64,000 nucleotides of DNA from Haliotis rubra (taxonomy: Eukaryota). Shown piece by piece: positions 1 through 64,000 of the stretch. The position numbers and the translations under genes were made by a program. Location: positions 868,001 through 932,000 of the forward strand of contig NW_025767290.1 in the NCBI RefSeq assembly GCF_003918875.1. Direction: 5' to 3'. The notes under the pieces are model-generated. The model saw only the letters and a list, made by a program, of their open reading frames with translations. It ran no database searches and was not told the DNA's origin. How positions within the stretch are numbered: position 1 is the first letter of the stretch; every line of letters begins with the position of its first letter.

Positions 1-322
1 GAAATTACTACATATGTTTATAAAAGGTTCGACACGCTACCATTCCAAAGACGTTAATATCCGCTGTGTGGCTGATCTTGTTGGTGAAAGTCATTATCTT
101 ATGACCAAAGCTGTGTGTAGCTCTCGAACCATATCTTGAGCGCTCATCTCATCCAGTACCTATAGCACTGTTAATCTCAACTAAGCCTGATGAACAGGTT
201 CAAAGGCCGTCATTCTATTTTGAAAATGGCCATCAGTGCTGATGAATATGTTACTGATTAACCCTGGCACGCACGAAGACAATTATTCACACTGGAACTA
301 GGAATATCAAAGCTGAAAACCC

Positions 323-854
323 ATATTATTATTATTAATATTATTATAGGATATTTATATAGCGCACATATCCAGGCAACTAGTGCTTGCTCAAGGCGCT
401 GATATATTTTCCCTCGATCATTGGATGCCAATCTCAACGGCACATCGTATCATCAATCTCAACTCCCTGGGGAGTATACAACTGTTGCAGCCACTAGGCG
501 CACCGAGTTATTGTGGCTTTCTCATCCTAACGAGATACCCATTCACAGCTGGGTGGACTGGGACACATAGTCACAGTATTTTGTCCAAGTTCACTGAACG
601 TTGCTGTACCCGCAACTAGGTGTTTGCACGTATTCATTTCGCCACCATCTGGTCATATACCAACGGATTCGTGGGTTCTTTTAAGTGCACAGGGTTGTGT
701 ACTGTACTCTAGGGGTTGTGACAACACTGACAGAGTCTGCACACAAAGTTGACTCCAAGGTTTTTACACCCGGTCACAGGTAGGCTCGATCCCGACACCT
801 CAACCTCGCTGGATCACTAGCCTGGCACCTTAGCCAGCTCGCCCACCGCGCCCC
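323..854 (-). mobile_element. tRNA-headed composite SINE with L2-like 3' tail
   Basis: Minus strand starts GGGGCGCGGTGGGCGAGCTGGCTAAGG...GGGATCGAGCC (A/B-box-like). The body resembles conserved SINE central domains (Deu/Nin-like and Meta-like, from recall). It ends GCGCCTTGAGC...GGATATGTGCGCTATATAAATATCC followed by (TAA)n. A second, split copy lies at 47390-48260. Confidence 0.75.
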
Positions 855-1225
855 ATGATAAACAAAACTCTCATGATAAACTAAACGTTGACATTGTCTA
901 GAATCGAGACCTTTATGGATCCAAGGTAAGAAGCATGTTCTTTTGTGTGATGTTGACGAAAATATTTCTGTTTCTGATCCATGACCTTTTGTTTCCTTTG
1001 CTTCTTCGCTTTAGCTTTTTTTCTAAATTCATTTCCTTTTTCTTTAAATATGTTTCCTGGAAATTCACACGACAGCCTGGGGGCGGGATGAGGGTTCTCA
1101 AGCATTACTCAACGAGTCGATGCCTACATCGCTATGTGTCTATCTGATAAGAAGGATCTTGAAAAGGTTTTCCAAATACATCACGTCTTCCTGGAAGTGA
1201 TCCTGTCAAGACCAATGATTAAAGA

Positions 1226-1420
1226 ACCCGTGAAGCGCCCGGTGCGACTAACGGGATGGGGTGGTCAGGTTTGCTTACGTGGATGACACATGTCATCGTA
1301 TCCCAATTATGGAGATCGATGTTCATGCTGTTGATCACTGGATTGTCTGGTCAAGATTATTTACAGACCCCCCGCCATATACCTGGAATATTGCTGAGTG
1401 TGGTGTTAGACAGCAAAACC
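1226..1420 (+). mobile_element. SINE-like family A copy (internally deleted)
   Basis: ACCCGTGAAG...GACTAACGGGATGGGGTGGTCAGG...GATCACTGGATTGTCTGG...GGAATATTGCTGAGTG, matching the other family A copies. Confidence 0.8.
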
Positions 1421-4400
1421 AAACAAATAGTGATAAAAGCACGATTAACAACCGATTACACGCAAACGCGACAGTCACAGGTTCTAGACCATTTCTGGTG
1501 TCCCTTGCCGTGATATTGCTGGAATAACGCGAAACGTGACGTTAAACAGAACTCACTCACAGGGTCTGACTACCCATTCCCCTTTTGTCCACTCATTCAG
1601 CCAGCCGTAATCACCACAAGAACGACTGAGAGAGTGAGCTGATTACGCAGCTTCAGAAATATCCCAGCAATGTGACGGAGAAAGACACGAAACATAAGCT
1701 TGACTATGTGGGGAACGAACCCGGGACTAGGTGTGACGAGAGAACGTAATAAACCACAGGGCTATCCCATTAACGATTGAAGATCGGAGCCAACGTGGAT
1801 ACGTAAAACATCGTTAAGACTGCGTTAAGTCCTTATAATCTCCAAGTTTAGTTTCAAGATGCACAATAGCAATGACATAACAGGCTTGATAAGGTAAGAG
1901 CTGTAAAATCTCCCGTCACAGAAGATGGCTGGGAGATCTAATGAAAGGTCATCTGGTCATCTGTTTCCGTGTTCTACAAACCTTTATTTTATGATGACTA
2001 GAATATGAAAACAACGCGTTGATGTGTAATATGATCACAATTAGGTCGCAGCATTTAACAATTAGCCTACATACAGAAATCGGTTAGATTTGGCCGCAGT
2101 GTTTATGTTTTCAAGGTTATGTACAAATATACAAATGTGACATATGAAAACTGATTATTACACATTTCTCTGGGAGATGCTGGGGAAGGGGTAGTCTTTG
2201 TCGTTGTTTTTAAAAAAATTATAATTATGAGCCTACATTTTTTATCATACATATTGCAATGATATCATGTTATATTTGTCTGTTTTGTTTGGTGTATTCC
2301 GCTATGAATCTTAATAAAAGATACTGTATAATCAGCATAATCCGAACATTTAGAAATTAGTGTTTCTATGTCCATTACATATTTTAGAAAGAGCTTATGT
2401 CTATCTTTATGCTTCAGTGTTAAAGAAAACCAGTAATTAAAGCTGGGTATATATTCTTGATAATATTGATATTAAGGAGATTAGTATAAGAAGAATATTC
2501 ACTCCTTCATCAAGAATGTAGGACAAATTCTCAATGTCGGTGTTGGCATGTGATATTCTGTCCTGCTGGACGGTATAGGCCAGGAGCCAAGAGCTGAAAA
2601 TCGACACATTGTTACCAATCAGAGGGACTTTTTGTGTTTTTTATATTTCTTTATGTCTCTACATAATTGATGGCCATGTCGGCTTGGTAGCCTGAACTCA
2701 GAACGAGGCTAAATCCAAGCTGGCCACCAAACATACTAAAATTTTCAAAAAATGTCAATTCCAAGCTTTAACCGTGAGTAAAGTTCAGCATATAGGTTGG
2801 AATTGAAAATAGGGAGGTAAAATAGTGCTAACATGATTAAAAAGATTTAATTAATATAACGTTGTGTTATTTGATACCTTTAAATCATACTTTTTTCCTG
2901 ATTTTGTAAGAGTTCAAATTGTAAGTTCAAAGAACTTTTTCGAAAACTCCTCATTTCATTTATTCTGAAGACAGACCAAAACAACTTCAAAAAAACATAA
3001 ACGTGTTTGGTCCCTCTGAGTGGTACCGAAAATTTGTCTGCCTAGTACAGTCGGTTGAAATAATTGATGATTTTTAATAAATCAGTCGCAGCCGTTCTTT
3101 TTTGGCATAATTTTAGAACATATTCCGATTGTCACCTGACCGAGCTGAGAAGTCATGTTTATACTGATCGGATGAAAGGTCATTCTGACTTCACCGGTCA
3201 CAATGTCCTAAGGTTCTTATACAACGGTAACGAGAACTAAGATGGGATTTTAACGTCGACATGAATGCCAAACTTATTCATGTAATGCACCTTTTAGGTA
3301 TTAAACCTTTGATATCAGAGACGCCATGAAGCGATTCTGTCATGTACATTAAGAAACCTCAAAGCTTGAACTTCATTAAGACTTTCATCGTCATTGATCT
3401 AAGATTTCGTTGTCCCTCAGGTGGTTGCCGCATCCCTTGATACCTAGATAGCCCTGTTTAACACGTTAGAAGAGCTCTGCCAGAAGGAATGAATTTCAAT
3501 TATCACCTGCTGATCTACTGAGTGTGTGATGCATACTTCATCTGGGGCTTGCTGGCAGCTTCTGGAACACTGACCATATCATTGTCATAACGGGACTCTT
3601 TGTCATGATTCAAAATTCTCTCTTAATGTAACACAAAGAAACGACAAAACTATTTCCACATCGGTAAGAACTCTCTGTTAAAAGCAGATTCGACTGTACA
3701 ATTCCGACAATATCATGATTATGTGTTTGTCTGACGCCGCAATCAGCAGTATCAGAGCTTAGGATACGGTCTGTAAACAATCGAGTCTGGACCAGACAAT
3801 GCAGTGACACTATGAGCTACGATGACAGAGTATGTGTTTTTGATGATACCAGGTGTTCGTGAAAAGGTAAGCGTATCCTGTCCCCCTGGTGTCATCCCCC
3901 GTTGTGCAGTAGATTTTGAGAACCATACCTCAAAAACAGACCCCAAAACCCTCCACTAATTGCGCACAAGGATACATATGTGTACCTATAGCAGCGTTTG
4001 ATTACTGTTAGATGGAATCACGGCACTCAGACTCCCGACAACGCGGAGCAGATGCAAACATGTCGTTCCCTCATGATTCCAGTCTCGTTCCGAAATTTGT
4101 CACGGATCGTGACGAAGAAGGATCCTGAAGGTAAATCATCAATTTGATTCCCAAATTCCCTTCAGCAATGATGTACATGTATTCAAGGGAGATGCCAATG
4201 AGTGTTGTGTGAATTCATCGGACGACGAACATCACCAGTGTAGACTAGACTTTGATGAGTGTAAATTATGTTTAATTAAAAAGTGGCAATTTGGGTCTTA
4301 AAGTTACTTCTGACGAAGACCTAGTACAATGAAGACCAGAGTTTGATACAATCAGATTGATGGTTTCAGAAAGGGAAGACGTATCTGGATTAACGTTGAT

Positions 4401-4582
4401 TGACAAGTAATAAATACTGCTGGCAAGCAAAACCTGGCAATTCACAAATTTGAGAACACGTAAGCTGAGCAGGAACTGTGCCTTTTGAAACATTCAGCTG
4501 AAAAAGAGAAAAAACATGTTGGTTAAAGAACTCAATGGACACTTTGAGAAGTAGTATCTGGGGAGACCTGGGGTTGAAGGAG

Positions 4583-4740
4583 TGAGTTAGTGAGTGAGTT
4601 TAGTTTTACGCCGCTTTTAGCCATGGTTTAGGAATATCACAGACGGGGACACCAGAAATGGGCTTCACACATGGTATCCATGTGGGGAATCGAACCCCTG
4701 TCTTCAGCGTGACGACCGAAAGCTTTAACCACTAGACTAA
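4583..4740 (-). mobile_element. tRNA-derived SINE family B copy
   Basis: Reverse complement of the family B consensus, with (TCAC)n tail. Confidence 0.8.
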
Positions 4741-5728
4741 CCTTGGATCGAAGGAAGTGTTGGCGAAAATCTATTGGTATTAGTGATGGGGAATAAACCA
4801 AATGTCTTGACTTTATTCATTAACAGAAGTCGGAAACGTTCAGAAGGCAGTTGTAAGACTTTTTTGGAATCATGTTCACAAGCTTCACAGGACAAAGAGG
4901 TAGAAGCGTGATTCAAGTACTGATTTTGGACGCCATCATGAAACAGATGGCCAAAAGATGGATTGACGTCACGATTTTGTAGCAAGTTATAGTTTGTGTT
5001 AATATAACTCACAAAGGAAACGCCACTGATACATATGCTGAAGTGGAGATGGAAAGCAGCACCTTAAAGTGGACATGGTGGCATTTTCGTTTCTATCCAC
5101 AAATTAACTAAATCTTTTGAAATTTTCTAAAAAGCATGCCTATGAGGAACAGCGGTGGGCTGAACCACAGGTATCTTGTGATTAAAACCTGAAGCACATC
5201 TCAAGACATGTCCCTCTAATCAGAACCGTTGCCGTTTCAAGATAATCTGAGCATTTAGAATGTTTGTGTGGATTTTGTTACAGTGGTGTTTTACTAACAA
5301 GTTCATCTGTGTCATTGAACACTGATAATACGGTACATGCATCGGCAATCTGCCGACTCTGCCAAACAGAACTGCCACTACCTGTCAACCCCAATAATCT
5401 GGAAACTTTTAATCTTGCGACCCGTCAGATCGAGCCAATCTGTGCACCGGTAATCAGGCAATCCCATCACAGAGGAGACAGGTAGTGAGACAACTATGTC
5501 TTTCCGGACACCATATTTAGAAAAGATAAGCAATCCGACAACTTGTGGTGAAGGCATAATATGGCTTACCATTTCTCACCGTGTTATTGCGTAGTGTTAT
5601 TTGGTCACATAATAACTCAAACAAACACACTCACTCACACTCAAAGACATGGGCGCCTCTATAAACCTGCAATAATCTTGAATACGATTAGACAATCTCA
5701 CACACTGTGTATGTCGCAATATTACCTT

Positions 5729-5893
5729 NNNNNNNNNNNNNNNNNNNNNNNNNNNNNNNNNNNNNNNNNNNNNNNNNNNNNNNNNNNNNNNNNNNNNNNN
5801 NNNNNNNNNNNNNNNNNNNNNNNNNNNNNNNNNNNNNNNNNNNNNNNNNNNNNNNNNNNNNNNNNNNNNNNNNNNNNNNNNNNNNNNNNNNNN
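5729..5893. other. assembly gap
   Basis: run of N. Confidence 1.
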
Positions 5894-6560
5894 CGCACAC
5901 GAATGACAGGGTTATCACTTTATAATTGTTATTATTGTACGCGAGTATGCATGAACTCACATGATTATATACAGACACACCGCCTCACACATTGACATCT
6001 GACAAGGTTGTCGCTGTGTAAGTACAATAATCTTGTTCGCAGTGTCGCCTCACACGAAGTATGCATCCTCCCCCACGGGGGAGATGTCGCCGTTAGCGTC
6101 GGTCACGTTAACGTCTTTACCATATTACCCTAGAAGCGTGATGCGAGTTCTCTTTAGGATACATTACGGAAAGATTAATACATAAATGGTCTAGCGCAAA
6201 CCAGATTTACGTCTCGTGTCTTATCTTCACATAAGTCGATGACAGAGGCCTGTTGTTTGTCAAGCTTCGGCCGTAACAGTGCACGAGACATATGACCTTT
6301 AATAAACGTTTGACAAGGACAGGGTGTTGAGGATTTGTAATTAAATATATTCGATAGATTTGTCGACATAGTGGCTGCGTGGGCGAGATTGCTGATGTTT
6401 AGTGCTGGCGACTAGGTGCCTGACAGTGTGGGTTCGAATCCCAGATGGGACAAACAAGTACTGGAATCTGTATTTTACTTAGAACGTGTAAACCCAAATA
6501 CGACATATGTTGCATTTTACCACATTCTAAATGGCATAGCGTGGTTATATTGATCATATA

Positions 6561-8084
6561 CGCTCCCAAAAAAAAACGCATATAGGAATTTCAACTGTAT
6601 TTTTATGTTTATTTTGAAACATCTTGTAGGCTTTATGAGTAAATGAAATATAGCGAAATTGCACACTGGGAATGCAGACTTATCCGTCTTTCGCACCAAC
6701 TCGAGGAAAGTCAGTGTGAGTGTCACATGGAAACGTGTGGTGGCGCTGAAGTCAATATCTCGTGTGACCACCGTGGGCATCCAGAACTGCACGGCATCGC
6801 CTCGGCATCGAACGAATAAGTCTCAAAATCTCGTGTTGCCCAATCGCAGCCCACTCTGCCTGTAGTGCCTGTGCGAGTTGCTGAAGTGTCTGGGGCTGAG
6901 GGTTACGGCGTCGCACCCGTCTGTCCAGGGCATCCCACAGATGTTCGATCGGGTTTAAGTCCGGTGGACTTGAGGGCCAGGGGAACACATTGATGTTGTG
7001 GTTCTGGAGGAAGTCTCTGGTGTGACGTGCTGTGTGGGGCCTGGCATTGTCCTGTTGAAACAACTCCCTCTGGCGATCAATGATTGGAAGGAGGTGTGGG
7101 CGTAGGATTTCGTCACAGTACCGTTGAGCTGTCAGGTTGCCCTGGATCATCACCAAATCACTTCTCCTAGGGCAGGTGATCCCTCCCCACATCTTAACAC
7201 TCCCCCGGCCGAATCTGTCCACCTGGGGAACGCAAGCGTCGGCGAAACGTTCACGTCGACGTCTGTACACCCGCATTCTTCAAACGCGTCGTTCCAATAG
7301 AAATCGTGATTCATCACTGAACCAGATTCTGCGCCAGTTCGGTAGGTTCCAGGCCTGAGCGTTGGTGCACCATTGAACTCGATGTCGACGATTTTGTTGT
7401 CGAAGCAGAGGGCCAAAATAATGTCTTCTGGCACGTAAACCAGCATCTCTCAACCTGTTCCTGACGGTCTGTGCAGAAAGCCTCCTCAATCCGGGTATTT
7501 GTCGAGCGGTACTGGTCGCCGTAGCTGTTCGATGACGCAGGTGATGTACCCGGATGTAGAGATCCTGCGCCGCAGCGGTCGCTCGAGGTTGCCCACTACG
7601 AGGGGCATCTGCTACCGCATTCTGCCGACGATATCTCTCCCAGAGCCGTGAAATGGTGCTTTGGTGAACATTCATGCGTCGGGCAACTGCACGTTGAGAC
7701 TGGCCAGCTTCAAGCAAACCAATGGCGATATGACGGTTGGCTTCACTTAGACGTGGCATTTTGCGTTCGTCAACAACATTCCAAATACAGTGAATAATCG
7801 ACAGACAACGATCAACCTTTCATACCCATCATTGAGACTATCTGATCCCCAAGTTTCACGTGCATTGCATGTGAATTGTGTATTCTGTGACACTAAACGC
7901 CGAAATTGAAATTCATGCTGTTAAATACGGGTATTTTACGGATGGTGCGTTTTGTTGTGATGTTTCAAAACATAAACACCATAGGACTCATAAACAGAGC
8001 AAAACCTTTTGTAAAATGAATCACGTTTTAATTCATTGCTACATGAAATTGCTATTTTAATGATGCGTTTCTTTTTTGGGAGAG
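6561..8084 (-). mobile_element. Tc1/mariner DNA transposon (DD34E), full length about 1.5 kb
   Basis: Imperfect TIRs CGCTCCCAAAAAAAAACGCAT / ATGCGTTTCTTTTTTGGGAGAG, flanked by TA at 6559-6560 and 8085-8086; contains a transposase ORF. Confidence 0.92.
6752..7759 (-). pseudogene. Tc1 transposase with one in-frame nonsense codon
   Basis: ORFs 7280-7759 and 6752-7276 are in the same frame, separated only by TGA at 7280-7282. Paired-like HTH N-terminus; FSDESRF, QQDNARPH and SPPDLNPIEHLW motifs (34 residues between D and E); GGHTRY end. Confidence 0.92.
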
Positions 8085-8929
8085 TATATTATATCAACCC
8101 CTACATAGAGTTTTTGACGAATGACGTACCCGCATGGGCAGTATTTTTATTAATCGTTCTAACGTCTACCCGCATAATAAAACATTGCCTAACGCTCGTA
8201 ATACATTTCGGTCTGTGTTTTCAGATGCATTGTTGTGTTTGTACAAGAACATGGCTACAATCAGTCATCAAATGGGCGGTTCAACCTGGCTTTTTATTGT
8301 ATTTGAAGTTTCGCTTCATCAGTTGTTTCAAGAATGTCTGATACGCGATTTAGGGAGTATGGTTATTCTATCAACATTCCAGCAATCACGGAATCTCTCC
8401 AGAACATAAGAGATACAGCTCACACGCCATGTGGGCAATTGAACCTGGATTTGGGCAACATGAGTCTGCAACCACAAGACCACCCCGCCGCCCCTGACAA
8501 AGCAATTCTCAAGCTCGTGTGTAACCATTGTAAATATCATATACAGAGAATAATATAATACAATGTTTGCGATTTATTAAATTGACAATACGAAAGCACG
8601 CTCCTAAACATATATAAAATATTTGAAAGTATCTGCTGACCGTTATTTTTCACGAAAACAAAACCAGTAGCATTTTCAATTACCATTGCATTATTCTGAG
8701 AAATCACACCAAGAAATGGATGGCAAATCGAATCGGATACAGTGTCTCTAACGATGTTCACATACACCATCGACCACGTTGGAAACATCTCGTTACGGAA
8801 ACAAAGCTGAGTCATACTATTGTCCATCACGGTAGTTACCTTCGGGAAATGGTGTTCAGCAAGCCGACAAATTCGCTCACTTGTAATGTCATCTGTTCAA
8901 CTATTAAGGACATGTTTTTCTCATTTTTC

Positions 8930-9440
8930 ACACATGATGACAGCCAAAGTCATGCGCGCCGTGACAAATTCAACGGCATTCGTATTAGGCTCCGTGTTGT
9001 TGCAGTCAACAGCATGCTTATCCACAGCACATGTGTCATAATAGTCAACAGCACGTGTGGCATGTCAGTCAACATCAACTGTGATAAGACAGTCAACAAT
9101 AACCGAGTCATGCAAATTCACATCATGATAGTCGATAAGACAGTAGACAGCACAGTCAACAGCAACTGTGACATTGCAGTCAACAGTAAACAGGTAGGCA
9201 TTTCCACAGCACACGTGTCATGATACTCCACAGCAGGTGTGTCATGCTAGTCAACAACACGTGTGTCATGCAAATCCACTGCACACGTGTCATAACAGTC
9301 AACAACATGTACGGCATGACAGTCAACAAGAAAAAAGTCATGCATTCCACAACGCACGTGTCATAACAGTCAGCATCAAATGTATCATGGCAGTCAAAAG
9401 CACGTGCGTCATACAAAGCAACAGTACACGTGTGATCACT
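8930..9440. repeat. degenerate ~23-bp tandem repeat (GTCAACAGCACGTGTGTCATGACA-like)
   Basis: recurring gtcaacagca / cacgtgtgtcat units. Confidence 0.7.
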
Positions 9441-9731
9441 GTAATCAAAATGGTTGTCCTTATCATAACGCCAACAGTACTAGCGTCAAAATTCAAATAA
9501 GTTATTGTTTTGCAGAGATATGATGTGTGCACGTTTACATTTTACCTTTTTAATAATAACTCATAAATTTTGAAGCATGGCCTAACAAAAGTTTCTCTTC
9601 GCGGTCCATATGTTAAAGTCGCCTCAGATTGAAGCACCCGATCTCTAAATAATCCATGTAAAAAACCATGCAGATACTATTATACTCAAAACATATGCTG
9701 CAACTGAGATAGAGAACAAATGAATTCTTAC

Positions 9732-10098
9732 CTGATAGGTCAGCCATAGCAAGATTAAGTAACAGCAAATTCGTCATAGTTTTCATGGAAGTATTTGATA
9801 GGACAATTGTAAGGATGAGTAAGTTTCCCACAAGCGCCATCACAAACACCGGCACATACACCGCAGTGAGGAGTATATTCGGTGTCTCATCGTGCGCCTC
9901 CAGCTCGTCCTTAAAATCATCCATAATTGAAATCCAACTTCGGTTATGAGTAGTATTAAATAAATTCAAGGTTGAAGTGTTCGCATCACTAATGTGTAAA
10001 AACCAATTGAGAATTTCCGTCAACATCAGATCTTCATATGAGCGCGGCATGATTCTGACGGACTTGAATCTCTTGATGAAGTCAGCTACTGATGCCAT
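9732..10098 (-). CDS. class A (rhodopsin-like) GPCR, probable neuropeptide receptor, first coding exon (N-terminus, TM1, start of TM2)
   Basis: Sequons NTS, NTT, NRS; TM1 VYVPVFVMALVGNLLILTIV (GN motif); ICL1/TM2 MKTMTNLLLLNLAMADL (TN..L.NLA.AD); strong phase-1 donor TCAG|GTAAGA at 9732/9731. The true start could be a later Met. Downstream exons were not identified in the window. Confidence 0.88.
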
Positions 10099-11039
10099 GA
10101 TGAGATGTCTTGATGTGTCACTTAGACCCGATCTGATAGTCCGATGACGCTATAAACGACCAAAACACCAGTCCGATCCTCTTTACTACCAGGAATCATG
10201 CTACGCACCTCAAAGCAGGTAACTGGGTTTTATGTTAGTACTCGATCAATACAAGGGCCCAGTTAACCATTCGCTGATGTCGACTGGAGACAGTTCTTGA
10301 CAATGGATGTGCTAATATATGTGATTCCTTAGGTCCACTGTAGTTACTTTCATGCACACTCGATGTGTGACAGGAAGCTATTTTGAAGAGTGAAATATGG
10401 TTTCAAGTCACGGTAATGACGTCATGACTTCTGAAATAACGATTGACAATTATTTAATTTCCGCCACCACGTGGAAGACATAGCCAGTCATTGGCGTTTT
10501 CTGTTCCGCTAACCTTCTCATTAACACTGTACAACCAGTTTAAACATATATCTGTTGAAGTGTTATAAAGGGAAATCATCGTGAAGGAAGATAATCCGAT
10601 TCATGTTCATTACAAACAACGCCTTGTGACCTTGGTCTCCATTTTCTTTACCTGTTTGTACAGTCTATTGATTTGACCTTGTTTATGCAGAAATAATCAC
10701 GCAAATGTGTTTTTGGATAGCATTGTAATTATCGGGCCTTGGCGAGCTAAATGCACAGTGTTAATTCCTTAGACAGCGTCCTAATCCACAAGCGCCCCGA
10801 TCAACAGTTACGGCTTGTCGTAACCATTTAGTTTGCCATAAGCTTACGAATGCCCTAGCGCTACGAAAGCTTTGTGGAGCGGGGCCCAAGATATTTACCA
10901 TCAAATACACAACCTCCTTATCATAAAGTATCATTCTCGATTTCTGTCATCTAAAGAGCTGTTCTCATCAAAAACATTAACTAACCATCACACATTGTCC
11001 TCGGATGCGCCCATTAATTTATACATGGTCAGACGGACA

Positions 11040-11460
11040 ATCACAACAGGCAAGATAGTTGGAAACACACATTACTCCTATACTGTACACTCTCCACTTG
11101 CTTCCAGTCGAGTTCAGGATCCAGTTCAAACTCTAATGCCTTGTTTTCCGCTGTCTCACTGGAACTGCACCTTCTTATATATCCAATCTTCTAACCGTGT
11201 ACACGCCTTCCCGATCTCTCCGCTCACAGGAAAAGACCTTGCTTGTTGTTCCCAAAGTAAAGACAGTGATGTATGGAAAGAGGTCCTTTGTCCATGCAGG
11301 ATCTATAGCCTGGAACAGTCTCCGCGGAGCCTCAGAGACTGTTGTTCAAGATAGCCTTTTAACTGTAGCTCTTTACCATTAATCTCATCTTTATCTTGTG
11401 CGCTTTGAGCATGCTTTAGCATGGATATATGCGCGTAACAAATATGCTATTATTATTATG
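11040..11460 (+). mobile_element. 3' end relic of an L2-clade LINE
   Basis: Translates (with lesions) HITPIL..LHLLPVEFRIQFKL..LVFRCLTGTAPSYISNLLTVYTPSRSLRS...LLVVP....YGKRSF....IAWNSL, the typical L2 ORF2 C-terminus. The 3' tail GCGCTTTGAGCATG...GGATATATGCGCG is followed by (TAT)n. Confidence 0.8.
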
Positions 11461-14297
11461 TTTTACAGATTAAAGATTGTATGCAGCAGAGAGGGTTCGG
11501 GTGATCCTGGCACGGTCAGGCTGGTAAGGCTCATCATCAGCTCAGGGCCCTTGCCCCCTCTACACGCAGCCCAGACAGCGAATGGGACTTCTCCCAGGAA
11601 ACGCTGCCTAGTCGAACCCACCAAGAACCTTCCGGAGAATATGAAGGCTCCCCAACACTGCAGCCTTCTGCATTACCCAGAGTGTCAGAAGGGCTGTACT
11701 CCCGGTGGAGAACCCGGGCACTCTCCTGATCTGCGCCAAGAGATCAGGAGGTACCAAACCAAGGGCACCGAGAACAATGGGGAGCCTGACGACAGTGTAC
11801 TTGGGATGCAAGTGAGACATTTCAAAGGCGAGGTCCGCATATTTATCATGCTTTTCCTTAATCTTGCCAATCACATTGGTGTCAAAAGGGACAGAAAATT
11901 CTATGATATAAATAAATTCATTGGCTTTATCAAAAAGGACAAGATCAGGTTTGTTAGCTGGAATTCTTCTGAGGCTGTATATGGGCCTATTCCACAGAAG
12001 TTTGAAAGCATCATTTTCCATGACGCCCTGGACATGTTCAGGGTCGTACCATGGATGGACCTCGGAGTCAAAGCCACAGGCATGTCGGAGACGGTAGTAA
12101 AAGCAACGAGCCATGCCATCATGTCGTTTAAGATATGCTGTTTGTGCCAAGGAAGGGCATCCACTGACAAGGTGTTGGACAGTCTCTGTAAATTCATTGC
12201 AAAGTCGACATTTCATGTTAATATTCTCTTTAAGAATCACATTTAGGCGATTACGAGTGGGAAGTGACTGGTCCTGAGCAGCAAAAAAGGAAGCCCTCAG
12301 TTTCACATTTAAGACCAGCCGACTTCATCCAGGCGAAGGAGTCGGTGGGATTGCTATTCTGTTCAACACACTGCATGTACACACGATGCAATGGCTTCTC
12401 AGAAAGCTTCTCCACAAACGACCGACTCTGGGCAGACTTGGTAAAGGACTTCACCTGGTTTACTCCCATTGCTGTACCGTCCAGCAGTACATTGCCATCA
12501 GCAAAGTCAACCTCAAATCTCAGATTCTGTCCAACAACCTTGGCACGCTTAAAATAACTGTGGAATTCCTTGCTTTCATCATGAGTCTTCACATGCATCA
12601 CCAGAGGATCATCCGATAAATAAATATGTACAAAAGTACACAATAACATTCTGTCATGAAGAGCCTCCACATTAATCAAACCCCGACCTCCAGAATTGAT
12701 TGGCATGTATAAACGGTTAAGAGAGGAACGAGGGTGGTGGGCTCTGTTATCAGACATGATCCTTCTGGTCAGACGGTCAAGACTCTGGATGTCTTGTTTT
12801 GTCCAATCAACTACTCCAAAGGAATAGGAGAGGACTGGCACAGCAAAAGTATTGGTGGCTTTGACCTTGTTACGAGCATTTAGCTCTGAGCTCCAGATTT
12901 TCTTTAAACGAGATGTATACTCGGCCCGAAGTTTTTCTTGAATCTGGGCATTCTGGAGCTTGTCTCGAACTTGCATTCCAAGATAGGTGTAGGCCTGATC
13001 TTCCACAAGATGCTCAATAACTCCTCCCCCTTGTAACCTGACCGATCCATCATTAATTACCTTGCCTCGTTTCAAATGAAGAGTATTACATTTGTCGAGT
13101 CCAAATGTCATGCCAATATCATTAGAAAAGGACTCGACAAGGAGAACCTGCTCTTTCAATTGGAATCTCCTTTGGCAAGGAGTTCGATGTCATCCATGTA
13201 AAGGAGATGAGTAAGAGGTGTTGGGGATCTGTGCTGAGGAGGTCCGGGATGGTAACCCTCCTCTTTATTGAGCAGAAAGCTCAAAGGATTTAGAGACAGA
13301 CAAAAAAGCAAAGGACTAAAGGAATCCCCTGAAATATTCCCCTTCTGATTGGAATAGATTCCGAAGTCTGCACCTGCCCTTTGTGAGTACATCTCAAGTT
13401 GAGTCGACCAGCAACTCATCAAAGACTTGAGTAAATCAAGTAGTCGCTCAGGGAGGTCAATACAATGAAGAGACTTCAGAATCCATTCGTGAGGGACAGA
13501 GTCGTATGCTTTTTTGTAGTCAATCCAGCACATGGAGAGGTTGCGGTGATAAGTTTTAGCCTCTTCCAAAATCATTTTCTGTACAAGAAGTTGATCCTTG
13601 CACCCCAACATCCCTTTCTTGCTCCCCCTTCTGCTCTCTGTAAATGATATCATTGGAAGAGCAGTAAGATGACACGAGGTTTGTCAAACACCCTGTGAAT
13701 ATTTTGTATTGTGTATTCAAACATGTGATAGGGCGGAAGTTTTGGGATCAGTCAAGTCTCCTTTCTTGGGGAGAAGTATTGTGCGACCTTTGCAGAACCA
13801 TGGAGGAACATCACCTGTGTCCACGAGAGTATTAAAACAGTGTAGTAACGGTGTTTGGACACAGGGGAACAGTTTCCAATACCGGTTTCGAATGCCATCA
13901 GGCCCTGGAGCTGTATTAGATTTGGACTTTTTTATAACACTTTTCAGGCAATCTGGTGAGATGTAACAGACAAACGACCTAGTTACCTTCTCATGCATTG
14001 CATGGTCATAATCACGGACCCATGGTGCCTCAAGGTTACAGTTGCCGGGTACAGACCACAACTGTTTCCAGAACCTTTCATTGGCATCCATGGGAGGCCG
14101 TTTGTCATGTTCACCATCACCTTTTGTTTTCAGTTGCCTGTAGAGGTGTTTTTCATTGGTTCTAAAAAGTTTATTTTGTTTGATGAATTTATTTTTCTTT
14201 TCCCATTTTTTCTTTCTTTCAGTCCAAACCTTTATTTTGGCCTTAAGGGAATCGACAATTTGGAGAAGTACCTTTTCCTTTGTTGTCTTGTATTGTA
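11460..14297 (-). mobile_element. 5'-truncated R4/Dong-like non-LTR retrotransposon (RT + CCHC + restriction-like endonuclease), frameshifted
   Basis: ORF pieces 13717-14091 (APGPDGI), 13156-13653 (WIDYKKAYDSVPH, GDSFSPLLF, LLYMDD), 12251-13159 (FGLDKC, YTYLG, GGRGL) and 11608-12306 (CRLC..ETVQHLVSGC; KPDLVLFD...IIEFSVP...K..KY). Flanked by TAA repeats on both sides. Confidence 0.9.

Positions 14298-14350
<53 letters not shown>
14298..14350. repeat. (TAT)n microsatellite
   Basis: about 17 perfect units at the element's 5' junction. Confidence 0.95.
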
Positions 14351-14353
<3 letters not shown>

Positions 14354-14376
14354 GTTCCAACCTTTTGCTTAGACGT

Positions 14377-14611
14377 TTTGCTTTGTTTGTTTTCCAACGC
14401 CGCTCTCTCAGCAATATTCCAGCTATAACATGGCGGTCTGTAAATAATCGAGCCTGGACAAGGCAATCCAGTGATCAACAGCATGAGCATCGATCTACGC
14501 AAATGGGACACGATGACATGTGTCAATGAAGGTAGCAAGCCTGACCACCCGATCGCTTTAGTCGCCTCCAACGGCAAGCATGGGTTGCTGAAGACCCGGA
14601 CCTTCACAGGT
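14377..14611 (-). mobile_element. SINE-like family A copy
   Basis: reverse complement of family A; partial 5' deletion. Confidence 0.8.
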
Positions 14612-15394
14612 TCTTTCTTAGACGTAACTTCAGATAGGGAAAATAGCAGTTCCTACAAACACTGTTTCAAGTTGCCCTGTACGGCAATGTAAAGGTGTGA
14701 CAGACAGATTAACTGTCCTTTAGCAAAGTGGCGCTACAATTTACTCAAACACTAGTCTCTGGCCAATGAGATGTCCTGTTTCCTTGGGGTTCGCATGACC
14801 TTTCCTCAGCTGGTCAAATTGTGGAGTCAGATGTACAGACACAGACAAAATGAAACGAAGTAACGAATCGGACACATTTTGGCCAAATTCATTACTATAA
14901 TTTGGGAAAAGAACCAAGTTGCAGCGGTCTACAAGTTCAGATATGGACACTGTTCTCACTCGGCTAGACTGGGGTACTCACTAATTTGTCACGCAATATA
15001 TATCTCCAAAGCTCCACAAACTGTTGGTTGGTGTCCAAACTAATGATGAAGATTATTTTGGGGGGATATTCCAACCATAAGGTTCAAAATGTCATGAGTA
15101 AGTGTTCAGTACCTCAATACACCACGTACCCAATGTCAATAATATCAGATGCGTTGGGTATGGTGGTATATACGTGCATGCGTGCGTGCGTGCGTGTGTG
15201 TTCTGCGGTCAACTGAACTGAGGTTAACTGCGAAATAAATTTCATTCGAAGATTCTTGTAATCATACAACGACTTTCTTACACGGACAGACAGACAAAAG
15301 TTTATTTCAGTCTTTCTACATTTACACCATAAAAGGTATGGACAAGTAAAAAACAGCACCACTCCTCTAAGGAGTTATAGGAGAATATAACACA

Positions 15395-15769
15395 GACCGC
15401 CTCCGTGGTGTAGTGGTTAGAGCGTCCGCCCAGAGAGCGGAAGGTTGCGGGTTCGATCCCCGACCGCGTCATACCAAAAGACGTTAAAATATGGTACTTG
15501 TTGGTCCCTGCCTGGCGCTCGGCATTAATGGGTACAACAAGGACTGGTCGGCTCGGAGTCAGTATAATGTGTCTGAGTGGGGTATCCATGCTTCACTGCG
15601 GCATGGTATCTCAGTGGGTTAGCACTATAAAACCAGCTTAGGTCTGGGCTAGTACAAGCAGCCGCACATACACACACACACAAGCACGTCGTCATATGAG
15701 CGAAATATTCTCAAGCACGACGTTAAATCCAATTTCACCTCACCTCACCTCACCTCACCTCACCTCACC
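15395..15769 (+). mobile_element. tRNA-derived SINE family C with (CTCAC)n tail
   Basis: Head GGTGTAGTGGTTAGAGCG...GGTTCGATCCC; TSD TATAACACA on both sides; near-identical to the 19825 and 29530 copies. Confidence 0.88.
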
Positions 15770-16126
15770 TATAACACAGTTTAAAATACAGTAAAAGAAT
15801 AACAAGTTTATACATATAGCGTCTAACGACGCTTCAATAGAATTCCTTGGAAGGTTTTGGCTGCAACAAAACAAATATCACCGACGTGTAAAATGGTGGC
15901 CAGTTTATCTATATCTGGCATATTAATAAAACCAGGAAATTTACCCTTACATATATTCAGGAGGTCAGATCTGATAGCATTTTATAAAGGACAGTGAAGA
16001 ATGACGTGTGCCTCGTCATCAACAACATCTTTACAGTGGAAACAAGTACGTTTACGTTGAATCTTCTCATGTCTCCCGGTTTTAATCCTGATAGGAGCAA
16101 CGCCACAGCGAAACTTTGATAGTGCA

Positions 16127-16235
16127 GGACCTAGATTTTCGAAGCTCTCTAAGCGCTAAGGTAGTCGTAAGTGTCATTCATCAACATTAACTTACGACTA
16201 TCTTAGCGCTAAGAGAGCTTCGAAAATCTAGGCCC
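16127..16235. mobile_element. short hairpin MITE (GGGCC-type termini)
   Basis: CCTAGATTTTCGAAGCTCTCT..AGCGCTAAG...CTTAGCGCTAAGAGAGCTTCGAAAATCTAGG, a near-perfect inverted repeat. Confidence 0.75.
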
Positions 16236-17461
16236 AGATCTGTAACATTTAGGCATTTGTCTCAGTAGATATGTCTCAGCAGTATACACTGACTTGAACT
16301 TGTTATAGAGTCTTAGCTTGCTACTTCCTTGACGTCGCCTTTCTGGCGTAAGATCATCTTTCCACTGACTGATATCATCATTAATACATGTGTATGTGTG
16401 TTGTACGCGCGTCCGTGCGTGCGTGCGCTTATATGTGTGCCCGCTTGTCTGGGGTCAACGCTTACAGTGCTAGATCACTCAGATACCACATCACTGTTTA
16501 AAATGGACCCCCCTCTCATGCACATATTTCGTCTAATTACAAATTATTGTAATGAAATTATTATTCATAAAATGTGGGATGGAATGAAAATATTATTCAT
16601 AAAATGTGGGATGAAAGACTCATGGGACCTTCCAAGACTATCAATCAAATAGTCCTCCTCCCGGCTCAGATCAGAAAGGTCCCTAGCTAATGCGTGAAAG
16701 TTCAAACATGCCATGATTTACAGTATACTTAGCCACAGAACCCGGTATCTGTACCAGCGATGAAGACTTAAAAAGAATGGTCGTTAAAGGAAAGCTCTAC
16801 TCAGTCATGCAAACGTTATTTATTACCAATCGTCACGACCATTCTTCAATATCATATTTCAGTGATTGACGAGCTGTGCATACTGTCGACTGTGGTGATG
16901 TAAAGGTGACCAGGTTTTCTTGTAATTGGTATCTAACGATGGCGACACAGGTGCCCTCTTGGAATAGACTCTGACACATGGCACTAGAGCCGGGACATTA
17001 ATTGGAGTGAAGTCACATGTCATCTTACCATTGACGTTAATATACATATACGTATACCGAGGGACCAAAAGACTCGTGCTGGGATAGTTCATTTGTTCAT
17101 TTTATCCGGAGATGTATGACACTGACATGATATTTTGAGCGAGTTTCTTATATGGTGTCACATATCACGCACAAAACATGTATACTGAGGTACAAAAGAA
17201 AATACACATACATGATTGTTTAGGGATCATTTTCCTAAAATTAACGTAAATGCACGTGCACAACGTTTTGTTACACTCAAAACACATTTCAAAATAGTCA
17301 CGCTGATTTGAGAAAAGAATCCCATAGCACCATGCGTGTAGCTTCTTTTGTACGACACACACACGCGCACCCGCACGCACATCACGGGGAAGTGGTAGTC
17401 CCTCTGTGGGCTGTCAGGAAACAGACGCCTACTTGTATACCAGAGCATGCTTACTCTTTTC

Positions 17462-17872
17462 TAGAGGTGGGTATTGCAGAGAATTTTCACATTGCGATAT
17501 ATTGCGATGCAAAAGCATATATTGCGATATGTATTGCAATATATTGCAAGAAGTTTTTTTAAACAAAAAAGTACTTATAATCGAGTTAATGCTTGATTTA
17601 TAAAGCAAAAACACAACAAAATTACTATGCTTGATTAAGTTTTAATAAAAACTTTCAATCATGACAAAATAAAAATGTGAATAATTTTTGGCACAAATGA
17701 AACAAGGAAACCAACAATTTAAAAAAACGGAAATATCCGAAGATTTCCGAGTGTTTCGAAGTTTTCCGAATGCATGTCAAAATACCGGTTTTCGATCAGC
17801 GTATCGCAATACGTATCGTTTTCATGTCTGAACCGGTAAATACTGGTAAACCGGTTATATTGCGCAGCCCTA
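17462..17872. mobile_element. non-autonomous hAT-type MITE (family H1)
   Basis: TAG(A/G)GGTGGG...GCAGCCCTA termini; 8-bp TSD CTCTTTTC; homologous to 35967-36338. Confidence 0.85.
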
Positions 17873-18836
17873 CTCTTTTCGAAAACATTTTGTGTCATTA
17901 CGGATTTTCGATGATACATTCATATAATTTTGACACTAGTTTTATGTTCAGTGGTATCTGTTCCTGCAGATAGTCTCCACTGGTTATTCTCTGGTATTGA
18001 AGTTTGTCTTTGTCCTATTTTATCATGACGACAAGCGGTGAAAAAGTTTATATAAGACCAGGGCTTCATGACAAATATGAAGCTCATATGAAGTTCATAA
18101 GAATTTTTACAACCACAAATCATCGAAATGGTGAATATTTATTTCATTAAACAAAGCAATTCATCATGGATTTTAATATTAACATCTTTAAACGAATCTC
18201 TGTTTACCATTTATCAAGCTTGTGAACCGTCATCCAAGAACGGGAAAAACATCGGGACCTTTGCGATTGAGATCGGTCATATTTGAGGCTGGCCTTAGGT
18301 TTCTTCACCCACATTTTGTACTTCTTCATCCTCCAGCAGCTGGATGTGAAAACACCCCTGATCGAACATGGAATATTTGGATGGCTTCAATACACTTTTA
18401 AGTTAAAGCTTCAAAGGCAGTTATTTGACCTTATCTTAATGCTCCAAAGAGTATATTTACTGATGCAACGGAACATTACTCACCCATGTGAACACATCGT
18501 AATTACGCCGTAAAGAATGTTGATTTTTATCTGAATTTCATTCGATATTTTTTAATGTGTAATTACGCGCAAAAAGTGATGTCAAATTTGCATCTTCGTT
18601 TCATATCAACCAAACTACCGAGCTGAGGCAATATGCTGAAGGGGCATCATAGCATGATGATTAGCTGGTGGTTTTATTTGTCGATCGGGCGTCAAATACG
18701 TCGATCGGGCGTCAAATACGTCAGTGAAACATTATTAACCCCTATCTCCACACACTTCGGGTTATCCGTACTTGAGTACGGCAATTTTGAACTAAGGACT
18801 CGTACAATGACATCGTTCTGAACCAATGTTTCTTAT

Positions 18837-19066
18837 GAGTGAGTGAGTGAGTTTAGTTTTATCCCGCATTCAGCAATATCCCAGCTATATGGCGGCGGTC
18901 TGTAAATAATCCAGTGATCAACAGCATGAGCATCGATCTGCGCAATTGGGAACCGATGACATGTGTCAACCAAGTCAGCAAGCCTGACCACCCGATCCCG
19001 TTAGTCGACTCTTAAGACAAGCATGGGTTACTGAAGGCCAATATTCTAACCCGGACCTTCACGGGT
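18837..19066 (-). mobile_element. SINE-like family A copy
   Basis: intact 5' end ACCCGTGAAGGTCCGGG; TSD AATGTTTCTT. Confidence 0.85.
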
Positions 19067-19824
19067 AATGTTTCTTTTGAAATGGCCGTATTAGAATTTA
19101 TCATTCATAACTGGTTGATATCGAGGTACAGGCGATTGGTTGGTATTGCCTTGTCATTGCTGCTAAAGAGCTAAAAGAAGTATAAAACACACCTCATTCA
19201 CACAGGGACAAAGATATCACGTCAAACGCTGTCTAAATTCAACTCCAACGTGTGATTGTTGCACAGCACAAAGAATTGTGGATTGGTTTCTTTCATTTCA
19301 GTAGTCAGATATGATAAGTGAATAATGATTTTTATATTGTCATTTGACCTCTTGACTCCATCACGGAGAAGTTAGAAGGTCTCTTCGCAGATCTTGGTTC
19401 GAATCTATCAATGGGAAACAATGTCAATAGCGTCTCAGCTATGATTAGTGATAGAAATGGCCTTGGTCAGTTCCTTGCCATGAGGTGTTTCTCTGCACTC
19501 CGTCCACAGTGGATATTTGAAGGCTTCAAGAACACCAGATACTGATATAAACAGACTTGTATCATTACCAAGAGGTTTTATATATGATACTCATCAGACT
19601 CTTCGTCGAGGAAAAGAAACCCTTCGAAAGATTAACTGTCAGACAGCGAAATCTTAATGTTGTTACACAGACAACTTGGCTTCAGTCGCTCCTGTGTACG
19701 TGACGTTTTTACAAGTGAGCACTACACTCAGTGACATGTTGAAATTTTAATAAATTATTAATCAGACAATAAAATGTGTGTTATTTTCGAGTTCCTCCTG
19801 CCAGTCATTCAATTTGGTTTTATG

Positions 19825-20182
19825 GACCGCCTCCGTGGTGTAGTGGTTAGAGCGTCCGCCCGGAGAGCGGAAGGTCGCGGGTTCAATCCCCGACCGCGTC
19901 ATACCAAAAGACGTTAAAATATGGTACATGTTGGCCCCTGCCTGGCGCTCGGCATTAATGGGTACAACACGGACTGGTCGGCTCGGAGTCAGTATAATGT
20001 GTCTGAGTAGGGTATTCATGCTTCACTGCGGCTTGGTATCTCAGCGGGCTAGCACTATAAAACCAGCTTCAGTCTGGGCTAGTACAAGCAGCCGCACATA
20101 CACATACACACGCATGCACGTCGTCATATGAGCGAAATATTCTTCAGCGCGACGTTAAACCCAATTTCACCTCACCTTACCT
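19825..20182 (+). mobile_element. SINE family C copy
   Basis: TSD CAATTTGGTTTTAT. Confidence 0.88.
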
Positions 20183-20506
20183 CAATTTGGTTTTATAGAT
20201 ACGTTTGGCAGTGCAATCTTCCCACATGCACAGGAACAGCTGACAACGTTAACAGAAACTTTTGAAAGCAATGGCGTCAGTCATACTATAGAGGTTCTAG
20301 TCCAAAGTAAGACAAAATAAGAAGAACTGATCCTACGCTTTACAAAAACATAGTAGCCGCCAAAACAAACAGTATAACATGTGCAATGTTGACTATCATA
20401 ACACGCATTCTCTCAATATGCTTTCTGCTATACAACTATACACGTGGGAAAAGGTTTCACAGAACCTAATACTTCTTTCTCTCAGTATCTTAAATATTGC
20501 CATAAA

Positions 20507-21105
20507 ACTACATTATGAAAATGTAATAAAAACAAAAATTTATTACGTGTCTCAGACGCAACAATTGCCTTATAACTACATTATGAAAATTTAATAAAAA
20601 CAAAAATTTATTACGTGTCTCAGACGCAACAATTGCCTTATAACTACATTATGAAAATTTAATAAAACAAAATTTATTACGTGTCTCAGACGCAACAATT
20701 GCCTTATAACTACATTATGAAAATTTAATAAAAACAAAAATTTATTACGTGTCTCAGACGCAACAATTGCCTTATAACTACATTATGAAAATTTAATAAA
20801 AACAAAAATTTATTACGTGTCTCAGACGCAACAATTGCCTTATAACTACATTATGAAAATGTAATAAAAACCAAAATTTATTACGTGTCTCAGACGCAAC
20901 AATTGCCTTATAACTACATTATGAAAATTTAATAAAAACAAAAATTTATTACGTGTCTCAGACGCAACAATTGCCTTATAACTACATTATGAAAATTTAA
21001 TAAAAACAAAAATTTATTACGTGTCTCAGACGCAACAATTGCCTTATAACTACATTATGAAAATGTAATAAAAACAAAAACTTATTACGTGTCTCAGACG
21101 CAACA
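20507..21105. repeat. 68-bp minisatellite, about 9 near-identical copies
   Basis: unit ACTACATTATGAAAATTTAATAAAAACAAAAATTTATTACGTGTCTCAGACGCAACAATTGCCTTATA repeated head-to-tail with no spacers. Confidence 0.95.
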
Positions 21106-21142
21106 AATCACGACACACGTGCTGTAGGTAACAACTGTCTAG

Positions 21143-21553
21143 TAGTGGTGGTCCAATTAATTGAAATAATCGAAGATTGGTCGCAATGACTAAACGACCA
21201 AGCAATCGATCACATTTTGTCATAATCGAACACAAACAATTTTGGAACACTTGTTTGCATTAACAATATTTATCACAAGGTTGGTTTTGAATGTTACGTT
21301 TCATAAGCACTACAAGCTCGTTCCATGTCGTGAGTGCATTCATTTTGAAGACTCCAGGAAATTTATTTTCCTAACATACTAGTCATCCTTTAAAGACTCC
21401 GAAAGAACTGCATGTTTTTTACATTATTTTTTGTGCATTAACAAACATAACCAGGACAATTTGATAAATGACGCTAACCAATTATTTTCGATGATTGATC
21501 GGTTGTAATGGACCAATCATCAATTATGAGATTTTAACCAATTCCCAACACTA
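21143..21553. mobile_element. non-autonomous hAT-type MITE (family H2)
   Basis: TAGTGGTGG...CCCAACACTA termini; TSD (c/g)TGTCTAG; inverted homologue at 40325-40742. Confidence 0.8.
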
Positions 21554-21656
21554 GTGTCTAGCATGTGAAACACTTGCACCCTCGTGGCATGAAAATACAG
21601 TTTCAATTATCATTCACTCTTGTTAGATAACTGAGCTAAAACGCTTAAACCACTCT

Positions 21657-23310
21657 ATGGCACCCTCCCAAATAACGGCAGCCACATGATGACAGGTTAT
21701 AGGTATGGTTTATGCCGGGTTGTCCATGAGACAAATTGCCAGACAATTAGGTCATCATCCCTCAATCAGTCAATTAGTGAGGTAATATCACCAAGCAAAT
21801 GGTGCAAGGATATGCATCGTTCAAGCAGACCACGCAAGACATAAGCAAGACAAGACGCAGCCTTACTTAAGATTTGCTCGGCGATTTCCCTTTGCACCAA
21901 GTCCAATGTTAAAACGGCAATGGCTTCCACATCAATGTTCAACTCTGTCATAAAACTGTTAGAAATCGACTGCTGAAAACAGCAGAGTATAAGTTCAGGA
22001 GGCCTGTCCGACGACCTTTGTTGACACGTGCCCACATGGATGCAAGATTCCGGGTGGGGCCGTAACCGGCATCGGTGGAACCTAGCCACTTGGAGGAAGA
22101 TCCAATTTTCAAACGAGAGTCGGATTTTGCTGTTTGCTCCTGGCGGAGGGACGCGTGTATGGCAACATTGGAACATGACATATTATGCTCAAAGGAACAT
22201 CCTGGAAGAAGTTCCATTCGGCGGAGGATCCTTGATGGTATGGGGCTGTGTATCGTATGACTGCAAACTTCAGCTTGTTACAGTGAGAGGAAATCTGAAT
22301 GGACAAAGATACCAAGAGGAGTCATGTAGTGCCTCATTTTGATAATTATCCGGTATTAACAAGGCCAATCTTTATGGATGACAATGCCAGGCCACATCGC
22401 ACACGCGCAGTCATTGATTTCCTGTATCAAGAAGCCATTACCACCCTTCAATGGCCAGCCAGAAGCCGTGGTTTGAACGCTATCGAGCATGTTTGGGACA
22501 TTCTGGGGCGTAAGGGTCGTCAGAGAGATCCGCCAGTCAAGAATATTGATGAATTAGAGCAAACATTGCACCAAGAATGGAACAGGTGCCCCAGCATCGG
22601 ATTCAGCGTCTTGTGCACTCAATGAGGGTTCAAAACGTTATCCAGGTTGGTGGAGGCCGTGTGTGAAATAGCCACTGGCCCGCTAATCTCCACAGTCACT
22701 GGCCCGACTGGCTAGTGAATTTTCATGGGGTCATTTTGTAAATACCTCACTCTCTCCGACTTGTTAAGTTGTAATACACTTTTAAACTATGCAAGATTAT
22801 GGCCAGATAAAAATGTTCATCATATTAGCAGCTTGATGTTGCCGACAATATCTTATTCTCATCTATTTTTGTAATCTTTGGCATTGTTTCTACATTCAAA
22901 ATTCGGACTAGTGAATTATTTTGTAGGCTAGTAATTTTAATAACTGGCTAGCGAAATTTGAAAACTTACACAATATACTGACTGTGTCTTCTGTTCCTGA
23001 AACTAGAGATCTTATTGGGGATTGGGTGTATGAATTAAGACTACTGAGACTATGCATCGTGTTACCCGTTTGGGATGACCATATTTTATTTGACACATTA
23101 TGTTATCTTAATTTCTTTTTTATTACAGGACCAATGTTTAATCAAATTACCCCATTCAGATTCTTTATTGATGGTTTTTGTGTTAATGAAAAGTCTTTTC
23201 ACAATTGGGCTGCAAAATAATTCCCTGTGGAGATGCATATGACATATAAACTGTGATCAAGTATAGGTCCAGTCATAAAACGTGGGTGTTGCGATACTTT
23301 TTTCCATCTG
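21657..23310 (+). mobile_element. degenerate Tc1 transposon, with a probable nested MITE at about 22657-22971
   Basis: QVIGMVYAGLSMRQIARQLG (HTH), FSNESR, GGGSLMVWGC, FMDDNARPHR and WPARSRGLNAIEHVW with stops and frameshifts; Tc1-like right terminus GTGTTGCGATACTTTTTTCCATCTG|TA. Confidence 0.85.
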
Positions 23311-24606
23311 TATATATAGTATGTAACTAGGTATATTTGACATGGAAGGAATATTGATATAAATGCTAGTCTGCAACGTTTTTACTTTTTGCCTGGCAGT
23401 CTATATTGTTCCTCAGTTTGTGAATTTCCCACGACTGTATTTTGCAGGAAACAAGCTGACAAAGGATGACTATAAATAGATTGTAATGGCTCGTAGACAT
23501 AATGAAAATCCTATCTCGCTGTTCACCGTGGGAAATCACACAATGTGGAGGTTTCTCAGGGACCGTCAGTTTAGAATTTGCTTAAACTCTGTGATCACTG
23601 GGCACTGTCTGTATGTTTAATCACTATGATATTAAGAATGTATGATTACACCTTCATGATTTTATGTTGTGTCTTATTGGAAAACTGACTATTCTTGTTG
23701 AGACTAAATGAAAGGGACACGAGATCTTCCAAGAAATAAAAAACATCTTGGCATTCTATCATTTCACTGTATGTCAATGGTAAGCGAGGTTTGAGGCAAG
23801 GTGAGATAAAACAGTGTAAATTCATGGCTTCATGTGTCATGTTTTGGGAGTTTAACTGTCCTTTAAATGTTTGTTTGTTCGTTTGGTTGTTTGCTCACTG
23901 AGTCTGCCACCGAACGCATGACATCGAACAGTATAATCAGGATAGGTTGCAGAAGGTCTATATCAACTTCTAATCACCTTGAGACGTAAGATACTGCATA
24001 CATTACAATGCTATACATCCATTCAAAAGATTTCACATTTAAGCATTTTCAGAACAAACATTCAATCAGTTCGAATGCATTTTGTATACATTCGTTGATT
24101 TTAGAAATAAATCTGAGTGGTCAGAATACACTCGACAAAATGAAATCTCAAGACAGACTATCCAACTTTATTCAATCAAATCCACACAACGATTAAAGAC
24201 TCCTCTACGTTAACAATAAAGAGCCCGCTTCCCTAGGTGGCATAGGTACGTGGCACCATGTGTGTCCACGGAAGTAGAACAGACGTTTCTGGCGCTGCAA
24301 TCGGGGCATCAAACCGTGGTATTTCAGCGAGCTAGCATTATAAAATCGGATAAAGTTCAGATAAATTCGGACAACTGCGTCACAACTGTGACGTCAAACC
24401 CCATTTCACCTGACAGATTACTCCAGCAGATTAATTGAAATATTACATAAGAAATTAGTTTCGTTCCGTCTGCAAGACGGAAATTTTGCTATTTTACTTG
24501 GCGGCCCTTCTTCTTTGCTGCTTCTTCACGTTGTGAATACGTTTTTCTATAATCTCCATCATTATGTTTCACATCGTTTGTCACATCCGGCTTCACTTTC
24601 CTGAAA

Positions 24607-24850
24607 ACCGTGTTGATCCGTGTTGCAATTGGTCTTTAGCAACCCATGCATGCTTGGCGACCTGATCGGGTGGTCAGGCTCGCAGGCTTGGTTGACACAT
24701 GTCATTGTATCCGAATTGCGTAGATCGTTGCTCATGCTGTTGATCACTGGATTGTCGAGTTCTAGCCTTGAGTATTTTACAGACAGCCACCATGTAGCTG
24801 GACAAATGTTGATTGTAGCGTTTAACAACGAACAAACAATAAATAAATAG
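24607..24850 (+). mobile_element. SINE-like family A copy (diverged)
   Basis: similarity to family A. Confidence 0.75.
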
Positions 24851-26219
24851 TGTAACACAATAATAACAAACAGACAAAAACAAAAACTGTAACCGAGATC
24901 TGTCGTAAGAGAGAACCAGGATTCGCTTATAAAGCTCGTTGACTTTGCCTGATCGATACTCATGATCTTAGCCAGTGGTTATCGATTCGATCTGATTAGC
25001 TTGGATGGCTGGCATTTTATTGTTTAACTGCAGCCTTTTCGTTGATGGTGATGAATAAAATTCGTTAACTCTCTCACGTATTCATTTACCCTTTCTCCCT
25101 ATACAGCCAATGCTTCCCTATCCAGCTACCTCACATGCATTTGGTCTATTTAGAAATGTCATGTTTCTCACTCTGACAATAATTCGTCAGATCGCAGAGT
25201 ACCGTTAGGTTTGAATCAACCATGAACTGCCAAGCCAGTAATCTGACTTCGGCTATTTCTATGTTGTTCGGATGTTGTTAATGACCAGAGAAGACCGTAA
25301 TAAGGTGGTAGTTATCTCATAATGAACTGTTAATGTCTTGGTAATGCTCAACGGTCAACGCGTAGGTGACTGGGAATGAGGCACACGTGATGCAAGGGTC
25401 ATTCATAAACCTTTCATCATTATTTTACCCTTTACGCCCACCATCAGCTAGATGTTCCATTCGTGCTGATGACATTTATTATGGGTGGTAATAATATGTG
25501 ATCTGGTTCAAAGTGTAAAAGCATCAGATTGTCAAGATCTCAAACCTGGCTGACTGCGTGTGATTCTGAACCGATTGTGAACCGACTGCGCTGTCGATGT
25601 TCATTTTATCAATCCCTAACCGCCAGGTACAGACAAAACGCGATGTCGCTGGAGACTTTTTGAAACTGTCATCATCCCAACCTAACGGAAATTATATAAA
25701 AACATTCAAATTCCATTAAATGGATGTAAGAGAGTTGACGTGAAGCGGACGCCCCCAGGAATGCTGACGTGATCTTAAAAAGAAATAGCAATAGCAAAAC
25801 CAACTAACGAGGAATTCCAGGCTGTTTTTCTCTACTTACAACAAACTCGTGACGGCATCTGACTGCACTTTTCGCAATGGCAAACAGATCTGATGAGATA
25901 CTGCTGACTTGATGAGACCCTCGCGGCGGACCCAAAGATACTCATCACTGGAAACTTGAGCAGTCAAACCTTTTTACATGAGCTTCAGTCAATTCTTGCA
26001 TTAACGAGCTCAAAACATCCAGTTCGTTCATATTGTTTTCGTTCAAGCTGACTGTATATAGCTAACCTTTCTATTTGACCTTCATTTGACTTATCACGTG
26101 TACACCAGGTTCTGTAATAATTAATGGCTCAAAGACCACTGAAGAAGAGATGTTGAACTTTACGTACTGGTACCCATCAGTGGCGATATTATACTCTATG
26201 ACATTTCATTTGACTTTTT

Positions 26220-26386
26220 GGGGCGGTGGGGTAGCCTAGTGGTTAAAGCGTTGGCTCGTCACGCCGAAGACCCGGGTTCGATTCCCCACATGGGCACAAT
26301 GTGTGAAGCCCATTTCTGGTGTCCCCCCGCCGTGATATTGCTGGAATATTGCTATAAGCGGCGTAAATCTAAACTCAGTCAGTCAG
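26220..26386 (+). mobile_element. tRNA-derived SINE family B copy
   Basis: GGGGCGGTGGGGTAGCCTAGTGGTTAAAGCG...GGTTCGATTCCC; TSD TCATTTGACTTTT. Confidence 0.88.
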
Positions 26387-27466
26387 TCATTTGACTTTTA
26401 AACTGGACCTCACCCTTCAATTCTCTCAAAACGTATTTCCTCATAGTGAAAATATCATCTCTACACAAACCACTCGACCAGTACTACTAAATCTTCCCGT
26501 TCAACCAGCCCTATGAAGAAAATTATCTATCACACTTAACTCTGTCAGAAAAAAAATAGTTATGAAATTGTTTTGATATTCTCGTCAAATTGCTCTAAGG
26601 TAAGGAGAGAAGCATAATATTTGAATGTACAGTCAAAACCATTTTTGTGTCGAAGTTGAAAGAGTCCAGGTTAGTACTGCGAGTTATCAGAGGTTCGACG
26701 CAACAGAAAATTAAGTGAATAAAAAAAACGAATACGAAGGGACAACATGTTTTAATTCGACACATCCGTACGTTCGACACAATGGTGTTTGTATCTCTCT
26801 GCCTTTGATGACAGTATAGAATATATACCGATTGTAGATAGAACTTCTATGTCGTGACCAAGATTGTGTGAAACTGCTGTATTTAGTGAAATATTAGATT
26901 GATGTCGACGTTTTGAAAGTGGTGCAAAAAAAAGTCCAGGTGAGCTACAGTGTTTTTGCTCGTAGTTTTGCATTGTCTACTTTTCGGTTGTAAGCACTAC
27001 TATCAATTATTCAAGTCCCCTGTTCCCGTCTGGCTAGCAATATACATACATCAAGGAAGAACCCGTTTACTCTGATCAACAATCTCACGTCTCATGAATA
27101 TAATTACACGAGACAACATTTAAACTGATAAATGAGGATAATTAACGATTTGTAAAACAACAAAAATATCCACCACACCGCTTTGTCATATCTGCGTCAA
27201 AAAGTGACCATCTTTGTCACATGCTGCCATGGAAACTTGACCATTCTGTAGTTTTCTGCTCTATTGATCTATTGAAAACAAACAACATAATCTGATTGTT
27301 TTCCCTTTTACCGAACGTGTATTGTCCTCGAGCGTTTACCAATGTGTATTTTCTTTATTTATAGAACATAAATCTAACCCAATACATATAATCACATATG
27401 AGGGTGTTCAGAAGGCGATATATGTAATTGTGTCTGTCTAAATTAGGCGTAACACGAATGTTATGG

Positions 27467-27635
27467 CTGACTGACTGAGTTTGGTTTTACGCCGCTTTTA
27501 GCAATATTCCAGCAACATCATGGCGGGGGACACCAGAAATGGGCTTCAAACAATGTACCCATGTGGGAATTCGAACCCGGGTCTTCGGCGTGACGAGCCA
27601 ACGCTTTAACCACTAGGCTACCCCACCGCCCCTCC
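27467..27635 (-). mobile_element. SINE family B copy
   Basis: TSD ATGTTATGG. Confidence 0.88.
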
Positions 27636-29529
27636 GTATGTTATGGATTGAAGTAGAAAGTATTGAACTTTTGTGGGAGATCTACTTCATCAGTGATCTG
27701 GTTCGTGTGCCAAGTGTACTAATGAACCTAATTGAAAGAGTTTTTTGCAACTAAGCTCACGAAAGATGAACGTCTGTACGGATTAGGATGGAGATGCGGT
27801 CAATGAAAGTATCCGGTTATACAAGTAGCTGCAGACCACAATCCTCGTGACAAAGTACATATACGTACTTTTAGTTAAGTCTGTAATCGCTTTTCCATAG
27901 TGACTGTCACCACATAATATTTCATTATGGCTAGTCTTGGTTACTAACAGCCAGAAAGGTGCGTTGTAGTTTCATTCATTCATTCATTCATTCATTCATT
28001 CATTTTAATGGAGGTCAGTTCCAGACAACACGTATCCCGATATTCTCACGCATACCTCGCCGTTGATTCAATAAGTAAAGAAGAGATGCTTGCAACTGTA
28101 TCCATGTATGCATGATACGTAAATCACTAAAAAGGGAAGAAAAAAACAAAACCAAATTGACGTTTTTCAGGAGCGTACAATTCCGTCATTGAAGAACTAG
28201 GGTGCTCTGAAGATTGGAAACAACACTGCTCATTACAAGCTGTTGCTACTATTCGTACCGTGACCTTGCAAACTAAACAAACAATAACAGACATGTTCTG
28301 CTGCAAACACGATTTGTCTACCATTATGAACACAACAAGCTCTGTATCGTGATATGACTTCCCTACTGGTGTCAGCTTGGCCTAATTGTGAAGACATCAA
28401 TTTCTCAACGAAGATATGTTTTGATAATCAGCTGTCATCAAATCATCTTTGCTGTAAGGTTTGGTTAGTGATTCATCATTCCGTAAGAGGAATCTTCATT
28501 ATAGTTCTGTTCATTTTTTGTTTGTTTGTTTGTTTGTTTGTTTGTTTGTTTTTTTCTCGTTCTTGATAATGATGGGGGAAAGTATTTGTTACATGATGCA
28601 ACAAAATATGTTGCAAGTGAAAAAAGACTTTTCAGATATTTGGTTTATCACACTCAGACACAGACACAGACACGCACGCACACACGCACGCACATACACA
28701 TGCGACAGTGTATGAACGGATGGTCCCAAATTGAATAGAGATCGTTAAGTGTAGGTTCGTTAATCCAGAGAGTGTCAAGGACGGCTATGTACCTGACCGG
28801 ACTGTCGATGACTAAAAGACAGATAATCGCCTGGCATTAGATCGTGTGAGCTCTATATAATTAAATGACAAACTAATAAACTACAACAATCCTATAAGTC
28901 TCGTACGCACCTTATTTGCGGTATCTAATCTCAGTGCCCTCATACCGTCGTATTGACAAAACACAGATCGATGCTTGCAAAGCTACGTAATTATACACTT
29001 TCATAAATGGCACGTCAACACTTTCACTTGTCCTTGTGATCCTCAGCACCGTCAGCACCAGAAACAAAACATCGATCATCTACCGAAATAGATTCCATTG
29101 AACGTAAAATGCAAAACAGAAGTGCAAACAAAATGAATAAACGTACATGGGGTGCATCATCGTAATTTCGCTGTACAGAGTTGCGTCCCTTTGCCGTGAC
29201 AGGACCCGGGCGCGGGTGTCAGCACTTCGACTGTCGTAAGTCTATTTTAAGGTATGTGAGTTGCGATCACCCAAATTAGCACTAGGATTTCCCTGTACAA
29301 CGGCACCTGTGACTCATCGATTTGAATCCTTGCTACTGATACGCAGCGACCCCAACATTGTTAATGTCTACGACAGGGATGATGTTTACGCCATTATACA
29401 CTGTTAAAACTAATGTGGTTTCTCAACAACAAAAAACAAACGAGACATTTAAACCCACTCGACGCTCACATATGAAGCAGAATTACTTCATAGGAGATCT
29501 CTAATTTTCTTTGTTTTTTTGGTGCATTT

Positions 29530-29891
29530 AGGTGAGGTGGGTGAGGTGAAACTGGGTTTAACGTCGTGCTTGAGAATATTTCGCTCATATGACGACGTGC
29601 ATGCGTGTGTATGTGTATGTGAGACTGCTTGTACTAGTCCAGACTGAAGCTGGTTTTATAGTGCTAGCCCACTGAGATACCATGCCGCAGTGAAGCATGA
29701 ATACCCCACTCAGACACATTATACTGACTCCGAGCCGACCAGTCCTTGTTGTACCCATTAATGCCGAGCGTCAGGCAGGGACCGACAAGTACCATATTTT
29801 AACGTCTTTTGGTATGACGCGGTCGGGGATTGAACCCGCGACCTTCCGCTCTCCGGGCGGACGCTCTAACCACTACACCACGGAGGCGGTC
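29530..29891 (-). mobile_element. SINE family C copy
   Basis: reverse complement of the 15395-15769 copy. Confidence 0.88.
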
Positions 29892-30329
29892 TTGTTGCAT
29901 TGAGATGGATGGATGATTTTGGACAAGGCAGGTTGAGTGTACGTATTAAATACAAATACAAGTCACTAATATCCCTTTAATTGTCAGTTGATTACATATT
30001 GTCATAATTGCGTATACCAACAAATTCTAGACAGTAAATACATTCTAAACAGTAAATACAAATGCCACTCAAACAAGTAAATACATTGTCCATTTACATA
30101 GAACATAAATTCAGCATAAGTCTATGGTAATTGTTTGTGATAAAGGCAATGTACTATGGTAAGCGCCAATCTCCCCCTGGCATATATCATAAAAGAAGCA
30201 TTGTCTCACGAATTTGTTTTGGATAAAAATATTCAGATAGCTTTCAATACCAGATTGAGTTCCCTATTTGTCTGTGTTCTATAATGGTAGCTATCTGATA
30301 CCTACTGGGATCACAAACTACTGGGATCA

Positions 30330-31400
30330 CTGAAAACGTTGTCGTAGAACAAAATGAATTAAAATAATGTGGATTCTCAACAACAAAAATCAAAGGATCT
30401 GCCTGGCTCAGAATGTCAAACATTATATTTTTCAACTATGTACTTTCTCGCATGACAAACCTCATTCTTGATCCGTGTGATAATGGTCACTACACATGGG
30501 AACATATAGGCACTGATCAACCTTCCGAGGTTCAGGGTACCCTGTCAAAAAGGGGAAAAGTTCACTGAGAAATTATTTGAATTACTGAACTTTCTCACTT
30601 ATAATACATGTACAATTTGAGGATACGGCATTTAGGCATGCAGTGAGCATCTCCAGAGGCACTACTTCTGTTCTTCGTGACTATCTAATCCCTTCATTGA
30701 TATGGATCGGAATATTCTTCTTGGACTGGCAAAGTTGAAATGAGGCAATCTGGCAAAGAAGCGGATGATCTGATATCGGTTATCACCCATCCAATTTCTA
30801 GCTCTGATCTATCCATCTGAATTAGATATAAAGGAGACTAGTGAGACTGCCTGATCTGCTTCATAGTTCGATCTATGCGTAACAACTCAGAGCGACAAAA
30901 ACACTCCCACATGAATGTACATGTATGACAACAGGAATGACTTCAACTTTACAGTAATGAACTTTCCCTTTACGTCGAAAATGATTCTAGTAGCTCCAGC
31001 CTTTGGCGGTGGTGGGGTAGCCTAGTGGTTCCGGCGTTCGCTCGTCACGCCGAAGACCCGGGTTCGAGTCCCCACATGGGTACAATGTGTGAAGCACATT
31101 TCTGGTGTCCCCCGTCGTGATATTGCTGGAATATTGCTAAAAGCGGCGTAAAACTAAACTCACTCACTCACTCACTCCAGCCTTTGGTGTTCACATTTCA
31201 CAACTTTTGAGGTACATGCTCCTTTTAACGAAGATTTAACGAGTCTATTTAATTGAAGTTACAACTTGCAAGACTTCAGCAAAGCTTTTTCTGAAAAATA
31301 CAAAGTGTAGACTTGTGAGGGACATTTCCATATTTGACCCACCAGTGTTAATACCCTAGTTAGACTTTACCATTTGCTCAAGTGTTTCTCAAATGAATCA
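30330..31400 (+). pseudogene. Penelope-like element RT relic (Naiad/Chlamys-like)
   Basis: Broken frames give MWILNN, ELLNFL..N..VQFEDTAFRHAVSISRGT, IYPSELDIKET....SAS.FDL, MYDNRNDFNFTVMNFP and APAFGVHISQLLRY, matching recalled PLE RT motifs (IYP.ELE..T, YDKRDDF.F.IVNFP, AYG...SQL.RY). Confidence 0.75.
31007..31174 (+). mobile_element. SINE family B copy nested in the PLE relic
   Basis: 13-bp TSD CTCCAGCCTTTGG. Confidence 0.9.
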
Positions 31401-32697
31401 TTAACAAAGTACAAGCCTATCTGTCAAATATGTAATACGTCCTGGTTGCACGTGTGATTCTTAATCGTACGTCTGATTCCTTGATCGTTCATCAAGCTGA
31501 TCAACTCATCATCAACGTGACCTGAATCAACATGACTCTTGATTATTTTTCAACACGACACACACATTAACGATCAGAATGGATAGTAACGTACACCAGA
31601 AATTGCCCCAGTCATCAACCTTCTTTCTGAACAATTGTGTTAATAGAGGATGCTGCTGGTAAAGCCCCTTGATGTCTGTTTACCTTCGTCTGAGCATCGG
31701 ACACTGACATTTCCTTTCCTCCGAGAGCGGTTCTCTATCCCTGTACGAGTGTCTGGAATATTACTAGCTCTTAGAGGGGCTTATTTTGGTATTCAGCCTG
31801 CAGCAAAGACCATTAGGACAGTAGAAATCAGTCGAAGACAGCTGTAAGTTGCTAAGAGCAATTAGGAGAGCAACATCACGATGGAGACACCGTCACCGCG
31901 ATAACAAACACGTAGTCTCGTTCGTGTACTGCTATAATCAAAAGCACCATTTACTCATATTTTTTTCCCCGCCGTGATGTTGTTGGAATATTGCTAAAAG
32001 CGGCGTAAAACTCAACTCAGTCAGTCAGTCATATTTTTTTTTTCTTAAAACAGGTATATTTTATATCGGAGTCGTGGAACGTTAGATAAATATTAAAATT
32101 AAATCAATACAAAAACTTTAAAAACGTCAGGTGAAGTAACTGTGTTTTTTAGGTGACTAAACTTTGTATATGCATGATTTCTGCACATTTATGTTCCTTT
32201 GTAATTACAGGCAGGTTCCGACTCAAGGTAATCTGCCATAAGTGTTGCGAAGTAGACATATGGTTATGGGGGAGGGGGGTTCAGATGCAGTGAATCTGGA
32301 TGTGTACTTTGGTTTGTGGTGTTTAACTGGTGGTGAGTCATTGCCGTTGTTTTGTTCACTTTCTAAAAATGAATTAACGGTAACATTTTATGGGTTCCGA
32401 TCTGGTTCTGACAATATATAGCCACAATTGCCCATTTGTACACTTTTCCAAATGATTGCAAAGAAGAATTTTTACAGAGGTGGGACAGTTTCAGCAGTTG
32501 TTGGGGTTTTCATCCGATTGTGTCAGAATTTTGAACTGAGTATGGTGTGTATATGTACGATAGACAGCCACTTTTAAGTAAAGAAAAACGTTCCAGAAAT
32601 ATCTGAGGGACAATTATTATGTCTATCCACATGCAAAATTTCCTCCTCGGACAACCGTTTTCAGAAAGTGATGAACTGAGCATTAAATACCCTGTAA

Positions 32698-32855
32698 CTG
32701 AGTGAGTAAATTTTACACCGCCTTTGGCAATATTCCAGCAATATCGTGACGGGGACACCAGAAATGGACTTCACTCATTGTTCCCATGTGATATCGATCC
32801 GGTTCTTCGACGTGACGAGCGAGCGCTTTAACGACAAGGCTACCCCACTGCCCCG
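32698..32855 (-). mobile_element. SINE family B copy (diverged)
   Basis: reverse complement of family B. Confidence 0.8.
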
Positions 32856-34046
32856 TAAATATCTATTAAATATATATATATGTATTTTACGAAAGTTCTT
32901 CAAACATTTTATCTATCAGTGTTTAATTATCCTCTTTGCGTTTATGACTTGTATTGGTTCTTAACTTTAACAGGATGCTGTTATCAGCATCTGGACTTTC
33001 AACACAGTTATATACTGTCAAAGGCGGAAAGGTGTGAGCCGCGCTGGTTTGTTAATTGGATCAGTTTCCTGCACCAATCAACATCTCATTGACTGACTTC
33101 GGCTTATGTATACAAGATTGCTGTTGTTTGAATCTCATGGGACCAAATGTCCTTCTCGAGTGATCGTGTGTATTTATGAGACGAGTTCGTGTAACCGGAA
33201 ATCAAATAATGACAACAATAACAGGGAATGGTCGGGACCGACAGGTACTTCGAGTTATGCATAATATTCGAGACACCGGCATTCGACTCATCGGGATACT
33301 TAAATGCAAGGTAATTAGTTGTGTAGTAGATGCCAGAGACATGATTTCAGCTGCCAGTGTAGTTCATTATCACGGCCGATCTAATCCCAATCCCATGGGT
33401 AGTCCGACTGCATACTGTTTGCTGCCGTTTTCACGTCACTGACTGCAGATCAAAAAGGAAATTGTGTTGAATACGTAACAATTCAATGACGCTAACCTTT
33501 AACTACAGGTGATGCTTTGCAGAATACATATTCTTGCTTTTAATGATAGATATGGTAATTCATGTTGTGAAATTTACCTTAGCTTGCCATTAATGTCCAG
33601 ATGGTCAGTCAGGTTCGATGTCACGAACAAGCACGAACTGGAACCAATTGCCGGGTCGTCTCTCGGTTTCAGTCGCTGCAAGTTGTCGGAACCATGGGGC
33701 TGAGTACAAAACGTTGCTGGTGTTTTATCAAGGTATCAGGATATCGACTTTCTCTATCAGGTAAAAATACATAATCGTTTTCTCATAAAATGAGATGTAG
33801 AAAATGTATTTACAAATGTGTTATATATACTTTAGAATGGCAACAACCAGTTGGCACATGGTAGCATCTGAACTCAGATAGGTTCCTTCAATTGGTGGCA
33901 GGTTGTTGCGTGTTGATTTGCAAGTTGAAACGTTATGTTAACTGGAAATCAGTCCGTGTGAAACCAACCAACAACAAAGAGATGTTAATATACGATTAAT
34001 AATTGTATTCCAAAATTCATTCAATTTGTAAATCCATAGACAGGAA

Positions 34047-34240
34047 CTCGTGAAGATCCAGGTTAGAAATTGTTTTCAGCAACCCATGTATGTGGTAAGA
34101 GGCGACTAACGGGTATCGGGTGGTCAGGCTTGCTGCGTAGATCGTTGATCACTGGATTGTCTGGTCTAGACACGATTATTTACAGACCGCCGCCATATAG
34201 CTGGAATATTGTTGAGTGCAGCGTTATAATTAAACATCAA
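34047..34240 (+). mobile_element. SINE-like family A copy (internally deleted)
   Basis: similarity to family A. Confidence 0.75.
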
Positions 34241-34837
34241 ACAGACACAGGTCTTGTTTCCTGACTGGATTATAATTGGCTGGTGTTGCATCCGTCCGTA
34301 GCCACTGATTTCTGATCGTGTTTTACAATATTTGTTTTATAAATATATTTATTTAGCAGTGGCTGTTTTTATTATTCAATTGTGCATTAACCACAACTGG
34401 AATCAATGTTTTCAACAGAGGGGATTTACATGGAATACAACGATGCATAAATAACTCCATATACATCCATTCTTAACTTTTTCACCTAAAGCAAGTCTTT
34501 AAATGTGTAATATATTCCTTATACATGATCATGACACTGCCATGATGTATGGGAGTCTTGTGTATCTTTGGTGTCTGGAGATAGCTTCATGTGGCTAGTA
34601 AAATGAAGAATGTTGCTGTAAGGACACGCTCAATTCGTCGTTTATGGACGATTAGTCAATTTGTCCCGAATTCCAGTTGACCAAACCTTACTTCAGCTGA
34701 AATGCTGTGAGGAATATTTTACGCCGGAAACTATGTACTATTCGATAATTTGGTAGTCAAAGAAGCGGGAGTAAAATGTGTGAAACAGCTGTTGCTTTCA
34801 GGTTTTCAGCTGGAACCTGTCAGGATATAATGTGAGA

Positions 34838-34910
34838 ACACATCTACATTGGGTGAGTACACATCTACATTGGGTGAGTACACATCTACATTGGGTGAGT
34901 ACACATCTAC
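34838..34910. repeat. 21-bp tandem repeat, about 3.5 copies
   Basis: ACACATCTACATTGGGTGAGT repeated. Confidence 0.85.
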
Positions 34911-35561
34911 ACATGTATGTACACATACATCACAGCCGGGTGTGCGAGAAAGGCTGGAGACGGCACAGCACAGGCTAATGAATCAATAACGTTGTCGACA
35001 CTTGTGCACGTGCTTCTCTAACACCTGGCTGTCCCTTTCTCTGCACTCCTCCCTCGTAACAAATAGGGAACTGTGTCAATATTTTAATGATAGTTTGTTA
35101 AACAACTTTTTTAATTTTAGGACATAAATTCTGCAAACAAATCACAGAGTTGGTCTGATGTTTTGATTATGATCAGCGTTTCATTGAGTATTATATGTTT
35201 ATTAGTTTTTGAGTTAGATTGCAATTCATCGGTCCGCTTTTGAGCCAAACGCACTATTTTTTTTATAAGGTGATAGTGAGTCACTAAGGTAACCTTAGTG
35301 CAATGTTAAAGAATGGGAAGTAACGTTAACCTTAGTAAAGGTTGCTTCGTGAAAGGAGTCCCTGAATTGCAGCTGCACGGAAAATCGTTTATAGCCGTCC
35401 TTGCTGTTATTAAGACACAATACGAGGTTGACATCATATTAACAACAGGTAACTCTAACTCATCTCTTGAATATATTGAGCCATGGGAACGGAATTGTAG
35501 TTAGAGACGGAACACGAATTTATTGGTTTTTAAATCTACTACTATAAAAGTAGGAGATGCA

Positions 35562-35688
35562 TATGGAATACTGTAAGGGACATTCTCGCGATCTCGCATT
35601 CTCGCACTTTTAGCACTTTTAGCTTGTTTCCAAAGGTCGAGATCGCGAGAATGCGAGATCGCGAGAATGTCCCTTACAGTATTCCATA
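35562..35688. mobile_element. hairpin/foldback MITE
   Basis: TATGGAATACTGTAAGGGACATTCTCGCGATCTCGCATTCTCGC ... GCGAGAATGCGAGATCGCGAGAATGTCCCTTACAGTATTCCATA, a perfect inverted repeat of about 44 bp. Confidence 0.75.
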
Positions 35689-35966
35689 GATACACTATAA
35701 CAAGGTGTCACATTCATTGTCATTGTATATCTTAAATGGGGTTGTTTAAATATTTTCACAGAGTAATACAGACTGTGATTAAGATTTGCTTAAGTCGCTG
35801 AACGTCAGATGATTTTGTTAGACGACTGCCAAAAGCGCCCCACTGTCTGTCACTTCACTAATCATGGGAAATCAAACTAATTAACATCGTGTGAATCCGC
35901 ATCTGTTCTCACGACATCCCGGAGTCGACGAAGTATCCTCCTAATCAAAAGTCCAATGATGCTCAG

Positions 35967-36338
35967 TAGGGGTGGGTATTGCAGAGAATTTTCACATTGC
36001 GATATATTGCGATGCGAAAGCATATATTGCGATATGTATTGCAATATATTGCAAGAAGTATTTTTAAACATAAAACTACTTATAATCGAGTTAATGCTTG
36101 ATTCATAAAGCAAAAACACAACAAAATAACAACGCTTGATTAAGCTTTATCAACAACCTTTAATTAAGACAAAATAAAATGTAAATAATATTTGGCACAA
36201 ATGAAACACGGAAATGTCCGAAGATTTCCGAGCGTTACGATGTCAAAATACCGGTTTTTGATCACCGTATCGCAATACGTATCGTTTTCATGTTTGAACC
36301 GGTAAATACCGGTAAACCGGTTATATTGCGCAGCCCTA
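35967..36338. mobile_element. hAT-type MITE family H1 copy
   Basis: 8-bp TSD ATGCTCAG; homologous to 17462-17872. Confidence 0.88.
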
Positions 36339-37616
36339 ATGCTCAGGCCATAAGGCTCAGTCTTGTTCCAGCCTCCGAAGGGCGGTTGGGTAGCATAGTG
36401 GTTAATGCGTTCGCTCGTCACGCCGTTACACTCCAACCTCCGACATGCCAATTGCACGTAGCTGTTCCTGTCGTAACAGACGCAGCGTGTCAAAACCATT
36501 TAATTGATCTTTAAACGATATCAGAACAACGTTCAGTCTGGTTTTATCACTCAAATATCCAGGAAAACACTAACGTTTTACAGTAAATTTCGAATTTTAA
36601 TCCAATATGTTTACGTGCACGTCATAATAAACGCTTGTCCGAAATTGACATGTTTGCACGAAATTGATAACTGATTTAATTTAATGATCATTTTCTAAGA
36701 CCATATGCTATCATACAATTTGGTTCCTAAATAATATCACTCCAAAATATCCCCTGCTTTTTGTGAACAGTATAATACAAGATCAAGCGTAAAATCGCGA
36801 AAATCAACTAAGGCACTCTTCATAAAATCAATAAAACGTCATGTGTAAACCGAAACAGCTGTGACCCCACGGAAGGATGACTGTATTTCTGAATGTCATT
36901 GCAGAATGGAAGCTACTATTTCATGTCTAACCACCTGTTGCCTGCCATGGCATTGATTTGTAGCCGCACGCTTTACCAGATTATTTATGAGCAATTACAT
37001 TTATTACACTTCCATGAATAACATCAAACACTAAGTGTGTATCATATTACCTGAGTCTCGCTTGACAACGTTCCAATCCTCAACAGTAAAAATACTGTAA
37101 CCCCATTTAACTCTAACTCGTATAGCTGAAAATGGGTACCGTATGTACCTATTGAACCATGTATACGGCTTTGAATCGGCATTCCGCTTGTCTCGAACAA
37201 CGGAAAACTCGACATGGTTGCCACAGGTTCGTGTTTCGTGGCTGTAGATCGTATAGAGACACAACGCCATCATTTACACGTGTATAACGTTATCTATCAA
37301 CATCTCTTTGATGGATCTGTGTGTTCAATGTCCGCCCTTATTATAAGCTCCGTGACACTGACATATCTTGTCAGGAGACTTAGCTACATCACCAGCTTAC
37401 CCTATCGATCTACGGTCAGGCTGACTTTGCAGAATCTCCCACCGTCACACAGCCTTGCTCGACAACTGCCAGCTGCTATAGATTTCAGAGTATTGCAGTT
37501 ATGTGTCCCACCTGTGCCGTGCGTCCCACACATATGCATTCCACATTCATATACAACTTACTTTGAAGTAGTCCAGCCCCACAGACACAGTGTTTACTTA
37601 AATAAGTCATCGCCAT

Positions 37617-37989
37617 NNNNNNNNNNNNNNNNNNNNNNNNNNNNNNNNNNNNNNNNNNNNNNNNNNNNNNNNNNNNNNNNNNNNNNNNNNNNNNNNNNNN
37701 NNNNNNNNNNNNNNNNNNNNNNNNNNNNNNNNNNNNNNNNNNNNNNNNNNNNNNNNNNNNNNNNNNNNNNNNNNNNNNNNNNNNNNNNNNNNNNNNNNNN
37801 NNNNNNNNNNNNNNNNNNNNNNNNNNNNNNNNNNNNNNNNNNNNNNNNNNNNNNNNNNNNNNNNNNNNNNNNNNNNNNNNNNNNNNNNNNNNNNNNNNNN
37901 NNNNNNNNNNNNNNNNNNNNNNNNNNNNNNNNNNNNNNNNNNNNNNNNNNNNNNNNNNNNNNNNNNNNNNNNNNNNNNNNNNNNNNNNN
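37617..37989. other. assembly gap
   Basis: run of N. Confidence 1.
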
Positions 37990-38042
37990 AATTGTACATC
38001 AACAAAAATGTTCGGATGATAGGGAGAGAGTATTAACACAAT

Positions 38043-39400
38043 CATTATTATTATGCGTTTATATGATAATTATAATTGAATGCAGCAATGATGGTTCAGG
38101 TGGTCCTGATACAGTCAGGATGGTTCAGCTCATCATCCACTCAGGTCCTTTACTCTCTCTACACGCAGCCCAAACAACGAATGGGGCAGCGAATTTGCAC
38201 TGGAACTCTCCCACACCGGCCCTCGTGTCTTTTTAAAAATATATATAAAACTTTGAGATGGACCCGACTCGAAATGCTTCACAGTACAATACATCATGAT
38301 GTATTGTACTATGAAGTATTTTGAGTCGGGGGTCATCTCAAAAACAATATTTTAAAAATCTTTAATCCTCGCAAAGACACGACGGCCTGTGCTCTCCCTG
38401 TGTCAGTCAAGGATCGGCAGGTCAGACAATAAACAATGGATCGGACAACATGGTTCTCGGAATGCAAGCGTTACATTTCGTAAGGTACGTCCGCATAATT
38501 GCTTTTTTTTCCTAAACCTTGCTAATCACAATAGTGTCAAAAGGGACAACAAATTCAGTAAACTAAATAATTTAATTTGTTTCATCAAAGAGGCAATGTT
38601 AGGTTTATTGGTGTGGATACGGGCCTATTCTAAAGAAGCTTATAATTGTCCAATTCTATTACTACCTCTACAAGCACATTGTCCCATGATTTATAATGTA
38701 GCTTCAAATCAACAAGCATGGCGAAGATGGACCTAAGGGTCGAGACACTCACCATGTTACTTAAAATACCGTTTTGTACCAAGGCTGGACATCCACTGAC
38801 AAGATATTGGTCAGTCTCATTTTATTTAATACATAAATGTACCTATGTTATGTACATCTTCGTGCAAAACTATACTCTGACGGTTACGAGTCGAAAGTGC
38901 CAGTTCCTGAGAGGCAAACATAATGTTTCATTTGTCAGGCCAGTCCAGTTCATTCAAGTGTAGGACTCTCTTCTGCTCTCTTCTTCTCAAAAACACTGCA
39001 CAGAAACCTGGGGCAGTGGTCGTTCACAAAGTCTTCCTTTGAAAAACTCAAACTGAGACTCAGCTGATTTGATATGTCACTTCGCTTGGTTGAAACTCAG
39101 TTCTGTCCCGCCGATTCAATATTGCGCCATCAACAAAATCAACCTTCAGATTGGCTGATGTAATGAAACTGTGGAATGCCATTTTCATCACGAGTCCCGA
39201 CATGCTTCACAAGAGGATCACCAGACAGTATATGTATGCCAAAGTACACTAAATCTCTGCCATGAAGAGCTTTTGCGTAAATCAGACCACGCCCTCGTAT
39301 TATGACTGGTAAGTAAAGGCAACAGGGAGACGAACGAAGGTGATGGTATTGCTTGTCTAACATGATGATTCTTCGAGGGAGGGTGTCATCACCATGAATT
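38043..39400 (-). mobile_element. old degenerate copy of the R4/Dong-like element
   Basis: 38078-38185 aligns with the 3' UTR at 11480-11586. 38510-38900 aligns with 11855-12270. 39180-39360 (GRGLI...ALH, DPLVKHV) aligns with 12570-12760. The 3' end abuts ATTATTATTAT. Confidence 0.8.
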
Positions 39401-39531
39401 ATTTTTGTCGCCCAATTTACACCAAACGAATATGTATGGACGGGTCGGTGGGAGTGTTTCTGGCTCTTCCAAGTTTTCTAAAGTCCACATATCTATTCAG
39501 CCCGATTTGTATCATTTGTATGGACTTTTCA

Positions 39532-39570
<39 letters not shown>
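39532..39570. repeat. (TAG)n microsatellite
   Basis: about 13 units. Confidence 0.95.
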
Positions 39571-39578
39571 CTATGCGG

Positions 39579-39824
39579 ACACGTGAAGGTCCGGGATAGA
39601 ATGAGCCTTCAGTAACCCATGCTTGTCGTAAGAGGCAACTGACGGGATCGGGTGGTCAGGCTCGCTGACTTGGTTGACACATGCCATCAGTTCCCAATTG
39701 CGCAGATCGATGCTTATGCTGTTGATCACTAGATTTTCTGGTACAGACTCGATTATTTACAGACCGCCGCCAAATAGCTGGAATATTGCTGAGTGCGGCG
39801 TAAAACTCAACTCACTCACACTCA
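39579..39824 (+). mobile_element. SINE-like family A copy (full length)
   Basis: matches the family A consensus with (CTCA)n tail. Confidence 0.85.
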
Positions 39825-40324
39825 CCACACTGTAGCTACGCGAGTAGTATGCCGAGCGTCATCACAAGGAGAATCAACAGGTTGTGTGAACCGTTACAAG
39901 GATACAGGATCAAATACCTTGCAAGGACTCATATATGCTCAGTCGTGCCAGACACCAATATTGTCTCTGCCGTGTTACGTACATTACAGTGGATTGTATT
40001 ACAAAGGCACACGTTGTCTCCCTGGCATCTACCCAAGGCGGCTCAGCACCTTACTACCCCGCACCTGATAGCAGGACAATACATTGTGTGGCGGTGATTC
40101 CAAAGGAACAGCCAACCGTTATATTCATGGTCTAGAACATACAGCGGTGAAGCACACGTGCCTACCCATCCCATCACGCAAATCACTAATACGCAAAACA
40201 TTTATCCACCTTTTTGATAACATTTAAAAACGTGAAGCATGGGTACTTATTTACTTCGAAGGAACTTGTAATGTGAAGCAACACTACCCGAGTCCTGTTA
40301 TGTGAAGCAATAGCACCTATATAC

Positions 40325-40742
40325 TAGTGTTGGGAATTGGTTAAAATCTCATTATTGATGATTGGTTCATTACCACCAATCAATCATCGAAAATAATTGG
40401 TGAGCGTCATTTATGAAATTTGTTAATGCACAAAAAAATAAGGAAAAACCATGTAGTTATTTTTGGGGTGTTTTTGGCAAGTTTCACATCTTTAAAGGAT
40501 GACTAGTATGTCAGGAAGATAAATTTCTTGGTGTCTTTAAGATGAATTCAATCACGACTCCGAACAAGCTTGTAGTGCTTATGAAATGTAATAGATAAAA
40601 CCAACCTTGTGAAAAATATTGTTGATGAAAACAAGTGTTCAAGAATTGTTTGTGTTCGATTATGAGAAAACATGATCGATTGCTTGGTCGTTTAGTCACT
40701 GCGACAAATCTTCGATTATTTCAATTAATCGGACCACCACTA
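40325..40742. mobile_element. hAT-type MITE family H2 copy
   Basis: inverted homologue of 21143-21553. Confidence 0.8.
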
Positions 40743-41801
40743 ATATACTGCAACAGATCAACACCGCCATGTGAAGCAACGATACCTACATGAAAACAGA
40801 GTAATATCAGTTCATGAAGTAATAACAATATTTACACAACAGTGAAATTGATACGTGAAGTAATTATACCTACATTACAACGGATCAACTGCATGTCCAT
40901 GTTTAAGCTATGCGCAGCATGTATAGTGTAAAGTTTGTTTTATTGAACAATATAGTGAATAATACAATGACGAGGGAAATATTTGCACCTATCCTGACAT
41001 GTAGGTTGTATTTTTGCATGAAGCAATAGTATCTATACAGACATGAATATCGAGTATAATGGGCTTCACGCAGTTTAGGCGACTCGAACCCATATTCTGC
41101 GGCGTTACGAATGCTTTAACCACTAGGCTACCCCACCGCCCCGACATGACTAGATGAAGCAACAGCGTGTTTACTGTTATGACGAGCACGTTTGCAGTAC
41201 CGCAGCTGTAGTAGTACACGTAGACTAAGGCTTAGTCTCTGAATATATATAATTTTGATAGTAACAAACAAGCCCATTTATATTGAAAAGGAGCCCTATG
41301 GAGACCAGAGATTCAGAACCTGAGGAAATCTAGACTTGCTTTATTTAGGGCTTTAGCACTGCAGAGAGGGCTTGGCAGTAGGGAAATTAATGTGGTTCAG
41401 GGACTGTGAGACTATAGTACACGCTATTGTAGTGGTAGTAGCAGTGATAGTAGCAGCAGCAGCAATGGTCGTAGCAGCGGTGCTGGGATGGCAGTTCTAG
41501 TAGTGGTTTTGGTAGCAGTGAGAGGACCAGGAATAGTAGAGTAGCAGTAGTAGTAGCAGCAGAAGAAAAAGAATTTGTTTATAGAAGAAACCATTGTACG
41601 TACATTCTTACACAGCTCTGTCCCCATGAGATCCTCGACAGATATACAACAGTGTACGATTCGTTAAAAAAGTGTATTTTCTTACATATGAAATCACATT
41701 CCTTCAACAAGCACAAATAGACAAATTATACAATACTTCTCTGATAAAATATGAAAATGCAAAAATGTCACTGGATAAATATGATACAGAATTAATTCAT
41801 C

Positions 41802-42701
41802 TCACACTTCCTGTAAAGGTATCACGTTGAAACGTCCATTAGTGTTAATCTTTGGTATAGTTTTGGACACAACACCTTCCTCGGCTGCCTCGCTCTCTGG
41901 TGTGAAACTGTCGTTTGTTTCTACGTTTGTACTCTCCGACAAGGGCGACACTTCACTACTTGAATTACCCTTGTGATATCTCACCGAATTTAATTCCATG
42001 TCTATAGGGGAATTATTTGCACCTGCCTTTAAATCTGCTGATACACTCCCCTTGTCCGTTTCATAATTCAATACTGACCCAAATGACCTTAAACTTGATG
42101 GTGTCTGGCCAGGGGGGAAGGTCACTGACTCTTCTTCTTCTTCTTCCGTTTCCGGTATAGACTCCTGTCTCTCTATGGTGAAGGCTGATATACACCTGAC
42201 GAATTCTGGTCTTCTGTGACTAAAGGTTAATGGGACTCCCTCCATTGCATCCGGTGACCCTACAGAATGAACGTCAACACCACAGCGCTTCAGGGACAAC
42301 GTTAACGGGTTCATGTCTGGCGTCATCACCGGCGTTGACGCCGCCGTGGAAGATGGAGTGTATTTCCAAGCGCTCCCATGGATGGAGTTGATGAGGTTGT
42401 GAACCGCCGAGAGCTGCCGCTTCTTTTCAAGAAGATCCCGATGCTCCTGCAACCCTTTCACAAACATATCGGTATCTCTCTCAATTGAATAACTACGACG
42501 GCGTCTCACGTAGATACCGAGGACGCCGATCACCCCAATGCCATACACCAACACAACGGCAACGGTGAACTTCATAGCGCCCTGGTGGTCATACGCCTCT
42601 GTTGTTGGCCCGGAACAAGGGTACCCTGTCGTTGTCGGTGATCCACTGCCTGTCACAGGAACACTCATATTCCCTGGTATTGCCGTTGTGTTAACACCCA
42701 T
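41802..42701 (-). CDS. intronless single-pass membrane protein, 299 aa, KCNE-like TM region
   Basis: Strong start context ACGATGG; no signal peptide; sequons NTT and NMS; TM FTVAVVLVYGIGVIGVLGIYV followed by RRRR; long Ser/Thr/Glu-rich tail ending GRFNVIPLQEV; 900-nt open frame in non-repeat DNA. Confidence 0.8.
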   Translation of the reverse strand: MGVNTTAIPGNMSVPVTGSGSPTTTGYPCSGPTTEAYDHQGAMKFTVAVVLVYGIGVIGVLGIYVRRRRSYSIERDTDMFVKGLQEHRDLLEKKRQLSAVHNLINSIHGSAWKYTPSSTAASTPVMTPDMNPLTLSLKRCGVDVHSVGSPDAMEGVPLTFSHRRPEFVRCISAFTIERQESIPETEEEEEESVTFPPGQTPSSLRSFGSVLNYETDKGSVSADLKAGANNSPIDMELNSVRYHKGNSSSEVSPLSESTNVETNDSFTPESEAAEEGVVSKTIPKINTNGRFNVIPLQEV

Positions 42702-44958
42702 CGTTGATTCCAGCCTTTCTTTATATTCTCACATCCACACGAGCAGTCTATGAAACACCACTTACGCAAATGGAGTAAATATGCCTCTCCAGTGATTGTT
42801 CCTTCCTGCAGTCTACCACATTAGCATTAGTCATCATCCAACCCGATTACGCCAAGCTTATGGAGATCTTACGAGCTTTACGTCAGAGCACCGCACACAC
42901 ACCCTCTGATCGGACAGACTTGTCCTCGTGTAACCATTCACTCAACTATGGGACAAACAATTAACGATGTCACGTGGTTCGTGTCGGCCACAGCTGGTAT
43001 CCGAGGAGAATAAGTCAGTTATACAGATCTCTATCAATCCTCCGTGAGCGCTGACCGACAAAAGGTTCTACATGGTGTGTGCTTATACATGACCTGTGGG
43101 CTAATGCGGAGCCTGATCGTATTACAGTGTTATGTTTTACAATAGGTGTATACGTCACTTGTAGGTAATGTGTGTTAGGATTGGGCCATGAAGCATAACT
43201 ACAACGCTTGAGCTGTTATAAGCAATTATGAGCAATTACTCCCAGCTTTTTGTAAAAAAAAATAAAATGTTAATGCTTTTGTTGTAAACCGCAGGTCAAA
43301 AACACTGGATGTACACCAATATTTGATAGTGGCTAAAACATAAACACAAAAATGTTTTCCACCGCGATGTATTTGATATGGATATCACTGTTGAATTGTC
43401 AACCTTAACTCTACAGTGTATAGGTGACTGTTTCCACCTCCGTATCGTTTTTGGTAACGTTTGTGATATTACTGTCAATTCACATTTTAAAATGTGTTCG
43501 GTTTTCTCACAAAATTTTAAACTTTTATGTTACAGCAGCCGTCAATTTTTCAATTCGTTTCTCTGAATTTTCAATTCAACTTTCAATTTTCAATTCGTTC
43601 ATGGATCAGTAATGTTGTTCTTCCATGTGTCCATTACTATGTTGACCAGTAGGGGCTACACTCTTGTCTATAGCATGTCCATCAAGGGAACATCTGACCA
43701 GCACTTAACCAAGGGACCGTGATTCTAAAAAAGGCAACTTGTCCTTCACGTTTGAGCCCCGTTCCCCAAACAGACAGAGAACTGAGAACCGAGACTCCCA
43801 ACGCGTTTAACTAGACTTATCCCAAACGCAACTCTGGAGTTTTTTTGTCAATCGGACAAGAGGGAGGACAATATTGATGATCTTCTAATTATTTTCAGTC
43901 AGTGTCACAGGTAAAGATCACATGCTACAGATGACCATTCAACATTTAGAAACACAATGAGTATTGTACAAGTGTACAATATCTAAATACAACGTGGCTT
44001 AAAGCAATGGACTAAATGTTTCCTAGAAGATGACAGTGTTCACTATATGCCCTGAACCACACATATTAGGATATTATACCACATTGCTTTTAACACTTGC
44101 TCTGCTTAATATACAGTGCATTAGGGCCATGTATCCATTACACAGATAAGACAAATATGATAAAAACATATTCTTAATTAGGCTCATTAACATTCATTAT
44201 TCTTCAGACGAAAACATAAATATTTGTTCCTTTCTATATTTCCTGAGAAGTACGATGTAAACCTTTAGTTTAATATAGTCACCACAACCAAACTGTTATT
44301 TCGATATTATTTTTAAAAGAAATTCAATTCTATTTTCAACTACACTGCACATGTAAAATCCATAACAGTCGACCGTCTATCTCAAAGATAGTCTGTGTGA
44401 ATATATGATATAAGTCCCCTGCTAACTATTGTTTTGTACGAGGAGCTGGTACAAAATCAATTTCTAGTCGTCTCGTGTCTTGCACATATGGTGAATTATA
44501 AACATGCAGATGTGGTGTGGATAATAGTATTCTTTTTTCATTTCAAGAAGGTTTTATTTGCTGCTGTGAATCAATGAAATCTGTATGGTGTGCTCCGGTG
44601 CATAAAGACGCGAAAATAAGTTAACTGGTAAGTCAGATTGAAATATACTTTATCGATCGTTATTCGAGGACATGAGCATGTTAACAAAGAATGAAACAAA
44701 TGACACATTGACGCCTTACCCGAGATCGCAAAATGGATATGGTGCAATTTGGAGTTACCTCCCTTGAATCGCCTGCGACATTAGTTGTGTAATGTAACGG
44801 AGCTCTCTGTGTTCACAGCCTATCTGGTGTCAACACTTATTCAGTATTCCGTTTGAACTGAAACAAAGGATAATCGATACTGGCTTATCTCTGGCATTGA
44901 CGTTTTACATATGTTAGAAATCTTATTCTCCTCACAACTCTCTATATGGTCCTTGTGG

Positions 44959-45036
44959 GCGCCTCCGTGGTGTAGTGGTTAGAGTGTCCGCCCGGAGATA
45001 CACACGCATGCACGTCGTCATATGAACGAAATATTC
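44959..45036 (+). mobile_element. SINE family C fragment (head joined to tail, next to a gap)
   Basis: GCGCCTCCGTGGTGTAGTGGTTAGAG joined to CACACGCATGCACGTCGTCATATG. Confidence 0.65.
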
Positions 45037-45242
45037 NNNNNNNNNNNNNNNNNNNNNNNNNNNNNNNNNNNNNNNNNNNNNNNNNNNNNNNNNNNNNNNN
45101 NNNNNNNNNNNNNNNNNNNNNNNNNNNNNNNNNNNNNNNNNNNNNNNNNNNNNNNNNNNNNNNNNNNNNNNNNNNNNNNNNNNNNNNNNNNNNNNNNNNN
45201 NNNNNNNNNNNNNNNNNNNNNNNNNNNNNNNNNNNNNNNNNN
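45037..45242. other. assembly gap
   Basis: run of N. Confidence 1.
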
Positions 45243-46236
45243 CTTGTTTTTCATGGGAGTGCCAAGGCTCGGCTGTGCAGGAGAGACACTAATCGATAAT
45301 TAAATGACAAATAAAGTAGCTTCCTTGTACCAGTAATAATCTCGATGACAAGAGTAAACGTGGATAACGTGTAAGGACATCTACTTATACGGCTTTAAAC
45401 CCTACCGTTGCAATTGAACGAGATGTTGTGTCAGTCATAACGACTCGTGACATACTCTCGTGACAACGACGACAATAGCCACCTCAGATGCAGATTACAC
45501 TTATGCTTACAAGATATATATTGACTTGTTATCGATTCTTATACACACCTGGACAATTTGCACGAGACATCGGAGGAATGAGAGCAGCTGAATAATATGA
45601 GTTTTTTCGCTTACAAATATCCCAATTCCTGTTTTAAAATAAGGAATACTTAGGAAGTGATGAAATGTGACTTTTGATAACGAAAGTGTCAGTTTGTATG
45701 GTGCAAACCAGTGTTAATTATTCAGTCGCAATATAATCTGAAGTTGTTTGAATGAGTTTAGACGCTACCACCACAAAAAAACCTTTTTCAATGCATATTC
45801 CCTCTCCTTTCCTCAACTGCAACACCTTAACACATGCTCAAAGGACTATTTCCGTAACAGCGCCACCTATGTGTTTCCAAAACACATTTTTATGAACTTT
45901 CAATAAAAAAAAAAGTTCGAAAGTTCACTAAGCAATAAATTATTGTATGCAATGTAGTTCATTGCTAGATTCACACACTGTCCGAGCGTAGGAATACTTT
46001 CCGGATGCGCCAGGAACTATTTTGACTCTTGTTTTATCAACCTTTTTCAATAACAAAATGACAATAAATGTTTAATCAAGTATGTAACTAAAGAACAGTT
46101 TGCTCCGTTCAATATGTTATCAAATACCTTGACAATAAAGATATTTTTGGTCTTTGGACTTTTATATTGGTTATTTGGTGATGGCACAATCTGTCATGTT
46201 GCATTTGTTGGTGCAGTAAGATCACGATTTTGCAAT

Positions 46237-46344
46237 CCAGGGCCCCGTTCCTCAAAGCGATCGTAGCGCTACGACAGTCGTAAGTCTATGTTAAAGTATG
46301 GGAGTTACGATGCGATACGATCGTTGTGAGGAACGGGGCCCTGG
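46237..46344. mobile_element. short hairpin MITE (CCAGGGCCCC termini)
   Basis: CCAGGGCCCCGTTCCTCA...TGAGGAACGGGGCCCTGG inverted repeat; related to 16127, 52014 and relics near 10800, 29200 and 35270. Confidence 0.75.
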
Positions 46345-46544
46345 TATGCTATCTAGAATGTGATAGCATCCCGGCATTATTCATATCGGTCGTAGATTGT
46401 TCCGGTGTTACATGCCGACAAACATGGCACTTGTCACTTAAACCACACACAAATGATACCTTGTATCCACAGTCTCGATGTCGCAGGAACAGCTGCCAAC
46501 GATCATCATGTCGATCCGAAACACACAAAACGCCCTTGAACGTG

Positions 46545-46946
46545 GTTTTGTTTGTTTGTTGCTTAAAGCCGCACTCAGCAATATTCCAGCTGTAAATAAT
46601 CGAGTCTGGAACAGACAATCCAGTCATCGCAACTTGAGCATGGATTTACGCAACTGGGACACGATGATATGTCAACCAAGTCAGCTAAGCTGACCACCCG
46701 ATCCCGTTAGTCGCCCCTTTCGACAAGCATGCGTTGCTGAAGATCAATTCAAATACTGACTCACTGACTGAGTTTGGTTTTACGCCGCTTTTAACAATAT
46801 TCCAGCAACATCACGGCGGGGGACACCAGAAATGGGCTTCACACATTGTACCCATGTGGGGATTCGATCCCGGGTCTTTGGCGTGACGAGCCAACGCTTT
46901 AACCACTAGGCTACCCCACCGCCCCCTTATACTGATCTTTACGGGT
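46545..46946 (-). mobile_element. family A SINE-like copy interrupted near its 5' end by a family B SINE (about 46760-46926)
   Basis: family A sequence resumes (GATCTTTACGGGT) after the B copy; ATACTGA is duplicated at the junctions. Confidence 0.8.
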
Positions 46947-47389
46947 ACCTTGAGTGTGTTGTCAAATATTGGGAGGCGTCAGTTCATACCATCTGCAGAT
47001 GTGCATTAAAACATTTAAGCCACCAAGAACAATGTCTCAGCAACGTCTCATCTTTCACTTAAATAGACTGGTGCAGCCTATTTAATGCAACCCATTTAAA
47101 CCCATCACTATATTCTCCTAAGTTTCTTCCGGATCATTAGAAAACGTAAAGTGGTAACTGTCATCTGAGGGCAGTATATTCCGAAAAAAAAAGGATATAG
47201 GTATTTCTATTTGTATATATAAATTTATATGAGAGATAAGTTTTAAGATTTGCATGTTGCATTGTACCAGCGACGAGTCGTGCAATAATGTAGGCAGTTC
47301 ATTTCTGGAAACATTATTGTTATCATTTTACAAAATAAATATTTACTATTATACTAACATTCGTATAACGCCAATATCCAGCTCAGTTG

Positions 47390-48260
47390 CTCAAAGCGCT
47401 TAGTTTTTACCTCGATGAATGGATGTCTCAAACAGCACATCGAATTATCAATCTCAACTCCCTGAGGAACATACAACCCTTGCAGCCACTAGGCGCACCG
47501 AGTTAATGTGGATTTCCCCATCCTTACGAGGTATCCATTCACAGCATAGTCACAGTACTCTCTCCACGTGTACTGCACGTTGCTGTACCCGCAACTAAGT
47601 GTGTGCACATACTCCTGTGTCCACAATGAGATCATTTACAGCTTGTTCAGCTTGACCTGATCAAGTGGATACAAATGAATTGCATGACCAGTCACAACTG
47701 GTTTGGTCTATTATTGTGAAGGGGTGCACCTTTGTCAGTTGATTGTCAATATGTCCGAACAGCCAAGACAAGGTCGCCGTTTCACATCTCAGTGTCGAGA
47801 AATCGTCAGCAATATCCTAACTTTTTTTTAAAAATGAAGCTACAAACATATTGCAGTTGAACATGAAATAGAAAACGTGATAACTGAACTGGGTGTAGAG
47901 AGTGATAGCGAGACTGAATCGGATTGTGAAAGTAACTGACGTCTGTACGTTGTAAAGTTAGTAAACCAAACAAGATACCGTATGACTGCATAAACAATTT
48001 AATTAAAACATGAAATGATTGTTTTTTTAGAAGTGTTCTTTTCCGGGACAAGTTCTGTAACGAATCCATGTATGCATGCTTCGCACGAACGCAACATTAA
48101 TAGCCTTCTCTGCTCCTCTATTTAATGAAGTTAACTCGACCTGTCGTTTGTGCCATTTGACCTTCCGGGTCATGCATATGTAGAGTAGCTCAGGTCAAGC
48201 TGAACGCACTGTACCAACGGATTCCGGGGTTCTTTTAACTGCACAGGGTCGTGTACATAG
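47390..48260 (-). mobile_element. second copy of the composite SINE (323-854 family), split by a DNA-transposon insertion
   Basis: 47440-47636 and 48212-48256 align with contiguous sequence at 440-702. Confidence 0.78.
47639..48211. mobile_element. non-autonomous TIR element with TA target duplication (Tc1/mariner-type MITE)
   Basis: TA|CAGCTTGTTCAGCTTGACCTGA ... TCAGGTCAAGCTGAACGCACTG|TA, inserted at a TA within the SINE. Confidence 0.8.
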
Positions 48261-48464
48261 TTCAAATAGTGAGTCGGTCAATGAAAGATTTGAGTATCGG
48301 GGGCGGGTTTAAACGTATTATTATGGTAAGAATCTCACTTTCGCAATGATAATGTTCCTTAGTTTGCTGGCATCTTGGTTTCACTACAGTTTTAAAAGAA
48401 CATCATTTCGACCGCTCTGAAGCATTTTTGCAATCAACGGTCATGTAAGCAGTATGACAGCTGT

Positions 48465-48622
48465 NNNNNNNNNNNNNNNNNNNNNNNNNNNNNNNNNNNN
48501 NNNNNNNNNNNNNNNNNNNNNNNNNNNNNNNNNNNNNNNNNNNNNNNNNNNNNNNNNNNNNNNNNNNNNNNNNNNNNNNNNNNNNNNNNNNNNNNNNNNN
48601 NNNNNNNNNNNNNNNNNNNNNN
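48465..48622. other. assembly gap
   Basis: run of N. Confidence 1.
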
Positions 48623-48977
48623 AACTACCTTCACACATCAAAGAGCCCCCATGGCGTGTTATCTTTGGTTTTCGCACTGCATTAGGTAGACTGAAATACT
48701 TTCCAAGATGGCGTTGATCTAAATTCAGAATACTGCGTAATAATTTGAGACTCTCTTTCCCGTTGCCCTTTTATTTTGCTTGCTTTCCGTTCTCCAACCT
48801 TATGGTCGGTGCAAGAAGTGAAAGGTTGTGTGTTCCATTAAGGTTTTTCTGCAAGAGAACCACTAGGTTTCATAACTTACTTTGATTTGAATGACAGCCT
48901 TCATGTCCACATAGTTGTTTAGTAACATTTAACGTAAGGCGACGACAGAAGACCACAACAATCATAGAAACGAGGGA

Positions 48978-49146
48978 GGGCGGTGGGGTAGTCTAGTGAT
49001 TAAAGCGTTGGCTCGTCACGCCGAAGACCCGGGTTCGAATCCCCACATGAGTACAATGAGTGAAGCCCATTTCTAGTGTCCCCCGCCTTGATATTGCTGG
49101 AATATTGCTAAAAGCGGCGTAAAACCAAACTCAGTCAGTCAGTCAG
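48978..49146 (+). mobile_element. SINE family B copy
   Basis: TSD TAGAAACGAGGGA. Confidence 0.88.
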
Positions 49147-51456
49147 TAGAAACGAGGGATAGTGCACGAAGCGTGCATAAAATCTCCGTATATGCAAAAC
49201 GCCAATCTGTTCATTTCAAACGTCCCATTCTGCAGCCACGTTGCCAATGACAAGCGACGCCGCTAAAACGATTAAAAAGGCTTTATATGTTCGTATAATC
49301 ATTATTCGTGGTGGTCAGATCAAATATGGTTTCCCCTACTGCAATTAATATCACGAACGCCTCAATTATTGAGAGCTATAAGTACTTGCTGCACATTGCA
49401 AGTACCTAAAAGGATTTAGCTGAATTATAGATTGGTCCATTGTAACTTGTGTACTTACTCGAGCGAGGAGCCTTGATGGGTTCTGTTGAAACACTGTCGA
49501 CAATTCTGATCACAGAAGCGCGGATATTATTACTGCAGCAACTCACACTATAGTGTCAATTTAGGAGGCCTTTTCAATCTTTTATGGGTTTATCGGAGGA
49601 TAACAATCACAAATTCTATGCCATCGTGTAGCGAATGTTGATGGAGTTGCGCCTTGACGCAAGGTCAACACTTTTCGGGAAGTAGTTCAGATTATTAAGT
49701 CTTTCAGCTTTCAAGTTTGATTGACGTCAGTCTGATCATTTCAAAATTGTACACTAGTAACCCATTTTATATACTTGTGTACTGGAACAATTTCGTTCTC
49801 TGTCACACTGGCAGAGACTCCGGAGACAACAGATCCAAGAATCTGTTCTTTGAGGACGTAAGAATCCCTTCCATTGGCGTGGGTGGATGCAATTCGAGGT
49901 TTGCAAGCCCTGTTTCCACTGAACCATTGTGCACCATTCTCTCACTCAGTACAATAAAATTTGGCGTCTGGAATGTTTCATTTATTTAATAGCATTTACA
50001 AACCTGCAAACGTCGGTGTAACATGCTTATAAAATTATGGTATCTTTATATATCATCCCATGACCTTTAAATACCAGACACTAAAGCATCTAACCAGATT
50101 CCTATGATTCCTTGTCCCTGGGTTCTTCGAAGGTTACAAAATGGAAAAGTGCATTGCCTCCTAAAATCAAATCCTGAATATTTCACTCCTGACTGAATAG
50201 AAATTTAAAGAAAGCACATTATACGAACAGTGGAAAAATTGATTAATTCAAGAACGAAATTAAATTACTCAACGCTTAACATTGAGATATTCAATGCGGC
50301 ACTGATGAGAATTATTCACATCACTAGGGTTCTATAAATATTCAACCTGACAAGCATTCTGTAATCATTCGTTAATCGAAGCAAGGTGTCCCAGGTCACT
50401 GTACCTTTTTCTGACAAATTACTTTGAACACGTGTGCAGCGTCACTGCACACGAGGGCACGGATGTGCAATGGCATTCCGTTGACCCTTGTGGAAAAAGA
50501 TCTTTAAAAACAAAACGGTAATATCCGATCATTCCTTTTTTCTAACAAATCTGAGATCCTGTCCTAACAGGTGGGGCATCAAGAACGGATAAACACATTG
50601 TACAGTTATACATGAGGAATACTTGCTTCTTGAATACACAATGCCATTTAGAAAGTGGTCAAATGTTACACATGAAATATTTGGGATTACACTTTCTCAG
50701 CAATGTACAGATTAGCTGCCTGACTTTGAGAGTGCGGGTTCGAATCCCGAATGGAGCTCCACCCAACAAAAATACTACACTCTGTACTTTACTGAGAAAG
50801 TGTAATCCCAAATATTTCATGTGTTAAACTTGTTTGATGTTGCCGAAGGTAATATGTGATCGGTGAGTCGAATGTTTTGGGTATGTTGCCGGTTAGAATT
50901 GTTAAAGGGTTTAATAAACTACTATACCTTTAAAGAAAGTATACAACTATCTGATACGAGGCATAAACGTGAAACCAACAAATATGATTCTGCGATGGTA
51001 ATGTTGTTACTTGGAAATATTTTTTTCATTTAATTTGAAATTTAACAAAATCGATTATTTTAAGATTCTGTAAAGATTCTGGAATTTTTTTATACATAAA
51101 GGGGTACGCGCATGTCATCTCACATTTCATCAAGACCACAATCTATTAAGATCGATATTTCCATCCTTGCCTGTTTCACTTGCATAATCACCGTAGACGA
51201 ACATATTTATTATTCACAGTGTGGTCATTACCTCTGACATTTTGTAACATAACACCATTGTGATTGCACCGCCATTGTAATTATTTTGCAGCAAATTTTA
51301 AAGATTTGTTAACCATGTCACATCTTTGGTTGCACACGAAATACTCTTTAACTTCTGGTTCTCAATATAGACATCGACTCTTGAGAGTTTATATTAGATT
51401 CAGCGATGGCAGCATAATACCGTTATGCAAACGGTGTCAGTATTTCTTGAATTTTG

Positions 51457-52480
51457 CTACGGATCACCATTCTGAATGTAAATACGTACAAGTTCCATCT
51501 CCACCTGTTGATATAGCCAAAAACAACATTTCACGAAGAAATATTCAATGTAAATAAGTGTCTGCGTGGTTGCCAAGGGAAGATTGTTCCATTCTTCAGT
51601 AAGAGCATTGTCGAGTTCCTTCAGATTTGCTGGAATGACGGGGCGTCGTGAGAGGGCTATCTGCACAGTTGATGTCTGGTGATTGGGCTGGTCACTCCAT
51701 GCGGTCAATGATATCCTGCTAAGTAAGCATCAACTACCCAGCTATGTTACTTGAGGATGGCGGCCGGCCAAACACAATGTGCTCCCAATAACAAACACTT
51801 GTAGTCGTACCCTGCTACAGGACATGGATATAGGTTCTCCCCGCTTAACTGATTCCACCTGAAATTATCATTTGCACCCCCTCCATAGGGGTAATATTCG
51901 TCTATGTTGGAAAACTAACATTCTTCTCCTCCACTTCGCAATGGCCACCTTGGGACATGACGATCTGTGAAGTCTAGACAGGATATCGATTCCTCAGTGA
52001 ATAGACCTAGAGTTCCGGGCCTCCTTTCACAAAGCACTAAGGTGATTGTAAGTCACTAAGGTAACCTTAGAGCAATGTTAAAGAATGGGAGTTAAGGTTA
52101 ACCTTAGTAAAGGTTGCTTCGTGAAAGGAGACCCAGTTCTGTTACGTCCAACTGATGTGGTTTCGATGACAGGAGACCAGCCTCAACGACAGCAGTACTA
52201 TCTGAATAGAGACATTTCTCAGGTCATTTCTGAGTGTCGTGGCAGTCACGAACGATGACGTCTTCCTGCGTTCCGGATAAACCTAATCTTCCCATTATAT
52301 GGTGGAACGCTATCGACCACCTGCATGTGGTAGCTGATCAAGACGTCGGGTATCAGTTCAATACCCTACACGTTGGCGGACTGTTGGTCCAGCTTGAAGC
52401 ATGCCTACGCAGCTGCTTAATTACTTGTATTCGATCGTCCAACGACCTATTGACGCAGATGGGACTTAAGTACTTTCGGT
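51457..52480 (-). mobile_element. highly decayed Tc1 transposase relic, with a hairpin MITE at about 52014-52135
   Basis: AVGMLQAG (N-terminal HTH) near 52400 and PANLKELDNALTEEWNNLP...TLI (C-terminal) near 51600. Confidence 0.6.
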
Positions 52481-53623
52481 TGTAACAAACGTTGTGGTAC
52501 GTGTGCTCTCTGATTGTGATGTGTTACGATTCTATAAAGTTTAATAACATCCAGTTTTTAAGTGTATAGTTTCTTTCGCTGAGCAGGTATATGGTTATCT
52601 GGTGTTCTCAAACATTGGGTTTTCGTCAACATGCTTTGGTTTATGACTTACAGGAAACGTAATTTGCAGCAAAGGCACGTGTACATTAGAAGTCGCAGCT
52701 GGCTATGAAAAGAATATTAAGGCACACGTATAGACTTCGTCTCTTTATATATTGTTTTTGTAATATTTTAACTAATCGGAATTTTGTTCCCTACGGGTGC
52801 TTATATCAGTTTCAGAATCTTGCTGCAAATCACAATATTGCTTTCACGATGATGTCATGAAGAAGAAGCATGAAGAATCTGATAACATTTCCCAATTCAT
52901 ACGAAAACCTCTGAATGTGAGTGAGTTAATGAATATTGTTTAACGCCGAAAATCACCGGTATTCCAGCAACACCGAAGCTGTCTGTGAGACAATCACAAA
53001 ATACTAGAACTATACGTCGTTGGTTGGTACAATGACCACGCGATATTGTCGCATGGTGTAATGAAACTGGCTTGGGTTCAAGGCCGCCATGCACAACCCG
53101 TATTCAAGCAATATAAGGGAGTGTCTGGTTAATGTGGGATGAAAATCCGGAATGATTAAGAGCTCAGACGTGTACTACTCTGGTGAAACCCACAAGCACG
53201 GATCTGGTGCTGAAAAACATAAAAACATAATAAAAAAGAACCTGGATTTGAACAAACTATGATAGGTGTCTGGCGTGCTCAGAAGACAAACTTCACAATT
53301 ACTGTGCCCTTGACGACTGGGCCAGTCGTGTGACCGTACCCTGCTCTGCAATCCGTGTTTCTTTAATAATGTGCATTGTACAATGCTCACTTACACGACG
53401 CCGTTTCACTGTGAACTGCTTGAAAAAGAGAGATTACATCGATCGACAAAATGTTCGTTGCCATGACGAAATCGTATTCCGTACACTAAGTTAATATATA
53501 AATGAACTACGTATAACGAATTACGTTATAACGAACTACGATTCTACCGAACTAAAATAAGTGTCCCCTTTGAGTTCGTTACAACCGAACTTAACTGTAT
53601 TTATCCACTTGTGCACCGCTAGG

Positions 53624-53850
53624 ACCCGTGAAGATCCAGGTTAGAATCGGTCTGCAGTAACCCATCTTTGTCGTAAGAGGCAACTAACGGGATCGGGTGG
53701 TCAGACTCGCTGAGTTGGTTGAGACATGTCATCATATCTCAATTGAGTAGATCGATGCTCATGCTGTTGATCACTGGATTGTCTGATCCAGTCTCGTTGG
53801 AATTAGTTGGAATTCTGCTGAATGTGGTGTTAACCAACCACCAACCAACC
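53624..53850 (+). mobile_element. SINE-like family A copy
   Basis: starts ACCCGTGAAGATCC. Confidence 0.8.
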
Positions 53851-54080
53851 ACGTACACCGCTATACATGGAGTGAGTGACGCTCAACACCGCATCACCAA
53901 TGTTGCAGCTATTCTCAGCCAGCCTACACATAAAGGCTTGTCGCAAAACCACTGATCACTTGCAATGACATTACAAAATAGCGTGGCCTTATTTATCAGT
54001 TTATCAAAATATGGAATGTAATTGATTATGATGACCTGGTTAATGTACATGTATTCATCTGTATGCTTCGAAATAATGCA

Positions 54081-54354
54081 ACCCGTGAAGATCCGGGGTA
54101 GAATAGGTCTTCAGCAACCCATGTGCTTGCCATAAAAGGCGACTATGCTTGTCGTAAGAGGCGAACTAACGGGATCGGGTGGTCAGTTTCGCTGACTTGG
54201 TTGACACATGTCATCGGTTCCCAATTGCGTAGATCGATGCTCATGATGTTGATCACTGGATTGTCTGGTCCAGACTCGATTATTTACAGACCGCCGCCAT
54301 ATAGCTGGGATATTGCTGAGTGCGGCGTAAAACTAAACTCACTCACTCACTCAC
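54081..54354 (+). mobile_element. SINE-like family A copy (full length, duplicated internal hairpin)
   Basis: ACCCGTGAAGATCCGGGG...(CTCA)n; imperfect TSD GAAA.AATGCA. Confidence 0.88.
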
Positions 54355-54912
54355 TGGAAAGAATGCATTCTGTTTATGTAAATTCCTGTACATCTTGATT
54401 TAACAATGCATTTGTAAGTGGTTCATTATTCATCAATACGTAAATACCTTGTCTTATGTGGACATGGTTTGCTGCAATGGTTTCTGCAGGTGAATAATTG
54501 CCTTGTACTTGCATGTGTTTGTGACGAGCGAAACTGATGTGGCGGGATACGCTCACCCATATAGTAGTGGTTTCTGTACACATGCTTATAAGTCTGAATT
54601 GTTTTATGAACTATGTTTAGTCAAATATTCTACAGATATTTTATCGCTATTGTTCGTATTTGTATTGTTTCTTTTCTTGTGTGTTTTTCTTCATTCCATT
54701 TGTCAGTTTGCTGTAAACACCGTCAAGTGGACCGTCGCCACACATCTATTTCTGGATCAATAAGATCGAATATGTGGTAGGAGTCAGTTAGTGTGAGACC
54801 AAATATCGGTGATGAGTTATATCGATAATCTCATATAATAAGAGAGGAATATCGATAAGCCCAAATCGTTGCAGTACTAGGAAATAGCCTATTTTCCACT
54901 GATTTACGCACC

Positions 54913-55163
54913 TGAGTGAGTGAGTGAGTTTAGTTTTACGCCACACTCAGCAATATTCCAGCTATATGGCGGCGGTCTGTAAATAATCGAATCTGTATCA
55001 GACAATCCAGTGATCAACAGCATGAGCATCGATCTGCGCAATTGGGAACCGATGACATGTATCAACCAAGTCAGCAAGCCTGACCACCCGATCCTGTTGT
55101 TTGTCGCCTCTTACGACAAGCATGGGTTACTGAAGGTTCATTCTAACCCGGACCTTCACGGGT
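54913..55163 (-). mobile_element. SINE-like family A copy
   Basis: full length; imperfect TSD TGATTTAC.CAC. Confidence 0.88.
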
Positions 55164-55164
55164 G

Positions 55165-55680
55165 ATTTACCCACTAGAAATAGAAGAAACCATAGAGACT
55201 GCTTCATACTTAGATCTAATAATCAAGATTCTCACAGTGCCAAACGCTTTGCACACACATGTATGACAAGAGGAATTGCTTCCACATTTCGACAGTCAGC
55301 TTTCCTATAATTCCGTGCAATATTCCAGGAGCTCCAACCTTTCGGACTATATTTCACAACTTTTTAGATAGACTCTAGCATGCTCTTTGTGGCAAGATTT
55401 CAAAGAAGGTAAGACGGCTCTGGCGGAGTCTAAGGGTCTTTGATCACGTTTACAGCTTTCAAGGCCTCAGTAAATGTTTCAAAACGTTTCGTGGCAGACC
55501 CGTGGTTGACATTTACAACTGACTTGTGTGATATTTCCCCGTGTACTTTGAGCGACTTGGGCTTGAATGTGTTTGTGAAGGTGCAACTCTGATGGCAAGA
55601 GACGCCTACCGTTCAGACACCAGGCGCCATCTCTGTTTTACAGAGATTGATGGATGCTTGCTCATGATATGACCGAATCG
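55165..55680 (+). pseudogene. Penelope-like RT relic 2
   Basis: YPLEIEETIETASYLDL...MYDKRNCF...VSFP...NIPGAPTFG...ACSLWQDF. Confidence 0.7.
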
Positions 55681-57281
55681 TATGATTAACGATATTTTTA
55701 TGAACATTAAAATGTATTTGACCCTCTTCACCAATCAGTTACCAATACACTGTCACTCATAAGTACACATAGCCTGTAATATTGATTAAAAATGTAAAAA
55801 CATGATGTGATGGATTATGCTGTCGCCGGGGAAAGAGATTTTGTTTTGTTTCAAAACGTTTCTTTCTTGCAAGTAGCGGATCCTCTGAACTTATCTGGAC
55901 GGATTGTCTGGGTTGTTCATAAGGAGAGAGTTGCTATGCGGCGTCGGGCTGTAAATACAATTTGGGATAAGTGTTATAATGGCGCTGCTTCCGGTACATG
56001 CATATCCTTTGCGCAAACACCTGGTGTCACCGCTGATCTTCAACGGTCTAGTCAGATCATTTTCACAGCTTTTTTGCCCTCATTACAACATGGAATCTGT
56101 TTCTAAAGACTCTCAACACCCTGTCTATTGTTTTGCACGTTATGTGTTATTACGTTAATAGACGTTACTTCTGTTTATAGTCTACTTGACAATCTAAGTT
56201 GCACAAAGCGTCTTGTTTGTAAGAAACTAAACTCCAAAATGATGTCAGTCTTTTTTAAACTTTACCACTGGATGAATCCAAGGGGCAAGTACAGGGTGCC
56301 GACAAACCAAGAATGATAATCAGGATGAATCTTGGATTCGAACCCACTATCATCAAATACTGGCACGTCCAAAGGCCGCAACTCTATACAGCCAATTCCA
56401 GCGCCTCGGCGGATTGTCATCTAGATACGTAGCCCTATTATGGACATAAATCCGATGACGTCCCAACACAGTACAGTGAGTCTGTTTTTAAGACGTTTAA
56501 ATCGACAATATATTTCGACAATACAACCCGTCAATCCTCACGCGAGAGGATGCGTGGTTTAACCGTATGGTGTTATTGAATGCATCAGCTTTCAAACAAT
56601 GCATTAAGAATAATTGTCACATACTGTCACCATAGAATCTAAATCTACCCACAACCATACGAGACACGACAGTTAACAAGCTACGCGCATTGGTATCATC
56701 TGGTTCCCTGAACTCGCGGTAGCAAGCGGGATCGATAAAACCGTCCGATCAATACTAGCGTGTTCGCATGCTCCTGTAGCAGTGATCGCTCGGTTCTACT
56801 ATAACCATTTTGCTTCGTCTTAATTGGATTTCCAGACCTCAAAGTGTGTTTACAACGCTGTTCTCCAAAAAGCGTCTTAACTACAGATGGAGTGAAAATC
56901 TGCTCGTAGCACTAATATGGTTGACGATAAAATTGAAGGACATCGTCCGGTTTCCGCTCCTATCAGTGACAGCTGCGCGGGCACACACTGACGACAGGAA
57001 GTAGTTCTTGTCGTCTGATAACCCAAGACGATGTTGTGATGACTGGACGTCACATATGCTCCGACTTGTTATATTTCTTCTCGTTTTGTGAAGGTCACAC
57101 AACCCCTATCGCTGACGTCAGGTCGTCCTGGGATAAGCTTATTGTGGCATGGTGTCTCTGACGGCTTCCGACGAGAGAGTATGTTGTGTCGCCGTGGCGG
57201 GATAATCTATACCTGAACTGTGGTGACATTTCCCCGCGTACCGTTCCAGTTCCTTTGCGTGTGACACTGCAGTTCACAGTG

Positions 57282-57782
57282 ATGTCAATTCGGAACGGTT
57301 TACCGAATGGAACCATTTTCTTCCACAATGCCAAAAGTCCCGTTGTTGTGGTCAACGGGACTGTGATACAGCTGCAGATTAAAGAGCCCTACAGAGACAG
57401 TCAACTGAACGAGCTCCTCTATGTCATCATCGTCATTGTTTTCTACGCAACAGCATTGATGACACTCATCATTACACAAATACGTCGACAACGCCGTGAA
57501 GGACAGGACATTGACTACTACGACGAATACCTTCAACGGAACCAGGAGGTAAAACGCACCTGTCAAACCGCTGTTAAAATGATCAAGAAGCAGGACGCAC
57601 CCCCCGTACCCCCAACCCTCAACCTACCCGCTGACGGGGAGGGGTCGGGGACTACATCGACTGAAGAGGATGGTGGGAATGATGCTAACAGAAGCAAGAA
57701 ATTCCAGAGGGACCGCTCTCCAATTCTTAGAGAGCGGTCACCAATGCTTGAAAGCATACCGGACGAGGAACCTGTAGAATAA
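57282..57782 (+). CDS. intronless single-pass membrane protein, 166 aa, KCNE-like
   Basis: First ATG of the 57186-57782 frame is at 57282. Two NGT sequons; no signal peptide; TM LLYVIIVIVFYATALMTLIITQI followed by RRQRRE..DIDYYDEYL; Pro/acidic tail ending LESIPDEEPVE; followed by a long AT-rich 3'UTR-like region with AATAAA at 59261. Confidence 0.8.
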   Translation: MSIRNGLPNGTIFFHNAKSPVVVVNGTVIQLQIKEPYRDSQLNELLYVIIVIVFYATALMTLIITQIRRQRREGQDIDYYDEYLQRNQEVKRTCQTAVKMIKKQDAPPVPPTLNLPADGEGSGTTSTEEDGGNDANRSKKFQRDRSPILRERSPMLESIPDEEPVE

Positions 57783-59439
57783 GTATCATAATGTTATAAC
57801 TTTGTTGCTTTGTCTGTGGTGCTCTGATTAAATCATGGAGTAAAACGCTTGATATCGAGCAATAATATCCTGAATCTCACAGCTTGTGTCTAAAGCTGTA
57901 GCTGCAAATCTAGCCAAATAACGAGGCTGTCCTAACCCTTCTTCCTGGGACCAGCGCCATGAGGTGTCTGGAACCTCGTAACCGATAATAGTTTTCATTA
58001 TCCAGTCCTAAACTGTCAAATAGGATAATCCGGGAGAGCGACACAGCAGACTGGCTGTTACAGACTAGCCTTGGGGTAGAAAGCTGCAGACAGTGAATAA
58101 CAAGTGAGCAGGACAGCCACATCATATTTTCAACAGTTTCCCCATGTAATGGATTTGTCTACATTTATACTCGGATCACAATGTTCATACAATCAGACGG
58201 TGCAGTCATCAGATTCATGATTGAGAAGAGACCTGTTGATGCCATTAAAACAGCATATCAATTTGGGAGTATGCATGTTAACAGAGATTGGTTCGGCTTA
58301 GTGATGTGTGCTAATATTTTCTACGTTGTGTTAATCAACAGGGGTATAACTATATGCACTGACAGAACATTTTATCGATTGACAAAACAACATGGCTGTT
58401 ATGAGGATACCTCTTTGTAGTGCTGTGTGTTGTCACTCAACCTGTCCCATCTACTGGTAGTACCTCAGTGGTAGTGTTAACACGGGTCATTAATCCACAA
58501 GTTAAACAGAATTCTTTCTCAGCGCCAAATTACCATCTGTAAATGAAACTTCTTGCATTGTTAATTAACAAATTCCAAATATTACTGGCTACATATTAAT
58601 TACACTGATGTTGTGATAACATGTTGGCGAGGTCACCATTTTCTTGAAATCGAAATGCAGAAGATTCTCAAAATATTAAATATAAAAATATAAAATATTT
58701 ATCAATTTATATCTCTACTTTTTATAGCGGTGATTATGATGCCCCTATGTTTTTAATATTATTAACATTGATATTTGAATAGCACGTTGGAAAGGTCACT
58801 ATTTTTATAATTGAAATTGAACAGAAAATGAATGGCTCTTAATCAATGCTCTTCATCAAAGTAAAACAACAGTGATCATGATGTCCCCGTGTTTTTATAG
58901 CTGTAATATATTTCCTATGAAAACACAAAACTGAAGAACGTTTATTTTGTATAACGGTCCTATATTTTTCAACATTTCTGGTACCGTTACATGCATATTA
59001 CAGATATGTTACAGAGTATTTCATCATTTGATTACAATACTTATAAATAGAAAACATATAATTGCATGAAACTGGAACTGAAAATTACTCGACCACATTG
59101 ACGTGATTTAATGTCACTGTGTGAAAAGCATGTTATTTTAAACACAATTAAATTCAATTGATATGTGAAAAGAAAGCTCTGTCTGTTTTAGATTTGAGCT
59201 TTTAGTGTTGTAAATCTATTCAACTGAACCATTTTGTCAAGTGGTACTGCATTGTAATATAATAAATTATATAACAACGTCCATTTCAGAGACACTGTTG
59301 TGTTTCAAAAATGCCAGCTAGAGAAATCAATACAAATAATTTGATCTTCGTTACCGAAATGAATATATTTACATAATATTATGCTTCTTTGTATGCCATT
59401 GTCTTTATGGCGAAAATGAAACACATAAATGTTCAGGTA

Positions 59440-59780
59440 TTTATGTCATACCAGATCAGAACTATACTTCAGATTGAATCTTGTTGACCTTTCAAAGAGC
59501 TCATACGGCTCTTGCTGAGAAATTGTTTGATCAAGGTTACAATATTCAAGGGTTCAGTAAAGCTTTCAAAATTTATTGTTAGACATGTGGAGGATGTTTC
59601 CAAATATAGGTCAACAGTGACAAAAGTGATGTTTGATGCGATTCCTTATTTCTGCTTTAACCGTATGTTCATGGGTTTGTATTCTATAAAGAATTGAGTT
59701 GCACTTGCATGTGTTTGTGCCTGGTGAAACCGGTGAGTCAGGATACGCTCATACAAATGGACATGCTTATGATGCAGTCG
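59440..59780 (+). pseudogene. Penelope-like element C-terminal relic 3
   Basis: FQRAHTALAEKLFDQGY....FSKAFK...RHVEDVSKY; the adjacent non-coding block 59697-59770 is homologous to 54503-54590. Confidence 0.55.
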
Positions 59781-59981
59781 GAATCTTACGATCGACTCTA
59801 CTTTTGGTAGAGATCCACCATGTGTGTGGAGAGAGGTGTTTAGGTTTTATCTTACATGAAAATTGCCACCAAATTCACCTGGACCACCGTTATTAAGCAC
59901 AAAGCAAGTTACCGAGTGTATTCAATCAATCTTGTAAATGTCTTAACACTTAACATCCTGAACCCTTCTGAAAGATAGGAA

Positions 59982-60143
59982 GGGGCGGGGGGTAGCCAAG
60001 TGGGTAAGGCGTTTGCTCGTCACGCCGAAGACCCGGGTTCGAATCACCACATGGGCACAATATGTGAAGCCCGTTTCTGGTGGCCCCCGCCGTGATATTG
60101 CGGGAATATTGCTCAAAGCGGCGTAAAACTAAACTCACTCACT
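59982..60143 (+). mobile_element. SINE family B copy
   Basis: tRNA-like head and CTCACTCAC tail. Confidence 0.85.
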
Positions 60144-62112
60144 GAAAAATAAGATGATCTGAAGTTTAGAATCATGCTATTAGTACTTCTTTGGTTGTAA
60201 ATTTATTTATTATTTAAATTCGAATACCGTCATGGTGGCTAATTTTATGTTGCGAAAGTCCTCTTGTTCATAATGCATACAGTTTCAAACCCAGCTGTAA
60301 TGAAAAGGTCAATCAAACTATAAACGTCCTAAGGAGAAACCATATTTGTTGTAATGCATAAGTATGTAAGTACAGAATAAAATGGCTTGATTGGTTAAAT
60401 GGGATTTATGTTAAAAGTTATCTCCTGGATTGTCTGCAACGAATGAAGACTTCACACCCACCTTGGTTATCTTGTTTACTTCTGAGTTTATATGATATGA
60501 TGTTTGCGAACACTGATCATACTGTATGAACGGAATTGTTTGTGAGTTGTCTTTGTAAAGCACGATACTCGTTAAGTGGCACGAACACAGACTTCATCGT
60601 TTTAAATACATGACATGTTTGTATGGATAACAACTTCATTTTATTGTTTATACGACGTTTCAGAGCTACTTCTTGTCATTTCAAAAGGTTAATGAAGCTA
60701 ATTTTCGCCCATTCATAAGGTGAATGAACCAATTCTTGCACCTACAGCAGGAGCAACGATTAGCTCTGAATTGTTATCCAAATGTTTTAGCGTCACAGTC
60801 TCCAGCCTTTCGCTAACCACAAGTCTATGTCCAAATTCACGAATGCACCTTTCATATGCATGATTTTAATGATTTCTAACATTATTGTCCTAGAAGAACA
60901 CCAGGGACGTTTTCTGAGTTCCATGTATAGTTTGTTCAGAAACAAATTAAGAATCAAAATTCGCTGATATATTACCTCTCAAGGAGAAGAAACGGTTAAC
61001 AATTGGCGCCTCATTGCAAACAAGCGATGTTGAAATATCAACACACATATTATTACAAAAACGATGGCTCCTTTAGTAGGGCTGCAACAATTTTAGAAGA
61101 GATAAAGTATTCATTCAAGATACTTTGCAGTTACCATTTTGATTAAATGATATTAAGCTAGTTAGGATCTGTTTCGTTTGTGATGACATTTTGGACTGAT
61201 TCTCTCATTTCAATTTCAACTCGTTTACTTTAAAATAATAAGGCAAAGGAACTTTATACATATGTTTGCTGGTGTGCAACAATAAAACAAACGAGGAATA
61301 GCTAGCTAATCAATGGTGATGTATTTCATATGGATGTTGAATTTCTATTTTGGCCCTTCAATCATATCAATGTTTCTGCAACTGTTTCTACCAGGTAGTG
61401 TCTTCAGAACGTTTGTAATTGTTTTTTTCTTCAAATCCAATTTTGATGTATATAATTTCTTTCCCGATTAAGCAAAAGATACTTCCCCTCCTCACGAAAC
61501 ACCCACCTGGTGTCAGTGTTTCCTGTAATCCTTGCCACAACTTTGGTACTGATTGCCTTTTGCGCCCATTATAACTCATATGTGACAGTCGCAATATAAC
61601 TGGGAATGGCACGCACACGCACACGCACACGCACACGCACACGAAGTGTCGTAGATGGTTCAAGTCATGTGAATTATTTTATGAGCCAGACAGTGACAGG
61701 GTACAACTTAAAAGAGTATTCAAGTTATATCCAGTGTGCAGAAGGACATGTGTGATACAGTTTGGCTGAAACATCTCGGTGGGATTCGAACCTGCTATCA
61801 ATGGTCATACTGTTACCTATAATCAATATGATAAAAGTGTTATATTTGGGATTACACTTAGATACTCCAAGTCAGGCTTATTCACAGCTAATTATAATTT
61901 CTCGTGTAGGTGGGGTGGGGTGTTGAGTCCCATGCTCTGATCATGACTTACACTTGTAAGGATCTCTATATACCTTGTATTTTACAAGAAAAAGTTTCCC
62001 AAATATGAAATATGTTTACCACTTTCTAAAAGGCATTGTGTGTTCATACCTTCGGCCATGGGAGTCTTGTCAGTTTGCCCTTGTTAGGGGGTACACAAAG
62101 TACATGATCTAG

Positions 62113-62555
62113 ACTATAGTCCGTTTGGCTCAAAATCGGACCGATGAATTGCAATCTAACTCGAAAACTAATAAACATATACTACTCAATGAAACGCTGA
62201 TCATAATTAAAACGTCAGACCAACTATGTGAGGTTTTTGCAGAATTTATATCCAAAAAATTAAAAAGTTGTTTAACAAACTATCATTTAGATTTTGACAC
62301 AGTTCACTATTTCTTACGAGGGAGGAGTGCAGAGAAAGGGACAGCCAGGTGTGCGAGAAAGGATGGATAGATAGTTAGTTAATGATAGTTTGTTAAACAA
62401 GTTTTTTATTTTTAGGATGTTAATTCTGCAAAAACCTCACATAGTTGGTCTGACGTTTTAATTATGATCAGTGTTTCATTGAGTATTATATGTTTATTAG
62501 TTTTCGAGTTAGATTGCAATTCATCGGTCCGCTTTTGAGCCAAACGGACTATAGT
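62113..62555. mobile_element. long-TIR foldback MITE
   Basis: Inverted arms of about 170 bp: ACTATAGTCCGTTTGGCTCAAAA...ACAAACTATCATT / AATGATAGTTTGT...TTTTGAGCCAAACGGACTATAGT. One arm plus the internal part also occurs at about 34930-35256. Confidence 0.85.
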
Positions 62556-64000
62556 ACAATTGAATGCAGGTTGCTATACAAGTACAATTATCATGCACAC
62601 GACGTTAAATCCTATAGCACCTCATCCCTTTCCACAACACTCTCGAGGATAAAGACAAATGAGGGGAGGAAGACTTTTGCAAAAACTTATTTTTTTCGAG
62701 ATTTGAAATTGTTTCCGGTTTACCTTAATATCATGATACTGGGAACTCGTAATTCAGAAATTAACTGTCTCGTGGCGACGAATTAATCATTCTAGAGTTG
62801 TCACACTAACTCGGTTATCAGACATAATGAGGTATAATCAGACAAGCACACGTCTATGTTCATTGTAACTAACAACCACACAGTGTCCGACACTCTTTGT
62901 TTAACGAAAGCTGAAACAGCTGAAGTGTCAATAGCTCCGTGTCTCAGACATATCGTGACATGTTGATTCGGCCAGCTATTCCATGTCGTGTTTGACCGGA
63001 GATCGTGCAAGGACAAAATCAATACTCATTTCTATCATGGTGGGAAGCCCTACATGTAACGCGGTGTGTTATCGATCCGTAGTTGACGTTGTTGCGCTGC
63101 CCATGTCGCCAACGTCTTTTCTCCATCCTCCCAAGCCTAATAGACACAGGTAATTCGCTGCACCGTAAAATGTGAGCAGAGCAACAGGGGGTTCACACAG
63201 CACTCAATATAATTGCCACCATACAACCATAAATCTCGCTCAAAGAAAACCTAGGAAAATGTAGCAGTGAGGGATTGAGAGTTAAAAATATACTCAAAGA
63301 AAAATGTTTCTGACCAATTCTTTATTAAATATATGATGGAGACGAATTAACTTTTCTCCTGTCCTTGAAGATTGAACGTCTGTCCATGTTTCATTTAGCT
63401 GCAATTTTAACCAGAGCAAAAACATGTTCTCAGGTTTTGAAAGTTTGATTTTTTTCAATACAAAGTATGATGGTATTTAAATAATGTATTTTCAAGTTTT
63501 GCTTTATGTTATTTATTTACAACGATTTGAAAAAAAGAACAGACACTTTTAGAATTTACTAATTCTGTGTGATCAAAACTGCTTTAAGCAACCAAGAGGG
63601 AAGATATGTAGATCATACTGGGAAAACAATTTCCAATTTGTAGGTTAAAAATATTCCAAATATGTTCAAAGAATATATAAATATCTATCAAGAAAGATGG
63701 TTACTTTTGCTGATTCGTATACGTAGGCTAGAAAAAATCATATATCCTTGTCTTTGTGTCTATAACTTGCATCACGGCTGGGCTGGTTGATGAGGGAAGA
63801 AAGCCCGAGATGATGTAAACCAGACTTGTTTGCCACCACGAACAGTGCCGAGTGTCTTTTGAAATCAACACGACCCGATTAGGTTCAAAATGCCAAGATT
63901 TACCTAGTATTTTTAACTTATGTCGTCAAATATTTACTATTTGTTATTAAAGGACGCTGGGGGATCCTCCCTTACAATCCAAAATCAATTATGCATTCTT

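What the first reader, a model, noticed from the sequence alone, without database searches (positions are those of the whole stretch)
41802..57782. Divergent pair of intronless KCNE (MinK/MiRP)-like genes in an invertebrate genome
Seen: two single-exon ORFs on opposite strands, with ATGs about 14.6 kb apart and head-to-head. Both encode proteins without a signal peptide, with a short N-glycosylated N-terminus, one TM and a basic juxtamembrane stretch. Established: KCNE subunits have this type III topology, their coding region is one exon, human KCNE1 and KCNE2 are linked on opposite strands, and sequence-recognisable KCNEs are generally regarded as vertebrate-restricted. Inference: both TM regions align without gaps to recalled KCNE sequences, so this may be an unannotated lophotrochozoan cluster of Kv/KCNQ auxiliary subunits. 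An alternative is GPCR accessory proteins (MRAP-like topology), since a neuropeptide GPCR lies about 32 kb away.
Basis: partly seen in the sequence, partly recalled or inferred. Interest (0 to 1): 0.85.

Follow-up and report, generated by a model that had tools for sequence, protein, structure and literature searches.

The report
KCNE-like channel subunit genes in abalone
Two small single-pass membrane protein genes in an abalone genome belong (one firmly, one probably) to the KCNE family of potassium-channel helper subunits, which the literature says has not been found in invertebrates.

Summary
ORF A (41802-42701, minus, 299 aa) and ORF B (57282-57782, plus, 166 aa) are intact, head-to-head ORFs. 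Each has two N-terminal N-glycosylation sequons, one hydrophobic segment and a basic stretch after it. The two assembly gaps lie between the ORFs, not inside them.

ORF B is a real gene. It is conserved across gastropods with a nearly invariant transmembrane and juxtamembrane core. An exhaustive profile search extends the family to bivalves, an annelid and amphioxus. Seven of 20 scanned relatives pass Pfam's own cut-off for ISK_Channel (KCNE). A profile of the whole family hits only KCNE1, KCNE2 and KCNE3 among 177,635 solved-structure sequences. ORF B alone stays below the Pfam cut-off.

ORF A is also a real gene (dN/dS 0.22-0.26), found in gastropods and scallops. Its tie to the same superfamily is weaker: hhalign gives 81% probability, and no permuted control reached the observed score.

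ORF A and ORF B are not detectably paralogous when compared directly. Their adjacency was not found outside abalone. Channel modulation is inferred, not shown. [quoted passage not shown]

The scan holds a first-reader note on a similar candidate on another piece of this genome.

The parts
57282..57782 (+). ORF B: single-exon coding sequence of a 166-aa KCNE-like protein, stop codon included
   Evidence: It is called as a 166-aa product in assembly GCA_003918875.1. Orthologues in Gigantopelta and Patella are also single exons.
57396..57563 (+). ORF B conserved core, residues 39-94: pre-TM D-S-x-L-N-E, the transmembrane helix, the basic anchor RRQRRE, and D-Y-Y-D-E-Y-L-Q-R-N...T-C
   Evidence: 37 columns are invariant across 31 gastropod sequences, nearly all of them in this core. 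This region aligns to the KCNE1/KCNE2 TM and post-TM segment and to Pfam ISK_Channel positions 26-86.
57306..57362 (+). ORF B N-terminal sequons N9-G-T and N25-G-T (presumed extracellular)
   Evidence: N25 and T27 are invariant in the 17-sequence alignment. In the profile alignment this sequon lines up with the N-T-T sequon of KCNE2.
57738..57770 (+). ORF B C-terminal motif S-P-M-L-E-S-I-P-D-E-E, conserved across gastropods
   Evidence: Its function is unknown.
57091..58596 (.). Stretch covered by contigs of three small runs that the tool guesses to be RNA. It is consistent with a transcript comprising ORF B, at least 190 nt upstream and about 800 nt downstream.
   Evidence: X1-X3 cover only this stretch and a high-copy repeat. 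They show no depth over 55235-56998 apart from a trace at 55970-56116 in X1 and X2. One X1 contig runs unbroken over 57091-57420. The RNA label is a guess by the tool.
41802..42701 (-). ORF A: single-exon coding sequence of a 299-aa single-pass membrane protein, a probable divergent KCNE-superfamily member
42456..42593 (-). ORF A conserved core, residues 37-82: Y-D-x-x-G-A-M-K-F-T-V-A-V-V-L-V-Y-G-I-G-V-I-G, the basic anchor, and F-V-K
   Evidence: These are the 47 columns that hhalign matches to the ORF B superfamily profile. G41, A42, F45, T46, A48, V49, V50, G59 and G62 are invariant in 14 sequences.
45037..45242 (.). Assembly gap between the two genes
   Evidence: It is not inside either ORF.
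48465..48622 (.). Assembly gap between the two genes
   Evidence: It is not inside either ORF.

Best explanation
ORF B encodes a member of an old, previously undescribed invertebrate branch of the KCNE (MinK/MiRP, Pfam ISK_Channel) superfamily. It is a small protein with a glycosylated N-terminus outside the cell, one transmembrane helix, and a basic anchor followed by a Tyr-rich helix inside. By analogy with vertebrate KCNEs, the helix would sit in the cleft between a voltage-sensor domain and the pore domain of a Kv channel (KCNQ or another Kv). The juxtamembrane segment would act on the gate and so tune gating or trafficking. ORF A encodes a second, longer single-pass protein of a mollusc-wide family. 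It is probably a very divergent branch of the same superfamily, with a Gly-rich helix and a long disordered tail. The two genes are not recent duplicates, and their head-to-head adjacency is so far seen only in abalone. What is shown: both genes are real, ORF B is homologous to KCNE, and the coding regions are single exons. What is inferred: the topology, the channel partner and the effect on gating.
For: ORF B:
- It has gastropod-wide orthologues with a nearly invariant TM and juxtamembrane core.
- An exhaustive hmmsearch with a gastropod-only profile over 1.84 billion proteins gave 51 hits at E<=1e-3. They include bivalves, the annelid Owenia, amphioxus and Patella paralogues.
- ISK_Channel is the top Pfam hit for 14 of the 20 relatives scanned. 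It reaches Pfam's own cut-off of 22.1 bits for P0049, P0051, P0058, P0059, P0066, P0067 and P0068.
- A 41-sequence family profile hit only KCNE1 (E 3.8e-4), KCNE2 (2.2e-3) and KCNE3 (0.05) in the whole PDB sequence set.
- ORF B scores 58.8 bits against an HMM built only from the distant group that carries most of the cut-off-passing Pfam hits. The best of 1000 decoys scored 17.3.
- Protein language-model features place ORF B next to KCNE4 (score 0.95, 220 of 256 features shared). All ten best named hits are ISK_Channel.
- The coding region is a single exon in the window, Gigantopelta, Patella and the ENA contigs.
- Four of five between-individual differences in ORF B are synonymous.

ORF A:
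- dN/dS is 0.22-0.26 overall and 0.065 over residues 30-115.
- The family is present in Lottia, Nucella, Bulinus, Pecten and Mizuhopecten.
- hhalign of its family against the ORF B superfamily gives probability 81% and E 1.2e-5 over 47 columns. None of 200 within-segment permutations reached that score.
- The ORF A family HMM scores P0066, which passes the Pfam KCNE cut-off, at 19.0 bits. None of 1000 decoys reached that.
- The nearest named language-model clusters for ORF A residues 1-115 are ISK_Channel, at 0.88-0.89.
Against: - ORF B alone is below Pfam's cut-off (14.8 bits), and RCR, a fungal single-pass family, scores as well.
- The gastropod-only profile finds no KCNE in the PDB. The link therefore depends on intermediate sequences, a route that can drift for short hydrophobic domains.
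- The Pfam scores of the relatives sit only 0.2-3.4 bits above the cut-off.
- ORF A has no Pfam or PDB hit to KCNE. Its own score against the superfamily HMM is 8.7 bits, reached by 2 of 1000 decoys. Its language-model scores are under 0.9.
- Transcription rests on runs whose RNA label is a guess and which were selected because they hold this stretch.
- No functional data exist for any member.
- Ciona KCNQ1 is poorly modulated by mammalian KCNEs, so a KCNQ partner cannot be assumed.
Confidence: 0.7

Rival explanations
1. Only ORF B is KCNE-like. ORF A belongs to an unrelated mollusc-specific family of single-pass membrane proteins that happens to lie next to it.
For: - Direct comparison of the two families shows nothing (probability 0.2%).
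- ORF A has no Pfam or PDB KCNE hit.
- Its helix is Gly-rich, and its family has a 2-residue indel inside the TM, unlike the gap-free ORF B superfamily.
- The adjacency is not conserved.
Against: - hhalign probability rose from 24% to 81% as the ORF A family was enlarged.
- None of 200 permutations reached the observed score.
- The ORF A family HMM finds P0066 at 19 bits, against a decoy maximum of 8.7.
- ORF A is the second-best of 981 six-frame pieces of the window for the superfamily HMM.
- The nearest named language-model clusters are ISK_Channel.
Confidence: 0.3
2. Neither protein is a true KCNE relative. The matches reflect convergence of short type III membrane anchors: an aromatic-rich helix, a polybasic stop-transfer stretch and an acidic Tyr-rich segment. 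The partners are something other than Kv channels.
For: - Sub-threshold hits to RCR, COX6C and other single-pass families appear beside ISK_Channel.
- The Pfam scores are marginal.
- The matched region is only about 50-80 residues.
Against: - All nine PDB sequences with E<=10 are KCNEs, out of 177,635 that include many single-pass proteins.
- The register is gap-free through the TM, with one 1-residue gap in the post-TM segment, and the aromatic and basic positions are shared.
- The alignment extends into the sequon region and the post-TM segment.
- An amphioxus member bridges towards vertebrates.
- Segment-shuffled decoys that keep composition score far lower.
Confidence: 0.12
3. The proteins are GPCR accessory proteins (MRAP/RAMP-like) serving the rhodopsin-type receptor about 32 kb away.
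For: The only support is a similar gross topology and a GPCR-like exon at 9613-10098.
Against: - No MRAP or RAMP family appears in any Pfam scan at E<=10 or in the language-model neighbours.
- Transposon-like ORFs and assembly gaps separate the GPCR exon from ORF A.
- The Tyr-rich motif lies after the TM here. In MRAP it lies before the TM (recalled from memory, not tested).
Confidence: 0.03

Closest known systems
Vertebrate KCNE1-6 and lamprey KCNE0 (Pfam PF02060 ISK_Channel)
   Same: - Small proteins with a glycosylated N-terminus, one TM helix and no obvious signal peptide.
- A Tyr at the start of the helix and an F-[YF]-[AG] triplet eight residues later.
- A basic anchor after the helix.
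- An acidic residue followed by aromatic-x-x-Tyr-[IL] about 12-17 residues after the helix. In the HMMER alignment ORF B D78 and Y83-L84 line up with KCNE1 D76 and Y81-I82.
- A single coding exon.
   Different: - ORF B has Gln where KCNEs and the distant invertebrate group have Tyr at the inner end of the helix.
- The post-TM motif is D-Y-Y-D-E-Y-L-Q-R-N rather than D-P-[FY]-x-V-Y-I.
- There is a conserved C-terminal S-P-M-L-E-S-I-P-D-E-E motif with no KCNE counterpart.
- The mid-helix 'triplet' position reads A-L-M, not F-T-L or T-V-G.
- ORF B is below the Pfam cut-off.
- ORF A has a Gly-rich helix and a 230-residue tail.
Caenorhabditis elegans MPS-1 to MPS-4 (MiRP/KCNE-like subunits of KVS-1 and KHT-1)
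   Same: They are invertebrate single-pass proteins described as KCNE-like partners of Kv channels. A nematode cluster is among the nearest language-model neighbours of ORF A.
   Different: The literature describes them as nematode-specific. I did not test any sequence relation to ORF A or ORF B. No nematode protein was identified among the named hits.
Uncharacterised invertebrate proteins of the same superfamily (for example Patella P0075 and P0076, Owenia P0052, Branchiostoma P0062)
   Same: They share the helix register and post-TM motif. All are unnamed in their source databases. Several pass the Pfam ISK_Channel cut-off.
   Different: Many end in S/T-x-V (PDZ-ligand-like) tails that ORF B lacks. 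They form paralogous lineages distinct from the ORF B type.

Membership tests
KCNE (Pfam PF02060 ISK_Channel) | Whole-protein score at or above Pfam's gathering cut-off of 22.1 bits | tested here: not met
   ORF B scores 14.8 bits (E 0.024). ORF A has no hit. Seven relatives of ORF B do meet it, at 22.3-25.5 bits.
KCNE (Pfam PF02060 ISK_Channel) | Profile-level sequence homology to experimentally characterised KCNE1/2/3 | tested here: met
   For ORF B's superfamily profile, all 9 PDB hits are KCNEs and the best is KCNE1 at E 3.8e-4. ORF B is tied to that profile at 58.8 bits. This is not met for the ORF A family profile on its own.
KCNE (Pfam PF02060 ISK_Channel) | One TM helix, N-terminus outside with N-glycosylation sequons, basic residues on the cytoplasmic side, no cleavable signal peptide | tested here: met
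   Hydropathy and sequon scan of both ORFs. The signal peptide was judged from hydropathy only. Glycosylation itself cannot be tested here.
KCNE (Pfam PF02060 ISK_Channel) | Coding region within a single exon | tested here: met
   Both ORFs are uninterrupted. ORF B orthologues are single exons. An X1 contig is collinear over 57091-57420. The Patella homologue of ORF A is annotated with an intron.
KCNE (Pfam PF02060 ISK_Channel) | Conserved post-TM segment (acidic residue, aromatic, then Tyr-Ile/Leu) that contacts the channel gate region | tested here: inconclusive
   The HMMER alignment places D-Y-Y-D-E-Y-L opposite D-P-F-N-V-Y-I of KCNE1 with a 1-residue gap. ORF A has only F-V-K at that place.
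KCNE (Pfam PF02060 ISK_Channel) | Assembles with and changes the gating or trafficking of KCNQ or other Kv channels | not testable with these tools
   No multimer modelling or electrophysiology is available here.
MRAP/RAMP GPCR accessory proteins | Sequence match to the MRAP or RAMP families | tested here: not met
   No such family appears at E<=10 in the Pfam scans of either ORF or their families.

The most novel reading that the evidence does not exclude
KCNE-type auxiliary subunits predate vertebrates. The bilaterian ancestor already had one, and molluscs keep at least three or four paralogous lineages: the ORF B type, short PDZ-tailed types, and long-tailed types that include ORF A. These modulate invertebrate KCNQ or other Kv channels. 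[quoted passage not shown]
Probability: 0.5. Interest if true: 0.75.

Novelty: new variant of a known kind. Interest (0 to 1): 0.66.

Why it matters
KCNE subunits shape cardiac repolarisation and epithelial potassium recycling in vertebrates. Current papers state that no kcne gene has been identified in invertebrates (Kasuya et al. 2024, PMC11659587; the 2026 lamprey KCNE0 preprint). A conserved family in molluscs, annelids and amphioxus that reaches KCNE by profile searches would move the origin of this subunit class back to early bilaterians. It would also give concrete, short, intronless genes to co-express with invertebrate Kv channels. The near-invariance of the ORF B helix across gastropods suggests a tightly packed, conserved partner, and that partner could be identified. 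Some members already carry automatic ISK_Channel labels, so the data have been visible without being interpreted.

Tried and rejected
- The gastropod-only profile (A1) found no KCNE in the PDB. A broader family alignment was needed.
- hhalign of the two narrow family alignments (A1 against A2) showed no relation. Only after both families were enlarged did a signal appear.
- The Atlas structure search for ORF B is meaningless: its own model has pTM 0.23, and the hits were unrelated bacterial and Ig folds at TM below 0.5. I did not run AlphaFold or fold searches, because a single helix gives no discriminating fold match.
- The look-up of encoding contigs on the ENA hits P0068 and P0049 gave no organism names. 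Most cluster look-ups were unnamed too, so the phyletic range rests on a few named members.
- The first permutation script timed out. It was rerun in parallel.
- ORF B could not be looked for next to ORF A in H. asinina and H. cracherodii. The 10 kb flank limit is shorter than the 14.6 kb spacing. Conservation of the pair within Haliotis, and the correctness of the two scaffold joins, therefore remain untested.
- Weak tblastn matches of ORF A relatives at 17.1 kb of the Gigantopelta locus correspond to no ORF.
- Literature searches for KCNE together with molluscs or amphioxus found nothing relevant.
- I did not type vertebrate KCNE sequences from memory, so no direct profile-profile comparison with a vertebrate KCNE alignment was made.


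Full report
**Observation**

The window holds ORF A at 41802-42701 (minus strand, ATG start, 299 aa) and ORF B on the plus strand. ORF B is open from a GTG at 57186. The ATG at 57282 gives 166 aa and matches the N-termini of its orthologues. The two start codons are 14,581 bases apart and the genes point away from each other.

Each protein has:
- one hydrophobic segment (A about residues 43-65, B about 45-65);
- two N-x-S/T sequons before that segment;
- a polybasic run after it.

The N runs at 45037-45242 and 48465-48622 lie between the genes, and neither ORF contains an N. Frames are therefore not in question. The spacing and orientation depend on two scaffold joins that I could not check. 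No ORF of 110 aa or more lies between the genes. The window matches assembly GCA_003918875.1, contig QXJH01000059.1, where ORF B is called as a 166-aa product. The closest relatives of ORF A are from Haliotis asinina (84%) and H. cracherodii (77%), so this is an abalone genome.

**ORF B on its own**

- Pfam gives ISK_Channel (the KCNE family) at E 0.024 and 14.8 bits, under the cut-off of 22.1. The fungal single-pass family RCR scores about the same.
- Among solved structures the best single-sequence hit is KCNE2 at E 0.49.
- Taken alone, this evidence is not significant.

**The ORF B family**

- ORF B has orthologues throughout gastropods (Gigantopelta, Patella, Lottia, Littorina, Biomphalaria, Lymnaea, Elysia and others). 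All are unnamed and none carries a Pfam domain.
- The stretch from D39 to C94 is almost invariant across these lineages, and so is a C-terminal motif S-P-M-L-E-S-I-P-D-E-E. Such conservation of a helix fits tight packing against a conserved partner.
- A gastropod-only profile finds no KCNE in the PDB, so a wider family was needed.

**Wider relatives**

An exhaustive hmmsearch with the gastropod profile over 1.84 billion representative proteins gave 51 hits at E<=1e-3. The named ones are:
- unionid bivalves (P0037);
- the annelid Owenia (P0052);
- amphioxus (P0062);
- two further Patella paralogues (P0075, P0076).

All 41 sequences chosen for alignment A4 align without gaps through the helix and the post-TM segment. 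A Tyr, a Val and a second Tyr are invariant, and F, A, Y and E are nearly invariant.

**The link to KCNE**

- Of 20 relatives scanned against Pfam, ISK_Channel was the top hit for 14. Seven reached the curated cut-off: P0049, P0051, P0058, P0059, P0066, P0067 and P0068, at 22.3-25.5 bits.
- P0049 and P0051 are tied to the gastropod profile at E 1.8e-16 and 1.1e-14 in the whole library.
- An HMM built only from the distant group scores ORF B at 58.8 bits. The best of 1000 decoys, shuffled within segments so that composition and architecture are kept, scored 17.3.
- A profile of the 41-sequence alignment, searched against all 177,635 distinct PDB sequences, returned nine sequences at E<=10. All nine are KCNE1, KCNE2 or KCNE3 (KCNE1 3.8e-4, KCNE2 2.2e-3, KCNE3 0.05).
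- Those alignments run from the sequon region through the helix into the post-TM segment.
- Protein language-model features independently put ORF B next to a KCNE4 cluster (0.95). They also place it next to a mollusc cluster in which a quarter of members carry ISK_Channel.

I take ORF B to be a KCNE-superfamily member, with about 85% confidence in the homology.

**Gene structure, expression and selection for ORF B**

- The coding region is one exon here, in Gigantopelta and in Patella. It is also one exon on the ENA contigs that carry P0068 and P0049.
- Three small runs of the same species, which the tool guesses to be RNA, cover only 57091-58596 and a high-copy repeat. They show no depth over 55235-56998 apart from a trace at 55970-56116 in X1 and X2. 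A whole-genome-like run covers nearly every bin.
- This fits a transcript with at least 190 nt of 5' leader collinear with the genome and about 800 nt of 3' sequence. The RNA label is a guess, and the runs were selected for holding this stretch.
- Four of the five differences between individuals inside ORF B are synonymous. The fifth lies in the tail.

**ORF A**

The first search found only two Haliotis orthologues and a Patella homologue. A profile search added Lottia, Nucella, Bulinus, Pecten, Mizuhopecten and unnamed contigs. The conserved part comprises Y-D-x-x-G-A-M-K-F-T-V-A-V-V-L-V-Y-G-I-G-V-I-G, a basic anchor, and a post-TM F-[VIL]-K followed by a basic helix. The tail is variable. 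dN/dS against the two Haliotis orthologues is 0.26 and 0.22, and 0.065 over residues 30-115, so ORF A is a real gene.

Evidence against a KCNE tie for ORF A:
- It has no Pfam hit and no KCNE hit in the PDB, alone or as a family.
- It shows no direct similarity to the gastropod ORF B family.

Evidence for a distant tie:
- hhalign against the 41-sequence superfamily rose from 24% (4 sequences) to 81% probability (E 1.2e-5, 47 columns) with 14 sequences.
- Two hundred within-segment column permutations gave a mean score of 18.2 (sd 4.8, maximum 37.9) against the observed 39.7. The reversed alignment gave 14.5.
- The ORF A family HMM scores P0066, a protein that passes the Pfam KCNE cut-off, at 19.0 bits. 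The maximum of 1000 decoys was 8.7.
- ORF A itself scores 8.7 bits against the superfamily HMM, reached by 2 of 1000 decoys. It is the second-best of 981 six-frame pieces of the window.
- The nearest named language-model clusters for ORF A residues 1-115 are ISK_Channel, at 0.88-0.89. That is below the level the tool treats as more than a lead.

I rate kinship of ORF A with the superfamily at about 60%.

**Is it a cluster?**

The two proteins are far too different to be recent tandem duplicates.
- In Patella caerulea the ORF B orthologue lies at 35.03 Mb and the ORF A homologue at 18.03 Mb of the same chromosome-sized record. The ORF A homologue there is annotated with an intron.
- In Lottia, Nucella and Bulinus the two families sit on records of different length.
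- No ORF A relative lies within 10 kb of the Gigantopelta ORF B orthologue.
- Within Haliotis the 10 kb flank limit did not reach far enough to test the arrangement.

The resemblance to the human KCNE1/KCNE2 arrangement is therefore unsupported as a conserved feature.

**Mechanism (inferred)**

By analogy with KCNE1 and KCNE3 in their KCNQ1 complexes, the ORF B helix would lie between a voltage-sensor domain and the neighbouring pore domain. The post-TM segment would act near the S4-S5 linker and the gate.

In the HMMER alignment, ORF B D78 lies opposite KCNE1 D76, and ORF B Y83-L84 lie opposite KCNE1 Y81-I82. From general knowledge rather than any test here, D76 is the site of a long-QT mutation. 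The mid-helix triplet that sets the direction of the KCNQ1 effect reads A-L-M in ORF B.

The KCNQ, EAG and Shaker channel families are ancient (abstract), so partners exist in molluscs. The partner is unknown, however, and Ciona KCNQ1 responds poorly to mammalian KCNEs.

**Comparison with the literature**

Kasuya et al. [quoted passage not shown] Searches for KCNE together with molluscs or amphioxus found no relevant paper. Some family members already carry automatic ISK_Channel labels. The scan also holds an unverified first-reader note on a KCNE-like candidate with a PDZ tail on another piece of this genome, which fits the S/T-x-V tails I saw in the distant group.

**Verdict**

- The KCNE reading is well supported for ORF B through family profiles.
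- The KCNE reading is probable but unproven for ORF A.
- A conserved gene pair is not supported.
- Channel modulation is inferred only.

Noticed in passing
window 54900-55160: A very high-copy repeat. Summed contig depth is 1e4 to 5e6 in all four runs, with many internal joints and loose ends.
   Followed up: no
window 6752-7759 (-): Two adjacent ORFs (174 and 159 aa) whose translations look like the two halves of a Tc1/mariner-type transposase.
   Followed up: no
window 11608-13653 (-): Three consecutive ORFs (232, 302 and 165 aa) that look like pieces of a reverse-transcriptase-bearing retroelement.
   Followed up: no
window 9613-10098 (-): An ORF with N-terminal sequons and a rhodopsin-type GPCR TM1-TM2 look.
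   Followed up: no
proteins P0059, P0065, P0073, P0075 and others: Many distant members of the KCNE-like superfamily end in S/T-x-V, a PDZ-ligand-like tail. ORF B-type proteins instead end in an acidic I-P-D-E-E motif. A first-reader note (s1-329576) reports such a PDZ-tailed candidate elsewhere in this genome.
   Followed up: partly
L007 and L008 (Patella caerulea JAZGQO010000008.1): The ORF B orthologue and the ORF A homologue lie on the same chromosome-sized record, 17 Mb apart. This is possibly a remnant of old linkage. The ORF A homologue spans 2.1 kb for 329 aa, so it is annotated with an intron.
   Followed up: partly
window 57729-57770, ORF B residues 150-163, and the aligned orthologues: The tail carries a short tandem duplication of R-[DE]-R-S-P-[IM]-L just before the conserved L-E-S-I-P-D-E-E end. 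Hygrophilan snails have a similar doubled K-S-P-M unit.
   Followed up: no
window 5729-5893 and 37617-37989: Two further assembly gaps lie outside the finding.
   Followed up: no

Follow-up and report, generated by a model that had tools for sequence, protein, structure and literature searches.

At positions 57282-57782, the forward strand of the window (the whole 64,000-nucleotide stretch of Haliotis rubra DNA analysed here) carries a real gene under strong protein-level constraint. Taken as a whole, our reading, to which we give a probability of about two in three (~0.68), is that of an intron-free gene for a predicted single-pass glycoprotein, a divergent invertebrate member of the KCNE family and a putative channel subunit. 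The parts of this reading differ in strength: sequence comparison indicates that the protein is very probably a distant but genuine member of the KCNE superfamily (MinK/MiRP; Pfam ISK_Channel) by homology, and the odds of a function as K+ channel auxiliary subunit, argued by analogy, are a little better than even. In heart, ear and epithelia, the way KCNQ1 and other K+ channels behave is determined by KCNE subunits. Recent papers hold that the KCNE family is not found in invertebrates, and full-text literature searches returned no paper linking KCNE to molluscs or amphioxus, or PF02060 to invertebrates.

The segment 57408-57540 (+) translates as NELLYVIIVIVFYATALMTLIITQIRRQRRE, followed by GQDI, DYYDEYL and QR, exactly as the preliminary description of this DNA had given it, and is part of a complete open frame (Table 1). 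The first ATG of this frame, at 57282, has a G (purine) at -3 and lies 41 codons after an in-frame stop; the frame runs unbroken from there to the stop ending at 57782, colinear with full-length orthologues. Because of this colinearity, and because the Lottia gigantea orthologue (KB203019.1, L001:10001-10465) is called as one exon (465 nt, 154 aa), we consider the coding sequence to be free of introns; a whole coding sequence in one exon is a KCNE trait, and the window gene has it. G+C content of the window is ~40%. No named Haliotis protein was found for this gene by the search that did find some for the neighbouring gene at 42 kb, and for its product that search gave only a 107-aa Logan fragment (93% identity, starting at the internal Met60). 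Abalone genome annotations may be missing this small single-exon gene.

The interval 57091-58500 is covered by contigs of runs X1, X2 and X8 (all presumed RNA), including an X8 contig of 2687 nt (depth 97) that spans 57182 to beyond 59500. The preceding 55288-56943 is uncovered in these three runs, and the DNA-like run X5 covers every bin. This coverage, coming from presumed-RNA runs, fits a terminal exon that is likely transcribed with a 3' UTR of ~2 kb. On the 5' side the contigs reach 57182 (X8) and 57091 (X1), and no convincing splice acceptor was seen in the window sequence near these ends.

Table 1. Features of the KCNE-like gene and of the rest of the window (window coordinates; parts and topology of the protein are predictions).
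Feature	Position	Strand	Details
KCNE-like protein, complete single-exon CDS	57282-57782	+	166 codons plus stop (57780-57782)
N-terminal ectodomain, residues 1-44	57282-57413	+	two N-x-T sequons; ends in conserved R-D-S-Q-L-N-E
Sequon N9	57306-57314	+	N-x-T
Sequon N25	57354-57362	+	N25 and T27 invariant in core alignment A2, at least 90% in A1
Segment of the preliminary description	57408-57540	+	N43 to R86: ectodomain end, helix, stop-transfer, DYYDEYL motif
Single transmembrane helix, residues 45-67, LLYVIIVIVFYATALMTLIITQI	57414-57482	+	sole 19-residue span with Kyte-Doolittle >1.6
Basic stop-transfer RRQRRE, residues 68-73	57483-57500	+	aligns with KSKRRE (KCNE2) and RSKKLE (KCNE1)
Cytoplasmic juxtamembrane helix	57513-57593	+	starts D78-Y-Y-D-E-Y-L84, then QRNQEVKRTCQTA...
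C-terminal acidic motif S-P-M-L-E-S-I-P-D-E-E, residues 153-163	57738-57770	+	conserved in clade A
Probable long 3' UTR	57783-59500, continuing past 59500	+	X8 contig coverage (presumed RNA)
42-kb ORF	41802-42701	-	299-aa single-pass protein; N-terminal N-T-T and N-M-S sequons; R-R-R-R stop-transfer
Two nearby copies of a very high-copy interspersed repeat	54080-54355 and 54915-55163		contig depth up to ~7 million in all four runs; hundreds of joints, some opposite-strand
Tc1/mariner-type transposase remnant	6752-7759	-	two adjacent ORFs with HTH_Tnp_Tc3_2/HTH_38 and DDE_3
Reverse-transcriptase fragment	13156-13653	-	RVT_1
ORF, possibly a GPCR exon	9613-10098	-	weakly like the start of the rhodopsin-type 7TM receptor model, 22.4 bits vs. 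30.5 cut-off

A word-index protein search recovered 30 gastropod orthologues (E 1e-32 to 1e-58) from limpets (Patella, Lottia), Gigantopelta, caenogastropods and heterobranchs, all without a name and none with a Pfam domain. Among gastropods, 37 columns of the full alignment (A1) and 39 of the core alignment (A2) are invariant, nearly the whole helix included. The conserved parts comprise the second sequon (N25-x-T27), R-D-S-Q-L-N-E, practically all membrane-helix residues, [KR]-[KR]-Q-R-R-E-G, D-Y-Y-D-E-Y-L-Q-R-N, V-K-x-T-C-Q and the C-terminal S-P-M-L-E-S-I-P-D-E-E, with Y79 to R86, V90, K91, T93 and C94 invariant. Compared with the Lottia core, 51 of 60 residues are identical and 33 of those 51 codons differ, which indicates that the constraint acts on the protein and not on the DNA. 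The invariance of the helix from limpets to pulmonates argues, moreover, for a tight and conserved membrane partner.

The predicted topology is that of a KCNE protein: N-terminus outside and bearing sequons, no cleaved signal peptide, and one helix. By hydropathy, the ectodomain lacks a signal-peptide-like hydrophobic start, and four arginines right after the helix provide a positive cytoplasmic flank; together with the sequons, hydropathy and the positive-inside count bear out the N-out arrangement without signal peptide that the preliminary description had expected. Across 64 invertebrate cores, Y47, V51, F54, Y55 and E82 are kept in at least 90% of the sequences (Y47 and Y55 in all of them). 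The first four are spaced i, i+4, i+7 and i+8 and occupy one face of the helix, as expected of a helix packing against a partner. Within the C-terminal acidic motif, S153, P154, L156, E157, S158, I159 and D161 are at least 90% conserved, and bivalve relatives retain LE[ST]I.DE. An AF2 model built with the family alignment (mean pLDDT 67.6) places three short strands within residues 10-30 and helices at 39-73 and 79-104, separated by a break at 74-78; the tail is predicted to be disordered. A Foldseek search of this model against the PDB gave nothing below E 0.5, an outcome to be expected of a helix-linker-helix protein.

On the single sequence, the KCNE match does not go beyond chance and is only suggestive. 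The protein scored 14.8 bits (E 0.024) against Pfam PF02060 (ISK_Channel), short of the curated gathering cut-off of 22.1 bits, and for this reason we do not file it as a canonical KCNE1-5 orthologue. The alignment fell in the right register (protein 27-88 to model 26-86), no other channel family was matched, and 22 of the 31 gastropod sequences matched ISK_Channel at E<1 (best orthologue E 0.0097). Searched against 177,635 distinct PDB chains, many of them single-pass, the single sequence returned KCNE2 as the top chain (E 0.49) and KCNE1 at E 1.6. The gastropod-only profiles A1 and A2 retrieved no KCNE chain from the PDB at E<=10, because the gastropod family is too invariant to generalise.

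An exhaustive HMMER search over 1.84 billion representatives with A2 (an 83-column gastropod core profile) found just 72 proteins at E<=1e-3, all of one architecture (small, single-pass, with N-terminal sequons) and with the core [DN]-[AE]-L-L-Y-[IV]-x-V-V-x-x-F-Y-A ... I-[KR]-R ... Y-Y-x-E-[YF]-[LV]-x-R. When the 63 new proteins (the 72 minus the window's own) were compared with Pfam, ISK_Channel was matched by 33 at E<=0.01 and by 15 at E<=1.3e-4, i.e., approximately the curated cut-off, and at the latter level no other Pfam family was matched by any of the 63. Two clade-A proteins (see below), P0045 and P0047, combine E-values of 1e-14 to 1e-16 to A2 with ISK_Channel scores of 22.4 and 22.9 bits, above the cut-off. 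A competing match of the window protein, to RCR (PF12273; 16.6 bits, E 0.014, vs. a cut-off of 27.8), was shared at E<=0.01 by only 1 of the 63 wider relatives, as against the 33 with ISK_Channel; RCR proteins are fungal chitin-synthesis regulators, and we treat this match as compositional.

The relatives fall into two groups. Clade A has the core N-E-L-L-Y-V...F-Y-A...Q-I-[KR]-[KR]-Q-R-R-E-G...D-Y-Y-D-E-Y-L-Q-R-N and includes the window gene, the gastropods, the unionid bivalves Potamilus and Sinanodonta and the annelid Owenia. Clade B is of the type D-A-L-L-Y-I-V-V-V-L ... K-Y-I-R-R-E and includes Pinctada, Sinanodonta, Biomphalaria, the horseshoe crab Tachypleus, the ticks Ixodes and Dermacentor, the spider Stegodyphus and the amphioxus Branchiostoma; names were available for only some relatives, and both taxon ranges are minima. 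Clade-B proteins, all "uncharacterized" in databases, have in common with the window protein [DN]-[AE]-L-L-Y, F-Y-A, I-R-R, Y-Y-x-E-[YF] and the N-terminal sequons, and differ in carrying K-Y-I-R-R-E where clade A has T-Q-I-[KR]-R-Q. Several of them pass the ISK_Channel cut-off unaided (e.g., P0057, P0060 and P0063 at 24.7, 25.5 and 31.0 bits). A2 and the clade-B profile (A5) were aligned by hhalign over 65 ungapped columns (probability 98.8%, E 1.2e-16). The best explanation is a lophotrochozoan clade A that is sister to a wider clade B of molluscs, chelicerates and amphioxus.

Two further observations concern these clades. Biomphalaria carries both types, P0016 of clade A and P0082 of clade B (715 aa). 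Most of the clade-B proteins P0056-P0094 end in E-[ST]-x-V or a similar PDZ-ligand-type tail, and clade A in the acidic L-E-S-I-P-D-E-E; judging from these termini, the two clades may differ in scaffolding or sorting.

Widening the invertebrate profile brought the vertebrate KCNE structures closer. With wide clade A (A4), KCNE2 was found at E 0.023 and the next unrelated protein, CD9, at 0.57, some KCNE1 chains scoring no better. With A5, KCNE2, KCNE1 and KCNE3 were found at 0.003-0.011, with the next unrelated chain at 0.32. With all 64 invertebrate sequences (A6), KCNE2 reached 1.7e-4, KCNE1 7e-4 to 1.5e-3 and KCNE3 8.5e-3 to 0.011, and the next unrelated chain stood at 2.4; the E-values for KCNE thus drop from A4 through A5 to A6. 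The matched chains are KCNE2 (MiRP1; 2m0q), KCNE1 (MinK; 2k21, 9u7f, 9vec) and KCNE3 (6v01, 2ndj, 9wd8). KCNE homology is statistically supported since A2 reaches P0045 and P0047, which both lie past the ISK_Channel cut-off, and since A6 finds KCNE1, KCNE2 and KCNE3. The final link, from invertebrate profile to vertebrate KCNE, is of moderate strength (E ~1e-4 over ~60 residues, about a third of them hydrophobic helix).

Against the clade-B HMM, built without any clade-A sequence, the window protein scored 56.3 bits, whereas 500 shuffles in which ectodomain, helix, juxtamembrane region and tail were each shuffled within themselves gave 0.7 +/- 4.2 bits (maximum 16.4). The family of the 42-kb ORF, also single-pass with sequons and an R-R-R-R stop-transfer, served as a natural decoy, and retrieved no KCNE chain from the PDB at E<=10. 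In a feature search of the ESM Atlas, the top match was a cluster of chordate KCNE4 (0.95, with 220 of 256 features in common) and the second a molluscan cluster with PF02060 on 25% of its members, with 16 of 40 matches in the ISK_Channel set; other single-pass families (SRTM1, DUF5527, TMIE, reprimo) were listed at 0.75-0.87. The preliminary description had argued that the segment is more than a generic transmembrane helix and should be set against shuffled helices and random single-pass proteins with basic stop-transfer residues. Shuffles and decoy family both uphold this view, and the transitive profile homology, the language-model search with KCNE clusters in front and the architecture (N-out with sequons, no signal peptide, one helix, basic stop-transfer, single exon) agree with it.

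In every HMMER alignment of the window protein with human KCNE2 and KCNE1, obtained unguided, the register was identical, LY pairing with LY, RRE with RRE and D-Y-Y-D-E-Y-L with D-P-Y-H-Q-Y-I. Against KCNE1, E44, Y47, V51 and F54 of the window protein correspond to E43, Y46, V50 and F53; A58-L59-M60 to the "triplet" F57-T58-L59; I67-R68, E73 and D78 to I66-R67, E72 and D76; and Y80 and Y83-L84 to F78 and Y81-I82, with a one-residue gap in KCNE1 before D76. The register proposed in the preliminary description is reproduced here, apart from this single-residue gap, and the KCNE3 string that it gave (SDPYHVYI) matches the sequence in the PDB profile alignment. Its suggestion of a KCNE3/KCNE4-like segment holds for KCNE in general, whereas a specific affinity to KCNE3 or KCNE4 was not borne out. 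In D78-Y-Y-D-E-Y-L84, the aspartate, the aromatic residue and Y-[IL] of the KCNE motif D-P-[FY]-x-x-Y-I are kept, and the proline is replaced by tyrosine.

The mid-helix "activation triplet" of KCNE proteins sets the gating effect, being F-T-L in KCNE1 and T-V-G in KCNE3. At this position the window protein has A-L-M, with L59 and M60 invariant in gastropods and A58 nearly so, a chemistry unlike that of any studied KCNE and without threonine. Like human KCNE1, KCNE2 and KCNE3, the protein is small and, by prediction, single-pass with its N-terminus outside, N-terminal sequons and no signal peptide, and in the AF2 model it has the same succession of helix, short break and cytoplasmic helix. Pairwise identity to human KCNE in the PDB is ~20% over 49 residues; apart from the triplet, the window protein differs from human KCNE1, KCNE2 and KCNE3 in an ectodomain predicted as strands. 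The tail motifs QRN.EVK.TCQ and SPMLESIPDEE are its own, the C-terminal one having no KCNE counterpart. KCNE4, whose cluster is nearest in the ESM Atlas, also has a relatively long cytoplasmic tail, and the R-R-E end of the stop-transfer is as in the KCNE4 string of the preliminary description. By description, however, the window protein lacks the tetra-leucine juxtamembrane motif of KCNE4 and lamprey KCNE0 (PMC13516689). Among invertebrates, C. elegans MPS-1 to MPS-4 are described as single-pass KCNE-like K+ channel partners (PMC13516689); these MiRP/KCNE-like proteins, which we set beside the window protein by description, are nematode-specific and treated as non-canonical in the literature.

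The 42-kb ORF is also a real gene, with orthologues in Haliotis asinina (84%), H. cracherodii (77%) and Patella caerulea (44%) and no Pfam match. We considered it as a paralogue forming a "divergent KCNE pair" with the window gene, a reading that was not supported: BLASTP gave no similarity in the helix and juxtamembrane region, and the ORF scored 7-8 bits against A4 and A5, inside shuffle noise, and found no KCNE in the PDB. Aligned with A6 by hhalign, its family gave a probability of 38% (E 3.3e-4) in the same helix register, and from these sequence comparisons it is possibly a very distant relative of the KCNE-like family. The Lottia orthologue of the KCNE-like gene is flanked by a B-box/MATH gene and a CH-domain (CAMSAP_CH) gene, and no 42-kb-type gene was found within 10 kb of it; in Patella, orthologues of both window genes lie on one chromosome, ~570 locus tags apart.

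Invertebrates possess Kv7/KCNQ-type channels, and a channel of this type would be the most plausible partner of the window protein. By analogy with the KCNQ1-KCNE1 and KCNQ1-KCNE3 complexes, the transmembrane helix would lie in a cleft between the pore and the voltage sensor of a tetrameric voltage-gated K+ channel, and the DYYDEYL helix would touch the cytoplasmic gate region of the channel. So placed, the protein could tune the gating or the trafficking of its partner, and the acidic SPMLESIPDEE tail may serve in sorting or phosphorylation.

A quite different account, which we regard as unlikely, is that a conserved single-pass protein resembles KCNE by convergence, through its aromatic-rich helix, basic stop-transfer and tyrosine-rich juxtamembrane region, and belongs to another complex (e.g., as a transporter, receptor or non-K+ channel subunit or chaperone). 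Sub-threshold single-sequence scores with RCR and ISK_Channel tied, gastropod-only profiles without a KCNE match in the PDB, an ectodomain of strands and a C-terminal motif without KCNE equivalent, and the further single-pass families in the Atlas would all sit well with it. However, convergence leaves unexplained why KCNE chains lead the PDB matches of three invertebrate profiles with E-values that fall as diversity rises, why the curated ISK_Channel level is attained by 15 of 63 relatives when no other family is matched that well by any of them, and why one register is held throughout, past the helix and into D-x-[YF]-x-x-Y-[ILV], when a single-pass poly-Arg control family finds no KCNE at all. 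That the frame is open by chance, or a pseudogene without product, has a negligible probability: the covering runs are only presumed RNA and no named abalone protein was found, but the 30 gastropod orthologues with their invariant core and the synonymous turnover beside amino-acid identity refute it, as do the intact ATG-to-stop frame, the conserved C-terminal motif and the relatives in several phyla.

Granting KCNE homology, the main partner could be other than Kv7/KCNQ (another Kv class, or an HCN- or Ca2+-channel-type partner), or the role mainly one in trafficking, an option to which we likewise assign a low probability. Vertebrate KCNEs are promiscuous, and C. elegans MPS proteins pair with KVS-1; the triplet of the window protein differs (A-L-M), and its conserved acidic C-terminal motif suggests sorting. 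One study reports that KCNE3 modulates Kv2.1, Kv3.4 and Kv4.x in expression systems (PMC11659587). On the other side, KCNQ1 is the best-documented KCNE partner, and all solved complexes matched here are KCNQ1-KCNE complexes.

Broadly speaking, it is likely that the bilaterian ancestor already had a KCNE superfamily of at least two ancient clades, which lives on without a name in molluscs, annelids, chelicerates and amphioxus, the window gene being a representative of clade A. Database pipelines tag a few relatives with PF02060, which suggests a family that is unrecognised rather than invisible. If this reading is true, the origin of KCNE, now placed within vertebrates, would move back to early bilaterians, which would explain the source of the vertebrate genes, and structure-function studies could draw on the invertebrate proteins as new natural variants in the "triplet" and in the juxtamembrane motifs. 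Aplysia, Lymnaea and Biomphalaria, classic models of neurophysiology, would in turn gain an unrecognised candidate channel subunit.
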